Shown: positions 1 through 64,000 of the stretch, in pieces
Layout of the letters: each line of letters opens with the position of its first letter
Numbering within the stretch: position 1 is the stretch's first letter
Translations under genes and position numbers: made by a program
Assembly: GCA_016203225.1 (NCBI GenBank)
Contig: JACQNC010000006.1
Span: 72,552-136,551 of the forward strand
Direction of reading: 5' to 3'
DNA length: 64,000 nucleotides
Origin: Candidatus Woesearchaeota archaeon
Lineage (GTDB): Archaea > Nanobdellota > Nanobdellia > Woesearchaeales > ARS49
Notes under the pieces: model-generated
Databases searched by the model: none
What the model was told of the DNA's origin: nothing
The model's input: the letters and a program-made list of their open reading frames with translations, nothing else

Positions 1-733
1 CTTTGAAGAACTCCGTCTCGTTGAACTCCTTGAACAGGACATTGCCCGTCGCGGGTCGCTTCCCAAAACCGTAAACGACAAAACCGCCCGGGAGCTGGCG
101 GAGAACGCTGACAAGCCTTTTGTTTGTCTTTGACGTCTGATATACAAGTACGGGCCCACTGTCGCTCATCCGGATCCTGAGCAGTTCCTTCCGCACTATC
201 GGCGGAACCAGCATCGCGTTGTTCGCGCGGGGAAACGAGAATGTCGTTATAACGTGCAACGCTGCGTGCGGTATCAACAAGGCATTCACAAGCCTGGTCT
301 TGAACGCTTCCCAGGCATAGCGCCGGGGATAGGACACGTGCGTCTTGTTGAGGATGTGCTGGTTGCTTATGCTCACGACCGGGATGCCGAACAGCCAGCC
401 CACGTAGCACGTGAACGGGTCGTAATCCGTGATGATGAGCTGAGGCTTCCAAGTCAACGCGAGGAACAGCACTTTCAAGAACGAAAACGCGAGCAAAGGC
501 GCCCGCACGAAAGTATAAAGCAAGATCCCGAGGTCGCTCACGCTGTTGTCCCAATATATGATGTGGAATCCGAAGATGCGGTGCACCGCACGGAACCTGC
601 GTTGCAGGTACTCGAAGGCGCGGCTGCCTGATAAGATACGCACGTCATGCCTATTCGTTAGACTGTCGAGTACGGCCTTGGCGCGCGTGGCGTGCCCCAT
701 ACCCTCGCCCGCGACTCCATAGAGTATGCGCAT
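1..733 (-). CDS. glycosyltransferase, GT-B fold (MJ1255/MGT-like). About 244 N-terminal codons; the C-terminus lies beyond the left edge
   Basis: Own translation of the minus strand from ATG 733-731 gives MRILYGVAGEGMGHATRAKAVLDSL...ISNQHIL. The frame stays open to nt 1, so it is absent from the ORF track (no stop in window). It has the G-x-G-x-GH-x-x-R N-terminal motif of this GT family. The start overlaps the hydrolase stop (TAATG). Confidence 0.6.
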   Translation of the reverse strand, partial: MRILYGVAGEGMGHATRAKAVLDSLTNRHDVRILSGSRAFEYLQRRFRAVHRIFGFHIIYWDNSVSDLGILLYTFVRAPLLAFSFLKVLFLALTWKPQLIITDYDPFTCYVGWLFGIPVVSISNQHILNKTHVSYPRRYAWEAFKTRLVNALLIPHAALHVITTFSFPRANNAMLVPPIVRKELLRIRMSDSGPVLVYQTSKTNKRLVSVLRQLPGGFVVYGFGKRPATGNVLFKEFNETEFFK

Positions 734-1503
734 TACTCACCCGCGAACGCCGCGATAAGGCCCGCGGTCCGCAGAGGCTGACGCGTCACCACCAAGTGAT
801 GCGTAGGCACGTCCGCATGGACGATGTTCGGATGCCTCCACAACAGGTCCGCGAGCGCACGCCGACGCAGGAAGACATCCTTCGTTCCGGTGATGAGCAG
901 GGTCGGCTGCTTGACCGCGCCGAAATCAAGCTCGGATCCAAGCGCGCGCTCGATCGTCCGCGCGTAGTCGCGCGTGTGCACGCCTTTGAGCTCGTTGAAC
1001 GGCGATAACACCGCAGGCACGAGACGCTCGTGCGTGACGAGCTTAAGGCGCCTCCTCATGGGAACGAACGCGAGCAGCCCTCGCAGCGTTCGCATCGCCT
1101 CGATGAGGAATCCGCTCGCGCGAGTCAACGAGCGCGAGAACGGGCTGATGAGCACCGCCTTCTTGGCCTTCTTCGGAAAGCGCTTGGCGAGCTCGAGCGC
1201 GATCGGAGCGCCGATCGACATACCCACAGGGATGAACTCCCGGACATTCTCACGATGCAGGATCTCCGCGATATCACGCGTGACGGCCTCGATCGAGAAC
1301 CTGCCGAAACCGGACAGGCCATGGTTGCGAATATCCACCGCGATGTACGAACGGTCGGCGAACCTCGGCAGGATGCGGCTCCACGCGGTGTGGTTGCTGC
1401 CAGCGCCATGGATGAACAGCAAGGTCGGATTCTTCACCCTCCGATTGACCTGGTAATGCAGGATCGTGCCATCGAAGCTACCGCAATAATCGGATGTCAA
1501 CAT
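733..1503 (-). CDS. alpha/beta-fold hydrolase
   Basis: 256-aa ORF with an HG oxyanion motif (LLFIHGAGSN), a nucleophile elbow G-M-S-I-G and a C-terminal His. This is the typical alpha/beta hydrolase layout. Confidence 0.8.
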   Translation of the reverse strand: MLTSDYCGSFDGTILHYQVNRRVKNPTLLFIHGAGSNHTAWSRILPRFADRSYIAVDIRNHGLSGFGRFSIEAVTRDIAEILHRENVREFIPVGMSIGAPIALELAKRFPKKAKKAVLISPFSRSLTRASGFLIEAMRTLRGLLAFVPMRRRLKLVTHERLVPAVLSPFNELKGVHTRDYARTIERALGSELDFGAVKQPTLLITGTKDVFLRRRALADLLWRHPNIVHADVPTHHLVVTRQPLRTAGLIAAFAGE

Positions 1504-1504
1504 A

Positions 1505-1579
1505 CGCGCCTGAAGGGATTCGAACCCTCGACCTAAAGGTTAGGAACCTTTCGCTCTATCCAGGCTGAGCTACAGGCGC
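1505..1579 (-). tRNA. tRNA-Arg (anticodon CCT)
   Basis: Hand-folded cloverleaf: acceptor GCGCCTG/CAGGCGC, D-loop AGCCTGGATA, anticodon stem AAAGG/CCTTT with loop TTCCTAA, T-arm GAGGG-TTCGAAT-CCCTT. No encoded CCA. Confidence 0.85.
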
Positions 1580-1592
1580 ACGTGTTGGGCGT

Positions 1593-1603
1593 TCAAGAGA
1601 GGA
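1593..1603. promoter_or_regulatory. TATA-like element (atttaaaaaac) between the divergent tRNA-Arg and truD
   Basis: It is the only AT-rich box in the 55-nt spacer. It lies about 30 nt upstream of the truD ATG and 14-24 nt from the tRNA 5' end on the other strand. Confidence 0.35.
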
Positions 1604-1634
1604 TTTAAAAAACTATTGACGTTCTACCGACGAT

Positions 1635-2582
1635 ATGAAGCTCAAGCAACAACCGGAGGATTTCATAGTTGACGAGCTCTTTTCATTCACGCCGAGCAAC
1701 GGGCCGTTCACTTGGTTCCAGCTCACGAAAAGGGGCCTTGGCACACTTGACGCGCTGAAACTCCTCACCGTGGCGTGGAACGTCCCATTGAAACGCTTCG
1801 GTTTCGCGGGGCTTAAAGACAAACACGCGCTCACGACACAGGTGTGCTCTGCCAGAGGCGTTCCCTTAAGCAGGATCGACGACACACGCATAGCGAACCT
1901 CGAGGTCAAGGCGCTCGGGAACGCGCCTGAACCAGTGCACCTCGGCCACCATCAAGGGAACCGGTTCAAGATAGTTGCGCGCGACATAGACTCACTGCCC
2001 GTTCCGCGCACGACATTCATCAACTACTTCGGCGAACAGCGCTTCAGCACGCACAACGCAGCCATCGGCAAGGCCATCGTGAAAGGCGACTATCGCAAGG
2101 CCGTCGAGAACATCCTGGAGAACGATGGCGACCCATTGCTGAGAGTCCATCTCGACCACTCGCCTAACGATTTCCTTGGCGCGCTCAGACTGCTGTCATC
2201 GAAACTGTTACGGCTGTACGTCAACGCCTACCAGAGCAGGCTCTGGAACGATGTCGTGCGAGAACACGTAGCTCAAGGGGACTATCCCTCAGAGCTTCCG
2301 GTCGTGGGGTTCGGTACCGAGACGACGGACGAACTCACGCGCGCGGCGATGCGCAAGGAAGGGCTCACAGTACGCGACTTCATATTCAAAGCCATCCCGA
2401 ACCTGAGCCAGGAAGGCGTGATGCGCAAGGTCGTCCTGGACGTGCCAGATTTCGCGATGGGCAGGCTCGACAACGACGAGCTGAACCCCGGACGCAAGAA
2501 GGTCGCGGTCACGTTCTCGCTGCCGCCAGGCAGCTACGCGACAGAGGTCGTCCGACAACTGTTCAGCCAAGAATCCGAGTGA
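1635..2582 (+). CDS. truD: tRNA pseudouridine synthase D (TruD/Pus7 family)
   Basis: 315 aa. The N-terminus has PEDFIVDE, the catalytic motif is GLKDKHALTTQ, and NYFGEQRF is present. All are TruD family hallmarks. Confidence 0.85.
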   Translation: MKLKQQPEDFIVDELFSFTPSNGPFTWFQLTKRGLGTLDALKLLTVAWNVPLKRFGFAGLKDKHALTTQVCSARGVPLSRIDDTRIANLEVKALGNAPEPVHLGHHQGNRFKIVARDIDSLPVPRTTFINYFGEQRFSTHNAAIGKAIVKGDYRKAVENILENDGDPLLRVHLDHSPNDFLGALRLLSSKLLRLYVNAYQSRLWNDVVREHVAQGDYPSELPVVGFGTETTDELTRAAMRKEGLTVRDFIFKAIPNLSQEGVMRKVVLDVPDFAMGRLDNDELNPGRKKVAVTFSLPPGSYATEVVRQLFSQESE

Positions 2583-3186
2583 TCTCCTCGAAGATCGCAT
2601 CCACGTCACGGTCGCCATTGATGCGGTAGACGATGTCCCGCGGTTTGTAGTACTCGATAAGGGGATCTGTCTCTTCATGGTAATATTCGAGCCTGCGCTT
2701 GATCGCCTCGGGCTTGTCGTCATCGCGGTGCACGAGCTTGCCGCCGCACTTGTCGCAGATGCCGGGCTTCTTCGGCTGGACGACTATGCCGTACACTCCC
2801 TGGCACTTCGAGCACACGCGCCGTTTTGTTATACGAGCGATAGAGACCGATTCCGGAACGTCGAGCATTATGACCGCGTCAGGCGGGTTGTCCTGGTCGA
2901 GGTACTCTGCCTGGTGCAGGTTGCGCGGATACCCGTCGAGGATCCACCCTTCGTCTGCGTCCTCCTCCTCGATGCGTTCCTTGATCATCCTGTCGGTGAC
3001 CTTGTCGGGCACCATCTTGCCATTGTTGATGAGCTTCGCCGCTATCGCGCCGATGGCTGTCTTTTCGGCGATGTGCTGCCGGAACAGGTCGCCCGCGGCG
3101 ACGTGAACGATGCCGTAATGTTCAGCGAGAAGCTGGGCTTGCGTCCCCTTTCCTGACCCTTGAGGGCCCATGATGATGAGCTTCAT
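2563..3186 (-). CDS. adk: adenylate kinase with zinc-knuckle LID
   Basis: ORF 2563..3285 was trimmed to MKLIIMGPQGSGKGTQAQ (P-loop) at 3186, which gives an ATGA overlap with the upstream stop. The LID carries CSKCQ...CDKCGG. Confidence 0.9.
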   Translation of the reverse strand: MKLIIMGPQGSGKGTQAQLLAEHYGIVHVAAGDLFRQHIAEKTAIGAIAAKLINNGKMVPDKVTDRMIKERIEEEDADEGWILDGYPRNLHQAEYLDQDNPPDAVIMLDVPESVSIARITKRRVCSKCQGVYGIVVQPKKPGICDKCGGKLVHRDDDKPEAIKRRLEYYHEETDPLIEYYKPRDIVYRINGDRDVDAIFEEITRILG

Positions 3187-3644
3187 CCAAGATAGCCGAG
3201 GTCCTGCGTCTGGACCTGCGAGACCTGCCAGTGATCCTTCATCTTGCGCACGAACGGCACGAGGCCTTCCTTGAGTTTCGGCCACTCCTTCATGACGAGC
3301 TTGATCAGCTCGGCATCGGTCTTCTCCTCATTGACCAATTCCGCCTCTGTGGTCGAACGCCACAACGCCATCAAGCGCTGCGAGAGAAGCATCGCGCTAT
3401 GCTTATCCTTGTCGTTGAAGAACGAGCATTCGGTCATGGCGCGCACGCTGTTCGGGTCAGGATGGCAGATGGTCTCGATGATCTCGCTCGCGAAATCCAG
3501 ACGGTCCTGGATCCTGTGACGGACAGAGCGCAAAACGTGCGCCTCGTCCTCGATGTCGCAGATCTCGAACTCGTCGCTCAAATCGTTGAAGGACGGCAGA
3601 TTGTACTTCTTCCTTAGAACGTCATACGCATCTTTCACGGTCAT
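3183..3644 (-). CDS. hypothetical protein (153 aa, helical, acidic)
   Basis: Intact ORF, translationally coupled to adk (ATGA). A TATA-like box (3663-3677) lies about 25 nt upstream of the ATG. No family recognised. Confidence 0.55.
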   Translation of the reverse strand: MTVKDAYDVLRKKYNLPSFNDLSDEFEICDIEDEAHVLRSVRHRIQDRLDFASEIIETICHPDPNSVRAMTECSFFNDKDKHSAMLLSQRLMALWRSTTEAELVNEEKTDAELIKLVMKEWPKLKEGLVPFVRKMKDHWQVSQVQTQDLGYLG

Positions 3645-3816
3645 GGAATCGCCTGACTCCCGAGGGTATTTAAGGATTATGCTGCCGTGCTCGTACCGCC
3701 TGCTCTATTGTTGTCGTCCCGTTACCGATAGAAAAGACACTGCGACAAATCTGCTTGGAAAGATCACGCCAGGGACGGCAAAGCTTAAAAGAAGTGCAGA
3801 GCGCCAAACGCCTAGT

Positions 3817-3889
3817 GCCCCTGTAGCATAGTAGCCATTGCGGCGGTTTTGTAAACCGCAGGTCGCCGGTGCAACTCCGGCCAGGGGCT
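3817..3889 (+). tRNA. tRNA-Thr (anticodon TGT), atypical elbow
   Basis: Acceptor GCCCCTG/CAGGGGC, anticodon stem GCGGT/ACCGC with loop TTTGTAA, T-stem GCCGG/CCGGC. The T-loop is TGCAACT rather than TTCRANT, and the D-loop AGTAGCCA lacks the GG pair. A TATA-like box gcttaaaag lies about 27 nt upstream. Confidence 0.65.
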
Positions 3890-3892
3890 TCT

Positions 3893-4435
3893 ATGCGCTG
3901 CTTCGGTGACGGCAATCCACTGTACGAACGCTACCACGATGAAGAATGGGGCGTGCCGGTACACAACGACAGGAAGCTGTTCGAGTTCTTGATCCTGGAA
4001 GGCGCGCAGGCAGGCCTGTCCTGGAGCACGATCCTGAAACGAAGAGACGGATACCGGAAAGCGTTCGCGAACTTCGACCCCGCGAAGGTCGCGACGTTCA
4101 CCGACAAGGACGTTCGACGCTTGTTGAAAGACGCCGGCATAATCCGGAACAATCTCAAGATAAGATCCGCGATAACCAACGCGAAAGCATTCCTCGGGAT
4201 CAAGGAAGAGTTCGGCAGTTTCGACTCTTACGTCTGGAAGTTCGTCAACCACAGGCCGATACGCAACGCGGTCAAGCGAGGCGAGTGGCAGGCGACAAGC
4301 GCCGCGTCTGATGCGTTGTCGAAAGACCTGAAGAAACGAGGGTTCAGTTTCGTCGGGAGCACCATAATGTACGCATTCATGCAAGCCATCGGCATGGTCA
4401 ACGACCACGCGATAGATTGCAAAAACTCTAAGTAG
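3893..4435 (+). CDS. tag: DNA-3-methyladenine glycosylase I
   Basis: MRCFGDGNPLYERYHDEEWGVPVHNDRKLFEFLILEGAQAGLSWSTIL is a near-textbook Tag N-terminus. The start was trimmed from 3869, which lies inside the tRNA, to the ATG at 3893. Confidence 0.85.
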   Translation: MRCFGDGNPLYERYHDEEWGVPVHNDRKLFEFLILEGAQAGLSWSTILKRRDGYRKAFANFDPAKVATFTDKDVRRLLKDAGIIRNNLKIRSAITNAKAFLGIKEEFGSFDSYVWKFVNHRPIRNAVKRGEWQATSAASDALSKDLKKRGFSFVGSTIMYAFMQAIGMVNDHAIDCKNSK

Positions 4436-4937
4436 TATACCTGTGCAGATTCAGGAATCCTGCGATGTTGTTCTTCAACTGCAGGATATCGTCCTTGACG
4501 GTCTGCTGGAATCCGCCGGTGAGCGTCTTGTAGACGTACTTGTCATAGACTGTGCGGATGAACATGAACAACGGCTTGCCCTCCCATTTGCCCTCATAAT
4601 CCGTCTCGAGCACGCCCGTGAAAACGAGATGCACCTTGCCCTGGTTCAGGCGCTGTTTCACTCCCTCGGCGCCCTCGACCGTGACATCCTTTATATTGCT
4701 CAACTGGACGCGGATCTTGAGCACGCTCTTCGCGTAATCGGTCAGTTGTTTCGTGGGCTGCAGATCGAGCTCGACGAACTTGCCCTCGGGCTTCGCGCTC
4801 TCGACATGACGCGGCTCGAAACGGTAGTAGCCCTTGTCCAGGAACCACTCGTCTATCAGTCGATACAGCTCTGCGACAGAGAATATACCCTCGTAGTCCA
4901 CGCGTTCCTTGTCCACCACTATCTCCTGCTCGGCCAT
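4428..4937 (-). CDS. uncharacterised protein, paralog 3 of a tandem triplet
   Basis: 169 aa. It shares the layout helix (LYRLIDEWFLDKGY), beta-rich core (KDVTVEG...GVLETDYEGKWEG) and C-terminal helix with the two upstream genes. Confidence 0.7.
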   Translation of the reverse strand: MAEQEIVVDKERVDYEGIFSVAELYRLIDEWFLDKGYYRFEPRHVESAKPEGKFVELDLQPTKQLTDYAKSVLKIRVQLSNIKDVTVEGAEGVKQRLNQGKVHLVFTGVLETDYEGKWEGKPLFMFIRTVYDKYVYKTLTGGFQQTVKDDILQLKNNIAGFLNLHRYTT

Positions 4938-5435
4938 CTAGTGCGCCTCGAACTGCAATGAATCACGGATGAAGCGCTGCAGCTTGAAGATGGTCGTGTG
5001 GACGTTGTCCCAGTAGACGTTCTCGATCGTCTCCTTGATGATGTATTTGTGGTAGAAATCTCTGAGTCCCTCAAGGAACGCGTTGCCCTCAAAACGCTTC
5101 TGGTAATCGAGCTCGACAACCCCTGCGAGCGTCGCCTGTATGCGGCCGTGCTGCATCTTCACCTTCTCCCCATCGCGCACGACCTCCACGTCCTTCATGT
5201 CGGATATCTTGAGCTCGACGTTGATTTTAAACTTTGCGTAGTGCGTCTGTTTGCGCTCGCCGTCCATCTTGACCTCGAGCTCTGCGCCCTCGCCGCCAAC
5301 CTTGTGCTTGTAGGACGGCTCGATGACCTCGTAACCAGCGTCCTGGAGCCAGCCGCGGATCGACGCGAGAAGCTGTTTCAGGTTGAACGGGCCGTAGAAC
5401 TGCGTCACGCTCGGAGGGATCGGGATGTCAGGCAT
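4938..5435 (-). CDS. uncharacterised protein, paralog 2 of a tandem triplet
   Basis: Start trimmed to MPDIPIPP (5435), giving a TGATG overlap with the upstream stop. Motifs are IRGWLQDAGY, KDVEVVRDG and GVVELDYQKRFEG. Its stop directly abuts the next ATG. Confidence 0.7.
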   Translation of the reverse strand: MPDIPIPPSVTQFYGPFNLKQLLASIRGWLQDAGYEVIEPSYKHKVGGEGAELEVKMDGERKQTHYAKFKINVELKISDMKDVEVVRDGEKVKMQHGRIQATLAGVVELDYQKRFEGNAFLEGLRDFYHKYIIKETIENVYWDNVHTTIFKLQRFIRDSLQFEAH

Positions 5436-6043
5436 CAGGTCTGGTCTCGCTTCTGCCACCACTCGCTCAATTCGCGCTCGGGCAGATAGGTCTCTAGCTT
5501 GAGGTACGTCTTGATGGCTTCCTGCAAGCGCTGCATGTCATACTGTATCTGCTTCTCGTGCTGCTTCTGCTTGCCTTTCAGGAAAACCTTGAAAACGAAA
5601 TCGTAGAAGTGCTTGCCCAGCCAGTGCTTCTTGACCTTGCCGCCCGGATCGATGATGATGTTGCACGCCGCGGCGATCTCGACCTCACCCTTGTCCGCCT
5701 TGTACTTCTTGCCGCCGGACACGACCTCGACCTCTTTCTGGCCCAGGATGTGGAAGTCGATATCTAGATCGTACCTGAACAAGCCCTTGTAGCTCTTGAT
5801 GTCCTCCTTGCTCAGACGCCAACGCACGAAGACCTCTGCGCCGATAGGGCGTTCCATGTGCTCGTACAGGATCTCCTTGAAGTCCTCATCAGAACGCGAA
5901 CAGTACCCTTCGTCGGCGAGCCATTCGTGCAGGAGCTTGTACAGGTAAGCCCAGGAATAGACGTCCTTGTAGACGACCGTGAACTTAGCGACCTCTTTTT
6001 TGTCCACGCCCTCGAATCTGAACCTGAGCTCGGGCTCGGCCAT
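5435..6043 (-). CDS. uncharacterised protein, paralog 1 of a tandem triplet
   Basis: 202 aa with LLHEWLADEGY and KEVEVVSGG; more divergent than the other two. It is the first cistron, and a TATA-like box lies about 22 nt upstream of the ATG. Confidence 0.65.
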   Translation of the reverse strand: MAEPELRFRFEGVDKKEVAKFTVVYKDVYSWAYLYKLLHEWLADEGYCSRSDEDFKEILYEHMERPIGAEVFVRWRLSKEDIKSYKGLFRYDLDIDFHILGQKEVEVVSGGKKYKADKGEVEIAAACNIIIDPGGKVKKHWLGKHFYDFVFKVFLKGKQKQHEKQIQYDMQRLQEAIKTYLKLETYLPERELSEWWQKRDQT

Positions 6044-6064
6044 GTCTCCTTTGCGGGCGGGCGC

Positions 6065-6099
6065 ATTTATAAGGGTTTCGTGGCCAAACCTTTATATAC
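6065..6099. promoter_or_regulatory. back-to-back TATA boxes for divergent leaderless genes
   Basis: atttataag (6065-6073) lies 22 nt from the ATG at 6043 on the minus strand. tttatatac (6091-6099) lies 22 nt from the ATG at 6121 on the plus strand. Confidence 0.5.
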
Positions 6100-6120
6100 A
6101 ATCCACAGGGCACTCCAGCC

Positions 6121-7311
6121 ATGCTAATCGGTGTCGTGGGAAAAGCCAACGTGGGAAAATCGACGTTCTTCAAAGCCATGACGCTCGCGGACGTGCTCAT
6201 CGCGAACTATCCTTTCGCGACGATCGACCCGAACAAGGCGTTCGCGTTCGTCCGCATCGACTGCGTCGACACCGAGTTCAAGGTGCAGTGCAACCCTCGC
6301 TTCGGGAGCTGCATCAAGCACCAGCGCTTCGTGCCCGTGGAAGTCATGGACGTCGCCGGCCTCGTGCCAGGCGCACACCTCGGCAAGGGCATGGGGCTCA
6401 CGTTCCTGGACGACCTGCGGCAGGCGGACGCGTTCGTGCACGTCGTCGACATGGCCGGCTCGACAAACGAGAAAGGCGAGCCGGTCGATCCCGGAAGCTA
6501 CGATCCCGCGAACGACATCCGATTCCTCGAAGTCGAACTCGACATGTGGGTGTACGGCATCATCACGAAGGGCTGGGAAAAGACGGCCCGCGCGCTGCAG
6601 CAAGAGAAAGGCGCTGTCGTCAAGGCGCTCGCAAAGCAATTGTCAGGACTTAACATCTCTGAAGGACTTGTCGAGGAAGTAGTGAAGAAACTCAAGCTCA
6701 ACCTCGAGACGCCACAGGAATGGACTCCCGAACAGATAAAGGAACTAGCCGTCATCATGCGCAAGAAGAGCAAGCCAATGATCATCGCGGCGAACAAGAT
6801 GGACCTGCCTACGGCCGACGCGAACCTTGAACGCATCAAGAAAGAATTCCCTGATGCGCTCATCATCCCGACGAGCGCAGAGGCAGAACTGACATTACGA
6901 CAGGCGGCGAAAGCAGGACTGATCGAGTACCTGCCAGGCGACGCCGACTTCACGATAAAAGGAAATTTGAGTCCTAAACAGACCGAGGCGCTCGAATACA
7001 TCCGCGCCGTGCTCAAGAAGTACGGCAACACAGGCGTGCAGAAGGTCCTGAACGCGGCCGTGTTCGAACTCCTGCACTACATGGCGATCTTCCCGGGCGG
7101 CATGAGCAAACTCGCCGACAAGGACGGAAACGTGCTCCCGGACTGTTTCCTGCTGCCGCCGGACTCGACCGCGCTGGATTTCGCGGCGAAGATCCACACC
7201 GACTTGGCCAAGAATTTCATCGCGGCCATGGACGTCAAGACGCGGAGAAAGATCGGCAGAGACACGAAATTGAAGAATCGAGATGTGGTGGAGATACTGA
7301 CAAGTAAATAG
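6121..7311 (+). CDS. Obg/YchF-family P-loop GTPase/ATPase with C-terminal TGS-like domain
   Basis: G1 GKANVGKST, G3 DVAGLV, G4 NKMD, and a C-terminal beta-grasp region ending DVVEILTSK. Confidence 0.8.
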   Translation: MLIGVVGKANVGKSTFFKAMTLADVLIANYPFATIDPNKAFAFVRIDCVDTEFKVQCNPRFGSCIKHQRFVPVEVMDVAGLVPGAHLGKGMGLTFLDDLRQADAFVHVVDMAGSTNEKGEPVDPGSYDPANDIRFLEVELDMWVYGIITKGWEKTARALQQEKGAVVKALAKQLSGLNISEGLVEEVVKKLKLNLETPQEWTPEQIKELAVIMRKKSKPMIIAANKMDLPTADANLERIKKEFPDALIIPTSAEAELTLRQAAKAGLIEYLPGDADFTIKGNLSPKQTEALEYIRAVLKKYGNTGVQKVLNAAVFELLHYMAIFPGGMSKLADKDGNVLPDCFLLPPDSTALDFAAKIHTDLAKNFIAAMDVKTRRKIGRDTKLKNRDVVEILTSK

Positions 7312-8823
7312 TCAGGCTACTTTCACCGTCCCCTCGCTAGCGTCGATCGTCCCAAGATTCTTGTCAACAATAATGAACCCCGTCACGCGGTTCTTGCCGA
7401 GATGCTTCGACTTGTACAATGCACGGTCTGCTTCCTTCAGCATGAAGTCCGGCGACGCTGATGAATTCATGCACGTCACGCATCCGACGCTGATCGTCGT
7501 CTTCCTGTTCGGGAACTCTGTCGCGTCGACAGCGGCCCGAACGCGTTCGGAGACGGCCATCGCGTGCTCGGGCTTCGTCTCGGGAAGGATCACCACGAAC
7601 TCCTCGCCACCATAGCGGCAGCTCGTGTCGATCGTGCCGACGGCTTCGCGCAACACCTCTCCCAGCCGCGCCAACAGCTTGTCGCCTTCAGGGTGACCGT
7701 ACGTGTCGTTGTAGCTCTTGAAGTTGTCCACATCGAAGATGAGCAGGCTGGTGGGCCGCTTGAACTTCGCAGCTCTCGCGACCTCGTTCTTGAACGTCTC
7801 CGTGAAATAGTGCTTGTTGTAAAGTCCGGTGAGTTTGTCGGTCACGGCGGACTCCTGCGCCTGCTTGTACCGCGCTGCCGCAGTGAGTACCATCTCGACG
7901 CGCTTCGCCAGAGCGAGCGCGACCTCCTCGTACGCGCGCAGCTCAGATCCTATCTTGCCATACAGCACCAGCATTCCGCGCGCGACACCATCCCATAGTA
8001 TAGGCACCGCGAGCACGCTGTTCGCCAGTCCGTCAACGCGCGGCAATTGTCCGAGCAGGAAGTCCTTGCGCACGTCCTCGATGAACAACGGCGTCTTCGA
8101 GTTGCTCACGTGCGCCCACAATCCTTCCTCGAGAGCGGAACACGCCTGGTTCCGCGCCTCCAGGTAGGCGAAACGCGCCAAATCCGAACCGTGCCGGACG
8201 CTGCAGTCCTCGAGCTGGAAGGTCTTCATGCAGAAGTTCAGCGTGGTGTTCAAAATCTTGGGAACGTCGAACGTCGCGTTGAGCTGGTTCAAGTAATCGA
8301 AGAGCACGTTCAGTTGCTGTAATTCCTTCCTGTCCTGGCTTATCGCGCTCGCGATGCGCGGCAAGGTCATGGCGAACGTCTCTAGCAAGGCCTTGATCGT
8401 CGCCACCTGCGCTGCCGACTGCTGAGGCAAGTTCGGAGCCTCGTCCACGAGCTCGTCAGGCTCGAGCCCGATGAGCTTCGCTGCCTGCCCCGCGGCCTGG
8501 TCGAGTTGCTGCTCCGAGCGGATGCTCTCAACCACGAGCGCGCCGACCTTGCGGTCCTCGATTATGATGGGCGCCGTGATCGCGTACAGTCCCGCATGGC
8601 AGCTGTCCTGGTACACACCAACGGCATTGTCTGTCCAATCATGCCGGCACAATGTGCAGAACTGGCCACCTTTCTTCATCACGAGCGTGCAGAAGAACGG
8701 GAACTGGCCTGACTGGAATATGATTTTGCCCGTTAGATCCACAGTCACGACAGGCAATCCTATCGTCGCCGACAGCCTGTCCTGCACGAGCTGCCATGTC
8801 TCGGAGTCAACCAAATCCTGCAT
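7312..8823 (-). CDS. PocR-like sensor / GAF-like / GGDEF domain protein (putative diguanylate cyclase)
   Basis: The N-terminus has FPFFCTLVMKKGGQFCTLCRHDW (PocR-type Cys pattern). The C-terminus has LTGLYNKHYF, FDVDNFKSYND and CRYGGEEFVVIL (intact GGEEF). The position where RxxD is expected reads GTID. Confidence 0.8.
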   Translation of the reverse strand: MQDLVDSETWQLVQDRLSATIGLPVVTVDLTGKIIFQSGQFPFFCTLVMKKGGQFCTLCRHDWTDNAVGVYQDSCHAGLYAITAPIIIEDRKVGALVVESIRSEQQLDQAAGQAAKLIGLEPDELVDEAPNLPQQSAAQVATIKALLETFAMTLPRIASAISQDRKELQQLNVLFDYLNQLNATFDVPKILNTTLNFCMKTFQLEDCSVRHGSDLARFAYLEARNQACSALEEGLWAHVSNSKTPLFIEDVRKDFLLGQLPRVDGLANSVLAVPILWDGVARGMLVLYGKIGSELRAYEEVALALAKRVEMVLTAAARYKQAQESAVTDKLTGLYNKHYFTETFKNEVARAAKFKRPTSLLIFDVDNFKSYNDTYGHPEGDKLLARLGEVLREAVGTIDTSCRYGGEEFVVILPETKPEHAMAVSERVRAAVDATEFPNRKTTISVGCVTCMNSSASPDFMLKEADRALYKSKHLGKNRVTGFIIVDKNLGTIDASEGTVKVA

Positions 8824-8845
8824 GCGTTTGTCGCTTCGCAGGACG

Positions 8846-8853
8846 TTTAAAAG
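8846..8853 (-). promoter_or_regulatory. TATA-like box upstream of the GGDEF gene
   Basis: The minus strand reads cttttaaa, 23 nt upstream of the ATG at 8823, inside the 46-nt spacer after the DHH gene. Confidence 0.4.
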
Positions 8854-8869
8854 AATTTAGACAGTCGAG

Positions 8870-9988
8870 TTACAGTCCCGTGAACCCTTCGCGAAGCATC
8901 TTCATAACGCGGTCCTTGAACACCGGATAGTCCTCTGGCCGGCAGCTTCCGCCGGCCGCTGGGACGTGACCGCCGCCGACGGCATCCTTTAAGCCCTTGA
9001 ACCCTTCCTGCAACAGCCGGTTCACTGCGACGTGCTTGTCGCTGCACCGCGCCGAGATCGTCATGCGATCACTATCCACCGCGGACAACAGAACGATAAG
9101 GTGAGGATACTTCAATCCGAGGATCGTGCTGAGCGCGCTCTTGATCCTGTAGTGCGGCTGCACATGATAGAACACGAGCTTCAATTCCGGATGCCACTCG
9201 CCCTTTTGCTCGATCGCCTTCGTGAACGTCTGGATCTCGGCCTCGATCGCTTTATGGTATTTCTTCAGCGGCGAATGCAGCACCTCCTGCGGAGTCGCGC
9301 TCATGAAAACCGTGTCGAAAGCCTGGTCGATATTGTCGGAATTGAATGAGATGGTGTCATTTATGTAGATGCCGACTTTCCCCAGATCGGTCTTGAAGAA
9401 GTCCTTCTTGAGCGCGATATCGTACTTCTTGAACACGCCCTTGATGAAGTCCATCCATGGCTCTGTCGCGATGTCGGTGATGCTGCCTACGGTAGCCACC
9501 CAGTCGCGGTCAGTGAGATTGCAATGCCGCGAGAAAAGGTCGTACGCGAGCTTGCTCGTGCAGTATTTCGCGTAGTCCATGTCGGAGAGATAACGCTGAG
9601 GTTTCATCATGAGGATATTCTTGGCCTTGAACGTGCCGCAGATCGCGTGGTTGTCAATCTCGAGCACGTCCGCGAACGCCGCGAGCTTGTCTACGATGTG
9701 CGCGGTCTCCTCGATGGCGTTGTCGCATGTGATGACTTTCGTCACGCCCGCTCTCTTGAACTTCTTGACATGCTCCTCGGTGATGCCGTAGTTGGAGCGG
9801 TCGTTCGTGAGCCTGACCGTGAGCTGTTTTCCGTGGATGCGTTCGAGCGCGGTCGCGACGAGCGAGCCGGAGCACACGCCGTCTGGATCATCGTCATAGA
9901 ACAAGCCGACCTTATCCTGTGGCGTTATGCCTAGCACGAACCTGTCGAACTGCTCAAGCAGTTCCGGACTAACGACTCGCATCCCCAT
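8870..9988 (-). CDS. DHH/DHHA1 family phosphoesterase (RecJ/GAN- or NrnA-like)
   Basis: FYDDDPDGVCSG (DHH motif II), ITCDNA, EIDNH at the position of the DHH motif, and C-terminal GGGHVPAAG (DHHA1). Confidence 0.75.
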   Translation of the reverse strand: MGMRVVSPELLEQFDRFVLGITPQDKVGLFYDDDPDGVCSGSLVATALERIHGKQLTVRLTNDRSNYGITEEHVKKFKRAGVTKVITCDNAIEETAHIVDKLAAFADVLEIDNHAICGTFKAKNILMMKPQRYLSDMDYAKYCTSKLAYDLFSRHCNLTDRDWVATVGSITDIATEPWMDFIKGVFKKYDIALKKDFFKTDLGKVGIYINDTISFNSDNIDQAFDTVFMSATPQEVLHSPLKKYHKAIEAEIQTFTKAIEQKGEWHPELKLVFYHVQPHYRIKSALSTILGLKYPHLIVLLSAVDSDRMTISARCSDKHVAVNRLLQEGFKGLKDAVGGGHVPAAGGSCRPEDYPVFKDRVMKMLREGFTGL

Positions 9989-10491
9989 GCACCATATAGT
10001 AGAGCGCCTCTATAAAATGGCTCTTGTCATAAAGGAGTGCATAGGATAGGAGGAGAATAAAAGAAGGCGCGAAGCGTATCAAGAAGGAGCGTCGCGCCTT
10101 TGGGTTAGGGGGGTTGCTGAACATGATCATGAGGGGCGCGTATAGCCCGCGCGCCCCGGTGAGTGATGATATACTGGTGTGGTGCCAGCCGAACAGGATG
10201 TTCGGCGGCATCCCAAGAACGCCGTGCGTTCTCGTGGTGTGTTCTTGCACAACCAATATGTCAACGATTGTAAAAAAGCGAAAAATGGAATGAATGGGAG
10301 GGACAACGCATTTAGCTGAAGCACTCAGCGTTGGCCGACAACGGGTGGGATTGTGTGCGCTGCGTACCCGACCTCGTCGCCCGAATTGTTTGTTTCCATT
10401 CGCATCTCTCGCGTTTATCCCCCAAGTGTGCTTGAGGAACTAAGAGCTTATGAGCGCAACTTTAATATAGACTTAACGTACATACTGTCGT

Positions 10492-10516
10492 AAGAATACG
10501 TTTGATACGTATTCTT
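10492..10516. promoter_or_regulatory. perfect 10-bp inverted repeat (aagaatacgt-N5-acgtattctt) between the TATA box and the phoU-like start
   Basis: Read directly from the sequence. TATA-like tttaatata is at 10461-10469 and the ATG at 10533, so the repeat sits at the predicted transcription start or 5' UTR. Confidence 0.45.
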
Positions 10517-10532
10517 GAATAAAAACCGGTGA

Positions 10533-11474
10533 ATGATGCACGCGCGCAAACTCGTAAAAGCAGGCCCAAGCAGCCATACCGTCTCCCTGCCCAAGGAATG
10601 GCTCACAAAAAACCAGCTGACAAAGGGCAGCACAGTCTACATACTCGAACATGGCGCAGATCTGCGCATAACAGCAGACGTCAAGGACGCGCCGACAGCG
10701 GCACGCGAGAAGACAATCGAGATCGATAACAAGGACATCGAGACCATCGGCCGCGAGATTACGAGCGCCTACATCAACAATTACTCCAGCATCGTACTCG
10801 CAGGCAGTCTTACAACAGATAAAGTGAAGGATATCAGGCGCGTGCTGCGCGACTTCCCGGGACTCGAGATAGTCGAACAGACCGCGAAACGACTCGTCGC
10901 CAACGACCTCCTCAACATCAAGGAAGTCTCGATCGACAAGACCTTGCGCAGGATGGACATGACCGTGCGGAGCATGATGCAGGACAGCATCACCGCGTCA
11001 AAGGAGGCGTATGACGCGATCGTCCTGCGCGATTACGACATGAACCGAATGTACTTCCTCCTCTATCGTCTCCTCAAGGGCAGCTTGAAGGACCCGCGCA
11101 TGGCGCAGCACCTGCAATTGAGCAACGACGCCGTGCTCACGCACTGGCTGCTCGCGAACAACCTCGAGAACCTCGCCGACGCGATCAAGAACGCGTGCCG
11201 CGCGCTCCAGAGACTCTCTCCCGCGGAAGCAAAAGAAGCCAAGGAAAACTATGCCGCGATCGAAGCGCTATATCTGGACGCTATGAAGTCGCAGTTCACG
11301 AATGATCGAGCGCTCGCCGACAGTGTCGCGCAGCGCCGCCATGACGTCATCGGGAACGCGTCCAAGCTCGCGAGCAAGCACCACACGCCGACCATGACAG
11401 AATTACGAGAACAGTTCGAGACGATGGCGACGCTCATCACGAACGTCGCGCGCGGCGTGATAGACCGGGAATGA
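10533..11474 (+). CDS. AbrB/SpoVT-domain plus PhoU-like regulator
   Basis: The N-terminus KLVKAGPSSHTVSLPKEWL is a swapped-hairpin AbrB-type motif. It is followed by about 200 aa of helical PhoU-like repeats. GGTGA lies just upstream of the ATG. Confidence 0.7.
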   Translation: MMHARKLVKAGPSSHTVSLPKEWLTKNQLTKGSTVYILEHGADLRITADVKDAPTAAREKTIEIDNKDIETIGREITSAYINNYSSIVLAGSLTTDKVKDIRRVLRDFPGLEIVEQTAKRLVANDLLNIKEVSIDKTLRRMDMTVRSMMQDSITASKEAYDAIVLRDYDMNRMYFLLYRLLKGSLKDPRMAQHLQLSNDAVLTHWLLANNLENLADAIKNACRALQRLSPAEAKEAKENYAAIEALYLDAMKSQFTNDRALADSVAQRRHDVIGNASKLASKHHTPTMTELREQFETMATLITNVARGVIDRE

Positions 11475-11849
11475 TCACTTCTTCCGCTTCATCGCGGCAG
11501 GGATGTCTATCATGTATTTCCCTTCGGAGAGCTTGAATATCAACGGTTCCTGACTGAACAGCTTCACCAGGTCGAGCTCGTACTTGCCCGGCGCGAGCAT
11601 GCGGATGCTCTCGAAGTCCAGCACGACCGGATCCGAGCGCTGCAGTCCGAGCATGGAGTACACGTCCTGCTCCATCTGGAACTTCTGCTCCTTCGAGAGC
11701 AGCAACACCTCTTCCTGGTGTTTCTTGATAGCCTCGTAACGTTCCTGTCGGAGGAAAAAGAACATCTTGCCGCCGCACGCGCAACCGTTCAACAGTTCAG
11801 GGGCGGCGTCAGGGTAGAAGGTGCTGCACCGGACGCACTGATGCGGCAT
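11475..11849 (-). CDS. Zn-ribbon protein (OapC-like)
   Basis: 124 aa with CVRC...CACGG four-Cys ribbon at the N-terminus. It is the last gene of the GTPase/DUF2073/Zn-ribbon triad. Confidence 0.65.
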   Translation of the reverse strand: MPHQCVRCSTFYPDAAPELLNGCACGGKMFFFLRQERYEAIKKHQEEVLLLSKEQKFQMEQDVYSMLGLQRSDPVVLDFESIRMLAPGKYELDLVKLFSQEPLIFKLSEGKYMIDIPAAMKRKK

Positions 11850-11851
11850 AC

Positions 11852-12220
11852 CTATTTCCGCCGCTTCTTACCCTCGTTGGTAAGGAGCTCGATCTTGTGC
11901 GGATCCTTCTTGATCTTCTTCACTACGCTCGCAGGACCGACGACCGTCAAACCGGCGCGATTGCCCAGCACGAAACTCGCGACTCCGTCGAACAACCCGC
12001 CGCCCTGCATCGGATTGATCACAGCCAGTTCGATGCCGCGGAATTCCTTGTTGATCTCCTCCATCGTCGCCTTGATGAGCTCTGTCTCCTCCTCTTTCTG
12101 GAGCCTACCTTGGAGGAGCACGATCTTGTTCTGCTTTGCGATGTTCAGGATCTTCCTGATGCGGCCGATGCTGCTCAACGACGAGATCTCGGAGTAAGGG
12201 AGGAGTTGGATCGTGACCAT
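11852..12220 (-). CDS. DUF2073-like protein (OapB-like)
   Basis: 122 aa, 2-3 nt from both neighbours. Position and size match the middle gene of the conserved archaeal triad. The family assignment is from memory, not a search. Confidence 0.55.
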   Translation of the reverse strand: MVTIQLLPYSEISSLSSIGRIRKILNIAKQNKIVLLQGRLQKEEETELIKATMEEINKEFRGIELAVINPMQGGGLFDGVASFVLGNRAGLTVVGPASVVKKIKKDPHKIELLTNEGKKRRK

Positions 12221-12223
12221 GTT

Positions 12224-12853
12224 TCACCTCTTGGCCAGCTTGAACAGCGTCTCGTAGAAGTCATCCATGTTCTTGCCAGTCCTGGCGGAGATGCCGACGA
12301 TGTCATACTGCGGGAACGCCGCCTCGACGCGCTTCATCTTCGCGCGGCGCAGGTCGATCTTGTTGGCGACGACAACGACGGGGATGTCGCGCGCCTGCAG
12401 GTTCCCCAGGATCGTCACGTTGACCTGGCTGAACGGGTCCTGCGTCGCATCGAGCACCACACACACCGTATCCACCTCATCGAGCCACTTGATGGCCTCG
12501 ATCACTCCTTTCGTGGCCTCGCGGGCGCGCTTCTTGGCGGACTTCTCTGTCATGCCATGCTTGAGGAAATCCTCATAATCTATGCGCGTCGCGATGCCTG
12601 GCGTGTCGACGAGGTTGAACTGCAGTTCCTTGCCGTCCTTGCTCTTGATGACGACGCTCTCCTTCTGCTGGATCTCGCGCGTCTCGTGCGGGATCGGAGA
12701 CACGGTTCCGAGATCCTGGTCGAGCCAGTCCTTGCATATCCTGTTCGCGAGCGTGGTCTTGCCAGAGTTAGGCGGGCCGTACAAACCGAGCTTGAAGTTC
12801 TTGCGTACCCCCCAGAAGTTGAACGAGAACAGGTTCTTCAGCCACTTCAGCAT
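12224..12853 (-). CDS. small P-loop GTPase (OapA-like)
   Basis: G1 GPPNSGKTT, G3 DTPG, G4 NKID; 209 aa. Confidence 0.8.
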   Translation of the reverse strand: MLKWLKNLFSFNFWGVRKNFKLGLYGPPNSGKTTLANRICKDWLDQDLGTVSPIPHETREIQQKESVVIKSKDGKELQFNLVDTPGIATRIDYEDFLKHGMTEKSAKKRAREATKGVIEAIKWLDEVDTVCVVLDATQDPFSQVNVTILGNLQARDIPVVVVANKIDLRRAKMKRVEAAFPQYDIVGISARTGKNMDDFYETLFKLAKR

Positions 12854-12963
12854 CGCATCACCGCTTTACCCACGAGGAGACGCCCTCGGCTGCTCTTTTA
12901 ATAGTTTTCTGTTGTACACTGACATGAGAGAAGAAACGGAAAAAAAGAGAGAAAATGGGATGA

Positions 12964-13191
12964 TTACGCGCGAGCCATCTTTGCGCGCGAGATATCGCCG
13001 CTCTTGTCGATGAAGTAGAGGTATCCGACCTGCTTCTTCACGCCGACCTTTGCGACCTTCTCGGGCTTGCCCTTCGCGCCCTTCTTGCGGCCACGGGCCA
13101 TCTTTGCACGCGAGACGTCTCCGCTCTTGTCAACGAAATACAAGAAGCCTCCCTGTTTCTTAACGCCAACTTTCGCAACCTTTTCTGCCAT
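12964..13191 (-). CDS. small basic protein with an internal duplication
   Basis: Trimmed to MAEKVAKVG (GGAGGGTG lies 5 nt upstream). Two near-identical 30-aa units read EKVAKVGVKKQ-G-[FY]LYF[VI]DKSGD[VI]SRAKMAR. Confidence 0.6.
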   Translation of the reverse strand: MAEKVAKVGVKKQGGFLYFVDKSGDVSRAKMARGRKKGAKGKPEKVAKVGVKKQVGYLYFIDKSGDISRAKMARA

Positions 13192-13318
13192 GCAGCACCC
13201 TCCTTTTTCGGTGTCTTTTCGAAGATCGGGAAAAACCCTGTTCCCCCATTCCGTCGAGAAATCGAGGTTGTTTATAAAACTTTCGAAGGGGCGTTTTCCG
13301 GCCACCGACGGGAAAACG

Positions 13319-13525
13319 TCACTTGCGGCGCTTCGCGGCAGGCTTTTTCCGTCGTGGCTTCGCGTCACGCGTGAACCATGCGCGCTTCAGCAACCGTGAC
13401 GCGGATGTCGCATTCTCCATGTCTTTCGAGTACTGCCGCGCGAGCTGCTCATCTGTGCCGATATCCTGCTCCTCGAGACGTTTCGCGTCCGCGAGCGCCT
13501 TGTCGACGACCTCTTTTTTCGGCAT
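13319..13525 (-). CDS. small hypothetical protein with a Lys/Arg-rich tail
   Basis: Trimmed to MPKKEVVDKAL. A TATA-like box at 13545-13557 lies about 25 nt upstream. The C-terminus is KPRRKKPAAKRRK. Confidence 0.45.
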   Translation of the reverse strand: MPKKEVVDKALADAKRLEEQDIGTDEQLARQYSKDMENATSASRLLKRAWFTRDAKPRRKKPAAKRRK

Positions 13526-13610
13526 ACGCGCTTCGTCGTTTGCGCGATATAAAAGACTTATGGTGTGCACTGGCTAAAATCTTAAATAACGCGCGTCCGA
13601 CGGGAAAACC

Positions 13611-15119
13611 ATGACCAAGGGGATGGTGGTATCAGGCGGATTCGGCGGAATCCTCGTCCGCGAGAAGGCAGACGCCGCGCTCGAGCTCGGCGAACTCCTA
13701 ATCGCGTCGACGCCGGACGGAACCATCGTGCTGCACGTGTTCGACCTCGTGTATGGCTCGCAATTGAGCCAACAACACCTCGAACTCATCTCGGGCCTCA
13801 AGCTCGAAGAGGACGAATCCTTGAACCTTATGGACCCGCACCTGCGCACGTACGTCCTTGCGAAAGCGAAAGGGCTCGTGCGTGTCACGGGAAACACGGC
13901 CGTCGCGTGCAAGAGCCTGCCGTCGATGTTCGCGAGCGTCCGCGAGATCAAACCCGAGGACATCACGTTCCTCACCAAGCCAGCCACGCCCTTGTTCGTC
14001 GGCAGACTCCGTTCGGGAAGCAAGGTCCTCGACGTCCCCATCTTCCTGCCCGGCAAAGACGTCCTGAGCCATCACATCCTGATCTCCGCCACGACAGGGA
14101 AGGGCAAGAGCAATCTCGCGTATTGCATGCTCTGGGACCTGTGCGGCAGGGACTACGCTGGAGTGCTCGTGCTCGACCCGCATGACGAGTATTACGGCAG
14201 GAACCGGCCAGGCCTGAAAGACCACGCGGACAGAGAAAAGGTGGTCTATTATTCCCCTGACCCTATGCCCGGCGGGCGCTCGCTCAAGCTCAACCTCGAT
14301 CTCATCCAGCCGCACCACTTCGACGGCGTCGTGCCGTGGAGCGACGCGCAACGCGAATGCCTCATGGCATACTGGAAACGCCACCAGACCGCGTGGATCC
14401 CGCAACTGCTCCTAGGCGACGTGCTGCCGGGATTCATGGACGGGACGATCGCTGTTGTCCGCAGACGGCTGCAGCAACTGCTCGACATCCAATCCCGGGA
14501 CGGCGAACTCGTCGCGAGCGGCGTGTTCGACCTGCACGCGGGCAAGACGACAGTCGCAGACATCGCCAAGGACCTCGAGCAGGCGAGGATCGTCATCATC
14601 GACACTAGCTCATTCTCAGGCCAGGCAGAACTCCTGATAGGCAGCGTCATCGCGACCGAGACTTTGCATCGCGCGAAGCACGCGAAGCAGGATGGCACGC
14701 TGAAGGAAAAGCCAGTCATAAGCATCGTGCTCGAGGAGGCTCCGAGAGTGCTCGGCAAGGACGTGCTCGAGCGCGGCAGCAACGTCTTCAGCACCATCGC
14801 GCGCGAAGGCAGGAAGTTCAAGGTCGGACTCGTCGCCATCACGCAGCTACCGTCGCTCATCCCGCGCGACATCCTGGCCAACATCAACACCAAGATCATC
14901 CTCGGCACCGAGATGAAACCCGAACGCCAGGCGCTAATCGAGAGCGCGGCTCAGGACCTCTCCGACGACGACCGCACAATCGCGAGCCTCGACAAAGGCG
15001 AGGCGCTCATCACGAGCACGTTCGCCACGTTCGCGACGCCGATCAAGATCCCGTTGTTCGAGGAGATCATAAAGCCAGCCACAAAGACGGCGAAGAAGGA
15101 CTTCGGCGGGATGACATGA
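13611..15119 (+). CDS. herA: HerA-type (DUF87) hexameric ATPase/helicase
   Basis: N-terminal barrel-like region, Walker [10 protein letters not shown], Walker [11 protein letters not shown], and an ATGA overlap with mre11. Confidence 0.8.
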
Positions 15120-16321
15120 AGTTCGCGCACCTCGCGGACGTCCACCTCGGAGGCTGGCGCGAGCCAAAAATGCGCGACGTCAACACACGCAGCTTCATCA
15201 CCGCCATCGATCGATGCCTTGCAGAAAAAGTCGACTTCATAATCCTCGCGGGCGACCTGTTCAACACCAGTATGCCTCCAATCGAGAGCCTGAAAGTGGC
15301 CGTGCAGAAGCTCAAGGAAGCGCGCGACAAGGGCGTACCAATCTACATAATCCCTGGCTCGCACGATTTCAGCCCCAGCGGCAAGACAATCCTTGACGTG
15401 CTCGAGGAAGCCGGATTGTTCACCAACGTTGCGAAAGGGGACATCACCGAGGATGGCAAGCTCAAGCTGCGATTCACCGTCGACACGAAGACTGGTGTGA
15501 AGCTCACCGGAGTGCTGGGCAAGAAAGGCGGATTGGACAGGAAGTACTATGAGGACATCGTGCGCGAACCGCTCGAGTCCGAGCCGGGCCCCAAGATCTT
15601 CCTATTCCACTGCGCATTGCAGGAAGTCAAGCCGAAGGAATTGGCAGAGATGGACGCCATGAGCGTGGCGTTCCTGCCCAAGGGCTTCGACTACTACGCC
15701 GGCGGCCACGTCCACGTGGTAGATAGGGCCAATCTCGGCACGCACAACAACATCGTCTATCCGGGCCCTGTTTTCCCGAACAATTTCGCTGAAATTGAGA
15801 AATTGAGGCACGGAAGCTTCGTGCTCTACGACAACGGCGTGGTGACTCACGTCCCGCTGCAGCTCCATCCGACCATCTCGATCACTGTCTCGGCAGAGGG
15901 GAAAACCCCCTCCGAGACCGAGCAGGCCGTGCTCGAGGAGCTGAAGACAAAGAGCCTCAAGGACGCGATAGTCACGGTCAGGATCGCGGGCACGCTCAAG
16001 CAAGGCAGGCCGTCGGACGTGAACCTGAACGATCTCATACAGCACTGCTACGACCTCGGCGCGTATTTCGTGATGAAGAACTCGAACGCGCTCCTCAGCA
16101 CGGAGTTCGAACAGGTCACGCTAAGCACACGCTCGGTCGACGACATCGAGGACAGGCTCATAGCGGAACACGTCGGCAAGAGCGGCGTGTTCCCCGCGGA
16201 ATACGAACGCGCGCTGCTCAGGGACCTCATGCAGTCGTTCGCGAAAGAGAAGGATGAAGGCGAGAAGATCGCCGACTTCGAGAAGCGCGTCAAGACCGAC
16301 GCGCAACGGATCCTGTCCTAG
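15116..16321 (+). CDS. mre11: Mre11/SbcD-type metallophosphoesterase nuclease
   Basis: Motifs ADVHLG, LAGDLFN, PGSHD and GGHVHV appear in the canonical order. Confidence 0.8.
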
Positions 16322-17183
16322 GCCACGCCAACTTCTTGGGTTTTCCGAGCTTCTTCGACCACGTATTGACGAGCTCGCGATATGTGTTCACGTGCAGCCA
16401 ACGATTGCTGTGCAGGCACTTGACCTCCACACCGTCCCGCAAGAACTCCACGAAGAGCATGATGCGCTTGTCGATCACGCGCTGCTTGCTGTACACCCGC
16501 TGCGCGTGCCTTGAAGGATCGCCGAACAGCAACACCTCGAACGGACGCTCTGTCCTGCGCGTGCGCGTGAAGAAATCATGCCGTATGTGCTCGAGCCTAC
16601 GCTTGATCACCTTGCGTTTCTTGAACGCGAGCAGCGCGGCGATGACGAGCACCGCGAACACCGTGCCTATCACGATGTCGACCTTGCGGAACCACACGAC
16701 GAACCCCGGCAACAACGCGCCTAACCAGAATCCAAGGAAAACCATCACAGGCACCCAGATGATGGCCGCGAGCGTGTCCCAGAAAAGGAAGTCCCGCACA
16801 GGCATCCTAGTGGCGCCTGCGGCTATCGGGAAGAACACGCGCACGCCCGCGAGGAACCGCGAGACGAACACGGTCTTGCTGCCGTGGCGCTCGAAGTGGT
16901 ACTCGACGCGCCTGAACTTGTCCTTCGCGAGCAGCTTCCTCAGACGCTTGCCATGATGGCTGCCTATCCAGTAACCGAGCAAGTCACCTGCGAGCACGCC
17001 GATGAAACTGATGAGAACTGCGCCCCAGACGTTCATGTAGCCTAGCGACGAGACGTACCCGGCGACGAGCAGGATGATCTCCTCGGGGAACGGGACGCCG
17101 ACGCTTCCGATGAGCAGCAGGATGACGATCGCCACATAGGACAGCTGCTCGATGTACGAGATGAAGAAATCGACGAGCGCCAT
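16290..17183 (-). CDS. DedA/VTT-family membrane protein with a C-terminal soluble extension of about 100 aa
   Basis: GVPFPEEIILLVAGY plus multiple TM helices, followed by a basic non-membrane tail. The 3' end overlaps the mre11 3' end by 32 nt (convergent). Confidence 0.75.
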   Translation of the reverse strand: MALVDFFISYIEQLSYVAIVILLLIGSVGVPFPEEIILLVAGYVSSLGYMNVWGAVLISFIGVLAGDLLGYWIGSHHGKRLRKLLAKDKFRRVEYHFERHGSKTVFVSRFLAGVRVFFPIAAGATRMPVRDFLFWDTLAAIIWVPVMVFLGFWLGALLPGFVVWFRKVDIVIGTVFAVLVIAALLAFKKRKVIKRRLEHIRHDFFTRTRRTERPFEVLLFGDPSRHAQRVYSKQRVIDKRIMLFVEFLRDGVEVKCLHSNRWLHVNTYRELVNTWSKKLGKPKKLAWPRTGSVARRS

Positions 17184-18481
17184 CAGGGGGTGCTTCGCTT
17201 GATCGTGCGCGGGAACGGGATCGCGTCACGGATGCTGTCCAGCTTGCAGATCCAGCGCACCACTCGCTCGATGCCGAGCCCGAAACCGGAGTGCGGCACG
17301 CTGCCATACCTGCGCAGGTCCAAGTACCAGTCGTAATGTTCTATCTTCTCGCCGGCCTTCTTCAGCTTTTCTATCAGGATATTGACATCCGTCTCGCGCT
17401 CTGAGCTGCCGATTATCTCGCCGAAGCCCTCCGGCGCGAGCACGTCGCAGCACTTCACGACGCGCGGATCGTCAGGGTCGTCCTTCATGTAGAACGCCTT
17501 GATCTCCTTCGGATAACCCGTGACCCACAACGGCTTGTCATAATGCTTCACGAGCGCCTCTTCCTCGATTGTGCGCAGATCCTTGCCCCACGGGATGTCG
17601 ATGCCATCCTTGTGCAGCATCTTGATGGCTTCCGTGTACGTGATGCGCGGGAACGGCGCCTTGATCTTCTCGATATCGCGGTAGTCGCGGCCGAGAAGCT
17701 TGAGCTCCTCGCGGCAGTGCTTGGCGACATGCTGACAGATGGCCGTTATGAGCCCTTGCTCGAACTCGACCAGCCCTTCGAAATCCATCCACGCCTCTTC
17801 GCCCTCGAGGTGCCAGTATTCAGTCAGGTGTCGATTGGTCTTGCTCGGCTCGGCGCGGAACGATGGCGTGAGCGCCCAGACCTTCTCCAGCGAGAAAATC
17901 ATGGCTTCGAGATAGAGCTGCGCGCTCTGGCTGAGGAACGCGTCCTCGCCGAAGTAGTCGATGTGGAACAACGTGCTTCCGCCCTCGCAGGAACTTCCGG
18001 TGATGATGGGCGGAGTCACTTCGAAGTAGCCTTTTGTCGCGAAATAGTCGCGGCACGCCTTCAGGACTTCCGCCTTGACCTTCCAGACGGTCGTGAGCTC
18101 GCGGCTCCTGATCCAGAGGTGGCGCTTGTCGAGCAGGTCCTCTGTCGACTGGTCCTTCGTGATTGGGAAGCGCTCCGCCTTGTGGACGAGCTTGAAATCA
18201 TCCACCTCGACCTCGAAACCCGTCGGCGCGCGCTTGTCCTCCTTCAACGTTCCTGATAACTCGACCGCGCTCTCTATAAGGACGCTCTCCGCCTGTTCCC
18301 AGAGCTTCGGCGAGACCTTCTCCTTCTTGACGACGCACTGGATGATGCTCGTCCTGTCGCGCAGAACGATGAAAGCGAAGGCGTTGCTCTTGCGTTCGCG
18401 ATAGACCCAGCCGCGCAGATGCACTTTTCCTTTACCCTTTTCGATGGCTTCTTGGACGGTGATGAATTCCATGGCGCTCAT
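17183..18481 (-). CDS. asnS: asparaginyl-tRNA synthetase
   Basis: Class IIb with an N-terminal OB fold, FRAEPSKTNRHLTEYWHLEGEEAW, and GFGLGIERVVRWICKLDSIRDAIPFPRT. Confidence 0.8.
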   Translation of the reverse strand: MSAMEFITVQEAIEKGKGKVHLRGWVYRERKSNAFAFIVLRDRTSIIQCVVKKEKVSPKLWEQAESVLIESAVELSGTLKEDKRAPTGFEVEVDDFKLVHKAERFPITKDQSTEDLLDKRHLWIRSRELTTVWKVKAEVLKACRDYFATKGYFEVTPPIITGSSCEGGSTLFHIDYFGEDAFLSQSAQLYLEAMIFSLEKVWALTPSFRAEPSKTNRHLTEYWHLEGEEAWMDFEGLVEFEQGLITAICQHVAKHCREELKLLGRDYRDIEKIKAPFPRITYTEAIKMLHKDGIDIPWGKDLRTIEEEALVKHYDKPLWVTGYPKEIKAFYMKDDPDDPRVVKCCDVLAPEGFGEIIGSSERETDVNILIEKLKKAGEKIEHYDWYLDLRRYGSVPHSGFGLGIERVVRWICKLDSIRDAIPFPRTIKRSTP

Positions 18482-18524
18482 TCCTCCTGTTCTTTATTTA
18501 AACGTTATGGAGATACAAAAAAAG

Positions 18525-18635
18525 CGCCCTCCGCCAGATTTGAACTGGCGACCTTGTGGTTTCAGCCGACGTTCATCGGCAGACCCGACGAATCGGTAAC
18601 AGCCACACGCTCTAACCGGGCTGAGCTAGGAGGGC
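18525..18635 (-). tRNA. tRNA-Asn (anticodon GTT) with a 36-nt intron at canonical 37/38
   Basis: Exon 1 is 18597-18635, the intron 18561-18596 and exon 2 18525-18560. Acceptor GCCCTCC/GGAGGGC, T-arm GCCAG-TTCAAAT-CTGGC, spliced loop CTGTTAA. A relaxed bulge-helix-bulge can be drawn (3-nt bulge, 4 bp with one U-U, 3-nt bulge). Confidence 0.75.
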
Positions 18636-18729
18636 AGGGACTATGCAAGAGAACTCAGTTATTATCGCCCAAACGGCTCAGACTCATAGAAACCGGCAAC
18701 CGACAAGGCGCTAATAAAACTTTCGCAAA

Positions 18730-19194
18730 TCAACCCTGCGCGACAGAAACGCGAATAGGTCTCACTACGCGATCCCAGTCATCGATGTTCATTCCGATGC
18801 TCGTGTCGTGACGGCCCGCGTTGAAGTATATCATCTCGTTCCGCCACAACGACTTGTCGACATAGACCGGGATGTTGAACAGGTTGCCGAACGGAGGGAT
18901 GCTCCCGATCCTGCAACCAGTTATCTGGAACGCCTCCTCAGGCGTCGCGAGCGAGAGCGATTTCGTCCTCAACACCCGACGGAGCGCGCTCCAATCCACC
19001 TGCTTGTCGCCAGAGATGACAAGCATCGCGAACGCGCCTTCCGAGCGGAACACCAACGCCTTCGCACCAGCCATCAACGGCGTGCCACGGACGGACGCGC
19101 CCTCTTCAGAAGTCCCACAATCAGGATGAGTCCAACATTTGTAGACGACTTTGTTGTAGTCAAGAAGCTTGCGAATGTCTTCCAAGACAGCCAT
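18730..19194 (-). CDS. YbaK/ProX-type aminoacyl-tRNA deacylase
   Basis: 154 aa with GAKALVF and GSIPPFG motifs typical of YbaK/prolyl-tRNA editing domains. Confidence 0.7.
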   Translation of the reverse strand: MAVLEDIRKLLDYNKVVYKCWTHPDCGTSEEGASVRGTPLMAGAKALVFRSEGAFAMLVISGDKQVDWSALRRVLRTKSLSLATPEEAFQITGCRIGSIPPFGNLFNIPVYVDKSLWRNEMIYFNAGRHDTSIGMNIDDWDRVVRPIRVSVAQG

Positions 19195-19195
19195 C

Positions 19196-20503
19196 TTACG
19201 GAACGACGCGTTCAGGATCGCGCGGGAAGAGGCACGCCTCGCGGATGTTCTCGAGGTTCAACAGCTTCATCGTGAGCCGGTCGATGCCCAGCCCGAAACC
19301 GCCATGCGGCGGCGCGCCGTACTTGAACGGCATCGTGTAGAAGTCGAACGTCTTGAGCACGAGCCCCTTGCCCTCGATCTGCTTGCACAGCACAGGATAT
19401 CTGTGTTCGCGCTGGCCTCCTGAGACTAGTTCGGTGCCACGATACTCGAAGTCGAATCCGCGCGAGACGCCGTTGTCGTTCATGATGTAGAACGCTCGCT
19501 GACTGGAGGGATACTTCGTGATGAAATAAGCGTCGGTCTTGAACTTCTTCCTGATGAGCTCGCCGAGTTTCTTCTCCTCTTCGATGCCGAGGTCGAAGTC
19601 AGGCGGAAGTTTCGCGCCCTCCTCGTTCAGTAGCTCGATAGCCTTGGCGACAGTGATGCGCGGGAAAGGCAATGTCGGGACGTCTATAGTCACACCGAGC
19701 ATGCGCAGTTGTTCCTGGCAAAGCTCGTTGACCGTCGTGCATACGTGAACGAAAAGGCGCTCGAGGAATCCCAGCACGTCATCCTCGTCGTTGATGAAGG
19801 ACATCTCGAAATCGATCTGCGTGAACTCCGTGAAGTGCCGCATCGTGTGGGACTTCTCCGCCCGGAACGAGGGGCCGATCTCGAAGACCTTCTCGAAACC
19901 CGCGATCAGCATCATCTGCTTGTACAACTGCTGCGATTGCGAGAGATACGCCTTCTTGTCATAATACACAACTGGGAACAGCGTCGCGCCGCCTTCGGCG
20001 CCCTGCGAGATTATCTTCGGCGTCTGCATCTCGATCACGCCCTCCTTCATCATGAATTGGCGCACGGCCCAGTTGACCATGCTACGCACCTTGAAGATCG
20101 CGAGGTTGCGCGGATTCCGCAAGTCCAGGAAGCGATTATCAAGCCGCTTGTCCAAAGACGTGGGGATCGTGCCGGAGATGTCAATAGGCAGGTTCGGGTC
20201 GGACGCAGAAAGGACCTCGAGGTCGTGCAGGACGACCTCCTTCGCGCCGGACTTCTGCTTGCCCGTCTGGACCTTGCCGTGAACCGAGACGACAGACTCC
20301 TTGGGGATATCCTTCAAGGTCGCGAACTGCTTGAAGTCCTGCAAAGCAGTGAGCTGCACGAATCCTTCGCGGTCGCGCAGCTTGATGAACGCTATCTTAC
20401 CGAGGTTCCTGATGTCCGCGGCCCAGCCGGCCAAGACGACATCGTCGCCCTCGGCGCGATGCTGCACCTGGTTCGTGAAGATGCGCTTGTGCAGGTCGAT
20501 CAT
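19196..20503 (-). CDS. aspS: aspartyl-tRNA synthetase (archaeal type)
   Basis: FRAEKSHTMRHFTEFTQIDFEMSF, GGQREHRY, and HGGFGLGIDRLTMKLLNLENIREACLFPRD. Confidence 0.85.
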   Translation of the reverse strand: MIDLHKRIFTNQVQHRAEGDDVVLAGWAADIRNLGKIAFIKLRDREGFVQLTALQDFKQFATLKDIPKESVVSVHGKVQTGKQKSGAKEVVLHDLEVLSASDPNLPIDISGTIPTSLDKRLDNRFLDLRNPRNLAIFKVRSMVNWAVRQFMMKEGVIEMQTPKIISQGAEGGATLFPVVYYDKKAYLSQSQQLYKQMMLIAGFEKVFEIGPSFRAEKSHTMRHFTEFTQIDFEMSFINDEDDVLGFLERLFVHVCTTVNELCQEQLRMLGVTIDVPTLPFPRITVAKAIELLNEEGAKLPPDFDLGIEEEKKLGELIRKKFKTDAYFITKYPSSQRAFYIMNDNGVSRGFDFEYRGTELVSGGQREHRYPVLCKQIEGKGLVLKTFDFYTMPFKYGAPPHGGFGLGIDRLTMKLLNLENIREACLFPRDPERVVP

Positions 20504-20536
20504 AGAATGCGGTCAAAAGGGAGCTGTTTAAAAGGT

Positions 20537-21115
20537 TTACCGCTTCAACTTCAGCTGCAACGCCAAGTCCTCGAGCTTCTCCAACCCATACTTGATGCTG
20601 TCGAACTTCCTCCTGACAGGACTGTTCGGGAAGTCGAAGAGCATCAATTCCTCGTACGTGTCCTTGACGAAGTCGCGGATCCTGAGCGCGGTCTTGGGAT
20701 CGTCGGCGATGGCACTGTTGATTGCCTTGCGCACGAGCTCACCCATCAGGTCGCACAATCCAGGAAGGTATACCTCAGTGTGCACGCCGAGCTCCTCGGG
20801 CGACGGAAGAGTGCCGTCCTTGAGATAGCTCGCATAGCAGGAAGCCTCGACGAACTCCTCCACGGCATCGATGTACGCGCCGACCTGCGCGAGGTGCGCG
20901 TCTGTCGCGATGACGTTGTGGAGCGCCGAGATCGTGGCACGCGCCCGTTTCAGCTGCTGTTCAGCGGTCTTCGCGTCATTCCGATGCATGCTATAGATTG
21001 CCGCCTTGCTGGATTTGAGCACGTCACGCGAGTCCTTGATGAGCTGCTCGCGCGCTTTGTCGTACGTTTCCAGGTCGTTGCGCATCTGCGCAAAGGCTTT
21101 CTTCGTGAGCATCAA
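20537..21115 (-). CDS. translin-family protein
   Basis: 192-aa all-helical protein resembling archaeal translin-like proteins. A TATA-like box lies about 30 nt upstream of the ATG. Confidence 0.55.
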   Translation of the reverse strand: MMLTKKAFAQMRNDLETYDKAREQLIKDSRDVLKSSKAAIYSMHRNDAKTAEQQLKRARATISALHNVIATDAHLAQVGAYIDAVEEFVEASCYASYLKDGTLPSPEELGVHTEVYLPGLCDLMGELVRKAINSAIADDPKTALRIRDFVKDTYEELMLFDFPNSPVRRKFDSIKYGLEKLEDLALQLKLKR

Positions 21116-21216
21116 ACGAACTGTCGCTCCGCGCTATATAAACACTCCGAAGGACGACCCCAAAAGCTTTATATATCCTGCACCGCTCAACAAGAACCAG
21201 CAAAAAGGCGTGAACA

Positions 21217-21789
21217 ATGGCTCAGACTGTGCTCGGCAACGTGCTAGATTTCTTCGCCCGCATAGGTATCTACGATGTCGTTTTGCCGTTCATCCTCGTG
21301 TTCACCATCGTATACGCGATCCTTGAACGCACACGCGTGTTCGGCACAGAGAAGATCGATGGCAAGGAATACACAAAGCGCAACCTGAACGCCATGACCG
21401 CGTTCGTGATAGGCTTCCTAGTCATCGCGTCAAGCAAGTTGGTCGAAACCATCACCAGCGTGTCCAGCAACGTCGTCGTACTGTTACTGTTGGGCGTGTT
21501 CTTCCTGATGCTCGTCGGCAGCTTCTACGCCCAAGGCGAGATCGGCGAGAAAGGCGTATCGGGCTGGATCAAGACTGTCTTCATAATCATCATGCTCGTC
21601 GGGATCATCGCGATCTTCATGAACGCGCTCAAGACCGACTCCGGCCAGACCTGGCTCGACTACAGCCTCGGCTACCTCTCGGCCAACTGGAGCTCGACCG
21701 CAGTCGCGAGCATCATTCTCATCATCCTGGTGGTCCTATTCATCTGGGGGCTCACACGAGAGGGCGGCAAGAAAGAGGAGAAGAAATAG
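21217..21789 (+). CDS. multi-pass membrane protein, paralog 1 of a tandem triplet
   Basis: The N-terminus FFARIGIYDVVLPFILVFTIVYAILERTRVFG is shared with the next two genes. About 5 hydrophobic segments. Confidence 0.7.
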   Translation: MAQTVLGNVLDFFARIGIYDVVLPFILVFTIVYAILERTRVFGTEKIDGKEYTKRNLNAMTAFVIGFLVIASSKLVETITSVSSNVVVLLLLGVFFLMLVGSFYAQGEIGEKGVSGWIKTVFIIIMLVGIIAIFMNALKTDSGQTWLDYSLGYLSANWSSTAVASIILIILVVLFIWGLTREGGKKEEKK

Positions 21790-21798
21790 AGGTGCACC

Positions 21799-22377
21799 AT
21801 GCCTGTTGACTTCGCAAACGCATTCAGCTTCCTTGACCAGTTCGGCATAACCGACATCCTCCTTCCGTTCGTTCTCATCTTCACGATAGTCTATGCCGTG
21901 TTGGCGAAGATCAAGCTGTTCGGCGAAGAGAGCAAGAAATACAACCTCATAATCGCGTTGGGCATCTCCCTGTTGGCCATAATCCCGCACGCCACGGGCA
22001 GATACCAGGAATTCGACATCGTCAACGTCATAAACGCCAGCCTGCCGCAGGTAGCGCTCATCCTAATCGCGATCGTCGTGCTAATGGTCCTCATCGGGCT
22101 CGTGGGCGGCGGCGCGCCAGGCACGAGCAGCATCATCCTCGGCATCGCCGGGCTCATAGGAGTCATCCTGCTAATCATCGTGTTCTGGCGCGCGCTGTTC
22201 CCATACAGCACGCCTTCGTGGCTGAGCTTCCTCGACGATCCAAGCACACAAGCTCTGCTCATCATCCTGGTAGTGTTCGGACTCATCGTCTGGTTCGTCA
22301 CGAAAGAACCGGGCAAACCGGGCGAAGGCACAAAAGCGGCACAGGAGTTCTTCAAAGCCATGTTCGGAGGCAAATGA
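21799..22377 (+). CDS. multi-pass membrane protein, paralog 2
   Basis: FLDQFGITDILLPFVLIFTIVYAVLAKIKLFG; same length class (192 aa). Confidence 0.7.
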   Translation: MPVDFANAFSFLDQFGITDILLPFVLIFTIVYAVLAKIKLFGEESKKYNLIIALGISLLAIIPHATGRYQEFDIVNVINASLPQVALILIAIVVLMVLIGLVGGGAPGTSSIILGIAGLIGVILLIIVFWRALFPYSTPSWLSFLDDPSTQALLIILVVFGLIVWFVTKEPGKPGEGTKAAQEFFKAMFGGK

Positions 22378-22935
22378 ATGGCCACTCCGCTCGACATCGG
22401 GCTGCTGCAGAACTTCAGCATAATCTTCCCGTTCCTGCTGGTGCTCGTGTTCGTCTACGGCGTCCTGAGCATGACGAAGATCTTCGGTGACAACAAGGGC
22501 GTGTACGCGTTCCTGGCGTTCATCCTGGCAGTGAGCACGCTCTTCAGCCCCATCGCCATCAAGACGATCAACCTCATGGCGCCCTGGTTCGTGCTTCTGT
22601 TCATATTCAGCATCTTCCTGCTAATCGCGTACCAGACTTTCGGCATCAAGGAGGAGAGCATCCTTAAGACCATCACGAGCAAGGACCACGGAGACACGTT
22701 CTTCTACTGGGTCCTGTTCCTTGTCCTCGCGATAGGGCTCGGATCCCTTAGCTTCGTCGTCTCTGAAGAACGCGGATTCAAGGCCCTCGCCGAGCAGAAC
22801 GAGACCGGCGCGGTCCAGCAAGGCACGGAACAGACAGGGTTCTGGCAGACCCTCTTCCATCCCAAGATCCTAGGCATGATACTCATCATGCTGATCGCGG
22901 TGTTCACGGTCAAACAATTGGCAAGCTACAAGTGA
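22378..22935 (+). CDS. multi-pass membrane protein, paralog 3
   Basis: NFSIIFPFLLVLVFVYGVLSMTKIFG. It starts 1 nt after the previous stop. Confidence 0.7.
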   Translation: MATPLDIGLLQNFSIIFPFLLVLVFVYGVLSMTKIFGDNKGVYAFLAFILAVSTLFSPIAIKTINLMAPWFVLLFIFSIFLLIAYQTFGIKEESILKTITSKDHGDTFFYWVLFLVLAIGLGSLSFVVSEERGFKALAEQNETGAVQQGTEQTGFWQTLFHPKILGMILIMLIAVFTVKQLASYK

Positions 22936-22936
22936 C

Positions 22937-23524
22937 ATGGCACTACTCGATTTCCTGAAGAAACCGGCACCCGCTGCGCCTGCTGCACCGCCCGTCGACC
23001 AAGTGCTCGCCATGCAACAGCAAGGACTCGCGAACAGCCAGATAGTGCAAGCGTTGCAGCGCCAAGGCTATGACACGAGCGCGATAATGGATGCCATGTC
23101 GCAGGCAGAAGCGAAACGCGGCGTCGAACCGATGACCCCTCAACCCGAAGAGATGCCTCCCCTGCCTTCCGCGCCGCCCGCACCGGCGCGCGCAGAGGCG
23201 TTCGAGGAGATAGCCGAACACATCGTCGACGAGAAGTGGCAGGACTTCACCAAGGAGATGGGGAAGATGGCCGAATGGAAGGACTCAGTCAACTCACGCC
23301 TGGACCGGCTCGAACAGAGCATGAGCGACGTGAAGGCCGACCTCGAAAACCTGCACAAGAGTATCATCAGCAGGATCGGCGAATACGACAAGAACCTCCT
23401 CGATGTCGGCACTGAGATCAAGGCCATGGAGAAGGTCTTCCAGAAAGTCCTCCCGACGCTCACGGAGAACGTCGCCGAACTTTCACGTGTCACGAAGCAG
23501 GTCAAGGGACCTGCCAAGAAATGA
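22937..23524 (+). CDS. coiled-coil protein with an N-terminal helical G-x5-I-x3-L-x3-G-Y module and a Pro/Ala linker
   Basis: 195 aa. The N-terminal module QQGLANSQIVQALQRQGYDTSAIMDAM is followed by a PAPA-rich linker, then heptad-like text (LDRLEQSMSDVKADLENLHKSI). Confidence 0.65.
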   Translation: MALLDFLKKPAPAAPAAPPVDQVLAMQQQGLANSQIVQALQRQGYDTSAIMDAMSQAEAKRGVEPMTPQPEEMPPLPSAPPAPARAEAFEEIAEHIVDEKWQDFTKEMGKMAEWKDSVNSRLDRLEQSMSDVKADLENLHKSIISRIGEYDKNLLDVGTEIKAMEKVFQKVLPTLTENVAELSRVTKQVKGPAKK

Positions 23525-23769
23525 GTTACCGCAGAGGCGGTGTCGTTCTAGGTTTTCCGAAATACTACGGCACCGGCCGAGTCATCCTCGTCGACATCCC
23601 CCACGCATCGGAAGCACCTCCTATGCCGAAAGAACCGGGAGAAGGACCTCCCGCCAAAATCACGCTTGACGAGCTCCTTGAAGGGCTGCGCGCGTTCGGC
23701 AAAGACCGAGAATCAAGGAGGCCACACCGCGAACCTGACGAAGACGCACCAGTGATCTGGGGAAGCTGA
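23521..23769 (+). CDS. possible small protein (82 aa)
   Basis: ATGA overlap with the preceding stop. No recognisable family, and the composition is Pro/Glu/Arg-rich, so it may be spurious. Confidence 0.3.
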   Translation: MSYRRGGVVLGFPKYYGTGRVILVDIPHASEAPPMPKEPGEGPPAKITLDELLEGLRAFGKDRESRRPHREPDEDAPVIWGS

Positions 23770-24240
23770 CTATTCCTCGTGCATCTCTTCCGTGTGCTTC
23801 CCCATCTTCTCGTCGATTATCTTCTCGACCTGTTCGAACGAGACGAACCGGATCGGGTCCCACATCTCGACGTAGCGCTTGAGGACGTCGACGTCCTCCT
23901 TCTTTGAAGTGAGCTGCAATTCCTTGATGACCGTGACGATGCGGTCCTCCATAGAGCGCACCAGGCGTTTCACCTCAAGAACGTCGCTCTGGAGAGTCTT
24001 GAGCTCCTGTTGGTTCTTCTTCTGATGGAGGAGAAGGTTCTGCTCGATCAGTTGGAGCTTGCGGCGTAGATCAGCGTAGCGCTCTTCGGACACGCGCAGG
24101 CGCGTCGTCATCACCTGCACGTCCTGCTGGAGCGAGGTGTCGGCCGGCTCGAGCGGAGTCGGCTTGGAGCCGAACAAGGTCATGCTACCGAAGCCTCTCT
24201 TCTCTTGGCTGGCGATGGGCGGAGCGATAGGGTCGGCCAT
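23770..24240 (-). CDS. coiled-coil protein
   Basis: Long heptad region (LRRKLQLIEQNLLLHQKKNQQELKTLQSDVLEVKRLV). The start is ambiguous: the track gives 24273, I prefer MADPIAPP at 24240, and MTLFGSK at 24183 fits the TATA at 24246-24254 better. Confidence 0.6.
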   Translation of the reverse strand: MADPIAPPIASQEKRGFGSMTLFGSKPTPLEPADTSLQQDVQVMTTRLRVSEERYADLRRKLQLIEQNLLLHQKKNQQELKTLQSDVLEVKRLVRSMEDRIVTVIKELQLTSKKEDVDVLKRYVEMWDPIRFVSFEQVEKIIDEKMGKHTEEMHEE

Positions 24241-24325
24241 AGGAAGGTATATAAGTTCGTATCCGGAAAACACCCATCGAGATAATTAAACTTATGTCAC
24301 TACAGTGAAGGAAAAAAGGTGAGCA

Positions 24326-26596
24326 ATGGTCGAGGGAAAGCCCTGCGGCAGTTATGACATCATCCGCGAGGGCGATGAGGTAATCCTGCGCATTGACTGC
24401 GAGCAGTGCGCGTTCTTCCCCAGTCTCGAGGACAATCCCCGTGTGATGGCCATGGCCATCGACTACCTCTCGGAAGTCGGCAACGTCACCAAGATCGTGT
24501 TCGTCCAGAAGCGCGACTACGAGTACGACTACACGCAGGTACTGCTTCTGGCAGATATCGCGAACGTGGTCAAGCGCCTGAGCCAGAACCGGCTCGCCTA
24601 TGGCATCCTGACAGATGCGGGAAGAAGGTTCGTGGACGCCAAGTACGCGGAAGTCCAGGACGTGCTCGGACGGCTGCTCAAAAGCGACCCTCTGGGCGCG
24701 TACGTGGAACTGGTCCGCATACTCCGCAGGGAAGACGTCCTTCTGCGCGAGGGAGGCTTGCCGCAGGAAGGCCAGACCGCGTTGCAGAAGCTCATCAGGA
24801 TGATCCGGGACATCCTTGACCTTCTAGACAACACCAAGCTCCTCAAGGTCACGAAGAACCAGCTGGCCGGCTACAAGGTCGGCGACCGCGATGTCTACCG
24901 TCGACTTTTCACGCCGAACATCAAGCCAGACTTCATGTTCACCAAACTCCAAGCGAGCTTCCCTCCCGAAGGCGAGGAACTCGCGAGCTACGAGGTCAAC
25001 GGAACCGAAGTCACCATATTCAGCATCCCTGGAAGCGTCCAGTACCTATACCACATCGTGCCGCCGGAGTTCAAGCTCAGCGAGGAGAAATACGAGCTTC
25101 TCGACGCTGCCAGGAAGATCATGGCCGAGCACAAGCCCAAACGCTCCGAATTCGTAGACCCTGAGCGCATGCGCGATGTCTTCACCAGCATCGGCTCGGA
25201 CCTGGTCGACGAGTTGGCAAGCTATCGTGGCATGCGGTTGCGCGACAAGGAACGCGACGAGCTCGTCCAGATACTCGTAAGGTACACAGTAGGATTCGGA
25301 CTGATCGAGGTGCTTCTGCAGGACGAACGCGTGCAGGACATCAGCATCAACAGCCCCATGGGCAGAATCCCGATGTTCATCGTGCACCAGGATTTCGGGG
25401 ACTGCATCACCAACATCATCCCCACCATCCCCGAAGCGGAAAGCTGGGCGTCCAAGCTGCGCTTGATATCCGGCAGGCCGTTGGACGAAGCCAATCCCAT
25501 CCTCGACACGGAACTCGTGCTGCCCGGAGCCCGGGCGAGGATCGCGGCCATCTCGGCCCCACTGAACCCTACAGGCATCGCGTACAGTTTCAGAAGACAC
25601 CGCGACAAGCCATGGACCCTAGCATTGTTCATCGGCAACGGCATGCTCTCACCACTCGCGGCGGGAGTGCTGAGCTTCTTGATCGACGGCGCGCGCACCA
25701 TGCTCGTGGCCGGCACGCGAAGCTCGGGAAAGACGTCCTTGCTAGGCAGCATGATGGTCGAGATCATGCGCCGCATCAGGGTCATCACAATCGAGGACAC
25801 GCTCGAACTCCCGGTCCAAGCGCTGAAGGACCTAAACTACAACATCCAAAGCATGAAAGTCGCGTCGGCATTGACACGGGGAACCACTGAGGTCTCGGCC
25901 GATGAAGGCATCCGTACGACCCTGCGTCTAGGTGACTCAAGCCTGATCGTGGGAGAAGTGCGCTCGACCGAGGCGAAAGCGCTCTACGAAGCCATGCGCG
26001 TCGGAGCGCTCGCGAACACCGTGGCCGGCACGATCCACGGAGACAGCCCCTACGGCGTGTTCGACCGCGTCGTGAACGATCTCGGCGTGCCCCGCACGAG
26101 CTTCAAGGCCACGGACATCATCGTCGTGGCCAATCCGGTGCGCTCGCCGGACGGATTACACCGTTTCAGACGGGTCACGCAGATCACAGAAGTGCGCAAG
26201 CACTGGGAAGAAGACCCTCTCCGCGAAGGTGGCTTCGTGGACCTGTTCAAGTACGATCCGGTGACAGACGTGCTCCAGCCCACGAGCGACCTGCTGAACG
26301 GCGACAGCGAGATCCTCAAGAGCATCGCGGGCAACGTCAGGGAATGGGCGGGCAATTGGGATGCGGTCTGGGACAACATCAACCTCCGTGCAAGGGTCAA
26401 GCAGGCCATAGTCGACACGTCGAAACGCCTCAACAGGCCCGACATCCTCGAGGCACCTTTCAACATCGCGAGCAACGACTCATTCCACCGCATCTCGGAA
26501 CAGGTCCGCGAAGACCTAGGCAAGCTCGACAGCGAACAGATATTCTTCGCATGGAATGAGTGGTTCCAGCGCGAGCTCAAACGCCAGGAGGAGTGA
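24326..26596 (+). CDS. type II/IV secretion-family ATPase (FlaI/PilB/GspE-like) with an N-terminal extension of about 330 aa
   Basis: Walker A GTRSSGKTSLLG, Walker B-like VITIEDTLEL, and a His box region (AGTIHGDSP). GGTGA lies 5 nt upstream of the ATG. Confidence 0.85.
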   Translation: MVEGKPCGSYDIIREGDEVILRIDCEQCAFFPSLEDNPRVMAMAIDYLSEVGNVTKIVFVQKRDYEYDYTQVLLLADIANVVKRLSQNRLAYGILTDAGRRFVDAKYAEVQDVLGRLLKSDPLGAYVELVRILRREDVLLREGGLPQEGQTALQKLIRMIRDILDLLDNTKLLKVTKNQLAGYKVGDRDVYRRLFTPNIKPDFMFTKLQASFPPEGEELASYEVNGTEVTIFSIPGSVQYLYHIVPPEFKLSEEKYELLDAARKIMAEHKPKRSEFVDPERMRDVFTSIGSDLVDELASYRGMRLRDKERDELVQILVRYTVGFGLIEVLLQDERVQDISINSPMGRIPMFIVHQDFGDCITNIIPTIPEAESWASKLRLISGRPLDEANPILDTELVLPGARARIAAISAPLNPTGIAYSFRRHRDKPWTLALFIGNGMLSPLAAGVLSFLIDGARTMLVAGTRSSGKTSLLGSMMVEIMRRIRVITIEDTLELPVQALKDLNYNIQSMKVASALTRGTTEVSADEGIRTTLRLGDSSLIVGEVRSTEAKALYEAMRVGALANTVAGTIHGDSPYGVFDRVVNDLGVPRTSFKATDIIVVANPVRSPDGLHRFRRVTQITEVRKHWEEDPLREGGFVDLFKYDPVTDVLQPTSDLLNGDSEILKSIAGNVREWAGNWDAVWDNINLRARVKQAIVDTSKRLNRPDILEAPFNIASNDSFHRISEQVREDLGKLDSEQIFFAWNEWFQRELKRQEE

Positions 26597-28767
26597 TGGA
26601 AGACGACCTCATGCGCAAGTACCGCGAGCGCCTTGAACAAGAGCTCGGCGGGCTCCCGAGCACGCATGCGCACGACGTGATGTCTCGAGAATACCAGGAA
26701 TTCCGCAAGGAATCCCTGCCAGCGCACGTAACGCTCTACGAACGAACATGCAATGGCGCGGAACGGTTGCTAAAGGTAAAGGTACCTCCTGACAAAGCCG
26801 CCGCGATGCAGGAACATCTCAACATCGCGCACCTGCAAGTCACTCCCTCCGGCGTGCTGGCGCTCTCGTACATCCTGCCTTTGTTCGTGATCGTGTTCGG
26901 CAGCATTTCCAGCATCGTGCTCTTCAACTCTGCCTTCTTCGCGTTCTTCTTCGTGCTCGTCGGGCTAATACTGATCATACTACTGCAGCGCTTCCCGCAA
27001 TACTTGGCGAACAACTGGCGTCTAAAGGCCAGCAACCAGATGGTGCTGTCAGTCTTCTACGTCGTAACGTACATGCGCCACACGAGCAACCTCGAGAACG
27101 CGATAGGGTTCGCCGCAGAACACCTCGCGCCGCCTCTGTCCCTGGACCTGAAGAAGGTCCTATGGGACGTCGAGACCGAGAAGTTCGAGAACATCAAGGA
27201 AAGCCTGGACGTCTATCTGGAGACGTGGCGCAAGTGGAACAACGAATTCATCGAAGCGTTCCATCTCATCGAGAGCAGCCTGTTCGAGACCGAAGAGAAA
27301 CGCCGCTTGGAACTACTGGACAAGTCTCTCGACGTCATCCTGCAGGAGACATACGAGAAGATGCTGCACTACGCGCACAACCTCAAGAGCCCTATCACGA
27401 CCCTGCACATGCTCGGAATCATCCTTCCCGTGCTGGGGCTGGTGATCCTCCCGCTCGTCGTGAGCTTCATCGGCGGCGTAAAGTGGTACCACCTCGCGAT
27501 GCTCTACAACGTGTTCCTGCCGGTGATCGTCTACTATCTCGGAAGGAACATCCTCTCCACGCGACCCACGGGCTACGGTGACACCGACATCGCAGAGGTC
27601 AATCCGGGGCTCAAGAAGTACCGGAACGTGCTGTTCAAGATAGGGAGATCAGAAGTGAGCGTTAACCCGCTGATCTTCAGCATCATCCTCGGGGCGATCC
27701 TGTTCCTGATCGCGTTACTGCCCCCCATCCTGCATGCCACCAGCCCTGAAACCGTCGACGCGTTAGACAACCAGACATCCAAGGCATTCGGGTTCAAGCT
27801 CTTCGATTATCGCGTGACTGCGAACGTTGATCCGGCGTTGTCGCCCCCGCCAGGAACCATCATCGGGCCATACGGAATGCTGGCGAGCGTGCTCTCGCTC
27901 CTCATCCCGCTAGCGGCAGCATTCGGCATAGGACTCTACGCGCGCCTGCGGAGCAAGAACGTCATCAAGATCCGCGAGAACTCCAAGAAGCTCGAGGACG
28001 AGTTCGCCGCCGCCCTGTTCCAGCTCGGCAACAGGCTTGCCGACGGCATCCCCGCCGAGGCCGCATTCGGGCGTGTCGCGGACATGATGCCTGACACCAT
28101 CTCGGGACAATTCTTCAATCTCGTCAGCACCAACATCCGCAAGCTCGGGATGGGGCTCCGCGACGCGCTGTTCAACCCGCGCACGGGCGCGCTGGCGTTC
28201 TATCCGAGCGCTATCATCGAAAGCTCCATGAAGGTCCTGATCGAGAGCATCCGCAAAGGCCCATTGATCGCGGCGCAGGCGCTGACGAACGTCTCCCGCT
28301 ACATCAAGGAGATCCACGCAGTGAACGAACGACTCCGCGACCTGATGGCAGAGATAATCTCTGACATGAAATCACAGATCGCGTTCCTGACGCCCGCCAT
28401 CTCTGGAATCGTGATCGGCATCACGAGCATGATCACGACCATCATGGGAGCGTTGAGCGGCCAGGTGAGCAAGCTCGGCGAGCAAGGCGCGGGCCAGGTC
28501 AGCACGATCGCTAACCTGTTCGGTGACAGCATCCCGACGTACTACTTCCAGATCGTGGTCGGAGTGTACGTCGTGCAGATCATCTACATCCTAACCGTGA
28601 TCGCGAACTCCATAGAGAACGGCGCCGACAAGCTCGGCGAGCGTTACGCCATTGGTCAGAACGTGATAAGAAGCACACTGCTTTATTGCGTGATCGCGCT
28701 GATCGTGATGGTCATCTTCAACTTCATCGCGATAAGGATAATGACTGCTACGCTGAGTGGAAGTTAA
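26596..28767 (+). CDS. polytopic membrane platform protein (FlaJ/TadC/PilC-like)
   Basis: Start trimmed to MEDDLMRKY, giving a TGATG overlap with the ATPase stop and GGAGG upstream. 723 aa with two blocks of TM helices separated by soluble helical regions. It occupies the canonical position after the ATPase. Confidence 0.7.
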   Translation: MEDDLMRKYRERLEQELGGLPSTHAHDVMSREYQEFRKESLPAHVTLYERTCNGAERLLKVKVPPDKAAAMQEHLNIAHLQVTPSGVLALSYILPLFVIVFGSISSIVLFNSAFFAFFFVLVGLILIILLQRFPQYLANNWRLKASNQMVLSVFYVVTYMRHTSNLENAIGFAAEHLAPPLSLDLKKVLWDVETEKFENIKESLDVYLETWRKWNNEFIEAFHLIESSLFETEEKRRLELLDKSLDVILQETYEKMLHYAHNLKSPITTLHMLGIILPVLGLVILPLVVSFIGGVKWYHLAMLYNVFLPVIVYYLGRNILSTRPTGYGDTDIAEVNPGLKKYRNVLFKIGRSEVSVNPLIFSIILGAILFLIALLPPILHATSPETVDALDNQTSKAFGFKLFDYRVTANVDPALSPPPGTIIGPYGMLASVLSLLIPLAAAFGIGLYARLRSKNVIKIRENSKKLEDEFAAALFQLGNRLADGIPAEAAFGRVADMMPDTISGQFFNLVSTNIRKLGMGLRDALFNPRTGALAFYPSAIIESSMKVLIESIRKGPLIAAQALTNVSRYIKEIHAVNERLRDLMAEIISDMKSQIAFLTPAISGIVIGITSMITTIMGALSGQVSKLGEQGAGQVSTIANLFGDSIPTYYFQIVVGVYVVQIIYILTVIANSIENGADKLGERYAIGQNVIRSTLLYCVIALIVMVIFNFIAIRIMTATLSGS

Positions 28768-28770
28768 GAA

Positions 28771-28844
28771 TGGGCGGAGAGAGATTTGAACTCTCGACCC
28801 CGCGGTCTTCAGCCGCGTGCTCTCCCAGTCTGAGCTACCCGCCC
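28771..28844 (-). tRNA. tRNA-Phe (anticodon GAA)
   Basis: Acceptor GGGCGGG/TCCGCCC, D-arm GCTC-AGACTGGGA-GAGC, anticodon stem CGCGG/CCGCG with loop CTGAAGA, T-arm GAGAG-TTCAAAT-CTCTC. A TATA-like box cttttaaag lies about 25 nt upstream. Confidence 0.9.
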
Positions 28845-28885
28845 GGGAATACGTCGGAAAACAAGAAGGGTCTTTAAAAGGGTTT

Positions 28886-29158
28886 CTAATGGACGAAATG
28901 AACCAGCGTCTCAGGAATGCCCGCCTCTTTCAAATCGCGTTTCGCCTGCGCTTCAGTGAGCTTGTGGTTGTGCAGGTAGATATCCTTGCTGCCCGTTGTC
29001 CAGTTCCAGCCTTTCTTCTCTAGCTTCGGGAGCGCTTCCGCCAGCTGGTACATGCGCTGTTTGAGCTGGTCGCCGAGATTCTTCAGGCTCGTCGTGGCTT
29101 CACCCAAGCCGAGCTCGTGCTCTGCGTCCTCAAGGAGCGCGATGAAGACATCAACCAT
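28886..29158 (-). CDS. hypothetical small protein (90 aa)
   Basis: Translationally coupled to the SSB gene (TGATG). Helical; no family recognised. Confidence 0.5.
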   Translation of the reverse strand: MVDVFIALLEDAEHELGLGEATTSLKNLGDQLKQRMYQLAEALPKLEKKGWNWTTGSKDIYLHNHKLTEAQAKRDLKEAGIPETLVHFVH

Positions 29159-29571
29159 CAGACGTCTTCCTCCTCGACGTCGGCCTCACCGTATTCGTCC
29201 TCGAGCTCGTCGCTTTCAAGCTCCTCGCTCATCTCCTTTATGTCCTCGTCGGGCTTCGCAGGCATCAACGGCGCGGTGCTGGCCTTGCCGACCACCTCTA
29301 GCGTGCCGAACTTGCCTGTGCTCACCTGCAACGTGCCCTTGTACTCGTCGGCGTAGCCATTAGAGATGTGGATCTTGTCGCCCACGTTGACCTGGTCGCA
29401 TTGCTCGTTCCATAGCGTGAGTTTGCATTCGCCGGTCGCGTCACGGATCTGCGCGTTGCCGACCTTCCCTGACTTGCCGAATTTGTCGAACGTGCGCGGC
29501 TCATCCTTCGAAATCAAGTCTGCGACGATATCGACTTTCCCCAACTTAGGTTTCAGTTCTTTTATGTTCAT
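29158..29571 (-). CDS. single-OB-fold ssDNA-binding protein with an acidic C-terminal tail
   Basis: 137 aa. The OB-like core is GKVGNAQIRDATGECKLTLWNEQ...ISNGYADEYKGTLQVS. The tail EELESDELEDEYGEADVEEEDV resembles that of short archaeal SSBs. Confidence 0.7.
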   Translation of the reverse strand: MNIKELKPKLGKVDIVADLISKDEPRTFDKFGKSGKVGNAQIRDATGECKLTLWNEQCDQVNVGDKIHISNGYADEYKGTLQVSTGKFGTLEVVGKASTAPLMPAKPDEDIKEMSEELESDELEDEYGEADVEEEDV

Positions 29572-29582
29572 GGCGTATCCCC

Positions 29583-31127
29583 CTATTCTTTGGCGCTCGG
29601 CTCGTAAGGCGTGCCTGCCTTGTGGAAGGGCAGTTCGCGCCCGAGCAGCTTGCGCAACGTGTCCTTTAGCTCCGCGAGCTTGACGCGGACCTGCTTGGTG
29701 CTATCCCGGTCGCGGACCGTGACGTCGTTGTGCTTCAATGAATCGAAATCGATCGTGACGCTGTACGGCGTGCCCATCTCATCCATGCGCGCGTAGCGTC
29801 GGCCGATGCTGCCGCTCTTGTCGTACAATGCAGGGAAGTCCTGTCTCAGTACCTGGAAGACTTCGCGCGCTTTCGTGAGCAGTTCGTCGCGGTTGCTGAG
29901 TAGCGGAAAGACTCCGATCTTGAACGGCGCGAGACGTTGGTGCAGCTTGAGCACTACGTTGCCGCGCTGCTTGTCCTCGTGATACGCGTTGAACAGGAAC
30001 ACGAGGAACGCGCGGTCGACTCCCTGTGATGGCTCGGCGACGACGTGCGGGATGACCTTCTGTTTGGTGTCCTCGTCGAATAGGCTCAGGTCCTTGCCGG
30101 AATGCTTCATGTGCTGCTTGAGATCGTAATCGGTGCGGTTGGCCATGCCTTGGAGCTCTTTCCAGCCGAACGGGAACTCGTATTCGAGGTCCCACGTGTC
30201 GAGCGCGTAGTGCGATTTCTCGTCTGAAACGTGCTGCCGGATGCGGAACTTCGTCGCGTCAGCGCCGAGCGAGACGAACCATTGATGCTCCATTGCCAGC
30301 CAGTACGCGTGCCAGGCGGTCGTGATGATCCTCTTGTCCAGGCATTCCTTGATCGACAATTCCTGGTGCGGCTGTTTCTTGGTCTGCATCTCTGCGCTGA
30401 AGACGAATAGCTTGTGGTTGAGTACATCCTTTAGATACGGGCAATCGTCCAGCTTGGATGGATGGATGAAGTATTCGATCTCCATCTGTTCGAACTCGCG
30501 GCACCTGAACAGGAAGTTCCTTGGCGCGATCTCGTTCCTGAACGAGCGGCCCATCTGCGCGATGCCGAACGGCAGCTTCAGGCGCGCGGTCTCGACGATG
30601 CTCTTGAAATCGACGAAGATGTTCTGTGCGGTCTCGGGACGCAGGAACGCGCGCGCCTCCTGGGTCTGGAGCGGACCGATGAAAGTCTGGAACATCATGT
30701 TGAACGGTTTCGCATCCGAAAATTCACCCTTGCACTTGAGGCAGCGGATGTGGTTCTCCTTGATGAGCTTCGTGAGGTCCTCTGGCTTCAATCCTGCAGC
30801 ATGGATGTTGAGCAACTCCTCGACGACCTGGTCCGCACGGTAGCGTTCCTTGCACTTCATGCACTCTACCATGATGTCATCGAAGTTCGCCAAGTGACCC
30901 GAGGCTTCCCAGACCTTCGGGTGCAGGATGATGCTGCCATCGATGCCCACGACGTCCTCGCGGTCGTGCACGTGGTACTTCCACCACGCGTCCTTGAGGT
31001 TCTTCTTGATCTCGGAGCCGAGAGGACCGTAGTCGAAGAATCCCGCGAGACCCCCATAGATCTCGCTGCTCGGGAAGATGATGCCCTTCCGCTTGCAGAA
31101 GGCGGCCATCTCGTCAATCGTGACCAT
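29583..31127 (-). CDS. glyS: glycyl-tRNA synthetase (archaeal/eukaryal alpha2 type)
   Basis: Trimmed to MVTIDEMAAFCKRKGIIFPSSEIYGGLAGFFDYGPLG. The remaining class II motifs follow downstream. Confidence 0.9.
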   Translation of the reverse strand: MVTIDEMAAFCKRKGIIFPSSEIYGGLAGFFDYGPLGSEIKKNLKDAWWKYHVHDREDVVGIDGSIILHPKVWEASGHLANFDDIMVECMKCKERYRADQVVEELLNIHAAGLKPEDLTKLIKENHIRCLKCKGEFSDAKPFNMMFQTFIGPLQTQEARAFLRPETAQNIFVDFKSIVETARLKLPFGIAQMGRSFRNEIAPRNFLFRCREFEQMEIEYFIHPSKLDDCPYLKDVLNHKLFVFSAEMQTKKQPHQELSIKECLDKRIITTAWHAYWLAMEHQWFVSLGADATKFRIRQHVSDEKSHYALDTWDLEYEFPFGWKELQGMANRTDYDLKQHMKHSGKDLSLFDEDTKQKVIPHVVAEPSQGVDRAFLVFLFNAYHEDKQRGNVVLKLHQRLAPFKIGVFPLLSNRDELLTKAREVFQVLRQDFPALYDKSGSIGRRYARMDEMGTPYSVTIDFDSLKHNDVTVRDRDSTKQVRVKLAELKDTLRKLLGRELPFHKAGTPYEPSAKE

Positions 31128-31167
31128 ACCTGACTCCCACGGAACCGTCTTTAAAAAGGTTTTGCGG

Positions 31168-31377
31168 CTATCCGAGATACTGCCCGAACCGGTCGCGGGC
31201 GGGAAAACCGTCCTCGTCCACGTAGACATTGCGCCTGCGGTCGTACCGCAAGCCGTGCGCGCGAGCGGCTTCCCGGTTCTGGATGTTGCTAGGTGGCAGG
31301 TCCGGGTCGAACGCGGGCTTCGCGTCCTTGACTTCCGTCTCGAGCTTCGATTCTGGTGTTTCGGGTTCGTCGATCAT
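31168..31377 (-). CDS. possible small protein (69 aa)
   Basis: Trimmed to MIDEPETPE, giving an ATGA overlap with the RFC stop. No family recognised. Confidence 0.4.
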   Translation of the reverse strand: MIDEPETPESKLETEVKDAKPAFDPDLPPSNIQNREAARAHGLRYDRRRNVYVDEDGFPARDRFGQYLG

Positions 31378-32579
31378 TTTGCCAGCCACTCCACTTCCTC
31401 CTGATCCAAGTCGGCCTGATCCGCGATCTTCGCCGCAGACGGATGCTTCGCCTTGAACAGGACCTGGATGAACGGCAACTCCTTGATGGTCCGTTTCGCC
31501 GATGAATGCGTCTGCTGCGCGAGCTTCTCGGCGATGGCCTTGCGCTTGTTGTACTTCATGTTGGCCTGCCAGATCTTGAGCAGACGCATCGTGGGGCCGA
31601 ACTTGTTGAAGCCGGCGTACTTCTGGTCCTTCGCCACCGCGACGCCGGCCGAAAGAAGCGTGTTGACGTACACCAAGAAATGCCAGTGCTGGCGTCTTCG
31701 AATACGGCCGCGGTAGACGTCCGCCTTCGCGAGCGCGTCATAGGCGCGCGCGAGGTCCTTCGGATTCGTGTATTCCTTCGGCAGGTTCTCGTCCACCCAG
31801 AGGAACGCACCATCGAGGTCCTCGTTGACGTTGTCGAACGCGGCGACGGCGACAGCAGGATCCGAGTTCTTCAGCACCTTCGTGAGCGCCTGCAGCATGC
31901 TCTCTTCCTTGTCGCGCTCTCCCAACTGCTCTAACTGGTCTTTCGTGAGCTTCTTGGTCTCGCCTGCGAGCGTCTGGAGGTCGTTGATGGCCGCCCGGAT
32001 GTCGCCGCCGACACGCCGTGCGAGCGTCTTGAGCGAAAGCTCGTCGTAATCGATCCCCTCTTTCACACAGATTTCCTTCAGGATCGATGTGATCCGGAGA
32101 TGATCGACAGGCCCGAACTCGATCAATTGACACTTGCTCCTGAGACCCGAAAGCTTCTGGTCCCAAGGATCATTGGCGGTCAGAACGATCGGGAATCTGG
32201 TGTCCGCGATCACAGCGGCGATCGCGCCAGGTCCGCCACGGTCATCGCGGCCCGACAAAGCGTCCACTTCATCGACAAGAATGACCTTCCCCCTTGAGAA
32301 CAGGCTCATCTGCTGGGACGCGATACCGACCTTGCTCTGCACGCCGTCGGCGTTGCGGACGTCAGAGGCGTTGACTTCGAGGATCTCGAGCCCGAGCTCA
32401 TTGGCCAACGCGTGCACCGCGGTCGTCTTGCCGGTTCCCGAAGGTCCGTACAGGAACACGGCCTTCTTTTTCTGCTTCTTGAAGCTAGTGAGAAACTCGC
32501 GCACCTGCGCGATGCCGTCTTGGGGGACGTCTTTGGCTGTCGGAAGGTACTTTCTGATCCAGGGCGTCGCCATCGTCAT
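31374..32579 (-). CDS. rfcL: replication factor C large subunit
   Basis: PWIRKYLP N-terminus, Walker A GPSGTGKTT, Walker B ILVDEVD, and AAA+ clamp-loader length and layout. Confidence 0.75.
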   Translation of the reverse strand: MTMATPWIRKYLPTAKDVPQDGIAQVREFLTSFKKQKKKAVFLYGPSGTGKTTAVHALANELGLEILEVNASDVRNADGVQSKVGIASQQMSLFSRGKVILVDEVDALSGRDDRGGPGAIAAVIADTRFPIVLTANDPWDQKLSGLRSKCQLIEFGPVDHLRITSILKEICVKEGIDYDELSLKTLARRVGGDIRAAINDLQTLAGETKKLTKDQLEQLGERDKEESMLQALTKVLKNSDPAVAVAAFDNVNEDLDGAFLWVDENLPKEYTNPKDLARAYDALAKADVYRGRIRRRQHWHFLVYVNTLLSAGVAVAKDQKYAGFNKFGPTMRLLKIWQANMKYNKRKAIAEKLAQQTHSSAKRTIKELPFIQVLFKAKHPSAAKIADQADLDQEEVEWLAK

Positions 32580-32890
32580 TCCCTGTGAAGAACCATGTTG
32601 ACCCGATAGATCGCGCCCAACCCGACAGAGAGCCCGGGAAGATCCTGATTCGCGCCCACTCCTGAAACGAGCGTGACTCCCTGATCATCAACTTTAGAAA
32701 CGTATCCTGCGCACCGCGGTCCCGGTTCATTCCTAGGATCCGCGGGGACCGCGTAATGGCGATTACCCGCCGCATCGCGAGGGCCTAGCTCCGCGTTCGC
32801 GATCAGGACAAGCTCCACCAGGCTTCCTTTCTCGAGCACCTGACGTAAAGGAGAATCACCCTGCATTTCCATTGACACCACCATCCACAC
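32576..32890 (-). CDS. hypothetical protein (104 aa), first cistron upstream of rfcL
   Basis: ATGA overlap with the rfcL start. A TATA-like box at 32901-32916 lies just upstream. No family recognised. Confidence 0.45.
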   Translation of the reverse strand: MWMVVSMEMQGDSPLRQVLEKGSLVELVLIANAELGPRDAAGNRHYAVPADPRNEPGPRCAGYVSKVDDQGVTLVSGVGANQDLPGLSVGLGAIYRVNMVLHRE

Positions 32891-32967
32891 AACTAAATAG
32901 CGCGTTAATAAACATTTAGGAAGTCCAGCACAAAACCTTTTTAAATAAACCTCAGACTGGTTAGCGC

Positions 32968-33360
32968 ATGAAACCCGTCGATGTCGTGCTCAAAAGGGCT
33001 GAAGTGCTGAACTTCGACGGCCGCACCGGAATCGTCGAGTTCCGTGTCATAATCAACGACGGCAAGGACAAGGCTATCCAGCGCAACCAGGTCATCGAGG
33101 ATTGCACCGCGCTCGCAAACGACATATTCCAGGAAGTGCGCAAGAAGATGAAGGCTTTGCATTCCACTCTCGACCTAGATGACGACCCGTTGGCGAGCAT
33201 CGTGATGGTGCGCATCGCGGGCGACGAGGAAGTCATAATCGAGCGACTGGCGAAATTCTTCGCGAGCGTGAAAGAGAAGATGCGCAACGCCAAGATGAAG
33301 AAGCTGAGCTATCTCGACATGGAACGCCAAATCAAGGGACTCTCGACGGACCTAACATGA
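32968..33360 (+). CDS. hypothetical protein (130 aa) coupled to valS
   Basis: ATGA overlap with valS. A TATA-like box ctttttaaata lies about 25 nt upstream. Confidence 0.5.
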   Translation: MKPVDVVLKRAEVLNFDGRTGIVEFRVIINDGKDKAIQRNQVIEDCTALANDIFQEVRKKMKALHSTLDLDDDPLASIVMVRIAGDEEVIIERLAKFFASVKEKMRNAKMKKLSYLDMERQIKGLSTDLT

Positions 33361-35744
33361 ACGAACCCAAACTCGCGGAAAAGGCATGGAGCAAGGACTT
33401 CGAGGCGAAGACCATCGCGGCTTGGCGCAAGGCGCCGTGGGCGTTCAATCCGAAGACCAAGAGACGCGTGTACAGCATCGACACGCCGCCGCCGTACGTC
33501 AACGCTCCCGTGCACATGGGCCACGCGAGCTCGTACAGCATGATGGACTTCTTCGCTCGCTACAAGCGCATGACCGGCCATGACGTCCTTTTCCCGCTCG
33601 GTCTTGACAGGAACGGGCTCCCGATCGAGGTGGCCGCAGAGAAGAAGTCAGGAAAGAAATTCAACATGCTGCCGCGCGAAGAATTCCTGAAACTCTGCAA
33701 GCAAGTGCTTGAGGAGGCGAGCGCGACAAGCGTAGACACATTCGCCAAACTCGGCATAAGCTTCAACTCGTGGAACGTCGGCACGAAACTCGGCGATATC
33801 TACCACACGGACTCTCCAGAGTACCGCGCGAGCACGCAAGCGACGTTCATCGACCTGTGGAAGAAAGGATTGATCTACGAGGCAGATCGCGTGAACAACT
33901 ACTGTCCCGGCTGCCAGACGACGATCGCGGACAGCGAGATCGATTACGAGGACATCCCGACGCTCTTCTCGGACATCAAATGGAAGATAAAGGAGACGAA
34001 TGAGGAGGTCGTGATAGGGACGACACGTCCCGAGTTCCTCGGCAGCTGCGCCATGGTCATCTACAACCCCGCAGACGACCGTTACAAGCACCTCGAGGGC
34101 AAGCACGCGATCATCCCCCTCTACAACCGAGTAGTGCCCATCAAGGCGCATCCGTACGCGCAGATGGACAAGGGCACGGGCCTCGTCATGATGTGCGCGT
34201 TCGGGGACCAGACAGACGTGCGGTTCTTCCGCGAACAGAACCTCGAACCACGGATCCTGATCGGGATCGACGGCAGGATGAACGAGCACGCAGGCAGCCT
34301 GAAAGGGCTCAAGGTCAAGCAGGGCCGAGAGAAGATCCTCGAAGAGCTCAAGGCAGCGAAGCTCGTCGCGAGCCAGCGCCAGATCACGCACCGCACGCCC
34401 ATCTGTTCGCGCAGCAGGGACCACATCGAGTTCATAGGAATGAAGGAATTCTATCTAAAACAGGTCGAGTTCAAGGACACTATGCTCGAGCTCGCGCAGA
34501 ACGTGAAGTTCTTCGCGCCCGAGAGCCGGCAGTTGTTGGTCGACTGGATAAACAGCGTCAGCATCGACTGGCCCATCTCGCGCAGGCGCTATTACGCGAC
34601 AGAAGTCCCGCTGTGGTATTGCAAGAAGTGCCGCGAGCCGATGCTTTCGAAACGCGGAACGTACGTGCAGCCCTGGAAAGACCCTGCGCCGGCGAAATCG
34701 TGCCCGAAATGCAAGTCATCCGAGTTCGAGGGCGAGACGCGCGTATTCGACACGTGGTTTGACAGCAGCATCTCGCCGTTGTACATCCTTGGCTGGGACC
34801 GCGAACAGGCGTTCTTCGAAACGCACAAGCCGTGCTCGTTGCGGCCGCAAGGCAAGGACATCGTGCGCACGTGGCTGTACTACACTCTGCTCAAGTGCTA
34901 CCTGCTCACTGACGAAGCTATCTTCGACTCAGTCTGGATCAACCACCACATCGTCGACGAGAAAGGCAACAAGATGTCGAAGAGCGTCGGCAACATCATC
35001 GACCCGCAAGAGGTCATCAAGCGCTACGGCGCGGAAGCGCTGCGCTTCTGGGTCGCTGCCGAGGGCAACATCACCCAGACAGACCTGCGATGCTCGTATC
35101 AACGCATCGAAGGCGCAGGAAAGACGCTCACGAAACTCTGGAATGTGGCACGCTTCGTGAGCATGTTCCCCGAACCGCAAGGACGCGCCGAGCTGAGCGA
35201 ACTCGACAAGTGGCTCCTGCACGAGATCAACGAGCTCGTCAAGCTGTGCAAAGAAAAGTACGACCAGTACGACTTCCACAATCCCATCGTTGCGCTCAGG
35301 AACTTCCTCTGGGAAACGTTCGCCTCGCACTACCTCGAACTGTGCAAGAACCGAGCCTACAACGAGAGCGGCGCGTTCTCGAAAGAGGCCCAGAACGGCG
35401 CATTGCAGACGCTCCACACCTGCCTCGACACGCTTCTCAGACTGTTCGCGCCAGTCATCCCCATCATCACGAGCCAGATCTACGAAGCGTTGTGGAAGAA
35501 AGACGTCCACCAAGAGTCTTTCCCCGACGTGAAAGAGGACCGTCGCGTGCCGTTCACCAAGGAAGGACTATTCGAGATCAACAGCGCGGTCTGGAAGGCG
35601 AAGAAGGACAAAGGTCTCACGCTCAAGGCAGAGATCGCCGAACTCGTCATCCCCCTGCAGTTCAAACCCATCGAGCACGACCTCAAAATCGCGCACAACG
35701 CGAAGAAAGTGGGCTACGCGGACAAGATTGAAGTTAAGCTCTGA
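33357..35744 (+). CDS. valS: valyl-tRNA synthetase
   Basis: Class Ia with PPPYVNAPVHMGHA (HIGH), DTWFDSS and KMSKSVGN. 795 aa. Confidence 0.8.
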   Translation: MNEPKLAEKAWSKDFEAKTIAAWRKAPWAFNPKTKRRVYSIDTPPPYVNAPVHMGHASSYSMMDFFARYKRMTGHDVLFPLGLDRNGLPIEVAAEKKSGKKFNMLPREEFLKLCKQVLEEASATSVDTFAKLGISFNSWNVGTKLGDIYHTDSPEYRASTQATFIDLWKKGLIYEADRVNNYCPGCQTTIADSEIDYEDIPTLFSDIKWKIKETNEEVVIGTTRPEFLGSCAMVIYNPADDRYKHLEGKHAIIPLYNRVVPIKAHPYAQMDKGTGLVMMCAFGDQTDVRFFREQNLEPRILIGIDGRMNEHAGSLKGLKVKQGREKILEELKAAKLVASQRQITHRTPICSRSRDHIEFIGMKEFYLKQVEFKDTMLELAQNVKFFAPESRQLLVDWINSVSIDWPISRRRYYATEVPLWYCKKCREPMLSKRGTYVQPWKDPAPAKSCPKCKSSEFEGETRVFDTWFDSSISPLYILGWDREQAFFETHKPCSLRPQGKDIVRTWLYYTLLKCYLLTDEAIFDSVWINHHIVDEKGNKMSKSVGNIIDPQEVIKRYGAEALRFWVAAEGNITQTDLRCSYQRIEGAGKTLTKLWNVARFVSMFPEPQGRAELSELDKWLLHEINELVKLCKEKYDQYDFHNPIVALRNFLWETFASHYLELCKNRAYNESGAFSKEAQNGALQTLHTCLDTLLRLFAPVIPIITSQIYEALWKKDVHQESFPDVKEDRRVPFTKEGLFEINSAVWKAKKDKGLTLKAEIAELVIPLQFKPIEHDLKIAHNAKKVGYADKIEVKL

Positions 35745-36186
35745 TTGGACGTTCTCGTCTCAAGAAATCCCCGATATCGAACATGTTCTTTACGTCGTCC
35801 TTCTGGAACTCGCCGAAACCGAGGCATTCATCGTTGAGCATGACGAGCACCCAGTCGCCTGGTTGAGGATCGTTCTCGGTCTTCGTGATGCTCGCGGTGA
35901 TGACGTTCTTCTTGCACACGAACAGCCACGCTGCCTTGTCGGTCACGAACACCTTCTTGGTCTTCCTGCTCCTGGCCAACAGGTCTAGCAAAGCGACGCC
36001 GGGCACGACATAATCATTCCGCTTCCTGCCGAGGAACGCGCCGACGAACACGGGCTGGCGCGGCAAGTCCTTGCCAAGCTTGAACAATTGCTGCGGAACA
36101 AGATACCACTCGTCGCCGAGCTGATATGCGTCATCCTCCCGGATAAATTCCTCGTCGGTGAATCTGTCGATAAACGTCCAGATCAT
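35734..36186 (-). CDS. NIP7-like pre-PUA/PUA domain protein
   Basis: Trimmed to MIWTFIDRF, giving an ATGA overlap with the methyltransferase stop. The C-terminal PUA-like text is GDWVLVMLNDECLGFGEF. It occupies the usual archaeal position after the NSUN gene. Confidence 0.55.
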   Translation of the reverse strand: MIWTFIDRFTDEEFIREDDAYQLGDEWYLVPQQLFKLGKDLPRQPVFVGAFLGRKRNDYVVPGVALLDLLARSRKTKKVFVTDKAAWLFVCKKNVITASITKTENDPQPGDWVLVMLNDECLGFGEFQKDDVKNMFDIGDFLRRERPIRA

Positions 36187-37061
36187 GCCTTCACCAGCTT
36201 GGCGATGAAGAACCCTTCTGTCTGCGTCTTGGACGGCCAGAACCTGCGACAAAGCTGGACCTCGTTGGACAGTCGCTTGTCGAAAACGGTCGTCAGCCCC
36301 GGATTACCGATGGTCAGTCCGGTCTGGACGCAACGAACCTTGAACTTCCTGACCGCCCAGTCTATGATCAACTCGTCCTCCTCCGGCTCCAAAGAGCACG
36401 TGGAGTACACGAGCGCGCCGCCTGGCTTGAGCATGGTTATGGCGGCCGAGATGAGCTCCTTCTGCGTCGCATTGTTACGGACGAACTCCTTCTGCGAATG
36501 CTTGCCGAACCAGTCCTTCTCCTTGACATAGTTGCCCATGCACGGCGCGTCGAGAAGGATCTTATCGAACGTCAACGTCCACTCGACGAGCTTGCCCGCA
36601 TCCGTGTTGAACGCGATGCAGTTCGACACACCCAATCGTTCGAGGTTGTTCTTCAAACCTGGCAAGCGCCGATTGTTCTTCTCCACCGCGACAAGCTCGC
36701 CTTTGTTCTGCATCCACTGGCAGATCTGCGACGTCTTCACGCCAGGCGCTGCAGCCATGTCCAGCACGCGTTCGCCGGGCTTCGGATCGAGCACTTGCAC
36801 GGGAAGCTGTGCAGCTGCCTCCTGCGGCGTGAGGTATCCACGCAGATACTCTATCGACGCACCGAGAGAAAATGGCGTCTTCTCGACCCAGTAACCGTTT
36901 TTTGCGAAGGGAATCTTCTCCAGAACGACTCCTTTTGCTGCGAGACGTGAAAAGAGCTCAGGTTCAGAGCATCGCAGCGTGTTCACGCGGATGCTCGGCT
37001 TGAGAACGACAGGAACCGGCTTGTATCCGAGTTCATGATAGCGCTTCTCGAATACGCTCAT
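36183..37061 (-). CDS. NOL1/NOP2/Sun-family RNA cytosine-C5 methyltransferase
   Basis: The SAM motif is VLDMAAAPGVKT. The catalytic Cys motifs are DAPCMGN and STCSLEPEEDE. The start MSVFEK gives an ATGA overlap with the cysS stop. Confidence 0.85.
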   Translation of the reverse strand: MSVFEKRYHELGYKPVPVVLKPSIRVNTLRCSEPELFSRLAAKGVVLEKIPFAKNGYWVEKTPFSLGASIEYLRGYLTPQEAAAQLPVQVLDPKPGERVLDMAAAPGVKTSQICQWMQNKGELVAVEKNNRRLPGLKNNLERLGVSNCIAFNTDAGKLVEWTLTFDKILLDAPCMGNYVKEKDWFGKHSQKEFVRNNATQKELISAAITMLKPGGALVYSTCSLEPEEDELIIDWAVRKFKVRCVQTGLTIGNPGLTTVFDKRLSNEVQLCRRFWPSKTQTEGFFIAKLVKA

Positions 37062-38455
37062 ACGCGCTTCCAACGCTGGCCGTCAGGACCGTCCTCGACA
37101 TGGATGCCCTGCTTGAGCAGCTCCTTGCGCAATTCATCGGACCTCTTGAAGTCCTTCAACTTACGCGCAGCGGCGCGATCATCAAGCAACTGCTGCAGTC
37201 CAGGGGACAACGGCTGCGACTGGCTCGCTACGAGTTGCGCGATGCCCAGCCCGAGCACGCGGTCGAAGTCCTCCAACAACTGCAACCGTTCGTGCGTTCC
37301 GAGCGTCTCGTCCTTCACGACCGCCCACACTTCCGCCAACGCCACCGGCATGTTCAGGTCATCGTTGATCGCGTCCAGGAACGCCTCCTTGTGCTTCTCG
37401 AACGAAGCGCCCATCTTGGTAGTATGATTCTGCCTGAAATCCATTATCCTGTCACGGAGATTCCGCCACGCGTTCTTGGCAGCATCGAGCGCTTCCCACG
37501 AGAAGTTGAGCTTGCTCCGGTACTGCGCGCCAAGGCAGAAGTACCGGTAATCGAGCGCGTGATACCCCTTGTCGAGAAGCGCCTGGAGTGTGATGAAGTT
37601 CTCGCCTGACTTAGCCATCTTACCTTGGTCAATCACGAGGAACTCGCCGTGCATCCAATAGTTCACCCACTTCCTGCCGGTCACTGCCTCTGACTGCGCG
37701 ATCTCGTTCGTATGGTGCACGGGGATATGGTCGATGCCGCCGCAATGGATGTCGAACTTGTCGCCGAGATGAGTCATGCTCATTGCGCTGCACTCGATGT
37801 GCCAGCCCGGGAATCCTACGCCCCAGGGGCTTTCCCATTCCATCTGGCGTTTCGCACCGGTCGGCGAGAATTTCCACAGCGCGAAATCCGTCGGGTTACG
37901 CTTGCCCTCGACGAGCTCGACGCGCGCGCCCGCCTTCAGCCCTTCGATGTCCAGCTTCGCGAGTTTCCCGTACTTCTTGAACTTGCTAGTGTCATAATAG
38001 ACGCCATCGCCCGGGATGACATACGTGTACCTTTTCTTCTCTAGTTCCTGGACGAGCGCGATCTGCTCCTTGATGTGGTCTGTCGCCTTGCACCAGACGT
38101 TCGGCGGCAGGATGCTCAAACGTCCGAGATCCTTCTGGAAGGCCTTGGTGTAGAATTCGGCGAGCTGCCATGCGCTCTTGCCCTCGCGTTTCGAGGCGAG
38201 CTCCATCTTCTCCTCGCCAGTGTCAGCATCGGAGGTCAGGTGGCCTACGTCAGTGATGTTCATCACGTGCTGGACACTGAAGTCATTAACGAGCAAAACC
38301 CGCTTCAGGACGTCCTCGAAGATATACGTGCGCAGGTTGCCGATGTGCGCATAATTGTACACGGTAGGCCCGCACGTGTACAATTTGACTAACTTGTCAG
38401 TGATCGGCTTGAAGGACTCCTTCTTGCGCGATAGCGTGTTGAACAGCTTCAGCAT
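37058..38455 (-). CDS. cysS: cysteinyl-tRNA synthetase
   Basis: CGPTVYNYAHIGNLRTY (HIGH region) and KMAKSGENF. Confidence 0.9.
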   Translation of the reverse strand: MLKLFNTLSRKKESFKPITDKLVKLYTCGPTVYNYAHIGNLRTYIFEDVLKRVLLVNDFSVQHVMNITDVGHLTSDADTGEEKMELASKREGKSAWQLAEFYTKAFQKDLGRLSILPPNVWCKATDHIKEQIALVQELEKKRYTYVIPGDGVYYDTSKFKKYGKLAKLDIEGLKAGARVELVEGKRNPTDFALWKFSPTGAKRQMEWESPWGVGFPGWHIECSAMSMTHLGDKFDIHCGGIDHIPVHHTNEIAQSEAVTGRKWVNYWMHGEFLVIDQGKMAKSGENFITLQALLDKGYHALDYRYFCLGAQYRSKLNFSWEALDAAKNAWRNLRDRIMDFRQNHTTKMGASFEKHKEAFLDAINDDLNMPVALAEVWAVVKDETLGTHERLQLLEDFDRVLGLGIAQLVASQSQPLSPGLQQLLDDRAAARKLKDFKRSDELRKELLKQGIHVEDGPDGQRWKRV

Positions 38456-38487
38456 GGCAGAAGTACTCGGCAGACCGTTTAAAAAGG

Positions 38488-40245
38488 TTACTTCTTGCGC
38501 AAAGCCATCACCGATTGGATGGCCCGCTCGAGCGTCAGCCTACGGTCGTTCCGAGACACCCAGACGACGGCGCAGGCTAGCGCCACAGCCCAGACCAGTA
38601 GGACAAGGATGTCCAGCACATTCCAGCCGAACCCGACCCCATTGAAGAGAAGCGCGATACGCACCACTTCGCCGCCGATCACGACAGGATTGACGCCCGC
38701 GATCACTGACAACCAGCGCGGCAGCACGTCCAACGGCACGATGAAACCCGAAGCGAGCAACAAAGCAGCACCGACAAGCACGCCGGCGAGGATCGCGTTG
38801 AATTCCTGCGTGACCAAAGAACCGATGAGCATCCCGATGAGCACGAACAGCATAGAGATCGCCAACAGCGCAGGGACGAGCACGGGAAGGCCGAGCCAGA
38901 TCGGGAAGAAGAACGCCGCGACGACCAGCATGAGCAAGGCCTGCACGGCAAGCACGGCGACGCACGAGACGAGCACGCCCGCCATCCGGGACACGTCGCT
39001 CAACGGGACAAGCAATGCGCGGGTTCTCGCCGGCGAATTGCGCTCCGAAAGCATCAGGATGCATGGCAGCAGCAAGCCTGAGAAGAGCAACACGAGCATC
39101 ATGAGGAATGGGAACGCATAGTTAAGATAACTGGATTCTGCGCTGACAGGAGTGATCACCGTCCTGATCGGGGTCACGACCGCCTCGGGATCGACGACCG
39201 CAAGACCTGTGATCGCCTGGTGCATCTCATCAAGACCTTTCTGGATCTCGGCGATCGATACCAGCGAGGAATCGAGCTTGCCCTTCACGCCCTGCAGGTT
39301 CACGAGGCTCGCGTTGCGCGCGTCGACCAACGCGCCGAGCGTCTGTTTCGCGGCATCCAACCTGTCGAGCAGCACCTGGACCGTGCCGGTGAGATTGTTC
39401 GCCGCGACATCGTTCTTCGATAAGTTCGCGGCCGTGCGCAGATCATCCGCGGCGGATGTCGCGTTGGCTATGCCTGCCTTTGCCACCGATTTCTCCGAAC
39501 TCGTCATGCCGCTCGAGTTCACGTACCCGTCGAGCGCCTGGAGCTGGGATTTGAGCGCGTCCGCGATGATCAAGGAATCGTTCGCGAGCCTCTCCGCAAC
39601 TTCGGACAACCCTGCGCCGCGACCGAGCACGTCCTGGATACCGAGCTGGTTGATGTCAAGCGCCGCTTCGGGCGCTCCGAGTGTCCCGAGGACCTGGCTG
39701 ATCCCGAACCCAGCGTTGTTCACCGTAGTTGTCAGCGTCACGACCGTGCCCTTTCTTACGCTCACGCTGTTGCGCACCGTTGAAAGCGCGTCCATTATCG
39801 CACGAGTCAGGTTCTTGCTCACGTCCTGGGTGTAAGACTCTATCCGTGGCTCGATCGTCCCCAGGACGACGTTGACGAGCGTCGCACGCGAGGGGTCGAG
39901 GTAGAACGTGAGCTTGTTGTTCTCACCACCGAGCGCGAATCCGGCCGGGAAAACCAGACATGCATGCTGGTCCCCCAGACGCACCGCATCGACGCAGTCC
40001 TCCTCACGTTCATACTGCTCGACCTTGAACTGGCTCTCCTGCAACGTGCTCAAGACCGCGTTGCTCACGTCGGTGTACGCGGGCGACCAAGCGCCGACAC
40101 GGACGCGGTACACGCTCGTGGTGTCGAAAAGGAGCCCGGCGAAGAACAACAGCAAGAGCGGGATGGTGATGATTGCGATCGCGGTCGTCCGCGAGCGGAA
40201 AAGCATGCGCAGGTTGTTCTTCGCGAGGATCAGGACGGGATTCAT
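38488..40245 (-). CDS. ABC-2-type permease with a large extracytoplasmic helical domain (YhgE/Pip-like)
   Basis: Trimmed to MNPVLILAKNNLRMLF, giving an ATGA overlap with the ATPase stop. One N-terminal TM helix, about 350 aa of soluble helical region, then a C-terminal bundle of TM helices. Confidence 0.7.
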   Translation of the reverse strand: MNPVLILAKNNLRMLFRSRTTAIAIITIPLLLLFFAGLLFDTTSVYRVRVGAWSPAYTDVSNAVLSTLQESQFKVEQYEREEDCVDAVRLGDQHACLVFPAGFALGGENNKLTFYLDPSRATLVNVVLGTIEPRIESYTQDVSKNLTRAIMDALSTVRNSVSVRKGTVVTLTTTVNNAGFGISQVLGTLGAPEAALDINQLGIQDVLGRGAGLSEVAERLANDSLIIADALKSQLQALDGYVNSSGMTSSEKSVAKAGIANATSAADDLRTAANLSKNDVAANNLTGTVQVLLDRLDAAKQTLGALVDARNASLVNLQGVKGKLDSSLVSIAEIQKGLDEMHQAITGLAVVDPEAVVTPIRTVITPVSAESSYLNYAFPFLMMLVLLFSGLLLPCILMLSERNSPARTRALLVPLSDVSRMAGVLVSCVAVLAVQALLMLVVAAFFFPIWLGLPVLVPALLAISMLFVLIGMLIGSLVTQEFNAILAGVLVGAALLLASGFIVPLDVLPRWLSVIAGVNPVVIGGEVVRIALLFNGVGFGWNVLDILVLLVWAVALACAVVWVSRNDRRLTLERAIQSVMALRKK

Positions 40246-41342
40246 CGGAGCAACTCCTCGAAGAGTTCGCGCACCGTGGGCCTGCCCATCTCGAGCGCGG
40301 TGATCATATCCTTCCGCTGCCTGCAGAACTGCAGGATCATCTCTGCCGCAGCGGTCGGCTGTGCGGTCTGCAGACGCAGCGCGCCAGCCTCCTTCCATGT
40401 CTTGGCGATCGGGACGTCCTGCTGCTTCGCCAGGAACGCCGCGAGCTCGTCATAGCCGTGCGACGCGAGCTCCACCTTGATCTCATGATTCCGCGAATAG
40501 ATGACGCGCAGCTCGTCAGGCGTGCCCACTTCCGCGATGCGGCCGTTCCGAAGGATGCCGATGCGGTCGCACACCTGTTCGAGCTCGGTCAGGAAATGTG
40601 AAGCGATCACGATCGTCGTCCCCTTCCTGCGGATGGCGCCGAGAGTCTCCCAAAGCTGTTTCCTCAGGAGCACGTCGAGATCCGCGACCGGCTCGTCCAA
40701 GATAAGCACCTTTGGATCGTTCACGAGCGCGCATGCGAGATCAAGCCTTTTCTGCATGCCGCCGGAAAGTTCCTTGGCGAGCAGCGTACGGTTGTCGTGC
40801 AGCCCGACCAATTTCGCCAGCGACGCCGTCTGGAGATCCGCCTGGCGTTCGGTCTTCCCGTAAAGGAGCGAGAAATGACGGATGTTCTCCTCGACAGTGA
40901 GCTCAGGATAAAACGAGGGCGCCTGGGTGGAATAACCCATCACTGCCCTGAGGCCGGGATCCTTCGCGACACTGCGCATAGTCCCTGCCAGAAGCTGGAC
41001 GTCACCCGCGTCCGGCGCGAGAAGGCCGACGATCATGTTGAGCAATGTCGTCTTGCCGGATCCGCTCGCGCCGATGATGCCGAAGATCTCCCCTTCGTTG
41101 ATGTCCAAGGAGACCGCATCCAGAACCTTGCGGCCGTTGAGCGCCTTGGAGACGCTTTGGATGCGGAGAAGCGCTTTCCCGTGTGGTGAGGGGTGCTCTG
41201 CCAGCCCCTTCTGGAGGTACGCGGAAACGAGCTCCTTTGGCCAGCCTGCCTTCAGAAGCGTCTCCTGCAGATCGGCCTTCGGCATGCCTTTAGCGAGCGA
41301 TTGTGAGACGAACTTCTGTAAAGGCGGGCTCGCGGCAAGCAT
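40242..41342 (-). CDS. ABC transporter ATP-binding protein with a helical N-terminal module of about 50 aa
   Basis: Walker A GASGSGKTT, signature LSGGMQKR, Walker B LILDEP. The N-terminus is AKGMPKADLQETLLKAGWPKELVSAYL. Confidence 0.85.
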   Translation of the reverse strand: MLAASPPLQKFVSQSLAKGMPKADLQETLLKAGWPKELVSAYLQKGLAEHPSPHGKALLRIQSVSKALNGRKVLDAVSLDINEGEIFGIIGASGSGKTTLLNMIVGLLAPDAGDVQLLAGTMRSVAKDPGLRAVMGYSTQAPSFYPELTVEENIRHFSLLYGKTERQADLQTASLAKLVGLHDNRTLLAKELSGGMQKRLDLACALVNDPKVLILDEPVADLDVLLRKQLWETLGAIRRKGTTIVIASHFLTELEQVCDRIGILRNGRIAEVGTPDELRVIYSRNHEIKVELASHGYDELAAFLAKQQDVPIAKTWKEAGALRLQTAQPTAAAEMILQFCRQRKDMITALEMGRPTVRELFEELLR

Positions 41343-41449
41343 AGGCCAATCACAGCAAAAACGCTTTTTAAATTCATGTTACTATCCTTGAGAAGTCATT
41401 TTGCTGCAGATGCATAATGCATATATAACGGAAGCTCCACTGTGGCGCC

Positions 41450-41878
41450 ATGGACTGCGAACTCTGCGGCAAGCCAGCCACAAAAAAAGCTCTAGTGGAA
41501 GGCGTGAACCTGAACGTCTGCAACGCCTGCGTCAAGTTAGGTCAAGAAGTGCGGGCACCGTTGGTGCCTGTGAAGAAAACCGTCTCTGCCGAGCCATTGA
41601 TCGTCCAAGCCATCGTTCCAGACCCAGGCACACGGATCAAACAAGCTCGCGAGAAGTTCGGCCTGACCCAGAAGGATTTCGCGATAAAGATCAACGAGCA
41701 TCAGAGCGTCATCCACAAGCTCGAGACAGGCCACCTAGACCTCACACTAGACTTGGCGCGCAAACTCGAGAAAGCTCTCCACATAAAGCTCATCGAAGAA
41801 CGACAGGATGTCACGCTCTCGGCGCCTAAAACGAATAACGGTCCTGTGACAATCGGCGACCTGATACGGCTCAAATGA
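41450..41878 (+). CDS. mbf1: archaeal multiprotein bridging factor 1 (Zn-ribbon + HTH)
   Basis: CELCG...CNAC ribbon followed by an XRE-type HTH (GLTQKDFAIKINEHQSVIHKLETG). Confidence 0.85.
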   Translation: MDCELCGKPATKKALVEGVNLNVCNACVKLGQEVRAPLVPVKKTVSAEPLIVQAIVPDPGTRIKQAREKFGLTQKDFAIKINEHQSVIHKLETGHLDLTLDLARKLEKALHIKLIEERQDVTLSAPKTNNGPVTIGDLIRLK

Positions 41879-43219
41879 CTACGCGAGCTTGTTGCCCTGT
41901 TTATTGAGCAAGAACCATTCCATCGGAGCGCGGAATAGCGCCTTGAAGATGCCGACGTTCACGTAGTAAGTGACAAGAAGCCCGTACGTGAACGACGAGA
42001 GTATCATGGGCACGGTGAGCCTGAGCCGATTCGCCCGCGCAAGAGCGAAGAAACTCGTGACGACGAGCCCTGAAGTGAGCGCGATGTTCTTGAACGTCTC
42101 GGCCATGAAGAGAGGGATGTCGATCGGCGCAGGAGGGTTCGTTATGAAACTCAATATGCCCATCACGAAGAGCGCGGCGAGCAGCACCGAGAGGAAGTAA
42201 CCCGTGCAGAAAAGGATCCCCAAGATGGTCTTGTCCTTGATGCTCAAATGCTTGCTGGTGGCGATGCCGACGAAATGCTTCTTATACGCCGAGACCACGC
42301 CATACGCCCACCGCATCTGCTGCCGGTAAAGGTCACGGATGAGGAACGGCACCTCGCTATCGCATTCAAGGTCCTCTAGATACTCGATGCGGTAACCGTT
42401 CCGGATCAAGCGCATCGAGAACTCGATATCCTCTGTGAGCGCGCCCGATTCCCAACCGCCGAGCTTGACCAACACGTCCTTCTTGACAGCCTCCGCAGAA
42501 CCGCAGAAGAACCCTATGTTGGTGCTCCTGTTCATGAACGGGATCCCGACGTGATGGCACGTCGCGACGATGGTGGCGCCGAGCGCAGACACCAGGTTCT
42601 GGTTGGCGTTCAACAGGTTCCAACGCGCCTGCACCCCCGCGAGAGAGGGATCGCGCGCGAACGGTTGGACTATCCTGGCCAGGAAGTCCTGCTTAGGGAC
42701 GAAGTCCGAGTCGAAGATGACGATGTACTCGCCGCGAGAGTGTTGAAGCATGTTGTTCAGGTTGCCTGGCTTGAACCCTACGTTGCTGGCGCGCTTAAGC
42801 ACGCGCACCATCTCAGGATGGGCTGCAGCGAACTCGTTCAGCCGTGCAGAGACCTCCGGCATATTGCTGTCGTCGCCGATCAGGATCTCGTACTTCTCCT
42901 TCGGATAATCGAACGCGAGACAGTGCTCAGCGCAGCGCAGCGCGACCAACTCGTTCCTGGTCGGGATCTGGACAGTGACGAACGGCAGTTCTCCCATTAC
43001 AGGCGTCTCCTTCCTCTTCCCTCTGCCCTTGAGAAGGACATACGCACACATCATGTAATACAAGAGCGAGACAAGGACCGCGATCCACAGGATAGTCTGG
43101 AACGTCCCTTGGAAGATCACGTGGAGGAAATCTAGGACAGGACGTCCGAACGCAGCGTACTGCTGGAAAACGGGCTCCAGCACTGCCGCGATCGGTGCGA
43201 TGATGGTGAACAGGTCCAT
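41879..43219 (-). CDS. membrane-integrated processive family-2 glycosyltransferase
   Basis: The motifs QIPTRNE, IGDDS, FDSDF, TEDIEFS and QQMRWAYG give the D, D, D, Q-x-x-RW pattern. TM helices lie at both ends. Confidence 0.8.
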   Translation of the reverse strand: MDLFTIIAPIAAVLEPVFQQYAAFGRPVLDFLHVIFQGTFQTILWIAVLVSLLYYMMCAYVLLKGRGKRKETPVMGELPFVTVQIPTRNELVALRCAEHCLAFDYPKEKYEILIGDDSNMPEVSARLNEFAAAHPEMVRVLKRASNVGFKPGNLNNMLQHSRGEYIVIFDSDFVPKQDFLARIVQPFARDPSLAGVQARWNLLNANQNLVSALGATIVATCHHVGIPFMNRSTNIGFFCGSAEAVKKDVLVKLGGWESGALTEDIEFSMRLIRNGYRIEYLEDLECDSEVPFLIRDLYRQQMRWAYGVVSAYKKHFVGIATSKHLSIKDKTILGILFCTGYFLSVLLAALFVMGILSFITNPPAPIDIPLFMAETFKNIALTSGLVVTSFFALARANRLRLTVPMILSSFTYGLLVTYYVNVGIFKALFRAPMEWFLLNKQGNKLA

Positions 43220-43223
43220 TGCG

Positions 43224-44468
43224 TCACTTCACATAGTGGCTCTTTTTCCAAAATCTATTAGTGAGAATACTCACGAGAATAATGGTATTTAAAGCTATCG
43301 TGTAGGGGAAATAGAAGAAAATCGCGAACAAATGCAACGGCTGTAAGCGCTGTTTCGCGGTCTTCAAGGAAGCGAAAACCATCGCGGTCGTCATGATGCC
43401 GGACAGCACGCCGAACACGCTGTACAACTGCAACCCGTTCTCCGGAATCTTGGCCACGACCCACACCGGCCCGAGCAGGCTGAACCATCGTAGCAAGTAC
43501 AGCCCGAGATCGGTCATTGTCTGCGAATTGTACGGCAGCCAATAATTCACCTGATAGATGATCAACGGGAGCGAAACGAGAGCGTAGAACGACCACCAGG
43601 CCTGGTTGAGGTACAGGAAATACACCGAGGGGGATCTGCTCGAGCGCAGCAAAGCGCGGTTCTTGAACAACGCCTGGAGCGTGCCGACCCACCATCGCGA
43701 ACGCTGCCGATGCAGCTGGCGCAGGTTCGACGGCGCGACGGTCTCTCCGAGCGCGTCAGGGACGTTCAACGTGCGATAGCCCGCGCGCTTGATCTCGAGC
43801 GCGATGTCCTGGTCTTCCGCGCGCGCGTGGGGCTTGAACCCGCCGATCCCGACAAGCACCGATTTGCGGTAGCATGCGAGACTGCCGAAGAACCAGATCC
43901 CGTTGTTGAACAGCCGCGAGAAGCTGTTGGCGATCAGGTTCAGCAGGTGGTACTCAACGTTCTGGAACGCGCCGAGGATAGAACGCCGGTTGCGCACCAC
44001 GTTGTTGCCGCAGACCGCACCGACATGCCCATCCGCGAATGGCCGCACGAGATTTCTCACGCAGTCGGGCACGATCACGGTGTCGGCATCGAGCGTGAAT
44101 ACGAACGGATGAGACGCGGCCGCGACGCCTGCGTTGAGCGCGGAGACCTTTCCCTGATGGTCGAGCCGACGCACCTTGATCGCGGGGTAACCCTTCAGGA
44201 TGTCCTGCGTGCCGTCGGTCGAGCCGTCGTCGACGACGATCATCTCGAGCTTCTCAGGAGGATAGTCCTGGTTCAGGACAGATTCCACCGATGCCCTGAT
44301 GTTCGCGGACTCGTTATATGCGGGGATGACGACGCTAACCCCCGGTTCATACTGAGCGTCGTTTCGCCGCACGAATCGCGCAAATACCACCACCAGGAAT
44401 ACCGCGCAAAGGAACGCGAAGAGCACCGCGAACAACAATCCCGCGAGAGTCATGACCGCATCTTCCAT
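43224..44468 (-). CDS. membrane-integrated processive family-2 glycosyltransferase
   Basis: VIPAYNE, VVDDGSTDGT, LDADT, AEDQDIALE and RQRSRWWVG, with C-terminal TM helices. Confidence 0.8.
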   Translation of the reverse strand: MEDAVMTLAGLLFAVLFAFLCAVFLVVVFARFVRRNDAQYEPGVSVVIPAYNESANIRASVESVLNQDYPPEKLEMIVVDDGSTDGTQDILKGYPAIKVRRLDHQGKVSALNAGVAAASHPFVFTLDADTVIVPDCVRNLVRPFADGHVGAVCGNNVVRNRRSILGAFQNVEYHLLNLIANSFSRLFNNGIWFFGSLACYRKSVLVGIGGFKPHARAEDQDIALEIKRAGYRTLNVPDALGETVAPSNLRQLHRQRSRWWVGTLQALFKNRALLRSSRSPSVYFLYLNQAWWSFYALVSLPLIIYQVNYWLPYNSQTMTDLGLYLLRWFSLLGPVWVVAKIPENGLQLYSVFGVLSGIMTTAMVFASLKTAKQRLQPLHLFAIFFYFPYTIALNTIILVSILTNRFWKKSHYVK

Positions 44469-44502
44469 GGATGAACCGTCGCGAAACCGCTTTTAAACTT
44501 TC

Positions 44503-44784
44503 CTAAGCCAAGAACCACAATCCCATATTATAGCAAATCGTCTCCCAACCCGATACACAGAGTCCGAGTCCAGCCACCGAAAACAGCAGGGGGATGGCTC
44601 CGAGTATGATGCCGATGACCGCGATGGCCTTTCCGCCGTACGATTCAGGCTGCGCGCGTGCGCGGCTCAACGCCTTGATACCAAGCACCAGCGCGAGAAT
44701 GCCGAACAGGACGTTCAGCATAGGGATCCAGAACGTGAGCCCGAAAACCAAAGAAGCCCATGCCAGCGCGCGCGACTTTGCCAT
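44503..44784 (-). CDS. small membrane protein (DUF4190-like)
   Basis: Trimmed to MAKSRALAW. Two or three hydrophobic helices; 93 aa. Confidence 0.5.
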   Translation of the reverse strand: MAKSRALAWASLVFGLTFWIPMLNVLFGILALVLGIKALSRARAQPESYGGKAIAVIGIILGAIPLLFSVAGLGLCVSGWETICYNMGLWFLA

Positions 44785-44866
44785 GCATGACGCGGCTCGC
44801 CGCCGGTTTTTAAATGTTCTGCACAACAAATAAATAGCCTCGTTCGCGCCCAACCTTCGGGGCGGC

Positions 44867-46198
44867 ATGAAACAGTGGCTACTATTCTTGATACTCGCGG
44901 TCTTCTTCGCGGTCCAGATCCCGAGCGTGCTGCACCAGCATCCAGGATGGGATGAGTCAGTCTATATCGGAATCGGAAAATACCTGTTCTCTGAAGGAAC
45001 ATCCGGGCTTTACGAACCGATCAGACCATTGCTCTTGCCGGCCATAATGGGCGCGACATGGACGCTCGGCGGCGGGCTGGTCGCATCGCGGTTTCTGATG
45101 CTTGTCATAGCGCTGATCGCGATAGGCCTCGCGTGGATAGTAGGGAACGAGCTTGGCGGCGAGCCTGCGGCGTTCTGGTCTGCGCTCATCCTTGCAGCGG
45201 CGCCGGTGTTTTTCGGAGATGCGACAAGCGTCACGACGGATCTTCTTGCGGGCCTTCTCATCCTCGCGACCGCATGGCAAGCGCGGAAGAATATCCTGAT
45301 CTCAGGGATCCTTGCCGGACTCGCGTTCGCGACGAAATTCCCTGCGGGTCTCGCATTGATTTTCCCGTTGTTGGCATCGCGCATGGATGCGAGGAAGATT
45401 GGCGCGGCGCTCGCAGGATTCGCGCTCATCGTGCTGCCTTACCTCGCCGCGAATGCCGTGCTTGAAGGAGATCCTTTCGAGCCGCTGCTTCTTGCGTCAC
45501 GACATGCCGGCAACCGAGCGTACGCGGTCCCGGGACTGCTGCAGAACCTCTCGTTCTATCCCTTAGCACTCTTGGGAGCAAGCCCTTTGCTCGTGTTCGC
45601 GCTGCTCGGGCTCGCATCGACACGGCGACGCGCGTTGCAGTTCGGCACGCTGGTCGTAATCGCGTATTTCGTGCTCATCGACAACAAGCAGCCCAGGTTC
45701 GCGCTGCTGTTCCTGCCATTGCTCGCGGTGTTCGCTGGCGCCGGAATTGTTTATTGCCGCGAACACGCAAAACGGACCGCCACCATCCTGCTTATCGCGG
45801 GATTGGCGATTACAATAATCAACGACGCCCCTCTTGCGAACGATTTCGGAGAACGCCCCGATATCGAAGGATTCGAGGTCGCGGCAAGGTATGGGACTGT
45901 GCTCACGGCAGACCCCCGGTTCTCGGCGTACCACGACAACCGCGCGCTGCCGATGTATTATCTGCCGTTCGATGTAATGAACGCGACTACAGCGTACGAC
46001 CTCGGAGCGCCCATCGCAGGAGCGGCTATATTCCGCGAGGACTCGTTCGCATGCGAGAAGTTCAAGGCAGAATGGTGCTCTGCGCTTGTCGACTCACTCA
46101 AATCACGGCTCGAAAAACATCCAATCGCGCACATGGACGGCGTCGTCGTGTATCAACTCACCGGAGAGATTCCGGCGTCAGCCACGAAAGGCATTTAA
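44867..46198 (+). CDS. GT-C fold glycosyltransferase (PMT/ArnT, GT39-like)
   Basis: 443 aa with more than 10 TM segments. The first loop, HQHPGWDESVYIG, contains an acidic DE motif typical of the dolichyl/undecaprenyl-phosphate-sugar transferase family. Confidence 0.6.
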   Translation: MKQWLLFLILAVFFAVQIPSVLHQHPGWDESVYIGIGKYLFSEGTSGLYEPIRPLLLPAIMGATWTLGGGLVASRFLMLVIALIAIGLAWIVGNELGGEPAAFWSALILAAAPVFFGDATSVTTDLLAGLLILATAWQARKNILISGILAGLAFATKFPAGLALIFPLLASRMDARKIGAALAGFALIVLPYLAANAVLEGDPFEPLLLASRHAGNRAYAVPGLLQNLSFYPLALLGASPLLVFALLGLASTRRRALQFGTLVVIAYFVLIDNKQPRFALLFLPLLAVFAGAGIVYCREHAKRTATILLIAGLAITIINDAPLANDFGERPDIEGFEVAARYGTVLTADPRFSAYHDNRALPMYYLPFDVMNATTAYDLGAPIAGAAIFREDSFACEKFKAEWCSALVDSLKSRLEKHPIAHMDGVVVYQLTGEIPASATKGI

Positions 46199-46221
46199 AC
46201 GCGGTTCTGCCGAAAAACCCC

Positions 46222-46935
46222 ATGGATTCACGTATTCCGACAGGTTGCGGCGTGCTGGACAAACTCCTCAGCGGCGGCCTTGATGCGGACTGCATCACCA
46301 CGATATATGGCCCCGCTGGCTCTGGCAAGACAAACCTGGCGTTGATCGCCGCGGTCACCGCCACGCTGCGTGGCAAAAAGGTAATCTACATGGACACCGA
46401 AGGTGGGTTCTCTGTCGAACGCCTGAAGCAGCTCTGCAAAGACCATGCGCATGTGCTCGAGAACGTTCTTTTCTTGCGGCCCACGACGTTCCAGGAACAG
46501 GTCGAGGCGTTCACCAGACTCAGATCACTCGTGACCGCCAAGATCGGCCTGATCGTGGTAGACAGCATCAGCATGCTATACCGTCTCGAGCTCGGCAGCA
46601 GCGAGGAAGCATACGATGTCAACCGCGCATTGGGGAAGCAGCTCGCGGCGCTCACGGAGATAGCGCGCAAGAAAAGCATCCCAGTCATCCTTACGAACCA
46701 GGTCTACTCGTCATTCGATGAGCGCGAGAAGGTCAACATGGTCGGCGGCGACCTGTTGCGGTACGGCAGCAAGTGCCTGGTCGAACTGCAGATCACGCCG
46801 TCGAACAAGCGCCGCGCGATCCTGCGCAAACACCGTAGCCTCGCACCCGACATAGAGACCGTGTTCCAGATCGTCGGGACCGGGATTGTCGAAGCGAAAG
46901 AGAGCAGAGGGTTCAATTTGTTCAGGAAAGAGTAA
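46222..46935 (+). CDS. radB: RadB recombinase paralog
   Basis: Trimmed to MDSRIPTGCGVLDKLLSGGL. Walker A is GPAGSGKTN. It has no N-terminal HhH domain and is 237 aa. The track's 5' extension overlaps the preceding gene. Confidence 0.85.
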   Translation: MDSRIPTGCGVLDKLLSGGLDADCITTIYGPAGSGKTNLALIAAVTATLRGKKVIYMDTEGGFSVERLKQLCKDHAHVLENVLFLRPTTFQEQVEAFTRLRSLVTAKIGLIVVDSISMLYRLELGSSEEAYDVNRALGKQLAALTEIARKKSIPVILTNQVYSSFDEREKVNMVGGDLLRYGSKCLVELQITPSNKRRAILRKHRSLAPDIETVFQIVGTGIVEAKESRGFNLFRKE

Positions 46936-46956
46936 TCTTCTAAGCGACATTTGAGA

Positions 46957-47916
46957 TCAGGATGATGGGATCGCGAGGAATTTAGCGCTATAATACTCGG
47001 ACGCATCCTTGAACACAGTCAAGAACCCTCTTCGAACCTGGTAGCTCTCATAAACGCATCGTTTGGCTCTTTCCTCAGGCAAGTAGCCTTCTTCGACAAA
47101 GTATGAATACTCCTGCGGACCTGTGCCGTACACCCAGCACATGATGTTGTAATACCTTTGCTTGTCCAAACCGTGCTCGTCGTAAAACGCGAGGCTCGAC
47201 AATTCATCATCTGAACCAAGGAAGAACCACTTGGCCGCATTGATGCTTTTCTCGTTCTTTGTCAGGTTATCTTCCGGGTATAGATCGGTCAGTACGATGT
47301 AGAAAAAGTAGTCCAAGGAGAATGCGAACTGGTCTGCAACGTCCTCCTCTCTCCCAGTTATTGGAACGTCGTTAAGGTCTATGTACGCGTGCCCTTCCTC
47401 GTGCTGCAGTATGAATTGCACCGTGGAATACACCGCGGACCACACCCGCGGGTCCAAAGGCGTCACATTGCTTCCATATTCCTGGCGGATAATCGGATAA
47501 AACGTTCTGGCAGCATCGTAAGCCAACTCTTCGCACACGACTATGGTCCTATCGCGAGGGCTGTAGAACGCATTGGCCTGGCCGCACTCCTCGACCTTAA
47601 CGTCGTACTGATAGTCTGTGTGAACCGTTTTCCTTGTCTCGTTACGGACAAATTTCGACGTTTTGTAGTAATCCTTGTAAATCTGGCTGTCGGGCCCGCT
47701 GTCAAACTCCGCGTATGGGTCGAATGTGACAGTATCATCGACAGTATAGTTCTCAACAGCATCAGCGTCTGTATCACCGCTCTGCGCCGTAATGAATATC
47801 ACGATAACTAGGAAAATTGACAGCGAGAAAATGATGACACCAATCCCGATAATCACGAAAAGAGTTATGGCCCACCATCGCTTATACCACGATGTAGAGC
47901 CGGTGTCTCGCGCCAT
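46957..47916 (-). CDS. membrane-anchored putative zinc metallopeptidase (DUF4344-like)
   Basis: N-terminal TM helix, an HEEGH (HExxH) motif, and a Tyr/Asp-rich ectodomain. It is visibly more AT-rich than its neighbours. A TATA-like box lies about 25 nt upstream of the ATG. Confidence 0.55.
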   Translation of the reverse strand: MARDTGSTSWYKRWWAITLFVIIGIGVIIFSLSIFLVIVIFITAQSGDTDADAVENYTVDDTVTFDPYAEFDSGPDSQIYKDYYKTSKFVRNETRKTVHTDYQYDVKVEECGQANAFYSPRDRTIVVCEELAYDAARTFYPIIRQEYGSNVTPLDPRVWSAVYSTVQFILQHEEGHAYIDLNDVPITGREEDVADQFAFSLDYFFYIVLTDLYPEDNLTKNEKSINAAKWFFLGSDDELSSLAFYDEHGLDKQRYYNIMCWVYGTGPQEYSYFVEEGYLPEERAKRCVYESYQVRRGFLTVFKDASEYYSAKFLAIPSS

Positions 47917-47979
47917 TTCACCTTTGGATGGAGCTATCGTTTAAATAACTTCCCGGGGTTCGAAACGTGCACGCCGGAG

Positions 47980-48582
47980 CTACTCTTCCGTGAATTCCTC
48001 TACAGTGAACGGCGGTTCCGCGTCCTTGGCGATCACGCCGCGGTTACGTACGTACTCGCGCGCGAGGATGTAGAACAGCAATCCGAGCGACTTCTTTCCC
48101 TTGTTGTTGCACGGCACGACGAGGTCGATCTCGTTCGCCTGGTTGTTCGTGTCGCAAAGCGCGATCACGGGGATGCCGATGTGCATGGCGTCCTTGATCG
48201 CGTTCCTGTCAGGCCACGCGTCGGTGACGAGGATGCACTTGACCTCCATGAAGGTATCGAGCGCGGGGTTAGTCAGGATGCCCGGAGGATAACGTCCGGC
48301 GAACGTCCTCGAGCCGGTGTGCTTGCCGAACGCCTTAACTGCCTTCCAGCCGTTCTCGCGGCGCGAGACAACGAGAACGTCGTTAGGCGCGAACTGCGCC
48401 AAGAACTGGCCCGCCAGCCTGAGACGCTCATCGATCTTCTGCAGGTTCAGCACGCTCAATCCGTCAGGGCGCGTCTTGTAGATGAACGGCTCCATGTATT
48501 TCGTCCGGAACTTGGTGCCGATGTGGATGCCTGCCTTGAGATACTGGTCCTGCGGGACCAAAAACTGGGATGTTTCTGTCAT
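47980..48582 (-). CDS. rps2: 30S ribosomal protein uS2
   Basis: LKAGIHIGTKFRTKYMEPFIYKTRPDGLSVLNLQKIDERL; archaeal length (200 aa). Confidence 0.9.
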   Translation of the reverse strand: MTETSQFLVPQDQYLKAGIHIGTKFRTKYMEPFIYKTRPDGLSVLNLQKIDERLRLAGQFLAQFAPNDVLVVSRRENGWKAVKAFGKHTGSRTFAGRYPPGILTNPALDTFMEVKCILVTDAWPDRNAIKDAMHIGIPVIALCDTNNQANEIDLVVPCNNKGKKSLGLLFYILAREYVRNRGVIAKDAEPPFTVEEFTEE

Positions 48583-48696
48583 TTTTTCTCTCCGTTACTC
48601 AACAGTCGTCCGTGCTTTTTCTTACCTCACACGGCGCTTGCCAACGCCGAGCAGGCGTTGACGGTTGGTCTTATCGTAGAAACGCCCGAAGGGGCT

Positions 48697-49242
48697 TTAT
48701 AAAGATTTCGCAGGAAACGCCCTGAGTGTCTCATAGCGGTGCCCTTCTTCGCCGCCGATGCTGCGTATGAGCTTGAACTCCTGCACGTAGAACTCACGGG
48801 GCTCGAGCCTCACACCGTTCACGAGATCAAGGAATGCCGTGAGCGCACGGATGCGCTTGACGCGCGCGAACGTGACGTGCGGCGAATAATCGGGGTAATC
48901 TTTCTTCACTTCGGGCGTGAGCTTGTCGATCTCTTCCGCGAGCTTGATGAACGATTCTACTGGTTCCACGCCGCCCCAAACGACGCGCGTCTCATACCCT
49001 TCGCCAAAAGTCCCTATCTGTGACAGTCTCCCCTTGAATGGGCGGAATATCACGTTGGAAAGCCTGCGCTCCAGGTCCTGAATCTTGTCCTCGGGATACT
49101 CGCCGAGGAACTTCAGAGTGAGGTGATATTGCTGTGCGACAGCCACGATGGCCGAATCGCTTTTCAGACGCTCGCCGACAGCTCCCAGATACAGTTTCAA
49201 CGCATCCGGGAAGTCAATCGCCACAAACAGCCGCATATGCAA
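48697..49242 (-). CDS. thpR: RNA 2',3'-cyclic phosphodiesterase (2H family, ThpR/LigT)
   Basis: Two H-x-T/S-x motifs, HLTLKF and HVTFAR. The start is either MHM (49242) or MRLFVAI (49236). Confidence 0.8.
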   Translation of the reverse strand: MHMRLFVAIDFPDALKLYLGAVGERLKSDSAIVAVAQQYHLTLKFLGEYPEDKIQDLERRLSNVIFRPFKGRLSQIGTFGEGYETRVVWGGVEPVESFIKLAEEIDKLTPEVKKDYPDYSPHVTFARVKRIRALTAFLDLVNGVRLEPREFYVQEFKLIRSIGGEEGHRYETLRAFPAKSL

Positions 49243-49261
49243 TCATGGACACCGCGAGAAT

Positions 49262-49290
49262 AAAAACGTTGTCAAAAACAAAAACAAAAA
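49262..49290 (-). terminator. oligo-T tracts downstream of the TRAM gene
   Basis: The minus strand reads tttttgtttttgtttttgacaacgttttta, starting 9 nt after the TAG. Archaeal termination typically occurs at such T runs. Confidence 0.4.
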
Positions 49291-49298
49291 GAGAAGGT

Positions 49299-49733
49299 CT
49301 ATTGCTGGTTGTCTTCGCCGAAATCCTCAGAATCCCCTTGCGATTCCTCGGCAGGGGCTTCCTCAGACGAACCTTCAGCAGGCGCTTCCTCGGACGAACC
49401 TTCTGCAGGAGCCTCTTCCGAGCCTTCTGCGGGCGCGCTGCCTGCGCTGCCGACAACTTCGGCAAATCCGACCTTGCGCAACACTTTCGTCACGCGGATG
49501 CGGACCTTCTGGCCTTCCTTGACGCCAGGCACGAACAGCACGAAACCGTTCTTCTTCGCCAGGCCGTCGCCCTTCTCGCCCACGGCTTCGATGGTGACTT
49601 CCATCTCTTCACCGACCTTCACGGGCGCCGTTGTCTGCTGCATTGGTCGCGAGCCGTAGCCGCCACCGCTGCCTCCATAACCGCCGCCACCGCCTTCACG
49701 GTGGCCGCCACCATATCCACGATTTCCGTACAT
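49299..49733 (-). CDS. TRAM-domain protein with a Gly/Arg-rich N-terminus and an acidic repeat tail
   Basis: The N-terminus is MYGNRGYGGGHREGGGGGYGGSGGGYGS. The TRAM-like core is VKVGEEMEVTIEAVGEKGDGLAKKNGFVLFVPGVKEGQKVRIRVTKV. The tail is (APAEGSSEE)n. Confidence 0.7.
   Translation of the reverse strand: MYGNRGYGGGHREGGGGGYGGSGGGYGSRPMQQTTAPVKVGEEMEVTIEAVGEKGDGLAKKNGFVLFVPGVKEGQKVRIRVTKVLRKVGFAEVVGSAGSAPAEGSEEAPAEGSSEEAPAEGSSEEAPAEESQGDSEDFGEDNQQ
49357..49434. repeat. 27-nt tandem coding repeat (2 good copies and 1 degenerate)
   Basis: The units are gcttcctcagacgaaccttcagcaggc, gcttcctcggacgaaccttctgcagga and gcctcttccgagccttctgcgggc. They encode the APAEGSSEE units of the TRAM protein tail. 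Confidence 0.8.
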
Positions 49734-49828
49734 AGTTCATTCACCTTTCATTGGTACAAGAACAAGCCTCATACCTGCCCTTTTCCAGTCTTGTCGCTAT
49801 TTAAACCTTATGCCCGCGTCGTGCACCC

Positions 49829-50830
49829 TCAAACGTCGATGACGCCCTTGCCCTCGTCGATCTGGAAGACAGCTTCGCTCTCCGCGAGGTTGGGCGCGTC
49901 GATCATCTTGGCGACACGTGAACCCTTCTTGCCACGTCGGAGATAGACTCGGTACGTGCTGTTGTGCGCGACCACGTGGCCGCCGACAGCCTCGGTCGGA
50001 TCGCCGAAGAACATGTCCGGTTTGACCATGACTTGGTTCGTTACGTAGACCGCGAAATTGTACTTCTCCGCGAGCTTCATCAAGACGTGCATGTGCTTGT
50101 TGATGCGCTGTTGGCGATCAGCGAGCGTGCCGCGACCGACGAACTCCGCACGGAAGTGCGCGGTGAGAGAGTCGACGATCAACAGCTTGACGTTCATGCC
50201 CTGCTTCTTGATGAGATCCTCGACCTTCTCCGCAAGCAGCATCTGATGGTCGCTGTTGAAGGCGCGCGCGACCTTGATGTTCTTCAACGTCGCCTCGGGA
50301 TCGAGGCCGTTGCCCTTCGCGATCTGCACTATGCGTTCAGGACGGAACGTGCCTTCCGTGTCGATGAAGACCACAGAACCGTTCGCGCCACCCTTGTCGG
50401 TCGGCAACTGCGCGCGCACGGCGAGCGTGTGCGCGATCTGCGACTTACCGGAACCGTACTGGCCATACGCCTCCGTGATCGCCGCGGTCTCGAACCCGCC
50501 GCCCATCAGCTTGTCCAGCTCCTTCGAGCCGGTCGTGATCTTGATCATCTGCTCGCGGCGACGCATCATCTCATCGCCCGACGCGAAGTCCATCTCGAGG
50601 TTCGCGCGCGCGATCGCGATGACCTTCTTCGCGGTCGCCTCGGACATCTCTGTCGCGCCGATGATCTCGCCCGGCGTGGCCACGGCGACACTCATCAAGT
50701 CAGCGAAACCGGCTGTTTCGAGCTTCTCGATCGTCGCAGGCCCGATGCCGGGCAGGTCCGCGATGCCGGTGATCTTCTTAACGACCTTCGGTTCTTCCAT
50801 CTCCAACTCAAGTTCTTGTCTCATCTTCAT
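49829..50830 (-). CDS. radA: RadA recombinase
   Basis: An N-terminal HhH region ([17 protein letters not shown]) is followed by a RecA core with Walker [15 protein letters not shown] lies upstream of the ATG. Confidence 0.92.
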
Positions 50831-50857
50831 TCCTCCTTTCGATGCTTGTAGTGAAAA

Positions 50858-50882
50858 CGAAGAGGCCTAAACGGCCTCTTCG
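50858..50882 (-). terminator. 10-bp GC-rich hairpin followed by UUUUC, between the upstream ORF and radA
   Basis: cgaagaggcc-taaac-ggcctcttcg. The TAG stop of ORF 50867..51208 lies in the loop, and the minus strand continues ttttcac. The radA ATG is 28 nt downstream of the hairpin base. Confidence 0.4.
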
Positions 50883-51208
50883 GTGATGTGCGGTTCAACG
50901 CGAACGCGGGCGTTCGCGTGAACATCAGAGCCTTCAGGCTCTGATTGTTCCTCTTCGGTGAGGTCGCTCAATGCCAGGTATTCGTACGCCTTCTGCAAGA
51001 CGACGACCGCCTTGGGCACGTCCTGCTTGTTCAACGACTTCGTCGTCTTCCAAGCGCCATCCTTGTCCTTGTAGCTCTTCTCGAACGAGACCGAGCTGAA
51101 GGTCCTGGGCTGGCCGTCCTTGCCCGTGGCCTGGTTGGTCCACACCGTCGCAGAGATGGTCCCTGCGCGGAATTTCGCGTCTGGTTTCTTGTCGCTCATT
51201 TCTATCAC
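50867..51208 (-). CDS. hypothetical protein, possibly a PC4/YdbC-like ssDNA-binding fold, with an acidic tail
   Basis: 113 aa. The pattern FRAGTISATVWTN...FSSVSFEKSYKDKDGAWKTTKSL...VVVLQKAYEYL loosely recalls PC4-like domains. The assignment is weak. Confidence 0.5.
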   Translation of the reverse strand: MIEMSDKKPDAKFRAGTISATVWTNQATGKDGQPRTFSSVSFEKSYKDKDGAWKTTKSLNKQDVPKAVVVLQKAYEYLALSDLTEEEQSEPEGSDVHANARVRVEPHITEEAV

Positions 51209-51252
51209 CCGACATCACCGGCGTTTCCATCGTTCAAATGTGTTGCGCAGAT

Positions 51253-51310
51253 TTTTTCGGAAGCCTTCCGAAAAATCCGGACAGCTTCCGACGTTTTCCG
51301 GAATTCTTCC
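51253..51310. promoter_or_regulatory. cluster of TTCCG-based palindromes in the leader of the ORF-radA unit
   Basis: A 23-nt near-perfect palindrome, tttttcggaag-c-cttccgaaaaa, spans 51253-51275. It is followed by tccgga, cttccg and ttccggaa (51296-51303). A TATA-like box tatttaaa (minus strand) is at 51336-51343. Confidence 0.45.
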
Positions 51311-51379
51311 ATGTCGTTGAATGTTACTTGAGCGGTTTAAATAGTTCAGGAAGGTCTGTGTCCAGTGTCCACTGAGCGT

Positions 51380-51835
51380 CTAGAACACGAGTTTTGCGCC
51401 TATACCGACGAGAACCCCTATGAAGATCGCGGTTTCGAATATAGTTCCGGTCTCGATCGGGCCGCGCATGTGCCACGTGCTCACCGGGTGCAGGAAGTTC
51501 ACGCCCATGCGCGTGAGGCTGTCCGAGAACAGGTGCGTCAAATAGCCGAACGCGAGCGAGAGCCCGATGAATCGCTCATTGAAGTACCAGAACACTCCAT
51601 AGATGATGATGACAGGAAAGATGCTGTGGAAGAACCCCCTGTGCTTGAACAGCTTCGGGATCCATCGCGTCACCGGGATGACCTTGTTGATCTTGCTGTT
51701 CTCGTGGTCCACATCGGGCAGCAACGATCCGAACGCGACCAGCGCGACGAAAAGCAGCTTTGACGGGACAGAGATGAACGGCAGCAGAAGCAATGCCAAT
51801 AGGATGCCTATTGCAATGTGCGTGCGCCCGAGCAT
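51380..51835 (-). CDS. membrane-bound metal-dependent hydrolase (YdjM/DUF457 family)
   Basis: MLGRTHIAIG, LPDVDH and HRGFFHS with 4-5 TM helices. Confidence 0.7.
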   Translation of the reverse strand: MLGRTHIAIGILLALLLLPFISVPSKLLFVALVAFGSLLPDVDHENSKINKVIPVTRWIPKLFKHRGFFHSIFPVIIIYGVFWYFNERFIGLSLAFGYLTHLFSDSLTRMGVNFLHPVSTWHMRGPIETGTIFETAIFIGVLVGIGAKLVF

Positions 51836-52812
51836 CAGGCCACGCGCGCGAGCTCTTCCTCGACGTTCGCGGGAAAGACCAACTGCGAGACGAGCTCGAG
51901 CCGGTCGAAGAACATGTTGCGGTTGACCTTGCCCACGACCTTGACCATCTGGCCCAGCAGGTCGGAGCGCACCTGCTCGAACGTGTCTGGAGCCGTGCGG
52001 TACTGCATGAGCTCGTCGGTGGACTTGCTCAAGAGGCGTTCCATCTGGTTGCGGAAGAACACGACACGGATGTTCTCGGTGCCGTCGTCAAGGATGACGT
52101 TGAAAACGCAGGAATAGTTCGGCTGCACAGCCCCGTGCTGCGCGCACGTGCTGTTCTTCGCGCTCTTGTTGCACTGAGGGCAGACCTCGAAGAATTTCGG
52201 GTTGAAACTGTCCGTTATCGTGCCCACGACCTCGACGTTCTGGTCCTGCTCGTTGAGCTCCTTGACAGTCTTCCGCGTCGCCTGTGGACGTTCCTGGACC
52301 TTGACATCGCCGACCGTCTCGCCCTTCGGGTTCACGACGACCCTGCTCTGGTCGTTGAGATGGATCTCCTTGTAACCTCGGTTATTGTCTCGCACCATCG
52401 CGTTCGAGACGAGCGCGACCGCGTTCAGTTGGAGATCGCGGAGCACGTTGGTCTGGTCGCCCCAGCACACGACACGCAACGTGCCGGTCTCGTCTCCCAT
52501 GGTGAAACTGCCGACCTTGCCTGCTGTGCCGTCGGCACGCGCGAAATCCTTGGCCTCATAGATCTGAGTGACCTTGCCGACGAGCTCGACAGAGCGCATG
52601 CCCGCGAAGACATCCTTGATCTTCTGCCTGCCACCGTGCTCGATGAGCTTGACGCCGAGCTCGTTCGCGATGATGTGCGCGGCTCCGTCCTTGCTCACCA
52701 AGCCCGCGAGCTGGGCGCACTTCTGGTCTACCTTCGCGAGGATGTCCGGTTCAGAAAGCCCTGTCTTGTCCTTGATCTTGGCTACGATGTCGTTGAGAGG
52801 AATCCGTATCAT
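51835..52812 (-). CDS. replication protein A-like ssDNA-binding protein (OB folds + Zn finger)
   Basis: 325 aa. An N-terminal helical domain is followed by OB-fold text (GKVGSFTMGDETGTLRVVCW) and a CPQC...C..H zinc element. Confidence 0.75.
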   Translation of the reverse strand: MIRIPLNDIVAKIKDKTGLSEPDILAKVDQKCAQLAGLVSKDGAAHIIANELGVKLIEHGGRQKIKDVFAGMRSVELVGKVTQIYEAKDFARADGTAGKVGSFTMGDETGTLRVVCWGDQTNVLRDLQLNAVALVSNAMVRDNNRGYKEIHLNDQSRVVVNPKGETVGDVKVQERPQATRKTVKELNEQDQNVEVVGTITDSFNPKFFEVCPQCNKSAKNSTCAQHGAVQPNYSCVFNVILDDGTENIRVVFFRNQMERLLSKSTDELMQYRTAPDTFEQVRSDLLGQMVKVVGKVNRNMFFDRLELVSQLVFPANVEEELARVA

Positions 52813-52867
52813 GCTGCCACCCGTTTTTGTAGCGAGAACCGGAACGATATTTAAAGATTTGTGTGCT

Positions 52868-53761
52868 TCACGCGAACGTGAACAGCAGACGCGTCACGAT
52901 GGGGTTGTCGCACAACGGCATCTTGTAGCCTGCGGTGTCCGGCAGCTTGTGCATGATCTCGACGCGATACTGATGCGCTGCTTCGTCCTCACCCTTCAGC
53001 GTCCACGCGAGATTAGGGGTCTCCTTGTTCAGCTGCGTGATGAGCTCGGTCACGCAGAACTTTGTCGCGGCGGCTGTCGCATCCTTGACGCGGCACGTGT
53101 CGAATTTCCCCACTCCGCTCGCTAACTGAGTGTAGATCTCCTTGAGCGGATACGCGTACCGCGCGGTCCACGCGACGCGCGGATAATAGTACTTGTTGAA
53201 AAGACGGTGGACATTCCCTGAATATTTCGCGGTACCGATGAGTTCCTCGAACCAACTCGGCTTTTCGTCATAGAGCGCTTGCACATCAGGAGGGAACGGC
53301 ACCTCGATCCGTTCAGGTCTCAGCGGAACGCCGACAACGACGAGAGGGTCATGCACGGCGACGATGTACGGAACGGGCGCACCGAGATCCGCGCTGATGC
53401 TGCTCCCGAGGTTGTTGCGCACGGTCTCGATCGAAGGGATGGCTTGCGCGGGGATGTACTGGACATCATCGATGAATCCGCCCATGCCCGCGAACTTGCA
53501 TCCGCGCGCGCCCGCGGTTCCTGCGCCTGCGGCGAGCTTGTAGACAGCATCCTCTGTCTTGTACCTCGCCTGGAGCTCGCGCGGCACGAAGACGTCGGAT
53601 TCCGCGCTTATGTAGTACGACAACAGATGCAAGCCGTGGCTTCCTGCTGGACGGAGCGCGATCTCGCTTGACTCGTCCAGACTGATGAACGCCGCGATTG
53701 CGACCATACCGATGAACACGAGGACGGTCAACGGCTCGAAGATGAAGAAGCCGCGCTTCAT
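52868..53761 (-). CDS. pilin-like protein (class III leader MKRG/FFIFE)
   Basis: The N-terminus MKRGFFIFEPLTVLVFIGMVAIAAFISL has Gly then Glu at +5 and a hydrophobic helix. ATGA coupling to the upstream gene. Confidence 0.65.
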   Translation of the reverse strand: MKRGFFIFEPLTVLVFIGMVAIAAFISLDESSEIALRPAGSHGLHLLSYYISAESDVFVPRELQARYKTEDAVYKLAAGAGTAGARGCKFAGMGGFIDDVQYIPAQAIPSIETVRNNLGSSISADLGAPVPYIVAVHDPLVVVGVPLRPERIEVPFPPDVQALYDEKPSWFEELIGTAKYSGNVHRLFNKYYYPRVAWTARYAYPLKEIYTQLASGVGKFDTCRVKDATAAATKFCVTELITQLNKETPNLAWTLKGEDEAAHQYRVEIMHKLPDTAGYKMPLCDNPIVTRLLFTFA

Positions 53762-54231
53762 GAACTCGCCTCGGTATACACGATAAGCATGTTGCTCCCA
53801 TCAGGCAACGGAAGCTGCGCGGTCGCTGTCTTTTTATCCTTTGCAGTCACTTCGGAACCTACTTCGAGAGGAAAAAGCGCAGGACCGCCTCGCGCGGGCA
53901 ACACAACGCGAAGCTGACGCGGACTCTGCGATGGGATCTGCGCAAGGAATGCCTCCATTTGCTGTTTGATAATGACCTGATTGTCATTCATGACCTCAAA
54001 CGCTAGCAGTTCCGCGAAAGGCACTTTGTCGCCACCCATATCCACGGTTTGCCGCAGATAAGCTGCGAGAACAGATTCAGCTGCCGAGCCGTGCACGGAC
54101 GTGAGCGGCGTGTACGCCTCATCTTTGGCGAAACTCTGGAAAACGAACATCAGTATCACCGTGAACAACAGCACCGCCCACGACATGATGATGATCAATT
54201 GGCGCGCCAGGATCTGTCCTTTGGAGTTCAT
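53758..54231 (-). CDS. pilin-like protein
   Basis: The N-terminus is MNSKGQILARQLIIIMSWAVLLFTVILMFVF. ATGA overlaps on both sides. Confidence 0.6.
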   Translation of the reverse strand: MNSKGQILARQLIIIMSWAVLLFTVILMFVFQSFAKDEAYTPLTSVHGSAAESVLAAYLRQTVDMGGDKVPFAELLAFEVMNDNQVIIKQQMEAFLAQIPSQSPRQLRVVLPARGGPALFPLEVGSEVTAKDKKTATAQLPLPDGSNMLIVYTEASS

Positions 54232-54743
54232 ATCTCGTTCACCCGCAGGACTTCCACCGTCGCCAAGGCTGGCTCGTCCCTGTTTTCTTCCCTGACCAGG
54301 ACCGTCGCAGTGATGGTGATGCCGCGCGTCGCGCCTGGCCCTGACGCGCCCAGTTGCGGCAGCAACCGCCTGTACAACTGCTCGTTGTAGTGGACGACCT
54401 GCGATCCTATCGTGATTTTGGCGGCGATCACGTTGTTGGGTTCTCCGTAATAGACCGCATCGAGTAGCGCCTTGTTGATGTCCTTGTCAATGAGCTTTGC
54501 CCCGTCAATGATGCCTGGAAGAGGCCGTCCTGTCAAAGAATCAGTCGCACCAAGCGCGTTCGGCGAGAACAGCAGGCGCTGCGCAAGGATGCCCGCATCC
54601 GCGTTGAACGTGTCGCGCTGGACGTTTATCTTACCGTCGAGCCAGAACAGCATGCTGCCGAAGATTATGACGAGCATCAATGCGGTGAACACTATCCAGG
54701 TCAGGATGTACGGCGTAGTCTGGGCTTTACTTGAGCGCATCAT
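54228..54743 (-). CDS. pilin-like protein
   Basis: The N-terminus is MMRSSKAQTTPYILTWIVFTALMLVIIFGS. It overlaps the upstream gene by 17 nt. Confidence 0.6.
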   Translation of the reverse strand: MMRSSKAQTTPYILTWIVFTALMLVIIFGSMLFWLDGKINVQRDTFNADAGILAQRLLFSPNALGATDSLTGRPLPGIIDGAKLIDKDINKALLDAVYYGEPNNVIAAKITIGSQVVHYNEQLYRRLLPQLGASGPGATRGITITATVLVREENRDEPALATVEVLRVNEI

Positions 54744-55617
54744 GGAGTTTCACCGCGGTCGTCTGGTACCAAGTCGGATTGTTCGCGACATCCGCGTCAC
54801 TGATGAGGAGATAGACCGCGGGCTTGTCGTGCGGCACGAGCGAGGAGTCATCAGGCAACGGGATAATGGCTGATTCGAACGCGCTGCCGAGCTGGATGTT
54901 GATCCGGGGCGTCAATCCGTTCACGAGCGCGCATGCGAGAGATCGACCTTGCGCGTTCGCATAAGCGATGACCTGGTTCCCTCCAACGACTGTCGCGACG
55001 AGCACGACCGCATTCGCACTCGCTTGTAACTGCTTCCGCGCCTCTTGATCCGCAACAATCTTAGACACATCCCCGGGAGCGGGAAGATACTTCGAGGGAT
55101 TCTGACCCACGAGCGTCGTGACGAGCAGTATTGTCTGAGGCGTCGGCACAGCCGGCAGGAACGCGATCTTCGCGAGCGACGGTAGCGCATCGCAGGCGTG
55201 CTTAAGCACGTTGCTCTGCTTGGTAGCATCAGCCCCTGCATGCACGACACCACCAGCGAGCTCGAGCGGAACCGAAACAGGATACTGGTCGCCATACGCG
55301 GTCTCCTCGAGAGTCTTGTCAAAACCGTAGGCAAGGCTCACATCGTTGTTCTTGCCGACCACGATCGAGCCGCTCGCGAAACCGACAGGAAAGCCCATCC
55401 CCACGCCAGGGATGCCGAGCTGGTAATGGATAGAGGTCTTGGCGTACACTTCCAGCGCTTCGCGCGTGAACTTGAGCTCCAGCCCCGCGAGCGAGTATTT
55501 CGGCAACTGGCTCTCCCGCGCCCGCTCGATGAGCTGGAACAATGCTATCGTCACTGCTATGACGAGCACGAACTCCAGTATCACCCACAATACCTGGGCT
55601 TGGCCGCGACCGTTCAT
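54727..55617 (-). CDS. pilin-like protein
   Basis: Trimmed to MNGRGQAQVLWVILEFVLVIAVTIALF, giving an ATGA overlap with the upstream stop. Confidence 0.6.
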   Translation of the reverse strand: MNGRGQAQVLWVILEFVLVIAVTIALFQLIERARESQLPKYSLAGLELKFTREALEVYAKTSIHYQLGIPGVGMGFPVGFASGSIVVGKNNDVSLAYGFDKTLEETAYGDQYPVSVPLELAGGVVHAGADATKQSNVLKHACDALPSLAKIAFLPAVPTPQTILLVTTLVGQNPSKYLPAPGDVSKIVADQEARKQLQASANAVVLVATVVGGNQVIAYANAQGRSLACALVNGLTPRINIQLGSAFESAIIPLPDDSSLVPHDKPAVYLLISDADVANNPTWYQTTAVKLHDALK

Positions 55618-57605
55618 GGAGACACACTGGCGCTCGGAGCAAAACTCGTCAGAGGGAAACAATTGGCATCTAGAATCGTCGAATCGTGACCGTTTCCGCA
55701 ATAGTATCCTGAACGACAGTACTCGATCGATTTCCACTTGTTGTCTACGCATTGGAATATCTTCTTGTTGTTGAGTGACGGCCATAGGCGTGAAATCGCA
55801 GTTGGGTCCGCCGCGAGATACTTGTCAAAATCATTGGCAGTCAAGTCTCCACAGCGGAACATTTGAACAGATGATGAACAGTCGTATCCTTCATAGACTT
55901 GGTCGATCCGCGTGCCTTTCGTAATCACAGGAAGCCCGTCACATGGACTCGTCTGCGAGCGGTGGTATCTCGTACATTCGAGGGCGAGCCAAGTGTGCGC
56001 GTCATTCGCGAGGGCGAGGAGCGCGAGTGAATCATCATATCCGTTCACAACGGCAGAATACCTCGCAAGCATTTCATCTATGAACTCTGAAGAAGGAGTC
56101 TTGCCTTGCGCAAGCAGCGACGCAAGTCCTGCACCATAAGCCCTCGCGATGCCGTAATCTGCGACTGCAGGGTGCACGAGCGACTGCGGCGTCAATGCAT
56201 CGGCCGCCTGCACGAGTAGTTTGAGGCCGCTGGAAGAGATGCGTTTCTCGATCAGACCCTGCTGAATGCTCAGCGTGCCCAGCAAATACATGATAACCGG
56301 ATCGTCAGGTCTGCCTTGCTGGAGTTTCTTGAAGCGCTCAACGGCACGATCAATTGAAGCTTTATCATTTGCGGAAAGGCCATACGCCCTGTTGAATTCG
56401 TGACCAAACTCTACAACCCACGGCAGCGGCAATGCCGTCAATAACACTTCATTCGTCTGCTCGAAATAGCCCTTGATCCCGTACTGCTTCATGAAGGCCA
56501 GCGCAGCATCAGCAGCTTCGGTCAGCTTATCTGCAAGCAAGTAAGATTCGGATACCCTGAACGCGGCTTTGGGCACGAGCGTTTTATATTGCGTTTCGAT
56601 CGATTCCTCCCCTTTAGAAGCGTCAAGGAATTGCTGGTATAATTGCGCGGCCTCGATATATTTCGCCTTGTTCGTCGTGCCTTCCTTGAATGCGATCTCT
56701 GCCAAGGAATAGGTGTTAGTGAAGAAAAGCTCCTCGACCCTTAGACGACGCGCATCGACGATCTTCTGGAACCGCGCGTTCTGCTCCTCATTTCCTGTGA
56801 TGGTGATGAGAATGAACGTCTTGCCATGAACAACGGCCTTCTCGACATATAGCGCGGTGTTCCGCAGCTCTCCGCCGATAGTATCGCACTGACCGTACAA
56901 CAAGAATGAAGCCAGCGCACTCTTGGGATTGCCGCCCCAACAATAATTCAACCGATTGTATTTGTCGTTTGGATTCAAGTAGTCTAGTGGCAGAAGCTCC
57001 TTATACGCTTCATCCTGAGCCCAGGAGTAGCATTGCCCTCTCAGCGCTTTGGCAGCAAGTTCTGGCTGAGGGAATGCGAAATCGTAAAAGGGAGTGGTAT
57101 CGGTCTTCGTATACCAAAATGACAGTATCGACGTGACTCCCGGGAACGAACGACACGCGATTGGCTGTTCGGGACTGTCGCTGTCGCGGCTGAAATCATC
57201 GCTTCCGGCAGGATCGGGATACAGACACAAGCAGGCATCATCGCCACATTTATCCATTGGTTTGACAACCTGCTCCCAGTCGCTTCCGATGTCACAGAAA
57301 TCAACAGGATTCTCGTTCCCTTTATTGAATCCCACCATGACGTATGAGTCATCCATGTAGATTGGCAAATCAAACGCTGGCGAGTCCTTTGCTGGCAGGA
57401 ACGGCCGATTGTCAGCAAGCAGTTTTTCAATTCGATGGGCCAACGAAAGAAAACTGTACGTCGTGGCCTGCTCCTCTTGCGAATTCCCCGCGAGCACGAA
57501 CCTCACGATGAAGATGAGAAATCCCGCGACGACGACTACTACTAAGATCAGCCCTACTAGTTCCCAGAGAACCTTACCCGTTTCCTCTTGGCCACGTTTG
57601 TTCAT
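55614..57605 (-). CDS. large (663 aa) extracellular protein with a pilin-like leader, a helical-repeat centre and Cys-rich ends
   Basis: The N-terminus is MNKRGQEETGKVLWELVGLILVVVVVAGFLIFIV. The middle region is helical and TPR-like by eye. The C-terminal 120 aa contain 8 Cys. Confidence 0.65.
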   Translation of the reverse strand: MNKRGQEETGKVLWELVGLILVVVVVAGFLIFIVRFVLAGNSQEEQATTYSFLSLAHRIEKLLADNRPFLPAKDSPAFDLPIYMDDSYVMVGFNKGNENPVDFCDIGSDWEQVVKPMDKCGDDACLCLYPDPAGSDDFSRDSDSPEQPIACRSFPGVTSILSFWYTKTDTTPFYDFAFPQPELAAKALRGQCYSWAQDEAYKELLPLDYLNPNDKYNRLNYCWGGNPKSALASFLLYGQCDTIGGELRNTALYVEKAVVHGKTFILITITGNEEQNARFQKIVDARRLRVEELFFTNTYSLAEIAFKEGTTNKAKYIEAAQLYQQFLDASKGEESIETQYKTLVPKAAFRVSESYLLADKLTEAADAALAFMKQYGIKGYFEQTNEVLLTALPLPWVVEFGHEFNRAYGLSANDKASIDRAVERFKKLQQGRPDDPVIMYLLGTLSIQQGLIEKRISSSGLKLLVQAADALTPQSLVHPAVADYGIARAYGAGLASLLAQGKTPSSEFIDEMLARYSAVVNGYDDSLALLALANDAHTWLALECTRYHRSQTSPCDGLPVITKGTRIDQVYEGYDCSSSVQMFRCGDLTANDFDKYLAADPTAISRLWPSLNNKKIFQCVDNKWKSIEYCRSGYYCGNGHDSTILDANCFPLTSFAPSASVSP

Positions 57606-57611
57606 GAGTCA

Positions 57612-58049
57612 TTAGCACGTCGCGCCTATTGCGCAGCATTGGAATGGATCGATGTTGACCAGTCGCGGACATTTTTGCTTGAGTTTTTCCAAATCAGTCT
57701 CAGTCCCCGGGTCTTCATTACAGCAGGCGAGCATGGGCGAGGCAGCGGTCTTCTTAGTGTCTTTGTCGCATTTATCTGCAACGAAGTCCTGGTCGCTCTG
57801 CGTGAAGTCGTTTCCGCCCAAACACGGATCGCAGAAATCCGCGAGTTTGTCCTTGTCAGTATCCTGGAATCCAGAACTGCTGATCTTGCACGTCGCGATC
57901 TGGCTCCGCAAGGCCGCAGGTGTGGCTTGTTTTATCGCCGCGCTTGCCGAAGTGCCACCCTTGTACACGATCACGAGCACGATCGCTGCCGCTGCCAAGA
58001 CCACGATCAACATCACTATCATAAAATTTATGTCACCTCTTTTGAGCAT
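57612..58049 (-). CDS. pilin-like Cys/Asp-rich protein
   Basis: Trimmed to MLKRGDINFMIVMLIVVLAAAAIVLVIV, with GGAGG 8 nt upstream. It contains DTDKDKLADFCDPC and two CC pairs. Confidence 0.65.
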   Translation of the reverse strand: MLKRGDINFMIVMLIVVLAAAAIVLVIVYKGGTSASAAIKQATPAALRSQIATCKISSSGFQDTDKDKLADFCDPCLGGNDFTQSDQDFVADKCDKDTKKTAASPMLACCNEDPGTETDLEKLKQKCPRLVNIDPFQCCAIGATC

Positions 58050-58051
58050 CG

Positions 58052-58291
58052 TCAACCTCCTGGAATGCAGCACTTCTGCGTGCCTTTGCAGTCGTTCGTG
58101 AACACTGTCGCGGGCTTTGCATCGGGACACGATTCAGTGATGGCCTGACAGGCGCCATTCTGTCCGGCACAGGAACCGAACTGTCCTGCGCCGCGATACG
58201 TATTTGTGACTGCGATGATGAGAACCAATGCCAATACGAGCACAACCACCATGATCGCGATGATCTCAACCGTTGTGAATCCGCGCTTCAT
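58052..58291 (-). CDS. mini-pilin with a bacterial-type G/FTxxE leader and the C-C-C-C-CC framework
   Basis: Trimmed to MKRGFTTVEIIAIMVVVLVLALVLII (ATGA overlap). The mature tail is SCAGQNGACQAITESCPDAKPATVFTNDCKGTQKCCIPGG. Confidence 0.7.
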   Translation of the reverse strand: MKRGFTTVEIIAIMVVVLVLALVLIIAVTNTYRGAGQFGSCAGQNGACQAITESCPDAKPATVFTNDCKGTQKCCIPGG

Positions 58292-58626
58292 CCATAACAT
58301 CCGTCAACACCCCAGTAACATGATTTTGGTGTGCATTCCTGCGCATTGCAGCGCGCTTCAGTCGTGTAGTCTGTGCACTTATTAATATTCTCATCACCGC
58401 AGAAGCAAGGTTTCTCGGAAGGACCGTTCTCGCAACAGTAACCAGAAATCACGCGGATGCCGTTGCACGGACATTCCTTGGTCACTTTTCCCGGGGAGCA
58501 TCCGAACGTGATCCCTGTCGTTCCGGTCTCGAGCGTCTTGCTGGCCACGATCCAAATGAACAACACCATCGCGGCGAGCGCGACTATCCAAAACACCACC
58601 ATGCCTATGGTCGCCGCGCGCCTCAT
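58288..58626 (-). CDS. pilin-like protein with a 12-Cys ectodomain
   Basis: The N-terminus is MRRAATIGMVVFWIVALAAMVLFIWIV. The tail is GCSPGKVTKECPCNG...CCENGPSEKPCFCGDENINKCTDYTTEARCNAQECTPKSCYWGVDGCYG. Confidence 0.65.
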   Translation of the reverse strand: MRRAATIGMVVFWIVALAAMVLFIWIVASKTLETGTTGITFGCSPGKVTKECPCNGIRVISGYCCENGPSEKPCFCGDENINKCTDYTTEARCNAQECTPKSCYWGVDGCYG

Positions 58627-58757
58627 TGGAACGCGCCTCCGACCAGGTTGGGAAACTTGCCGCCCCAGATCACGAACAGCGCGATGCCGATGGCGATTGC
58701 GATGACTGCCAGTATCATCCAGATGACGACATCCTGCGAAACATCTCCTCTTTTCAC
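58623..58757 (-). CDS. 44-aa mini-ORF: pilin-leader plus a single TM helix (GTG start)
   Basis: Own translation gives (M)KRGDVSQDVVIWMILAVIAIAIGIALFVIWGGKFPNLVGGAFQ. It is below the ORF-track size cut-off. ATGA overlap with the next gene, and a TATA box 21 nt upstream. Confidence 0.5.
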   Translation of the reverse strand: MKRGDVSQDVVIWMILAVIAIAIGIALFVIWGGKFPNLVGGAFQ

Positions 58758-58777
58758 GGTCTGCTTGTCGGCAGGGT

Positions 58778-58787
58778 TATTTATAAA
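58778..58787 (-). promoter_or_regulatory. TATA box (minus strand tttataaata) heading the 58757-52868 gene string
   Basis: The proximal edge is 21 nt from the GTG at 58757. It directly follows the stop of the upstream gene. Confidence 0.45.
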
Positions 58788-58788
58788 C

Positions 58789-59634
58789 CTATGCTGGCGC
58801 GGACTGCGAAGCTGGAAAGACGGTGCAGCCCAGATTCCTTATCGATTGCTGCGTGTGCGGCATGAACACGATGGAGGACGTGTACTCATAGTTGGTCGTT
58901 GATGCCAATTGGTACACGAGAATCGCGACCCCGCTACCGGGCAGCAATGTGTTCGCGACGCTTAGAGTGACAATAGTGCCGAGAGTCTCTCCCATGACAC
59001 TGCTCAATGCAGCTTGGACTCTTCCATACGTTGCATCGATGGCTGTCTTGACAGCAGTCTTCACTTCAGTCCTCTTGTAGACGAAGATCGAAGCCCAATT
59101 GTCCTTGGTGTCGATGCGCGCCGCTTGATCGCTCTCGAACTTGGCAAGAACTTGCTGAGCGTCAGGACCCAGGCGTTGACCCGTGAAATACTCAAGATAG
59201 CTCATGCCTCCTCTGGGAACGCTGAACTGTCCCAACGTCGCGAACAGCCCGGTGATTGTCCTTCCCTTTGTCTCGGCCTCGAACACAGTGCAGACATCAC
59301 AGAACACTCCTGTTTGGAGCTTGAACATCTCTTCTTTACCCTCATGCCACCGATTCCAGCACCGATACATCGCGTGCGCAATCGTCTGCTTGACCTGCTC
59401 ATCCGAACCTTCAAACCCGAGGACTTCAGTCTGACAATTGATGCGTTGCGGAAGAACCGTTTCGAACACACCGCTGTTGATCATGCGATCAATGCTATCC
59501 GCACACTGTGAAGAAGACACTAACGAACCGCCTCGCTCGAACAATTGTTGCCCGAACACGATCAATACCACGATCACGGTCAGCATGAGCAAGAGCGCCA
59601 CCAACATTCTTTGAGGGACCGCGCCGCGCTTCAT
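58789..59634 (-). CDS. pilin-like protein, paralog of 59631..60374
   Basis: Trimmed to MKRGAVPQRMLVALLLMLTVIVVLIVFG (ATGA overlap). It shares the YRCWNRWHEG...GVFCDVCTVFE...GGMSYLEYF pattern with its neighbour. Confidence 0.65.
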   Translation of the reverse strand: MKRGAVPQRMLVALLLMLTVIVVLIVFGQQLFERGGSLVSSSQCADSIDRMINSGVFETVLPQRINCQTEVLGFEGSDEQVKQTIAHAMYRCWNRWHEGKEEMFKLQTGVFCDVCTVFEAETKGRTITGLFATLGQFSVPRGGMSYLEYFTGQRLGPDAQQVLAKFESDQAARIDTKDNWASIFVYKRTEVKTAVKTAIDATYGRVQAALSSVMGETLGTIVTLSVANTLLPGSGVAILVYQLASTTNYEYTSSIVFMPHTQQSIRNLGCTVFPASQSAPA

Positions 59635-60374
59635 GGATACCTCGTGAACGTGATCTCGCATGCTTTGTTGAGATTCGTGGCAGGCGTGATGAAGACCATA
59701 CTATACCCGCTTTCGGCGGATTCAACACCACTCCAGGTAAGCCCTCCTCCCGCGACTTGCACCAATCGCCGTTCTGTGCTTGCCCAATGCACGACCGCGT
59801 AAGGCGTTCCCTTGACTAGAGCGTCGACATAAACAACCTTGTTTGCATTCGGCTCAATCGCGTCGGTAAACAAGAACTCAGGATTTGCTCCTGGCGCGCT
59901 CTTGCTCAGATACTCATAATACGTCTCTCCACCAGTCATTTTGCTACGTTTCATCCACGCGAGGATGTCGCTCGTCTCGATGCCCGCCTCGTCCTTTGGC
60001 AGGTTGAACGTTGAACAGACAAAACAGGCATCAATGCCGTTGAAAAAATCCCCCTTCCAGGGCACGCCTCCTAACTCCCCGAACTGGAAGCGACACTCAT
60101 AAAGGTACCGCGCGACTTGCGATGCCATCTCGTCGGTGTACTTCGCAGACTCTCCCGAATAGTCCAATGTTCCCACGTCCCGCGTGAAGCAACTGTTGAG
60201 ATTGACGAACTGTTTGCTCTTGATCGCGAGCGCCACGTTGCTCTTGCACGCATTTAGATCCACCTGGCCGCGGCCCTTGCCGATCACGCTGTACGCGACG
60301 CCACCGAGCACCAAGCCGCCCGCAACCGCGAGGATGATGGCGACGAGAGCCGTCTCGGCGATGGCCTTGCGCAT
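59631..60374 (-). CDS. pilin-like protein, paralog of 58789..59634
   Basis: Start at the ATG at 60374 (the track starts at a GTG one codon earlier). The N-terminus is MRKAIAETALVAIILAVAGGLVLGGVAY, followed by YECRFQFGE...DACFVCSTFN...GGETYYEYL. Confidence 0.65.
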   Translation of the reverse strand: MRKAIAETALVAIILAVAGGLVLGGVAYSVIGKGRGQVDLNACKSNVALAIKSKQFVNLNSCFTRDVGTLDYSGESAKYTDEMASQVARYLYECRFQFGELGGVPWKGDFFNGIDACFVCSTFNLPKDEAGIETSDILAWMKRSKMTGGETYYEYLSKSAPGANPEFLFTDAIEPNANKVVYVDALVKGTPYAVVHWASTERRLVQVAGGGLTWSGVESAESGYSMVFITPATNLNKACEITFTRYP

Positions 60375-60481
60375 CACGCGCCTCCGAAGAACCGCGACGC
60401 CAGGAAGTAGAACAGCAGAATGAAGAACACCGCCGTGAGGACCAGCATAATCAACTGATCCGTCGACATCCCCTTTTTCAT
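60374..60481 (-). CDS. 35-aa mini-ORF: pilin-leader plus a single TM helix
   Basis: Own translation gives MKKGMSTDQLIMLVLTAVFFILLFYFLASRFFGGA. TGATG overlap with the next gene. TATA box ttttataaa (60502-60510) lies 21 nt upstream of the ATG. Confidence 0.5.
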   Translation of the reverse strand: MKKGMSTDQLIMLVLTAVFFILLFYFLASRFFGGA

Positions 60482-60501
60482 GACGAGAACGCAGGCTATC
60501 G

Positions 60502-60510
60502 TTTATAAAA
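60502..60510 (-). promoter_or_regulatory. TATA box heading the 60481-58789 gene string
   Basis: The minus strand reads ttttataaa, 21 nt upstream of the ATG at 60481. Confidence 0.45.
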
Positions 60511-60521
60511 GGCTTTCGGGC

Positions 60522-60791
60522 TCACGAAAGCTTGCAGCATATACCTGGGCAATCGATCCAACCTTGCGCAGGCACGGGCGTCACAGAATTAGTTCCTGAC
60601 GCACAACTCGTCCCCGACTGGCATTGACCGACCTTGCCGCAGATGCGTTTCTCGGCTTCGGTCTGCAATCCAGAAGTGCCTTGGCCGAACAGGTTGAACC
60701 GTGTGACAAGCAATCCAATCAGCAACAACACAACTATCAACGCGATGACGAGCGCGACTACTACACCTATGGACATATCGCCGCGTTTCAT
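60522..60791 (-). CDS. Cys-rich mini-pilin 3 (C-C-C-C-CC framework)
   Basis: Trimmed to MKRGDMSIGVVVALVIALIVVLLLIGLLV (ATGA overlap). The tail is ICGKVGQCQSGTSCASGTNSVTPVPAQGWIDCPGICCKLS. Confidence 0.7.
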   Translation of the reverse strand: MKRGDMSIGVVVALVIALIVVLLLIGLLVTRFNLFGQGTSGLQTEAEKRICGKVGQCQSGTSCASGTNSVTPVPAQGWIDCPGICCKLS

Positions 60792-61042
60792 GAGGTCGCG
60801 ATGCAACAGTAGCCGTTGCCCTTGATCGGCGGCGTCTTACCGTCGTCACAATTAACAGTAGGAATAGCTGACGCCTGCTCGCACTTCACCGCGGAATCAG
60901 CGCAGTAACCCTTGCACGTGCCGAGCCCTTTGCCGAAGAGCTGCACGCGGCCAGTGAACACGACTATCAACACGACCAGAACTATAAGCGCGATAGCCGT
61001 TATGACGATGACATTAATCGATATCCCTTGAGCGCGCTTCAT
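60788..61042 (-). CDS. Cys-rich mini-pilin 2 (C-C-C-C-CC framework)
   Basis: Trimmed to MKRAQGISINVIVITAIALIVLVVLIVVF (ATGA overlap). The tail is TCKGYCADSAVKCEQASAIPTVNCDDGKTPPIKGNGYCCIATS. Confidence 0.7.
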   Translation of the reverse strand: MKRAQGISINVIVITAIALIVLVVLIVVFTGRVQLFGKGLGTCKGYCADSAVKCEQASAIPTVNCDDGKTPPIKGNGYCCIATS

Positions 61043-61290
61043 TGCACGTTGATGCAGCACGTCTGTGACGCTCCGGAGGTCGTCTCAGGGCAAGTCCACG
61101 CGGCATACGAATTCGTGCCTGACGGACAGTCGCCGACCACGCAACGGCCGCCCTTGTTCTCGCAGTCAGCGCTCTGCTGCGTGAACAATCCGAACCGTCC
61201 CAAGAACACGACGCTGAGCACGACCAGGACGAGCAGCGCGATGGCCGCGACAACGATGACATTGATCGAGATTCCCTGTGCTTTCTTCAT
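61039..61290 (-). CDS. Cys-rich mini-pilin 1 (C-C-C-C-CC framework)
   Basis: Trimmed to MKKAQGISINVIVVAAIALLVLVVLSVVF. GAGGTG lies upstream, and a TATA box ttttatata is at 61328-61336. The tail is DCENKGGRCVVGDCPSGTNSYAAWTCPETTSGASQTCCINVQ. Confidence 0.7.
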   Translation of the reverse strand: MKKAQGISINVIVVAAIALLVLVVLSVVFLGRFGLFTQQSADCENKGGRCVVGDCPSGTNSYAAWTCPETTSGASQTCCINVQ

Positions 61291-61517
61291 ACAGCACCTC
61301 TGTTTGGGCATTTTCCTGGCTCGGTTGTATATAAAACTATCTTGGGGCAGCATCATGCTTGACGACACAGCTTTGACCTGCGGACATCTCCCCGACATGA
61401 GCGTCCCAGGCACGATCGACGTCGTCGCCTTACCGACATTGAAACGACCACGACAACCGTGGCAAATGCAACAGCAGGGGACTGTAACAGATATAAACCT
61501 GGGCACATGGAACCCGA

Positions 61518-62009
61518 TCACACTACCGGACGTTCTGCGCGTTCCTGCACTAAAGCATCGATGAACGCCGGATCGGCCAGGAACTCCTCGCGCTTGAGGT
61601 CGTCTACGACATAGTACACCTCGCAGCCCTTGATGTCATGCTTGGTCTTCAGCTGGTCGAGGAAGTCCTCGAGATCCTTGATGTTGCGGAACACGCACTC
61701 GGCAAGGAAGTCGAACCCGTTGTTGACCTTGTAGAGCGAATTCACCCAGGCGTGCTTCAACAAGTGCTGTCTCAATAGGTCACGGTCCTTGCCCGCTCTG
61801 AGCAATACGTTCGCGCGCGTGCCAAACCCGATCGCGCCGAAGTTCAAGAGCGACACCGTCTTGTGCACGACGCTGCTCTCGTATTCAGCGAGTTTGTCGA
61901 ACAGAGTGCTCACAGGAATGCCGGTCAGCCTGCTCAAGGTCGTGAGCCTGCAGCGCGCGTTGCGCCGGAAATGGCTCAGTATCGTCAAATCCTTTTTGTT
62001 GAGCTGCAT
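61518..62009 (-). CDS. Lrp/AsnC-family transcriptional regulator
   Basis: Trimmed to MQLNKKDLTILSHFRRNARCRLTTLSRLTGIPVSTLFDKL (HTH), with GGAGG upstream. A C-terminal RAM-like domain follows. Confidence 0.7.
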   Translation of the reverse strand: MQLNKKDLTILSHFRRNARCRLTTLSRLTGIPVSTLFDKLAEYESSVVHKTVSLLNFGAIGFGTRANVLLRAGKDRDLLRQHLLKHAWVNSLYKVNNGFDFLAECVFRNIKDLEDFLDQLKTKHDIKGCEVYYVVDDLKREEFLADPAFIDALVQERAERPVV

Positions 62010-62131
62010 CCAACACCTCCGATTTTCCGCTTGTGGCGGAATCTCTACGGTATTATTTCCGGCTGAGAGCATATATTTTTCCGATATACCTTATATATCA
62101 CCTTATATGTATAAGAAATCGAAATGATTAT

Positions 62132-63052
62132 ATGCCAGCACACGCTCCACCACCCATGAAGCGCAAGGTCATCAAGCTCGCCAAGAACACCCTCGTCCTT
62201 TCTTTGCCGGCGGCATGGTGCAAAGCCAACCAGGTGAACAAAGGCGATGAACTCTCATGTGAACACCGCAGCAGCCAACTCACCATCACCAAGAACGCCT
62301 CTGGCAAAAAAGCGACGACAATCGATGGTGACGCGCTCGGCGTGCTCCTCAAACGCGCAATAAACGAGCTCTACCACGCGGGCGTCGACCGCATAACGAT
62401 CCGCGCAACCAAGCCAGAGACGCAGCAACGCCTCGGCGAAGCGCTCAACCAACTCCTCGGCCTCCATGTCGTCGAACAGCGCGCCAGCACCATCATCGTT
62501 GAGGACCTCGCAAAAACCGACCAGGACTGGCCTTCATTGTTCCGCAGATTCCTCCTGTTGATCAAGACGATGTTCGACGACGGCATCGCCGCGATCGAAG
62601 CCAACGACGCGGCTGAATGCGCGGCCATCGCGAACCGCGACACAGACGTCAACAAGTTCGGCCATCTCTGCCTCCGCGCATTGCAGAAGCAACCGTTCGC
62701 GCCCGACGAGACCGCACGGCTCCACACGCTCCTCTACCTCACGGAACAGCTCGGCGACGACCTCAAGAACATCCTACGCAGCCCCGCCGCATCGGCGGTG
62801 CTTCCCGCATTGCCGAGCGCGAACGCGCTCTACGCTGCGGCGACGCATTTCTTCTTCCAACGCACGCTCACGAACGCCCACGCGGTCGCGCACGCGAACG
62901 ACGAAGCGACCCAACGCGCGTCAAAACTCGCGGTCACGAACGAGACCGCCGTGCCGGTGATCCGGCTGCATTCGTTCATCAAAAAAGCGGTGTCCATCCA
63001 AGAACTGTTCTTGCACGAATTGCAGGATGCACACCATGCCACCATTCAATAA
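62132..63052 (+). CDS. AbrB/SpoVT-domain plus PhoU-like regulator (second copy)
   Basis: KRKVIKLAKNTLVLSLPAAWCKANQV is AbrB-type, followed by helical PhoU-like repeats. The start is at 62132, or at MKRKV (62156). Confidence 0.65.
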   Translation: MPAHAPPPMKRKVIKLAKNTLVLSLPAAWCKANQVNKGDELSCEHRSSQLTITKNASGKKATTIDGDALGVLLKRAINELYHAGVDRITIRATKPETQQRLGEALNQLLGLHVVEQRASTIIVEDLAKTDQDWPSLFRRFLLLIKTMFDDGIAAIEANDAAECAAIANRDTDVNKFGHLCLRALQKQPFAPDETARLHTLLYLTEQLGDDLKNILRSPAASAVLPALPSANALYAAATHFFFQRTLTNAHAVAHANDEATQRASKLAVTNETAVPVIRLHSFIKKAVSIQELFLHELQDAHHATIQ

Positions 63053-64000
63053 CAAGTACGAACTCGTCGAACAGCTCGCGACAAGCACGACCAAGACCGT
63101 CTGGAAAGCGTACGACACACTGCAAGGCAGACCGGTCGCGCTCAAGCTCTACCATCATGTCCAAAAATATGACCTGGACACTCTCGTCCGGGCCGAGGCC
63201 GCCGCGCTGACCCGCGTCAGGCACCACCCGAACGTCGCAGAGATCTACGACGCCAACAATGACCAGAAGACAGGCCAGTTCTTCATCGCAGAGGAATACG
63301 CTGAAGGCGAGACTCTCGCGCATTGGCTCGCAACACGCACCTCGATGAACCCGAGCCGCCTACGCAGATTGCGGAGCATCACCCGCGACATCCTGCGCGG
63401 CGTGGACCACATCCATCGCGCAGGCCTCGTGCATGGCGACCTCAAACTCGAGAACATCCTGCTCACGCCCACGGGCGCGAAGATAACTGATTTCGGCTCT
63501 TCGGTCATGAAGGGCCAGAGCGTCAGCACGGGCGCGCTACGATACCACGCGCCAGAATTGATCAAAGACGGCACACGGACGAGCGCAAGCGACATCTGGC
63601 AGGTCGGGATCCTCATGTATCGCGCGACGACGGGCCGATTCCCGTTCGGCATCCCTGAAGAGATGTGGGAACGCATCCCGGCCGACAAGAAAGGCACGTA
63701 CAGAGACGCGGTCCATCGGCAGATCATTGAACAGCACGTCATCGACCCGCGGGCATACAACAGCGACATCTCCCGGCGCATGCGCAACACCATACTCTCC
63801 TGCCTCGAGAAGGATCCTGCGAAGCGACCAAGCGCGCGCAAGGCACGCTGGATGCTCAGACCGTACTGGATGTATGAGGCGACAGGACTCGGACTGCTCC
63901 TCGGTCCTGTGCTCGCGTTCACTCTATGGAACTTCTGGCTCTCCAAACCGGAGACCCCCGAACGAATCTATTACACCTCGCGGATGAGCGGCAACGCTGA
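63036..64000 (+). CDS. Hanks-type Ser/Thr protein kinase with a C-terminal TM helix (3' end beyond the window)
   Basis: Own translation from ATG 63036 gives MPPFNNKYELVEQL...VALKLY...HGDLKLENILL...DFG...YHAPE...DIWQVGILMY, then GLGLLLGPVLAFTLWNFWL. The frame is open to nt 64000. It overlaps the previous gene by 17 nt. Confidence 0.85.
   Translation, partial: MPPFNNKYELVEQLATSTTKTVWKAYDTLQGRPVALKLYHHVQKYDLDTLVRAEAAALTRVRHHPNVAEIYDANNDQKTGQFFIAEEYAEGETLAHWLATRTSMNPSRLRRLRSITRDILRGVDHIHRAGLVHGDLKLENILLTPTGAKITDFGSSVMKGQSVSTGALRYHAPELIKDGTRTSASDIWQVGILMYRATTGRFPFGIPEEMWERIPADKKGTYRDAVHRQIIEQHVIDPRAYNSDISRRMRNTILSCLEKDPAKRPSARKARWMLRPYWMYEATGLGLLLGPVLAFTLWNFWLSKPETPERIYYTSRMSGNA

Follow-up and report, generated by a model that had tools for sequence, protein, structure and literature searches.

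The gene at 7312..8823 on the minus strand of the window (the whole 64,000-nucleotide stretch of Woesearchaeota DNA that was analysed) encodes a 503-aa protein that carries a PocR sensory domain, a GAF domain and a GGDEF domain whose catalytic residues are all intact. We believe that this is a native, vertically inherited Woesearchaeal gene and that its product is a cytoplasmic one-component sensor diguanylate cyclase (DGC), a reading that we consider likely, with a probability of about 0.75. The most likely function, a ligand- or redox-gated DGC without product feedback, is inferred, and there are no biochemical data. An earlier note, made from the sequence alone, had stated that c-di-GMP signalling counts as a bacterial trait and that, to its knowledge, an archaeal DGC has yet to be characterised; the literature agrees (PMC10249747, PMC5847659, PMC10086821). 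Neither c-di-GMP nor pGpG has ever been detected in any archaeon examined, and no DPANN organism was among those tested (PMC8646023, PMC10249747).

The reading frame starts with ATG at 8823..8821 and ends with TGA at 7314..7312. The start codon agrees with that of orthologues beginning with MQDLVD or MRDLVD. Pfam profiles matched the protein in the order PocR, GAF and GGDEF from the N to the C terminus, and the motifs FPFFCTLVMKKGGQFCTLCRHDW (with Cys45, Cys56 and Cys59), FDVDNFKSYND, CRYGGEEF and GTID were verified by translation. The AF2 model of the 503-aa protein (pLDDT 88.6) shows a soluble protein of three domains, and no signal peptide or transmembrane segment was found. The earlier note had described a 503-aa PocR-GAF-GGDEF protein with an intact GGEEF and FDVDNFKSYND. 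This held in the Pfam and NCBIfam searches, the PleD alignment and the translation, and the three profile searches that the note had proposed (GGDEF, PocR and GAF) all scored above cut-off.

The GGDEF catalytic domain (7387..7848, minus strand; residues 326-479) was delimited by Pfam, TIGR00254, the PleD alignment and Foldseek. The Pfam GGDEF profile PF00990 matched over its full length (model 1-161/161) with an E of 5.3e-43 and 147 bits against a cut-off of 23.8, and NCBIfam TIGR00254 matched with 164.8 bits against a cut-off of 37.4 (E 1.3e-48). PleD (1w25) aligned to the domain with an E of 2e-31 and ~35% identity. The domain of the AF2 model superposed on 3ign with a TM of 0.91 and an rmsd of 1.6 A in Foldseek, where PleD, WspR and DgcZ were also among the matches for the fold. 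The metal and substrate segment DVDNFKSYNDTYGHPEGD (7681..7734, minus strand; PleD alignment) was invariant in 22/22 aligned family members. By alignment, D364 is the equivalent of the PleD metal Asp327, the conserved N372 and D381 are the equivalents of the guanine-specifying N335 and D344, and R403 and K473 correspond to the phosphate-binding R366 and the C-terminal Lys K442. The A-site GGEEF (7597..7611, minus strand; residues 405-409) is preceded by R403 and is invariant in the family. All of these, namely D364, N372, D381, R403, GGEEF and K473, were unchanged in 22 relatives at 30-94% identity. PleD of Caulobacter crescentus (1w25/2v0n) thus shares the fold of the domain as well as GGEEF with its preceding Arg, the metal Asp, the guanine-specifying Asn and Asp and the C-terminal Lys. 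It is unlike the present protein in its REC-REC phosphorylation input, where PocR-GAF stands here, in its RAID I-site, which reads GTID here, in the lack of an IVDKNL tail, and in being bacterial rather than archaeal.

The residue equivalent to D344 was Asp in 119/120 listed homologues; the exception, P0084, has Asn. Because this position is Asp (Asp381), where Hypr GGDEF proteins have Ser, a Hypr-type (cGAMP synthase) reading was rejected. That the protein converts GTP and that c-di-GMP is the product are inferred. A rival explanation accepts the intact GGDEF domain and denies that it is a c-di-GMP messenger synthase: the protein would make another product (3',3'-cGAMP, c-di-AMP or linear pppGpG), serve as a GTP-binding sensor or scaffold, or keep only residual activity. 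In its favour, neither the window nor the contexts of the relatives yielded a partner phosphodiesterase or a receptor domain, c-di-GMP is so far undetected in archaea (PMC10249747), and the lineage-specific C-terminal tail has no known role. Against it, D381 is Asp and not the Hypr Ser, N372 is conserved, and family members at 30-94% identity all keep GGEEF and every metal, phosphate and transition-state residue, as expected for a working DGC. We consider this rival unlikely and keep to the DGC reading. As a separate observation, which counts against that reading, there are GGDEF domains that look intact and yet are inactive or do something else.

The primary I-site is degenerate. GTID (7627..7638, minus strand; residues 396-399) aligns to R359-A-I-D362 of PleD, and the motif that marks product-inhibited DGCs (the I-site class), RxxD five residues upstream of GG[D/E]EF, is missing. 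The I-site Arg was missing throughout the close clade and was kept in distant archaeal orthologues (P0023, P0024, P0028, P0029 and P0039) and in many compact representatives. The GTID reading of the earlier note was thus confirmed by the PleD alignment. Its further claim, that the enzyme would lack product inhibition if active, is a reasonable inference from Gly396, but it applies to this sublineage only, as distant archaeal orthologues have RxxD, and biochemical data are lacking. Because the primary I-site Arg is Gly in this sublineage, it is probably the sensor alone that would set the output, with no allosteric inhibition by the product.

The PocR sensory domain (8362..8817, minus strand; residues 3-154) has a GAF/PAS-like alpha/beta fold. 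It matched Pfam PF10114 with an E of 2.7e-22 and 79.7 bits against a cut-off of 23.9, and a weak NCBIfam PocR match was also obtained (E 7e-6). The AF2 model of this domain alone reached a pLDDT of 93.9 and a pTM of 0.88, and Foldseek returned only weak matches (TM <= 0.49) to ligand-binding domains of the GAF, PAS, LOV and IclR types. No solved PocR relative was found by sequence search; the sequence and fold searches gave GAF matches or weak GAF/PAS similarity. Since no solved PocR structure matched, the cofactor cannot be inferred from homology. PocR domains have been described as sensors of small hydrocarbon derivatives (PMC13602510) and have been found in archaeal histidine kinases (PMC6944256). 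Salmonella PocR, the AraC-type 1,2-propanediol sensor, and MtaR share this ligand-binding family (PF10114) but have a DNA-binding HTH output and not a GGDEF domain. The domain contains a cluster of Cys45, Cys56, (Cys59) and Cys75-His76 (8596..8691, minus strand), recognised by its conservation across the family. C45, C56 and C75 were invariant or at least 90% conserved, CHAGL was kept across members at 30-94% identity, and C59 was variable. Cys45/Cys56/Cys75-His76 is a possible metal, redox or cofactor site; its function is inferred, and the ligand of the domain is unidentified.

The GAF domain (7894..8265, minus strand; residues ~187-310) was placed by the Pfam GAF_2 and GAF profiles and by the AF2 secondary structure. 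GAF_2 (PF13185) matched residues 189-308 with an E of 4.7e-9 and 37 bits against 28.6, and GAF (PF01590) with an E of 7.7e-6 and 26.9 bits against 22.4. A profile of the N-terminal region matched the GAF structures 5w10 (E 5.5e-6) and 3ci6. Between GAF and GGDEF, AF2 predicted a long helix (7843..7941, minus strand; residues 295-327), which is presumed to be a signalling helix or a dimeric coiled-coil linker. The best structural matches over the whole chain were the phytochrome-activated DGC of Idiomarina (5llw/6et7; E 2.9e-23) and the GAF-GGDEF protein Dcsbis of P. aeruginosa (4zmu; E 1.9e-18). Both are alike in having N-terminal PAS/GAF-type sensors joined by a long helix to GGDEF, and unlike in that identity is only 18-25% and the archaeal sensor is a PocR domain, which has a Cys/His cluster and lacks a bilin site. 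The common logic of sensor, long helix and GGDEF therefore suggests, by analogy and without demonstration, dimeric helix-register signalling. In the proposed mechanism, the protein would dimerise along the long helices 137-182 and 295-327, and the PocR pocket (Cys45/Cys56/Cys75-His76), possibly with the GAF domain, would perceive a small ligand or a redox/metal signal. The signal would shift the register of the helical linker, and the two GGDEF half-sites would be joined or kept apart. Each half-site would bind one GTP, and both together would form c-di-GMP. Dimerisation and the nature of the signal are inferred.

The data indicate that the gene is native to a Woesearchaeal (DPANN) archaeon and is neither a contaminant nor a mis-join. 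The earlier note had called the genes on both flanks archaeal, and profile matches confirmed this: they include a YchF-related GTPase, OapB/OapC, HerA-Mre11, an RFC subunit, RadA, RPA and an intron-containing tRNA. The RadA of the window is 84-88% identical to that of Woesearchaeota/Nanoarchaeia MAGs. An identical protein with identical neighbours was present on two independent assemblies and contigs. The GC of the three codon positions of the GGDEF gene (0.59/0.39/0.80) is like that of its neighbours, and its codon log-odds of 0.30 per codon lies inside the range of the window. The dN/dS was 0.08-0.13 for the GGDEF gene versus 0.08-0.09 for YchF, which shows purifying selection; the values are approximate, with dS near saturation. 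Family members lay in archaeal neighbourhoods in 11/11 contexts, down to 31% identity, and two of these contexts were on near-complete contigs of 969 kb (0.97 Mb; CAZJXP010000001.1, GCA_964550175.1) and 1.3 Mb (JANQNC010000001.1, GCA_028279745.1). The most conserved neighbour was the convergent YchF-related GTPase (6121..7311, plus strand; YGR210-like G4 and TGS; NF007171/PRK09602, 550.7 bits versus 387), found 0-2 genes downstream of the GGDEF gene in 10/11 contexts. Its TAG and the TGA of the GGDEF gene abut with zero spacer, as had been read before. We treat it as conserved context only, and no functional link has been shown. A block of OapC, OapB and a small GTPase (11475..11849, 11852..12220 and 12224..12853, all minus strand; Pfam PF09845, PF09846) lies on the other side, and the origin-associated OapB/OapC block was upstream of the GGDEF gene in 8/11 contexts. 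An AbrB-PhoU protein and three unknown proteins of 170-200 aa (4428-6043) also count among the conserved neighbours. The verdict of a native gene rests on this host-like composition, the reproducible junctions, the conserved synteny, the archaeal promoter and the purifying selection.

The opposite explanation is that the gene came in with bacterial contamination or through a chimeric assembly join, or that it was acquired horizontally very recently and has no function. It can point to the overwhelmingly bacterial distribution of GGDEF and to the labels of close homologues, one of which is named 'Candidatus Binatia bacterium' and others 'uncultured Methanosarcinales'. It can also point to the existence of bacterial PocR-GAF-GGDEF proteins. 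These proteins, for example those of Deferrisomatales (P0113, 759 aa) and Nitrospiria (L094, 34% identity over residues 1-483), match the archaeal one in their three Pfam domains and the order of these. They differ in that the listed bacterial proteins of this architecture are 711-759 aa long, with ~230-260 extra N-terminal residues before GGDEF, a retained RxxD and no tail. However, the same junctions occur on two independent assemblies, all 11 contexts are archaeal with the position conserved to 31% identity, and codon usage is native, with a dN/dS of ~0.1 and a conserved archaeal promoter element. A bacterial or methanogen origin suggested by the labels was rejected, since the oddly labelled MAGs carry Woesearchaeal RadA at 85-88% identity and are therefore mislabelled Woesearchaeota. 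This explanation is all but ruled out, and the earlier claim that the gene is not a mis-assembled bacterial fragment held on the two contigs and the 11 archaeal contexts. Any transfer of the gene from bacteria must be older than the diversification of this lineage.

A BRE/TATA-like element, AAATTCTTTTAAA (8846..8858, minus strand), ends 22 nt before the ATG of the GGDEF gene and includes the TATA-like TTTTAAA at 8852..8846. The archaeal-style TATA had been reported at 23 nt; the element held and the distance is 22 nt. The same element was found at the same distance in the orthologous loci L003, L004, L005, L009 and L175, and the distant loci L011, L176 and L177 have TATA-like boxes equally far from the ATG. 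Such a box was present at 11/40 window genes with spacers versus 1% of random positions. At this distance from the ATG, the element implies that the mRNA is leaderless or nearly so. That the gene has its own archaeal-type promoter, from which such a transcript would be made, is inferred from sequence alone.

Among the best 150 profile matches, the archaeal family comprised at least 79 compact representatives at 50% identity. The N-terminal sensors vary within it (PocR-GAF, GAF-only or unrecognised), and so does the feedback site (RxxD, GxxD or PKxA). Directly after the GGDEF domain lies a lineage-specific C-terminal tail, IIVDKNLGTIDA ('IVDKNL'; 7339..7374, minus strand; residues 484-495), and AF2 predicted a beta-strand at residues 480-485. 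The tail regex [IVLMF][IVLM][IVLM][DN][KRSQ][NSD]L matched 54 of P0001-P0083 versus 0 of P0084-P0120, and 28/79 compact versus 0/71 long representatives. Many archaeal members carry the 'IVDKNL' tail and no bacterial-type match does. In an NJ tree of the GGDEF domain only, a phylogeny that the earlier note had proposed, archaeal-type sequences grouped 79/80 in the main tree. The strict bootstrap for monophyly of all archaeal-type sequences was weak (7/200), and a single origin of the archaeal GGDEF family is not claimed as shown. The gene is carried by at least five close GTDB species. This count is a lower bound: the genome census with the full-length alignment was swamped by generic bacterial GGDEF motifs and gave no archaeal census, and the N-terminal-only alignment gave one narrow pattern with 3 loci only.

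A scan for c-di-GMP partners found no EAL, HD-GYP, PilZ or MshEN domain among the ~58 genes of the 64-kb window (Pfam and regex motifs), and no c-di-GMP riboswitch in it reached the Rfam gathering thresholds. The same domains and the riboswitch were absent from the ~15 kb contexts of the relatives, where EAL and HD-GYP were judged from precomputed Pfam annotation. Because of these absences, a complete c-di-GMP signalling module is not demonstrated; the search was limited to the window and the flanks of the relatives and did not cover the whole genome. The earlier note had listed a pilus machine, pilins and GT2 synthases in the window and implied that they are c-di-GMP outputs. The genes are present, namely a T2SSE-type ATPase of a pilus-like machine (24326-26596), pilin-like genes with class III signal peptides (52868-60377) and two GT2 genes (41879-44468). 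The implied link found no support: the pilus ATPase, pilins and GT2 genes have no recognisable c-di-GMP-binding domain (PilZ and MshEN domains and motifs were tested), and their role as outputs was rejected as unsupported, not disproved. In another rival explanation, the enzyme is active and its product is mainly inter-organismal, so that an episymbiotic DPANN cell would use c-di-GMP to influence its host or a neighbour, bacterial or archaeal, or would respond to host cues, in place of a classical intracellular network. The small Woesearchaeal genomes (contigs of 0.97-1.3 Mb), the lack of canonical intracellular receptors or phosphodiesterases nearby, and the pilus-like machine and pilin island, which could mediate attachment, speak for it. 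Against it, the idea rests on inference alone, the protein lacks a signal peptide and transmembrane segments, no exporter is linked, and the absence of receptors within 64 kb says little about the whole genome. We regard it as very improbable and retain the intracellular DGC reading.

Archaeal GGDEF sequences have been reported before: Methanocella arvoryzae CAJ37382, an inactive REC-GGDEF protein of 'Ca. Micrarchaeum', and >300 unvalidated BLAST hits in Asgard and DPANN archaea (PMC5847659, PMC8646023). Since Braun et al. 2021 (PMC8646023) gave one sentence to putative GGDEF hits in DPANN and Asgard MAGs, and NCBI auto-annotation names the relatives 'diguanylate cyclase [Candidatus Woesearchaeota archaeon]', the bare presence of an archaeal GGDEF is not new. 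Those reports were unvalidated and left contamination open, whereas in the present gene the catalytic residues are intact, synteny is conserved, the promoter is archaeal and selection is purifying, and the locus removes the doubt of contamination for one lineage. Reviews up to 2023 held c-di-GMP to be undetected in archaea and DGCs to be almost exclusively bacterial; the locus makes archaeal use of c-di-GMP testable, and its 503-aa product, soluble and with no catalytic residue lost, is a test case open to direct expression and assay. If the enzyme is active, the messenger would be at home in two domains of life rather than one, attention would turn to the receptors and phosphodiesterases that have yet to be found in very small genomes, and there would be a way into the question of how ultra-small symbiotic archaea perceive their environment. 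DPANN are reported to lack the c-di-AMP cyclase DacZ (PMC12699388), so an active GGDEF enzyme may be their sole cyclic-dinucleotide synthase. A bolder reading, which we think slightly more apt to be wrong than right, is that c-di-GMP signalling has long belonged, by vertical inheritance, to the core regulation of Woesearchaeal (DPANN) archaea. One GGDEF locus would have become fixed next to the YchF-type GTPase, in the oap/herA neighbourhood near the origin, the sensor and feedback site would have diversified, an archaeal-specific tail would have been gained, and the receptors and turnover enzymes would lie outside the bacterial PilZ/EAL/HD-GYP set. If true, archaea would have an independent c-di-GMP network of their own, with possible ties to host attachment or to the control of replication and the cell cycle.

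Upstream of the GGDEF gene on the same strand lies a gene for a 372-aa DHH/DHHA1 phosphoesterase (8870..9988, minus strand; Pfam DHH and DHHA1). A role as nanoRNase or pGpG-degrading partner is possible and untested. As a dedicated phosphodiesterase partner it was set aside: the protein is RecJ-like, its adjacency and orientation vary, and the GGDEF gene's own promoter separates the two genes. The similarity to RecJ is at the sequence level (TIGR00644 recJ at the N-terminus, E 3e-17; PDB 8y30 RecJ, E 4e-5). The gene is part of the conserved block, inverted in locus L009 and absent in L012. Motifs I, II, IV and GGGH are conserved; motif III reads DNH in this protein, and orthologues further away have DHH.

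The PocR-GAF-GGDEF gene lies at 7312..8823 on the minus strand and encodes a protein of 503 aa from an ATG start. Pfam placed PocR at residues 3-154 (E 2.7e-22), GAF_2 at residues 189-308 (E 4.7e-9) and GGDEF at residues 326-479 over the full model length (E 5.3e-43), all above the curated cut-offs. The NCBIfam model TIGR00254 was concordant with the Pfam GGDEF call (E 1.3e-48). The motifs quoted in the earlier note held: their positions were as given there, and the coordinates were confirmed by translation. Its claim of a zero spacer also held, as the TGA of the GGDEF gene directly abuts the TAG of the convergent YchF-type GTPase gene (6121..7311). Alignment with the diguanylate cyclase PleD (1w25) showed that the metal Asp (D364), the guanine-specifying Asn/Asp (N372/D381), the Arg before GGEEF (R403), GGEEF itself (405-409) and the C-terminal Lys (K473) are all kept. 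These residues were invariant in 22 relatives in the family alignment. The AF2 model of the full protein had a mean pLDDT of 88.6 and a pTM of 0.47, the low pTM being read as three domains predicted to be flexibly linked. The modelled GGDEF domain matched 3ign with a TM of 0.91 and 1.6 A. The top whole-chain structural matches were sensor/helix/GGDEF enzymes, namely the phytochrome-activated diguanylate cyclase 5llw (E 2.9e-23) and the GAF-GGDEF protein Dcsbis (4zmu).

Because the PleD active-site residues are kept, the GGDEF fold is matched, the whole chain resembles sensor/helix/GGDEF enzymes and Asp381 is present, we believe that the protein is probably a GTP-specific diguanylate cyclase, acting as an active, sensor-regulated c-di-GMP synthase (probability about 0.75). 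The activity is inferred, and there are no biochemical data. Membership of the Hypr subclass, whose product is cGAMP, was ruled out by Asp381. As a diguanylate cyclase, the protein would have its GGDEF output controlled by the N-terminal modules via long helices at 137-182 and 295-327, and dimerisation and helix-register signalling are proposed here by analogy. Since Gly replaces the I-site Arg, allosteric inhibition by the product via the primary I-site is judged improbable from sequence.

The PocR domain modelled alone reached a pLDDT of 93.9 (AF2). At the fold level it only weakly resembled ligand-binding GAF/PAS/LOV/IclR-type domains (TM <= 0.49), and sequence searches found no relative of solved structure. 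Cys45, Cys56 and Cys75-His76 are kept across the family. This conservation suggests that the cluster may be a metal, redox or cofactor site, and the signal has not been identified. Published work describes PocR domains as sensing small hydrocarbon derivatives (PMC13602510), and archaeal histidine kinases also contain them (PMC6944256).

The window comes from a Woesearchaeal (DPANN) archaeon. Pfam scans took in about 58 of its genes, and the archaeal information-processing set includes OapB (11852-12220) and OapC (11475-11849) with a small GTPase. HerA (DUF87) adjoins an Mre11-type phosphoesterase, and an RFC-type clamp-loader subunit, RadA, RPA, an SSB-like OB-fold protein and translin are also encoded. 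The YchF-related GTPase is of archaeal type (NF007171, 550 bits). RadA was 84-88% identical to RadA from Candidatus Woesearchaeota and Candidatus Nanoarchaeia species genomes. Equally good matches (85-88% identity) came from MAGs titled 'uncultured Methanosarcinales archaeon' and 'Candidatus Binatia bacterium SMAG_U15746'. These titles are apparently mis-assigned, because the same MAGs encode both a Woesearchaeal RadA and a GGDEF orthologue. On this basis we regard as apparently wrong the titles of the MAGs holding loci L003/L018 (DATILO01), L005/L013 (CAYIEN01), L009/L016 (CAZJXP01) and L015/L175 (CAYHVU01).

An identical GGDEF protein was found on two contigs from separate sequencing runs (SRR12113384 and SRR12113383), and the gene order OapB-OapC-PhoU-DHH-GGDEF-YchF is common to both. 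A chimeric join peculiar to the window assembly is therefore excluded. In codon-position GC (0.59/0.39/0.80) and codon log-odds (0.30 per codon) the gene is typical for the window. Its dN/dS against orthologues at 75-76% identity was 0.08-0.13, whereas YchF gave 0.08-0.09 and the DHH gene 0.12-0.21; all of these values are rough, with dS near saturation. The upstream spacer is 46 nt long, and the TTTTAAA within it ends 22 nt short of the ATG. The element AAATTCTTTTAAA stands at an equal distance from the start codon in the related loci L003, L004, L005, L009 and L175, and it is kept despite diverged flanks and, in L009, a different upstream gene. In the distant members L011, L176 and L177, a TATA-like box stands equally far from the start. 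Across the window, 40 genes have an upstream spacer, and in 11 of them an A/T box ends 15-35 nt ahead of the start (mode 23-24); the figure for random positions was 1%. The upstream arrangement inferred here is very likely the usual archaeal promoter/leaderless type, and we have little doubt that the archaeon carries the gene natively.

Genomic context was compared for the window and ten family members from 75% to ~31% identity in three size classes, giving 11 contexts. The members of ~490-530 aa were P0005 (969 kb contig), P0014, P0017, P0028 (1.3 Mb contig), P0023, P0024, P0126 and P0134, and the smaller ones were P0030 (328 aa) and P0048 (441 aa). The surroundings were archaeal in all 11. 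The convergent YchF-type GTPase gene was found 0-2 genes downstream in 10 of them, and the eleventh contig stops there. The OapB/OapC block with the small GTPase lay upstream in 8/11 (in L012, OapC only), accompanied by a PhoU-like gene in six contexts; the DHH/DHHA1 gene was present in six. Two loci carry a second, GGDEF-only gene inside the Oap/DHH/YchF block (L012, 6832-7881, 349 aa; L180, 3484-4569, 361 aa), and tblastn over the window found no second copy there. This conserved position indicates that the gene is, very likely, a positional orthologue kept through the diversification of the lineage, so that any bacterial transfer must be old.

A word-indexed search returned about 80 archaeal-type clusters ahead of the first bacterial-type architecture. 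An exhaustive profile search, run on 1.84 billion representatives at 50% identity, returned 654,301 generic GGDEF hits. The best 150 comprised 79 compact proteins (<=535 aa), mostly end-to-end matches of 460-530 aa, and 71 long multi-GAF proteins. GG[D/E]EF was retained by all 120 listed homologues (one reads GGEEV), and the Asp equivalent to PleD D344 by 119, the exception being P0084 with Asn. Immediately after the GGDEF domain there is a C-terminal tail with the consensus [IVL][IVM]VDK[NS]L, in a region where AF2 predicted a strand at 480-485. The tail was present in 54/83 first hits and 28/79 compact representatives, and absent from all 37 bacterial-type hits and all 71 long proteins. The I-site reads RxxD in many compact and ~330-aa members, PKxA/S in the ~440-aa class and GxxD in the query clade. 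Loss of the Arg in the query sublineage was likely a secondary event, which is the simplest reading because RxxD members occupy the same locus (L012, L178, L179, L180 and L181). In a neighbour-joining tree of the GGDEF domain only, 79 of 80 archaeal-type sequences fell on one side of a single split, with a strict bootstrap of 7/200; the 440-aa class reached 182/200 and the close clade 139/200. A single origin of the archaeal-type family is thus suggested as a possibility, not demonstrated.

The earlier note had also proposed a type-IV-pilus-like machine, pilins and GT2 polysaccharide synthases as c-di-GMP outputs. The T2SSE-type ATPase, the pilin-like genes and two GT2 genes do exist, but nothing ties them to c-di-GMP. 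Its observation of the gene is thus confirmed and its main interpretation supported, and the proposed outputs are unsupported. No EAL, HD-GYP, PilZ or MshEN domains or motifs were found in the 64-kb window, nor a c-di-GMP riboswitch (Rfam), and the flanks of the relatives (ten contexts) held none of these either. The upstream DHH/DHHA1 gene (8870..9988, minus strand) is RecJ-like by sequence, with motifs I, II, IV and GGGH kept. Motif III reads DNH, not the canonical DHH, in the window and the closest genomes (L003 and L004), and DHH in the more distant L005, L009, L010, L011 and L176. Two roles are conceivable for the product: a nuclease associated with replication, in keeping with the origin-associated neighbourhood, or an enzyme of nanoRNase type able to remove pGpG; both roles are inferred, and the activity is untested.

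The enzyme family and GGDEF hits in DPANN were already known, and the gene places a member of that family in a domain of life where it was not expected. Galperin et al. did not decide whether the bacterial-type regulators seen in archaeal MAGs might be contamination. In Haloferax volcanii and Sulfolobus acidocaldarius, Braun et al. 2021 (PMC8646023) detected neither c-di-GMP nor pGpG, and they reported in one sentence more than 300 putative archaeal GGDEF proteins by BLAST, many from Asgard and DPANN. The presence of such proteins on archaeal contigs 'needs to be confirmed', according to Romling 2022 (PMC10086821), and a 2023 review (PMC10249747) described archaeal c-di-GMP as so far undetected. 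The c-di-AMP cyclase DacZ is missing from DPANN (2025 paper, PMC12699388). No published description of an archaeal-type GGDEF family, its synteny or archaeal diguanylate cyclase activity was found in the literature searched. What is new is the evidence that the gene is truly archaeal, old, conserved and under selection, together with an archaeal subfamily defined by a distinctive tail and a fixed chromosomal position. The locus makes the long-standing negative on Archaea answerable by a simple biochemical experiment.

The ORB-like 13-mer CCGNCGRGAAAWC occurs at 13251, 13305 and 13597 (two identical), between the small GTPase gene (12224-12853) and herA (13611-15119). Inverted GGCGTTTTCCG-type partners lie close to these copies (13251-13609). 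With one mismatch allowed, the whole window had 6 matches against 2.0 expected, and 2/100 shuffles reached 6. GC skew showed no switch. This segment may be a replication origin, a tentative reading made because the origin-associated oapB and oapC genes adjoin. At 12964-13368 (minus strand) there is a direct repeat of 100 nt with 76% identity and 123-nt spacing, a tandem duplication of a ~41-aa basic unit (EKVAKVGVKKQxGxLYFxDKSGDxSRAKMAR). Its product had no Pfam match, and at this position relatives hold two short genes (68 and 75 aa).

An Rfam hit of 111 nt (54 bits) at 18525-18635 on the minus strand, not reported by ARAGORN, is likely an intron-containing archaeal tRNA. It sits between two class II tRNA-synt_2 paralogues (17183-18481 and 19196-20503), beside a YbaK-type editing-domain gene. 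Three successive genes of 169, 174 and 202 aa at 4428-6043 (minus strand), divergent from the YchF-type gene, had no Pfam match. A comparable unannotated run of ~165-215 aa follows YchF in L009, L176, L177, L178 and L180, and such genes form a conserved block beside the GGDEF/YchF pair with no assigned function.

The T2SSE-type ATPase (756 aa, region 24326-28767, plus strand) has an N-terminal part of ~425 aa without a Pfam family and is followed by a 735-aa protein without a match. Four unmatched genes of ~190 aa precede it (21217-23524, plus strand); three of the four products have hydrophobic N-terminal segments, but without a canonical class III signal peptide. The gene run at 52868-60377 (minus strand) encodes class III (prepilin-like) signal peptides (MKRGF..., MNSKGQ..., ...SKAQ...). 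Its G+C was 0.52-0.54 versus 0.57-0.59 and its codon scores were weak, and it is a pilin island that may have been acquired more recently or be fast-evolving. The kilobase with the lowest GC in the window (0.495) contains the DUF4344 putative metallopeptidase gene at 46957-47916 (minus strand). With an atypical codon score of 12 for 319 codons, this gene is a possible candidate for horizontal acquisition.

Follow-up and report, generated by a model that had tools for sequence, protein, structure and literature searches.

Pilin-like genes of a Woesearchaeota archaeon as proposed structural subunits of a type IV filament system

What is encoded by the 15 previously unannotated genes (35-663 aa) that are packed on the minus strand, at 52868-61290, of a 64,000-nucleotide stretch (the window, i.e., the whole DNA analysed) of a Candidatus Woesearchaeota MAG? 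The source archaeon is probably tiny and symbiotic, and filaments of the type IV pilus kind are prime candidates for how such cells hold other cells. A preceding sequence-only reading had taken the products for type-IV-pilin-like prepilin-peptidase substrates of a filament system whose ATPase is encoded elsewhere. This reading is supported by a fixed [KR][GA]/Q-type site (the slash marks the predicted cleavage), by AF2 models with helix and beta architecture, and by contiguity with the ATPase operon in a related locus (L017). We assign a probability of about 0.75 to the reading that the island genes code for the structural subunits of a pilus-like type IV filament (TFF) system of archaea.

The open reading frames themselves were confirmed on the minus strand (Table 1). 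All 15, including two mini-ORFs, are kept in the same order in L001, a relative whose housekeeping proteins are ~95% identical to those of the window genome; compared with L001, every one of them is under purifying selection (dN/dS 0.03-0.26) and cysteine counts are exactly conserved, so that the ORFs are genes and not chance. The island genes are also syntenic in related Woesearchaeota genomes. The genes form three strings, each with a TATA-like box as described earlier, except that the third consists of a mini-ORF and eight genes instead of nine. The 12 junctions inside the strings mostly overlap, again as described (eight 4-nt ATGA overlaps, one of 1 nt, and one of 17 nt, next to gaps of 2 and 6 nt).

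Table 1. Coordinates of the island genes, their TATA-like boxes, and neighbouring features in the window
Feature	Coordinates	Strand	Description
g1 mini-pilin	61039..61290	-	83 aa, MKKA/QGISINVIVV..., then helix and 6-Cys knot; candidate shaft subunit
g2 mini-pilin paralogue	60788..61042	-	84 aa, MKRA/QGISINVIV..., 6 Cys; 66% identity to g1 across N-terminal 44 aa
g3 mini-pilin paralogue	60522..60791	-	89 aa, MKRG/DMSIGVVV..., 6 Cys
g4 helix-only subunit	60374..60481	-	35 aa, MKKG/MSTDQL...; heads second string; kept in L001, L002, L017; dN/dS 0.11
g5 pilin-like	59631..60374	-	247 aa, MRKA/IAETALV..., 6 Cys; weak paralogue of g6; C-terminal half replaced relative to L001
g6 pilin-like	58789..59634	-	281 aa, MKRG/AVPQRML..., 6 Cys; homologues in 38/80 related loci
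g7 helix-only subunit	58623..58757	-	44 aa, GTG start, (M)KRG/DVSQDVV...; heads third string; 98% identical in L001; dN/dS 0.03
g8 pilin-like	58288..58626	-	112 aa, MRRA/ATIGMVV..., 12 Cys
g9 mini-pilin-like	58052..58291	-	79 aa, MKRG/FTTVE..., 6 Cys; weak ComGC/ComGD N-terminal matches, E 0.007-0.05
g10 pilin-like	57612..58049	-	145 aa, MLKRG/DINFMIV..., 10 Cys
g11 large modular pilin	55614..57605	-	663 aa, MNKRG/QEETGKVLWELVG..., 16 Cys; candidate adhesin
g12 pilin-like	54727..55617	-	296 aa, MNGRG/QAQVLWVILEF...; G/A swap at -1 in L001 and L002
g13 pilin-like	54228..54743	-	171 aa, MMRSSKA/QTTPYILTW...; homologues in 33/80 loci
g14 pilin-like	53758..54231	-	157 aa, MNSKG/QILARQL...; C-terminal half replaced relative to L001
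g15 pilin-like	52868..53761	-	297 aa, MKRG/FFIFEP... (F at +1, E at +5), 4 Cys
TATA-like box TTTATATA	61328..61335	-	45 nt upstream of g1; box and distance same in L001, L002, L017
TATA-like box TTTATAAA	60502..60509	-	28 nt upstream of g4; conserved in L001, L017
TATA-like box TTTATAAA	58780..58787	-	30 nt upstream of g7; conserved in L001, L002
Lrp/AsnC-type regulator	61518..62009	-	Directly upstream of island, co-directional; same position in L001, L002, L004; absent between blocks in L006-L009
AbrB/SpoVT-PhoU-type regulator	62156..63052	+	Divergent from island
Ser/Thr kinase	63036..64000	+	620 aa in full; window end cuts gene
Three paralogous polytopic membrane proteins (~190 aa) and 195-aa coiled-coil protein	21217..23524	+	Accompany ATPase
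FlaI/TadA-like type IV filament assembly ATPase	24326..26596	+	756 aa; T2SSE E 4e-14
Polytopic membrane protein	26560..28767	+	About 723-735 aa; overlaps ATPase stop codon

A pilin-type leader followed by a hydrophobic helix had been claimed for every product, and indeed all 15 carry [KR][GA] within their first 4-7 residues. The uncharged stretch that comes next is 18-25 aa long in all but g12, where it is 12 aa long and interrupted by one Glu. When the window's 610 ORFs of 34 aa or longer were scanned for such N-termini with a fixed rule, 18 matched, 14 of them island genes. Site statistics were collected from the best 115 mini-pilin homologues, anchored on the mature motif rather than on the site itself. 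K/R occupies position -2 in 113 of these 115, only A (64) and G (51) occur at position -1, and position +1 is Gln in 106; leader length ranges from 3 to 38 aa, whereas the mature N-terminus (QGISINVI..AAIALLVLVVL) hardly varies. Among the window, L001, L002, and L004, [KR][GA] is retained in all 15 families, at least 8 of which exchange G and A at -1. This pattern matches that of the experimentally processed Epd pilins of Methanococcus, which are cut at RA/QI and KG/QV, KG/QL, or KG/QI by the Gln(+1)-requiring peptidase EppA (PMC4371748). Taken together, these comparisons support the presence of a class III (prepilin-peptidase) site in the island proteins. In g1 and g2, cleavage had been placed after the Gly of MKKAQG; it probably occurs after Ala instead (KKA/QG). 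Only three of 15 N-termini (g3, g9, and g14) fit the strict FlaFind hexamer; the others do not, due to polar residues after the site.

Downstream of the site, the hydrophobic helix is far more conserved than the ectodomains. Identity to L001 is 74-100% over the first 35 residues, also in proteins whose remainder has diverged (in g11, 97% versus 36% for the rest), and an hhalign comparison of the g1 and g11 families places their leaders and helices in the same register (probability 92%, E 6.6e-7). AF2 models were generated for two of the 15 proteins. In the g1 model (pLDDT 84.8), a helix (residues 9-40) precedes a three-stranded knot; at 32 residues it is shorter than the classical pilin alpha1 of about 53 residues. 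The g11 model (pLDDT 82.5, pTM 0.81) consists of a helix (4-64) and a beta domain (~80-270), followed by a TPR-like superhelix (273-546, with TPR matches) and a C-terminal beta domain (615-651). The 121 representative relatives of g11 align only over residues about 1-160/280; its divergence from L001 is mosaic and its ectodomain has been swapped by recombination relative to L001. Searched against PDB sequences, the g11-family profile matched nothing but type IV pilins (PilE1 8pfb, archaeal Pilin_N 8fjs, DUF973 8tib) and one designed protein, all of them non-significant. No island protein matches the Pfam/NCBIfam pilin models (Class_IIIsignal, Pilin_N, N_methyl) even at E <= 1, and the earlier observation that no ectodomain belongs to a known family is correct for Pfam and NCBIfam. 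Cys counts in the island proteins are even and strictly conserved, and N-glycosylation sequons are missing (0 observed versus 11.9 +/- 3.2 expected, with neutral cytoplasmic controls), which argues for an extracellular location.

The ATPase was correctly described as located apart from the pilin-like genes: it sits 25 kb from the island, and its own locus in the window contains no pilin genes. Its matches to FlaI (E 5e-36) and TadA (E 2e-34) do not reach the cut-offs of these families. The adjoining polytopic protein has at least seven hydrophobic segments and two soluble inserts, and adjoins the ATPase in L017 too; it is presumed to be the platform protein (PilC/TadC/FlaJ role), a role proposed with caution since there is no Pfam T2SSF match, nor a detectable internal repeat. 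The accompanying membrane and coiled-coil proteins have the same order in L017 and are present in L083. In L017, a single strand encodes the three membrane proteins, the coiled-coil protein, ATPase, platform, g1 to g15, and RPA. ATPase and island are contiguous in this one of 80 loci and lie within 6 kb of each other in one more.

The sequence past the window end was read from L010, which does not differ from the window where the two overlap. Beyond the Ser/Thr kinase, it contains four further genes of the pilin-like kind and encodes a Cys-rich protein of 1678 aa that has a Sec-type signal, and the four genes are tightly coupled to this giant protein in 42-50 of 80 loci. The 8.4-kb island is thus real but not the whole unit.

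From these observations we infer how leader cleavage, polymerisation, a division of labour among the subunits, and attachment to other cells might proceed. Each product would insert into the membrane via its N-terminal hydrophobic helix, after which a prepilin (class III signal) peptidase would cut the basic leader of 4-7 residues behind the conserved [KR][GA]. The mature proteins, now beginning with the hydrophobic helix, would be extracted from the membrane and polymerise by helix-helix packing, driven by the FlaI/TadA-like ATPase and the polytopic platform protein. The conserved mini-pilins g1-g3 (~80 aa, helix and three-disulfide knot) are likely shaft subunits, while g4 and g7, which are helix only, and the larger g5, g6, and g8-g15 would serve as minor or tip subunits. 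Among the latter, g11 with its TPR superhelix is likely an adhesin, and recombination exchanges its ectodomain among close relatives. By analogy with bacterial minor pilins and PilY1, the giant protein past the window end and the products of the four genes next to it probably make up a priming or tip complex.

Class III proteins with an ATPase and a platform could also build a short pseudopilus or bindosome-like scaffold instead of a long adhesive pilus, either displaying or secreting cargo (e.g., the giant Cys-rich protein) or taking up DNA or substrates. The models for this are bacterial type II secretion, Com systems, and the Sulfolobus bindosome, and such functionalised TFF machineries are the topic of recent work (10.64898/2026.04.22.720090). 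At least 19 different subunits, many of them large, in place of one dominant pilin would suit a scaffold, as would the coupling to the giant Sec-signal protein, the ComGC/ComGD-like N-terminus of g9, and the match of the ATPase to the bindosome ATPase BasE (E 7e-15). We nevertheless consider it unlikely, as the mini-pilins are tiny, extremely conserved, and equipped with their own promoter, which better fits a polymerising shaft subunit; moreover, the island encodes no substrate-binding protein or ABC transporter, and the presence of TPRs in a subunit whose alleles are swapped suggests that it recognises a partner.

The site statistics bear on whether the products might be uncleaved signal anchors, that is, type II membrane proteins of a cell-surface complex unrelated to type IV filament machinery. 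Uncleaved anchors would not account for G/A at -1 in 115 of 115 homologues along with the Gln at +1, nor for a leader of floating length in front of 28 almost invariant residues. As a rule, a single-pass anchor is conserved less than any other part of its protein, whereas here conservation is highest in the helix, and in L017 all 15 genes stand right behind the ATPase-platform operon. Although the positive-inside rule alone accounts for K/R before a transmembrane helix, the pilin family models gave no match, the ATPase is distant in this genome, and no peptidase A24 gene (PibD/FlaK/EppA) was found in the 64-kb window and ~17 kb of flanks or, by a crude motif search, near the island in 80 related loci, we regard signal anchors as very improbable. 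Hardly credible is the idea that g1-g3, g8, and g9 act as defensin-like toxins or antimicrobial peptides, secreted or tethered to the membrane, against host or competitor membranes. It was raised by a match of g1 to Pfam Defensin_beta (E 0.0014; 19 bits, cut-off 21), by a Foldseek PDB top 15 made up entirely of beta-defensins (E 0.27-1.5, probability up to 0.8, target TM 0.52-0.67), and by family-profile matches to gallinacin-11 and crotamine at E about 1-3. The g1-type head shares with beta-defensins three short strands and six Cys ending in a CC doublet; its dominant spacing, C-x6-C-x4-C-x11-C-x10-CC, resembles theirs in the first spacings (x6 and x4) but differs in the later ones, and the head is fused to a pilin-type helix. 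All these scores are below significance, and small three-disulfide knots arise by convergence. The helix, the most conserved part, is common to the large island proteins, and ten other genes as well as the ATPase linkage would be left unexplained. The likeness is compatible with a pilin bearing a knot-like head rather than opposed to it.

Within the preferred type IV filament reading, one of the closest known systems is the Epd pilus of Methanococcus maripaludis, whose pilins are processed by EppA and which represents the archaeal TFF 'system 1', reported in methanogens and some DPANN (10.64898/2026.04.22.720090). Both have a short basic leader with [KR][GA]/Q (10 of 19 genes have Gln at +1, the four past the window end included) and many different pilin-like genes, major and minor, some of them away from the ATPase. 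Unlike in Epd, the ectodomains show no sequence similarity, there is no Class_IIIsignal Pfam match, EppA was not found in the searched DNA, one long platform gene replaces two, and 15-19 subunits are encoded in a single co-directional array; the ectodomains are disulfide-rich without sequons, whereas Epd pilins are N-glycosylated. Four small pilin-like genes beside a very large Sec-signal non-pilin recall the type IVa minor-pilin/PilY1 tip complex and the type II secretion pseudopilins GspH-K of bacteria, and bacterial pilins share the G/F...E at +5 of g9 and g15 and the conserved helix with variable heads. The ATPase, however, is of the archaeal (FlaI/TadA-like) type, there is no N_methyl Pfam match, and no PilY1/Gsp homology was detected, so that this likeness is one of architecture. 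After cleavage, g4 and g7 would amount to about one hydrophobic helix and the mini-pilins are very short, similar to Flp/Tad and other helix-only pilins; yet there is neither an Flp motif (G/xxxxEY) nor an Flp Pfam match (E 8.4, g9 only), and g4 and g7 head multi-gene strings instead of being the sole major pilin. The PibD substrates of the Sulfolobus Aap/Ups pili and bindosome resemble g3-g10 and g15 in their class III leaders with varied +1 residues (KA/I, KG/I, RA/L), large functional ectodomains on a pilin-type N-terminus are likewise shared, and the ATPase weakly matches BasE, but the island lacks substrate-binding domains and any sequence relationship to these systems, its families being DPANN-specific. 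In Saccharibacteria (CPR), which like our archaeon are ultrasmall, probably host-dependent organisms with multiple pilin genes, type IV pili mediate host binding (PMC11623550, PMC9894109); machinery and pilins are bacterial there, and the role is experimental there but inferred here.

He et al. reported type IV pilus components to be missing in DPANN genomes (10.1101/2020.05.14.094862). The pilins of filaments such as the one proposed here had largely escaped annotation. The island system is widespread in its clade, with a mini-pilin relative encoded in 170 species genomes. Across 80 related loci, class-III-like ORFs number 811 on the mini-pilin strand versus 39 on the opposite strand, with a median of 13 per 20-kb locus.

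In its working principle, the island appears to be an archaeal type IV filament system that is closest to the Epd/"system 1" type, as judged from its sequence. The sequence-only reading had assigned class III-type leaders to its products, and this has held: in all 15 (g1 to g15 in transcription order), a basic leader ends in [KR][GA] within residues 4-7 and a hydrophobic stretch follows, which is the arrangement of archaeal class III leaders ([KR/DE][GA] just before the hydrophobic domain) and is kept in orthologues from four genomes. When all 610 ORFs of the window were scanned with a rule-based search, 18 positives were obtained, 14 of them island genes; a relaxed rule recovers 14 of the 15 island genes. 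The strict FlaFind hexamer (reportedly from Szabo et al. 2007) reads [KRDE][GA][ALIFQMVED][ILMVTAS]x3. In this form, applied by hand, it is fitted by g3, g9, and g14 only, the others being polar at +2 to +4.

A profile of the mini-pilins g1-g3 and of g9 retrieved 853 proteins, all about 80-90 aa long, all labeled "hypothetical," and all from Woesearchaeota or Nanoarchaeota MAGs. The best 115 of these were aligned on the mature motif and not on the cleavage site, so the site statistics are not circular. Relative to the predicted site (written ↓), position -2 is K or R in 113/115 homologues, position -1 holds only A (64) or G (51), and position +1 is Q in 106/115; the leader is 3-38 aa long, and the 28 residues after the site (QGISINVI..AAIALLVLVVL..GR) are almost invariant. 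In the remaining island families, [KR][GA] is always kept in the orthologues on L001, L002, and L004 (contigs of related organisms, L001 being from a close relative), with an exchange of G and A at -1 in at least eight families. The conserved [KR][GA]↓ pattern looks like that of a prepilin-peptidase site. The island proteins are predicted to be cleaved and to polymerize, and they may have a role in host contact. The pattern agrees with that of the Epd pilins processed in Methanococcus maripaludis (RA↓QI, KG↓QV, KG↓QL, KG↓QI), where EppA needs Gln at +1 (PMC4371748). Gln follows [KR][GA] in six island genes (g1, g2, g11-g14) and in all four pilin-like genes past the window end. At +1, the remaining nine island genes carry D, M, I, A, or F, like PibD-type substrates, and g9 and g15 show a bacterial-pilin-like G↓F...E(+5) arrangement. 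The sites of g1 and g2 had been placed one dipeptide too late; KKA↓QG and KRA↓QG, respectively, are most likely. A 507-aa pilin-like protein of a distant relative (L083), encoded directly downstream of the ATPase, starts with MSKKS↓QITYFIIIAIVV... and carries Ser at -1; in distant relatives, the rule for this position may thus be slightly less strict.

Filament subunits typically have a hydrophobic helix of about 20 residues at the N terminus, which stays in the mature protein and is conserved because it packs the filament. Such a helix is present here at the sequence level, as an uncharged stretch of 18-25 aa (in g12, 12 aa followed by a single Glu). Over the N-terminal 35 aa, identity to L001 is 74-100%, versus 36-94% over the remainder of each protein; for g11, these values are 97% and 36%. 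With hhalign, leader and helix of the mini-pilin (g1) and g11 families align in register (probability 92%, E 6.6e-7). AlphaFold2 models were made for 2 of the 15 proteins, g1 and g11, and both begin with a long helix followed by a beta domain. In g1 (107-sequence alignment, pLDDT 84.8), helix 9-40 leads into a small three-stranded knot. In g11 (84-sequence alignment, pLDDT 82.5, pTM 0.81), the N-terminal helix spans 61 residues (4-64), the beta domain lies at about 80-270, and a TPR-like superhelix (273-546) and a further, C-terminal beta domain (615-651) come after it. A Foldseek search with the whole g11 model returned only TPR proteins, which match the TPR part. Word-indexed homologue searches with g11 and g15 gave only the query itself and one orthologue, and the g11 family becomes visible only by exhaustive HMMER: its 121 representative relatives (124-925 aa) have only the first 160-280 residues in common and most of them start with the [KR][GA] motif, which argues for g11 being a modular pilin with variable C-terminal cargo. 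The g11 protein itself is identical to HY493_02190 of a Candidatus Woesearchaeota MAG. Searched against the PDB, the g11-family profile gave four sub-significant matches, namely three type IV pilins and one designed protein. The earlier statement that no ectodomain could be matched to a known family agrees with the Pfam and NCBIfam scans, in which neither the 15 island proteins nor the four genes past the window end had a match above threshold. The Pfam pilin models (Class_IIIsignal, Pilin_N, N_methyl) gave no match at E ≤ 1 among the 15 island proteins, and the sole NCBIfam pilin match, of g9 to ComGC/ComGD, is sub-threshold.

The head of g1 contains six Cys, spaced C-x6-C-x4-C-x11-C-x10-CC in 45 of the 107 family members. 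It scores E 0.0014 and 19 bits (cut-off 21) with the Pfam beta-defensin model, the best beta-defensin-type match in Foldseek has E 0.27, and the g1-family profile finds gallinacin-11 and crotamine in the PDB at E about 1-3. The head has matches of the beta-defensin type only, all of them sub-threshold, and it is thus not counted as a member of the beta-defensin family, the definition of which includes the connectivity C1-C5, C2-C4, C3-C6.

The junctions of the island comprise eight ATGA overlaps, one overlap of 1 nt and one of 17 nt, and gaps of 2 and 6 nt; wider gaps precede g4 (40 nt) and g7 (31 nt). TATA-like boxes (TTTATATA/TTTATAAA) precede g1 by 45 nt, g4 by 28 nt, and g7 by 30 nt, and their position is conserved in relatives. 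Because of this layout and the conserved boxes, the three gene strings proposed by the sequence-only reading are plausible transcription units, with the correction that the third consists of a mini-ORF and eight genes, not nine. All 15 genes are found in unchanged order on L001 (a Logan contig with housekeeping proteins 86-97% identical to those of the window), where, as in the window, they stand between the Lrp/AbrB-PhoU/kinase genes and RPA/YdjM/RadA. The Cys counts of g1 to g15 (6, 6, 6, 0, 6, 6, 0, 12, 6, 10, 16, 2, 0, 0, and 4) are equal in each pair.

Two other origins of these features were weighed. The hydrophobic N termini could belong to cleavable Sec-type signals, but this is rejected, as the stretch of 18-25 aa is the most conserved part of the proteins and no AxA-type site comes after it. 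The island as a whole could be of mobile-element or viral origin, which is rejected on account of the adjacency of RPA/YdjM in 21-37 of 80 species loci (fetched from a scan with one genome per GTDB species) and of purifying selection, as dN/dS against L001 is 0.03-0.26 for each of the 15 genes, including the ORFs of 35 and 44 aa. The surroundings are archaeal housekeeping genes (RadA, RPA, RFC, and aminoacyl-tRNA synthetases).

Mini-pilin relatives occur in 170 species genomes. In the 80 loci, 811 class-III-like ORFs lie on the mini-pilin strand versus 39 on the opposite one, with a median of 13 per 20-kb locus. The gene unit is larger than the 15-gene island: the 15 genes are real, but the island had been delimited too narrowly, since L010 (same organism, identical to the window across the overlap) carries four more pilin-like genes beyond the kinase that is cut by the window end, and these are followed by a Cys-rich protein of 1678 aa. 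This second block was also found on L001, L006, and L008. Across these contigs and L010, its giant protein measures 1389-1826 aa, is Cys-rich, and has a Sec-type signal; the four pilin-like genes of the block are present in 42-50 of the 80 loci. The kinase, AbrB-PhoU, and Lrp genes stand between island and second block in the lineage of the window, whereas in the distant relatives L006-L009 the second block abuts the mini-pilins with no regulators between. Four small pilin-like proteins next to a huge Sec-signal protein recall the bacterial minor pilins and PilY1, as an analogy and not as demonstrated homology. A distant version of the island (L008) additionally encodes a Cys-rich protein with a faint lytic-transglycosylase match, which could be a wall-degrading component.

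Coordinates of the island, the assembly genes, and other features (positions refer to the window or to the contig named)
Feature	Sequence	Position	Strand	Remarks
Island, 15 ORFs head to tail	window	52868-61290	minus	35-663 aa
g1	window	61039-61290	minus	six-Cys head, residues 43-79
g11, codon ~60 to end	window	55614-57450		low identity to L001
g5, C-terminal half	window	59631-60000		low identity to L001
g14, C-terminal half	window	53758-54040		low identity to L001
Insertion of ~170 bp versus L001	window	61323-61520		between Lrp gene and g1 promoter
Long spurious ORF overlapping g1	window	61039-61521		product of the insertion
G+C dip, 52-53%	window	56001-60000		56-60% in rest of window; matches g5-g11
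Three paralogous polytopic membrane proteins (~190 aa) and 195-aa coiled-coil protein	window	21217-23524	plus	precede ATPase
FlaI/TadA-like ATPase	window	24326-26596		T2SSE E 4e-14, FlaI E 5e-36, TadA match
735-aa polytopic protein, presumed platform	window	26560-28767		gene overlaps that of the ATPase
PocR-GAF-GGDEF protein	window	7312-8823	minus	GGDEF E 5e-43
AbrB/MazE-PhoU-type regulator	window	10533-11474	plus	
AbrB/MazE-PhoU-type regulator	window	62156-63052	plus	
RadA/Rad51-family protein	window	45754-46935	plus	
RadA/Rad51-family protein	window	49829-50830	minus	
Second block, giant Cys-rich protein and four co-directional pilin-like genes	L010	1-6396		MRRG↓QILGQVF..., ...RRVA↓QLEVQFNW..., MRRA↓QIKMFE..., MPKQG↓QMEILGL...
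Second block	L001	1-2861		
Second block	L006	3133-9932		
Second block	L008	476-8253		
232-aa Cys-rich protein	L008	14521-15219		faint SLT match
507-aa pilin-like protein	L083	207-1730	minus	

In the window, the island is set apart from the assembly ATPase, as had been noted earlier: 25 kb lie between them, and no pilin genes were found near the ATPase locus. Both form one locus in a relative, L017 (JBGPOY010000005.1): there the three membrane proteins, the coiled-coil protein, the ATPase, the platform protein, g1...g15, RPA, and YdjM follow each other on one strand, with the ATPase and the polytopic platform directly upstream of g1-g15. We infer the platform role of the polytopic protein (731 aa in L017) from position and topology only; no PDB match, T2SSF match, or internal repeat was found for it. 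The three membrane proteins and the coiled-coil protein had no family match. They go with the ATPase in every case, L017 and L083 included, and may be unrecognized components of the machine. An A24 peptidase (PibD/FlaK/EppA) was found neither in the window (essentially all long ORFs annotated, plus a GxGDxK motif scan), nor in about 17 kb of flanks (L010 and L095; about 7 kb past each window end walked), nor near the island in the 80 related loci by GxGDxK motif search only; the motif scan covered the window and 94 loci. Likewise, a dedicated 9-TM EppA was seen neither in the window nor, for L017 and L083, in the vicinity of island and ATPase. An EppA-type peptidase may be encoded elsewhere in the genome.

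Compared with L001, the nucleotide identity is 85-90% in the flanks and in g1-g2; at sharp boundaries it drops from 80-90% to 35-50% in three places, within g11, g5, and g14. The synonymous sites of g11 are saturated past codon ~60, and its first 60 codons are at the level of the genome background. This pattern indicates a replacement of the g11, g5, and g14 ectodomain alleles by recombination, with the assembly helix kept. Variable pilins and adhesins show the same pattern. In four genomes, the protein in the g11 slot is 663, 644, 453, or 286 aa long. Glycosylation is a feature of known archaeal pilins; in contrast, the island proteins avoid N-glycosylation sequons (N-x-S/T), with 0 observed in the 15 proteins versus 11.9 ± 3.2 in shuffles (0/2000 shuffles as low). 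In the relatives, 2 versus 12.1 (L001), 0 versus 11.3 (L002), and 4 versus 6.3 (L004) were counted. Sequons are neutral in 18 cytoplasmic window proteins (27 versus 25.5) and enriched in the neighboring giant protein (24 versus 10.9); over the 80 loci, the depletion is weaker (observed/expected 0.55 versus 0.72 in controls).

The island differs from the Epd/"system 1" type in several respects. Its subunit families are unannotated and restricted to the clade, 15-19 subunits (some of them helix-only peptides) stand in one array, the 80-aa pilins carry a three-disulfide head whose best, albeit sub-threshold, matches are beta-defensins, and one TPR-bearing pilin has swapped alleles. A further-reaching proposal is that the island and the second block (four pilin-like genes with the giant Cys-rich protein) form the complete structural set of an unrecognized Woesearchaeales-wide filament, used by these episymbionts as organelle of host attachment and recognition; taken jointly with all its parts, this is unlikely. 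The shaft subunits would then measure about 80 residues, carry a defensin-like three-disulfide knot, and avoid N-glycosylation. Swappable modules at the tip, namely g11 as TPR pilin together with the giant protein, would confer specificity and would be exchanged by recombination between near-identical genomes. If this were true, the g11 allele would predict host range.

How DPANN archaea recognize and hold their hosts is largely unexplained, and the island bears on this gap. An earlier census of type IV pili in archaea failed to identify pilins cognate to the nanoarchaeal ATPases (PMC4858521). A groundwater study used pili to tell CPR from DPANN cells, as type IV pilus components were deemed missing in DPANN genomes (10.1101/2020.05.14.094862), and according to a 2026 preprint, some DPANN have TFF systems (10.64898/2026.04.22.720090). 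In a large Woesearchaeota clade (the 170 species genomes), an array of 13-19 pilin-like genes is conserved, and current models annotate none of them. The array provides a simple motif for recognizing such genes ([KR][GA]↓Q-G-I-S-x-N...), as well as candidates for the shaft subunit and for an adhesin with recombining alleles. Work with antibodies, cryo-ET, and metaproteomics and the prediction of host range thereby gain concrete targets, and the families could be added to pilin-finding tools.

Some further observations concern the window and the records. An insertion upstream of g1 and a G+C dip within the island are listed in the table, as are two AbrB/MazE-PhoU-type regulators and two RadA/Rad51-family proteins within the 64 kb. 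Many island-bearing genomes (L015, L016, L018, and L019 among them) carry the label "uncultured Methanosarcinales archaeon" or "Candidatus Binatia bacterium"; these are probably mislabeled bins or contigs, because Woesearchaeota or Nanoarchaeota are the groups with this gene content (island, RPA, and YdjM synteny). Diguanylate cyclases are generally unusual in archaea, and the PocR-GAF-GGDEF gene of this DPANN archaeon may be a bacterial acquisition.
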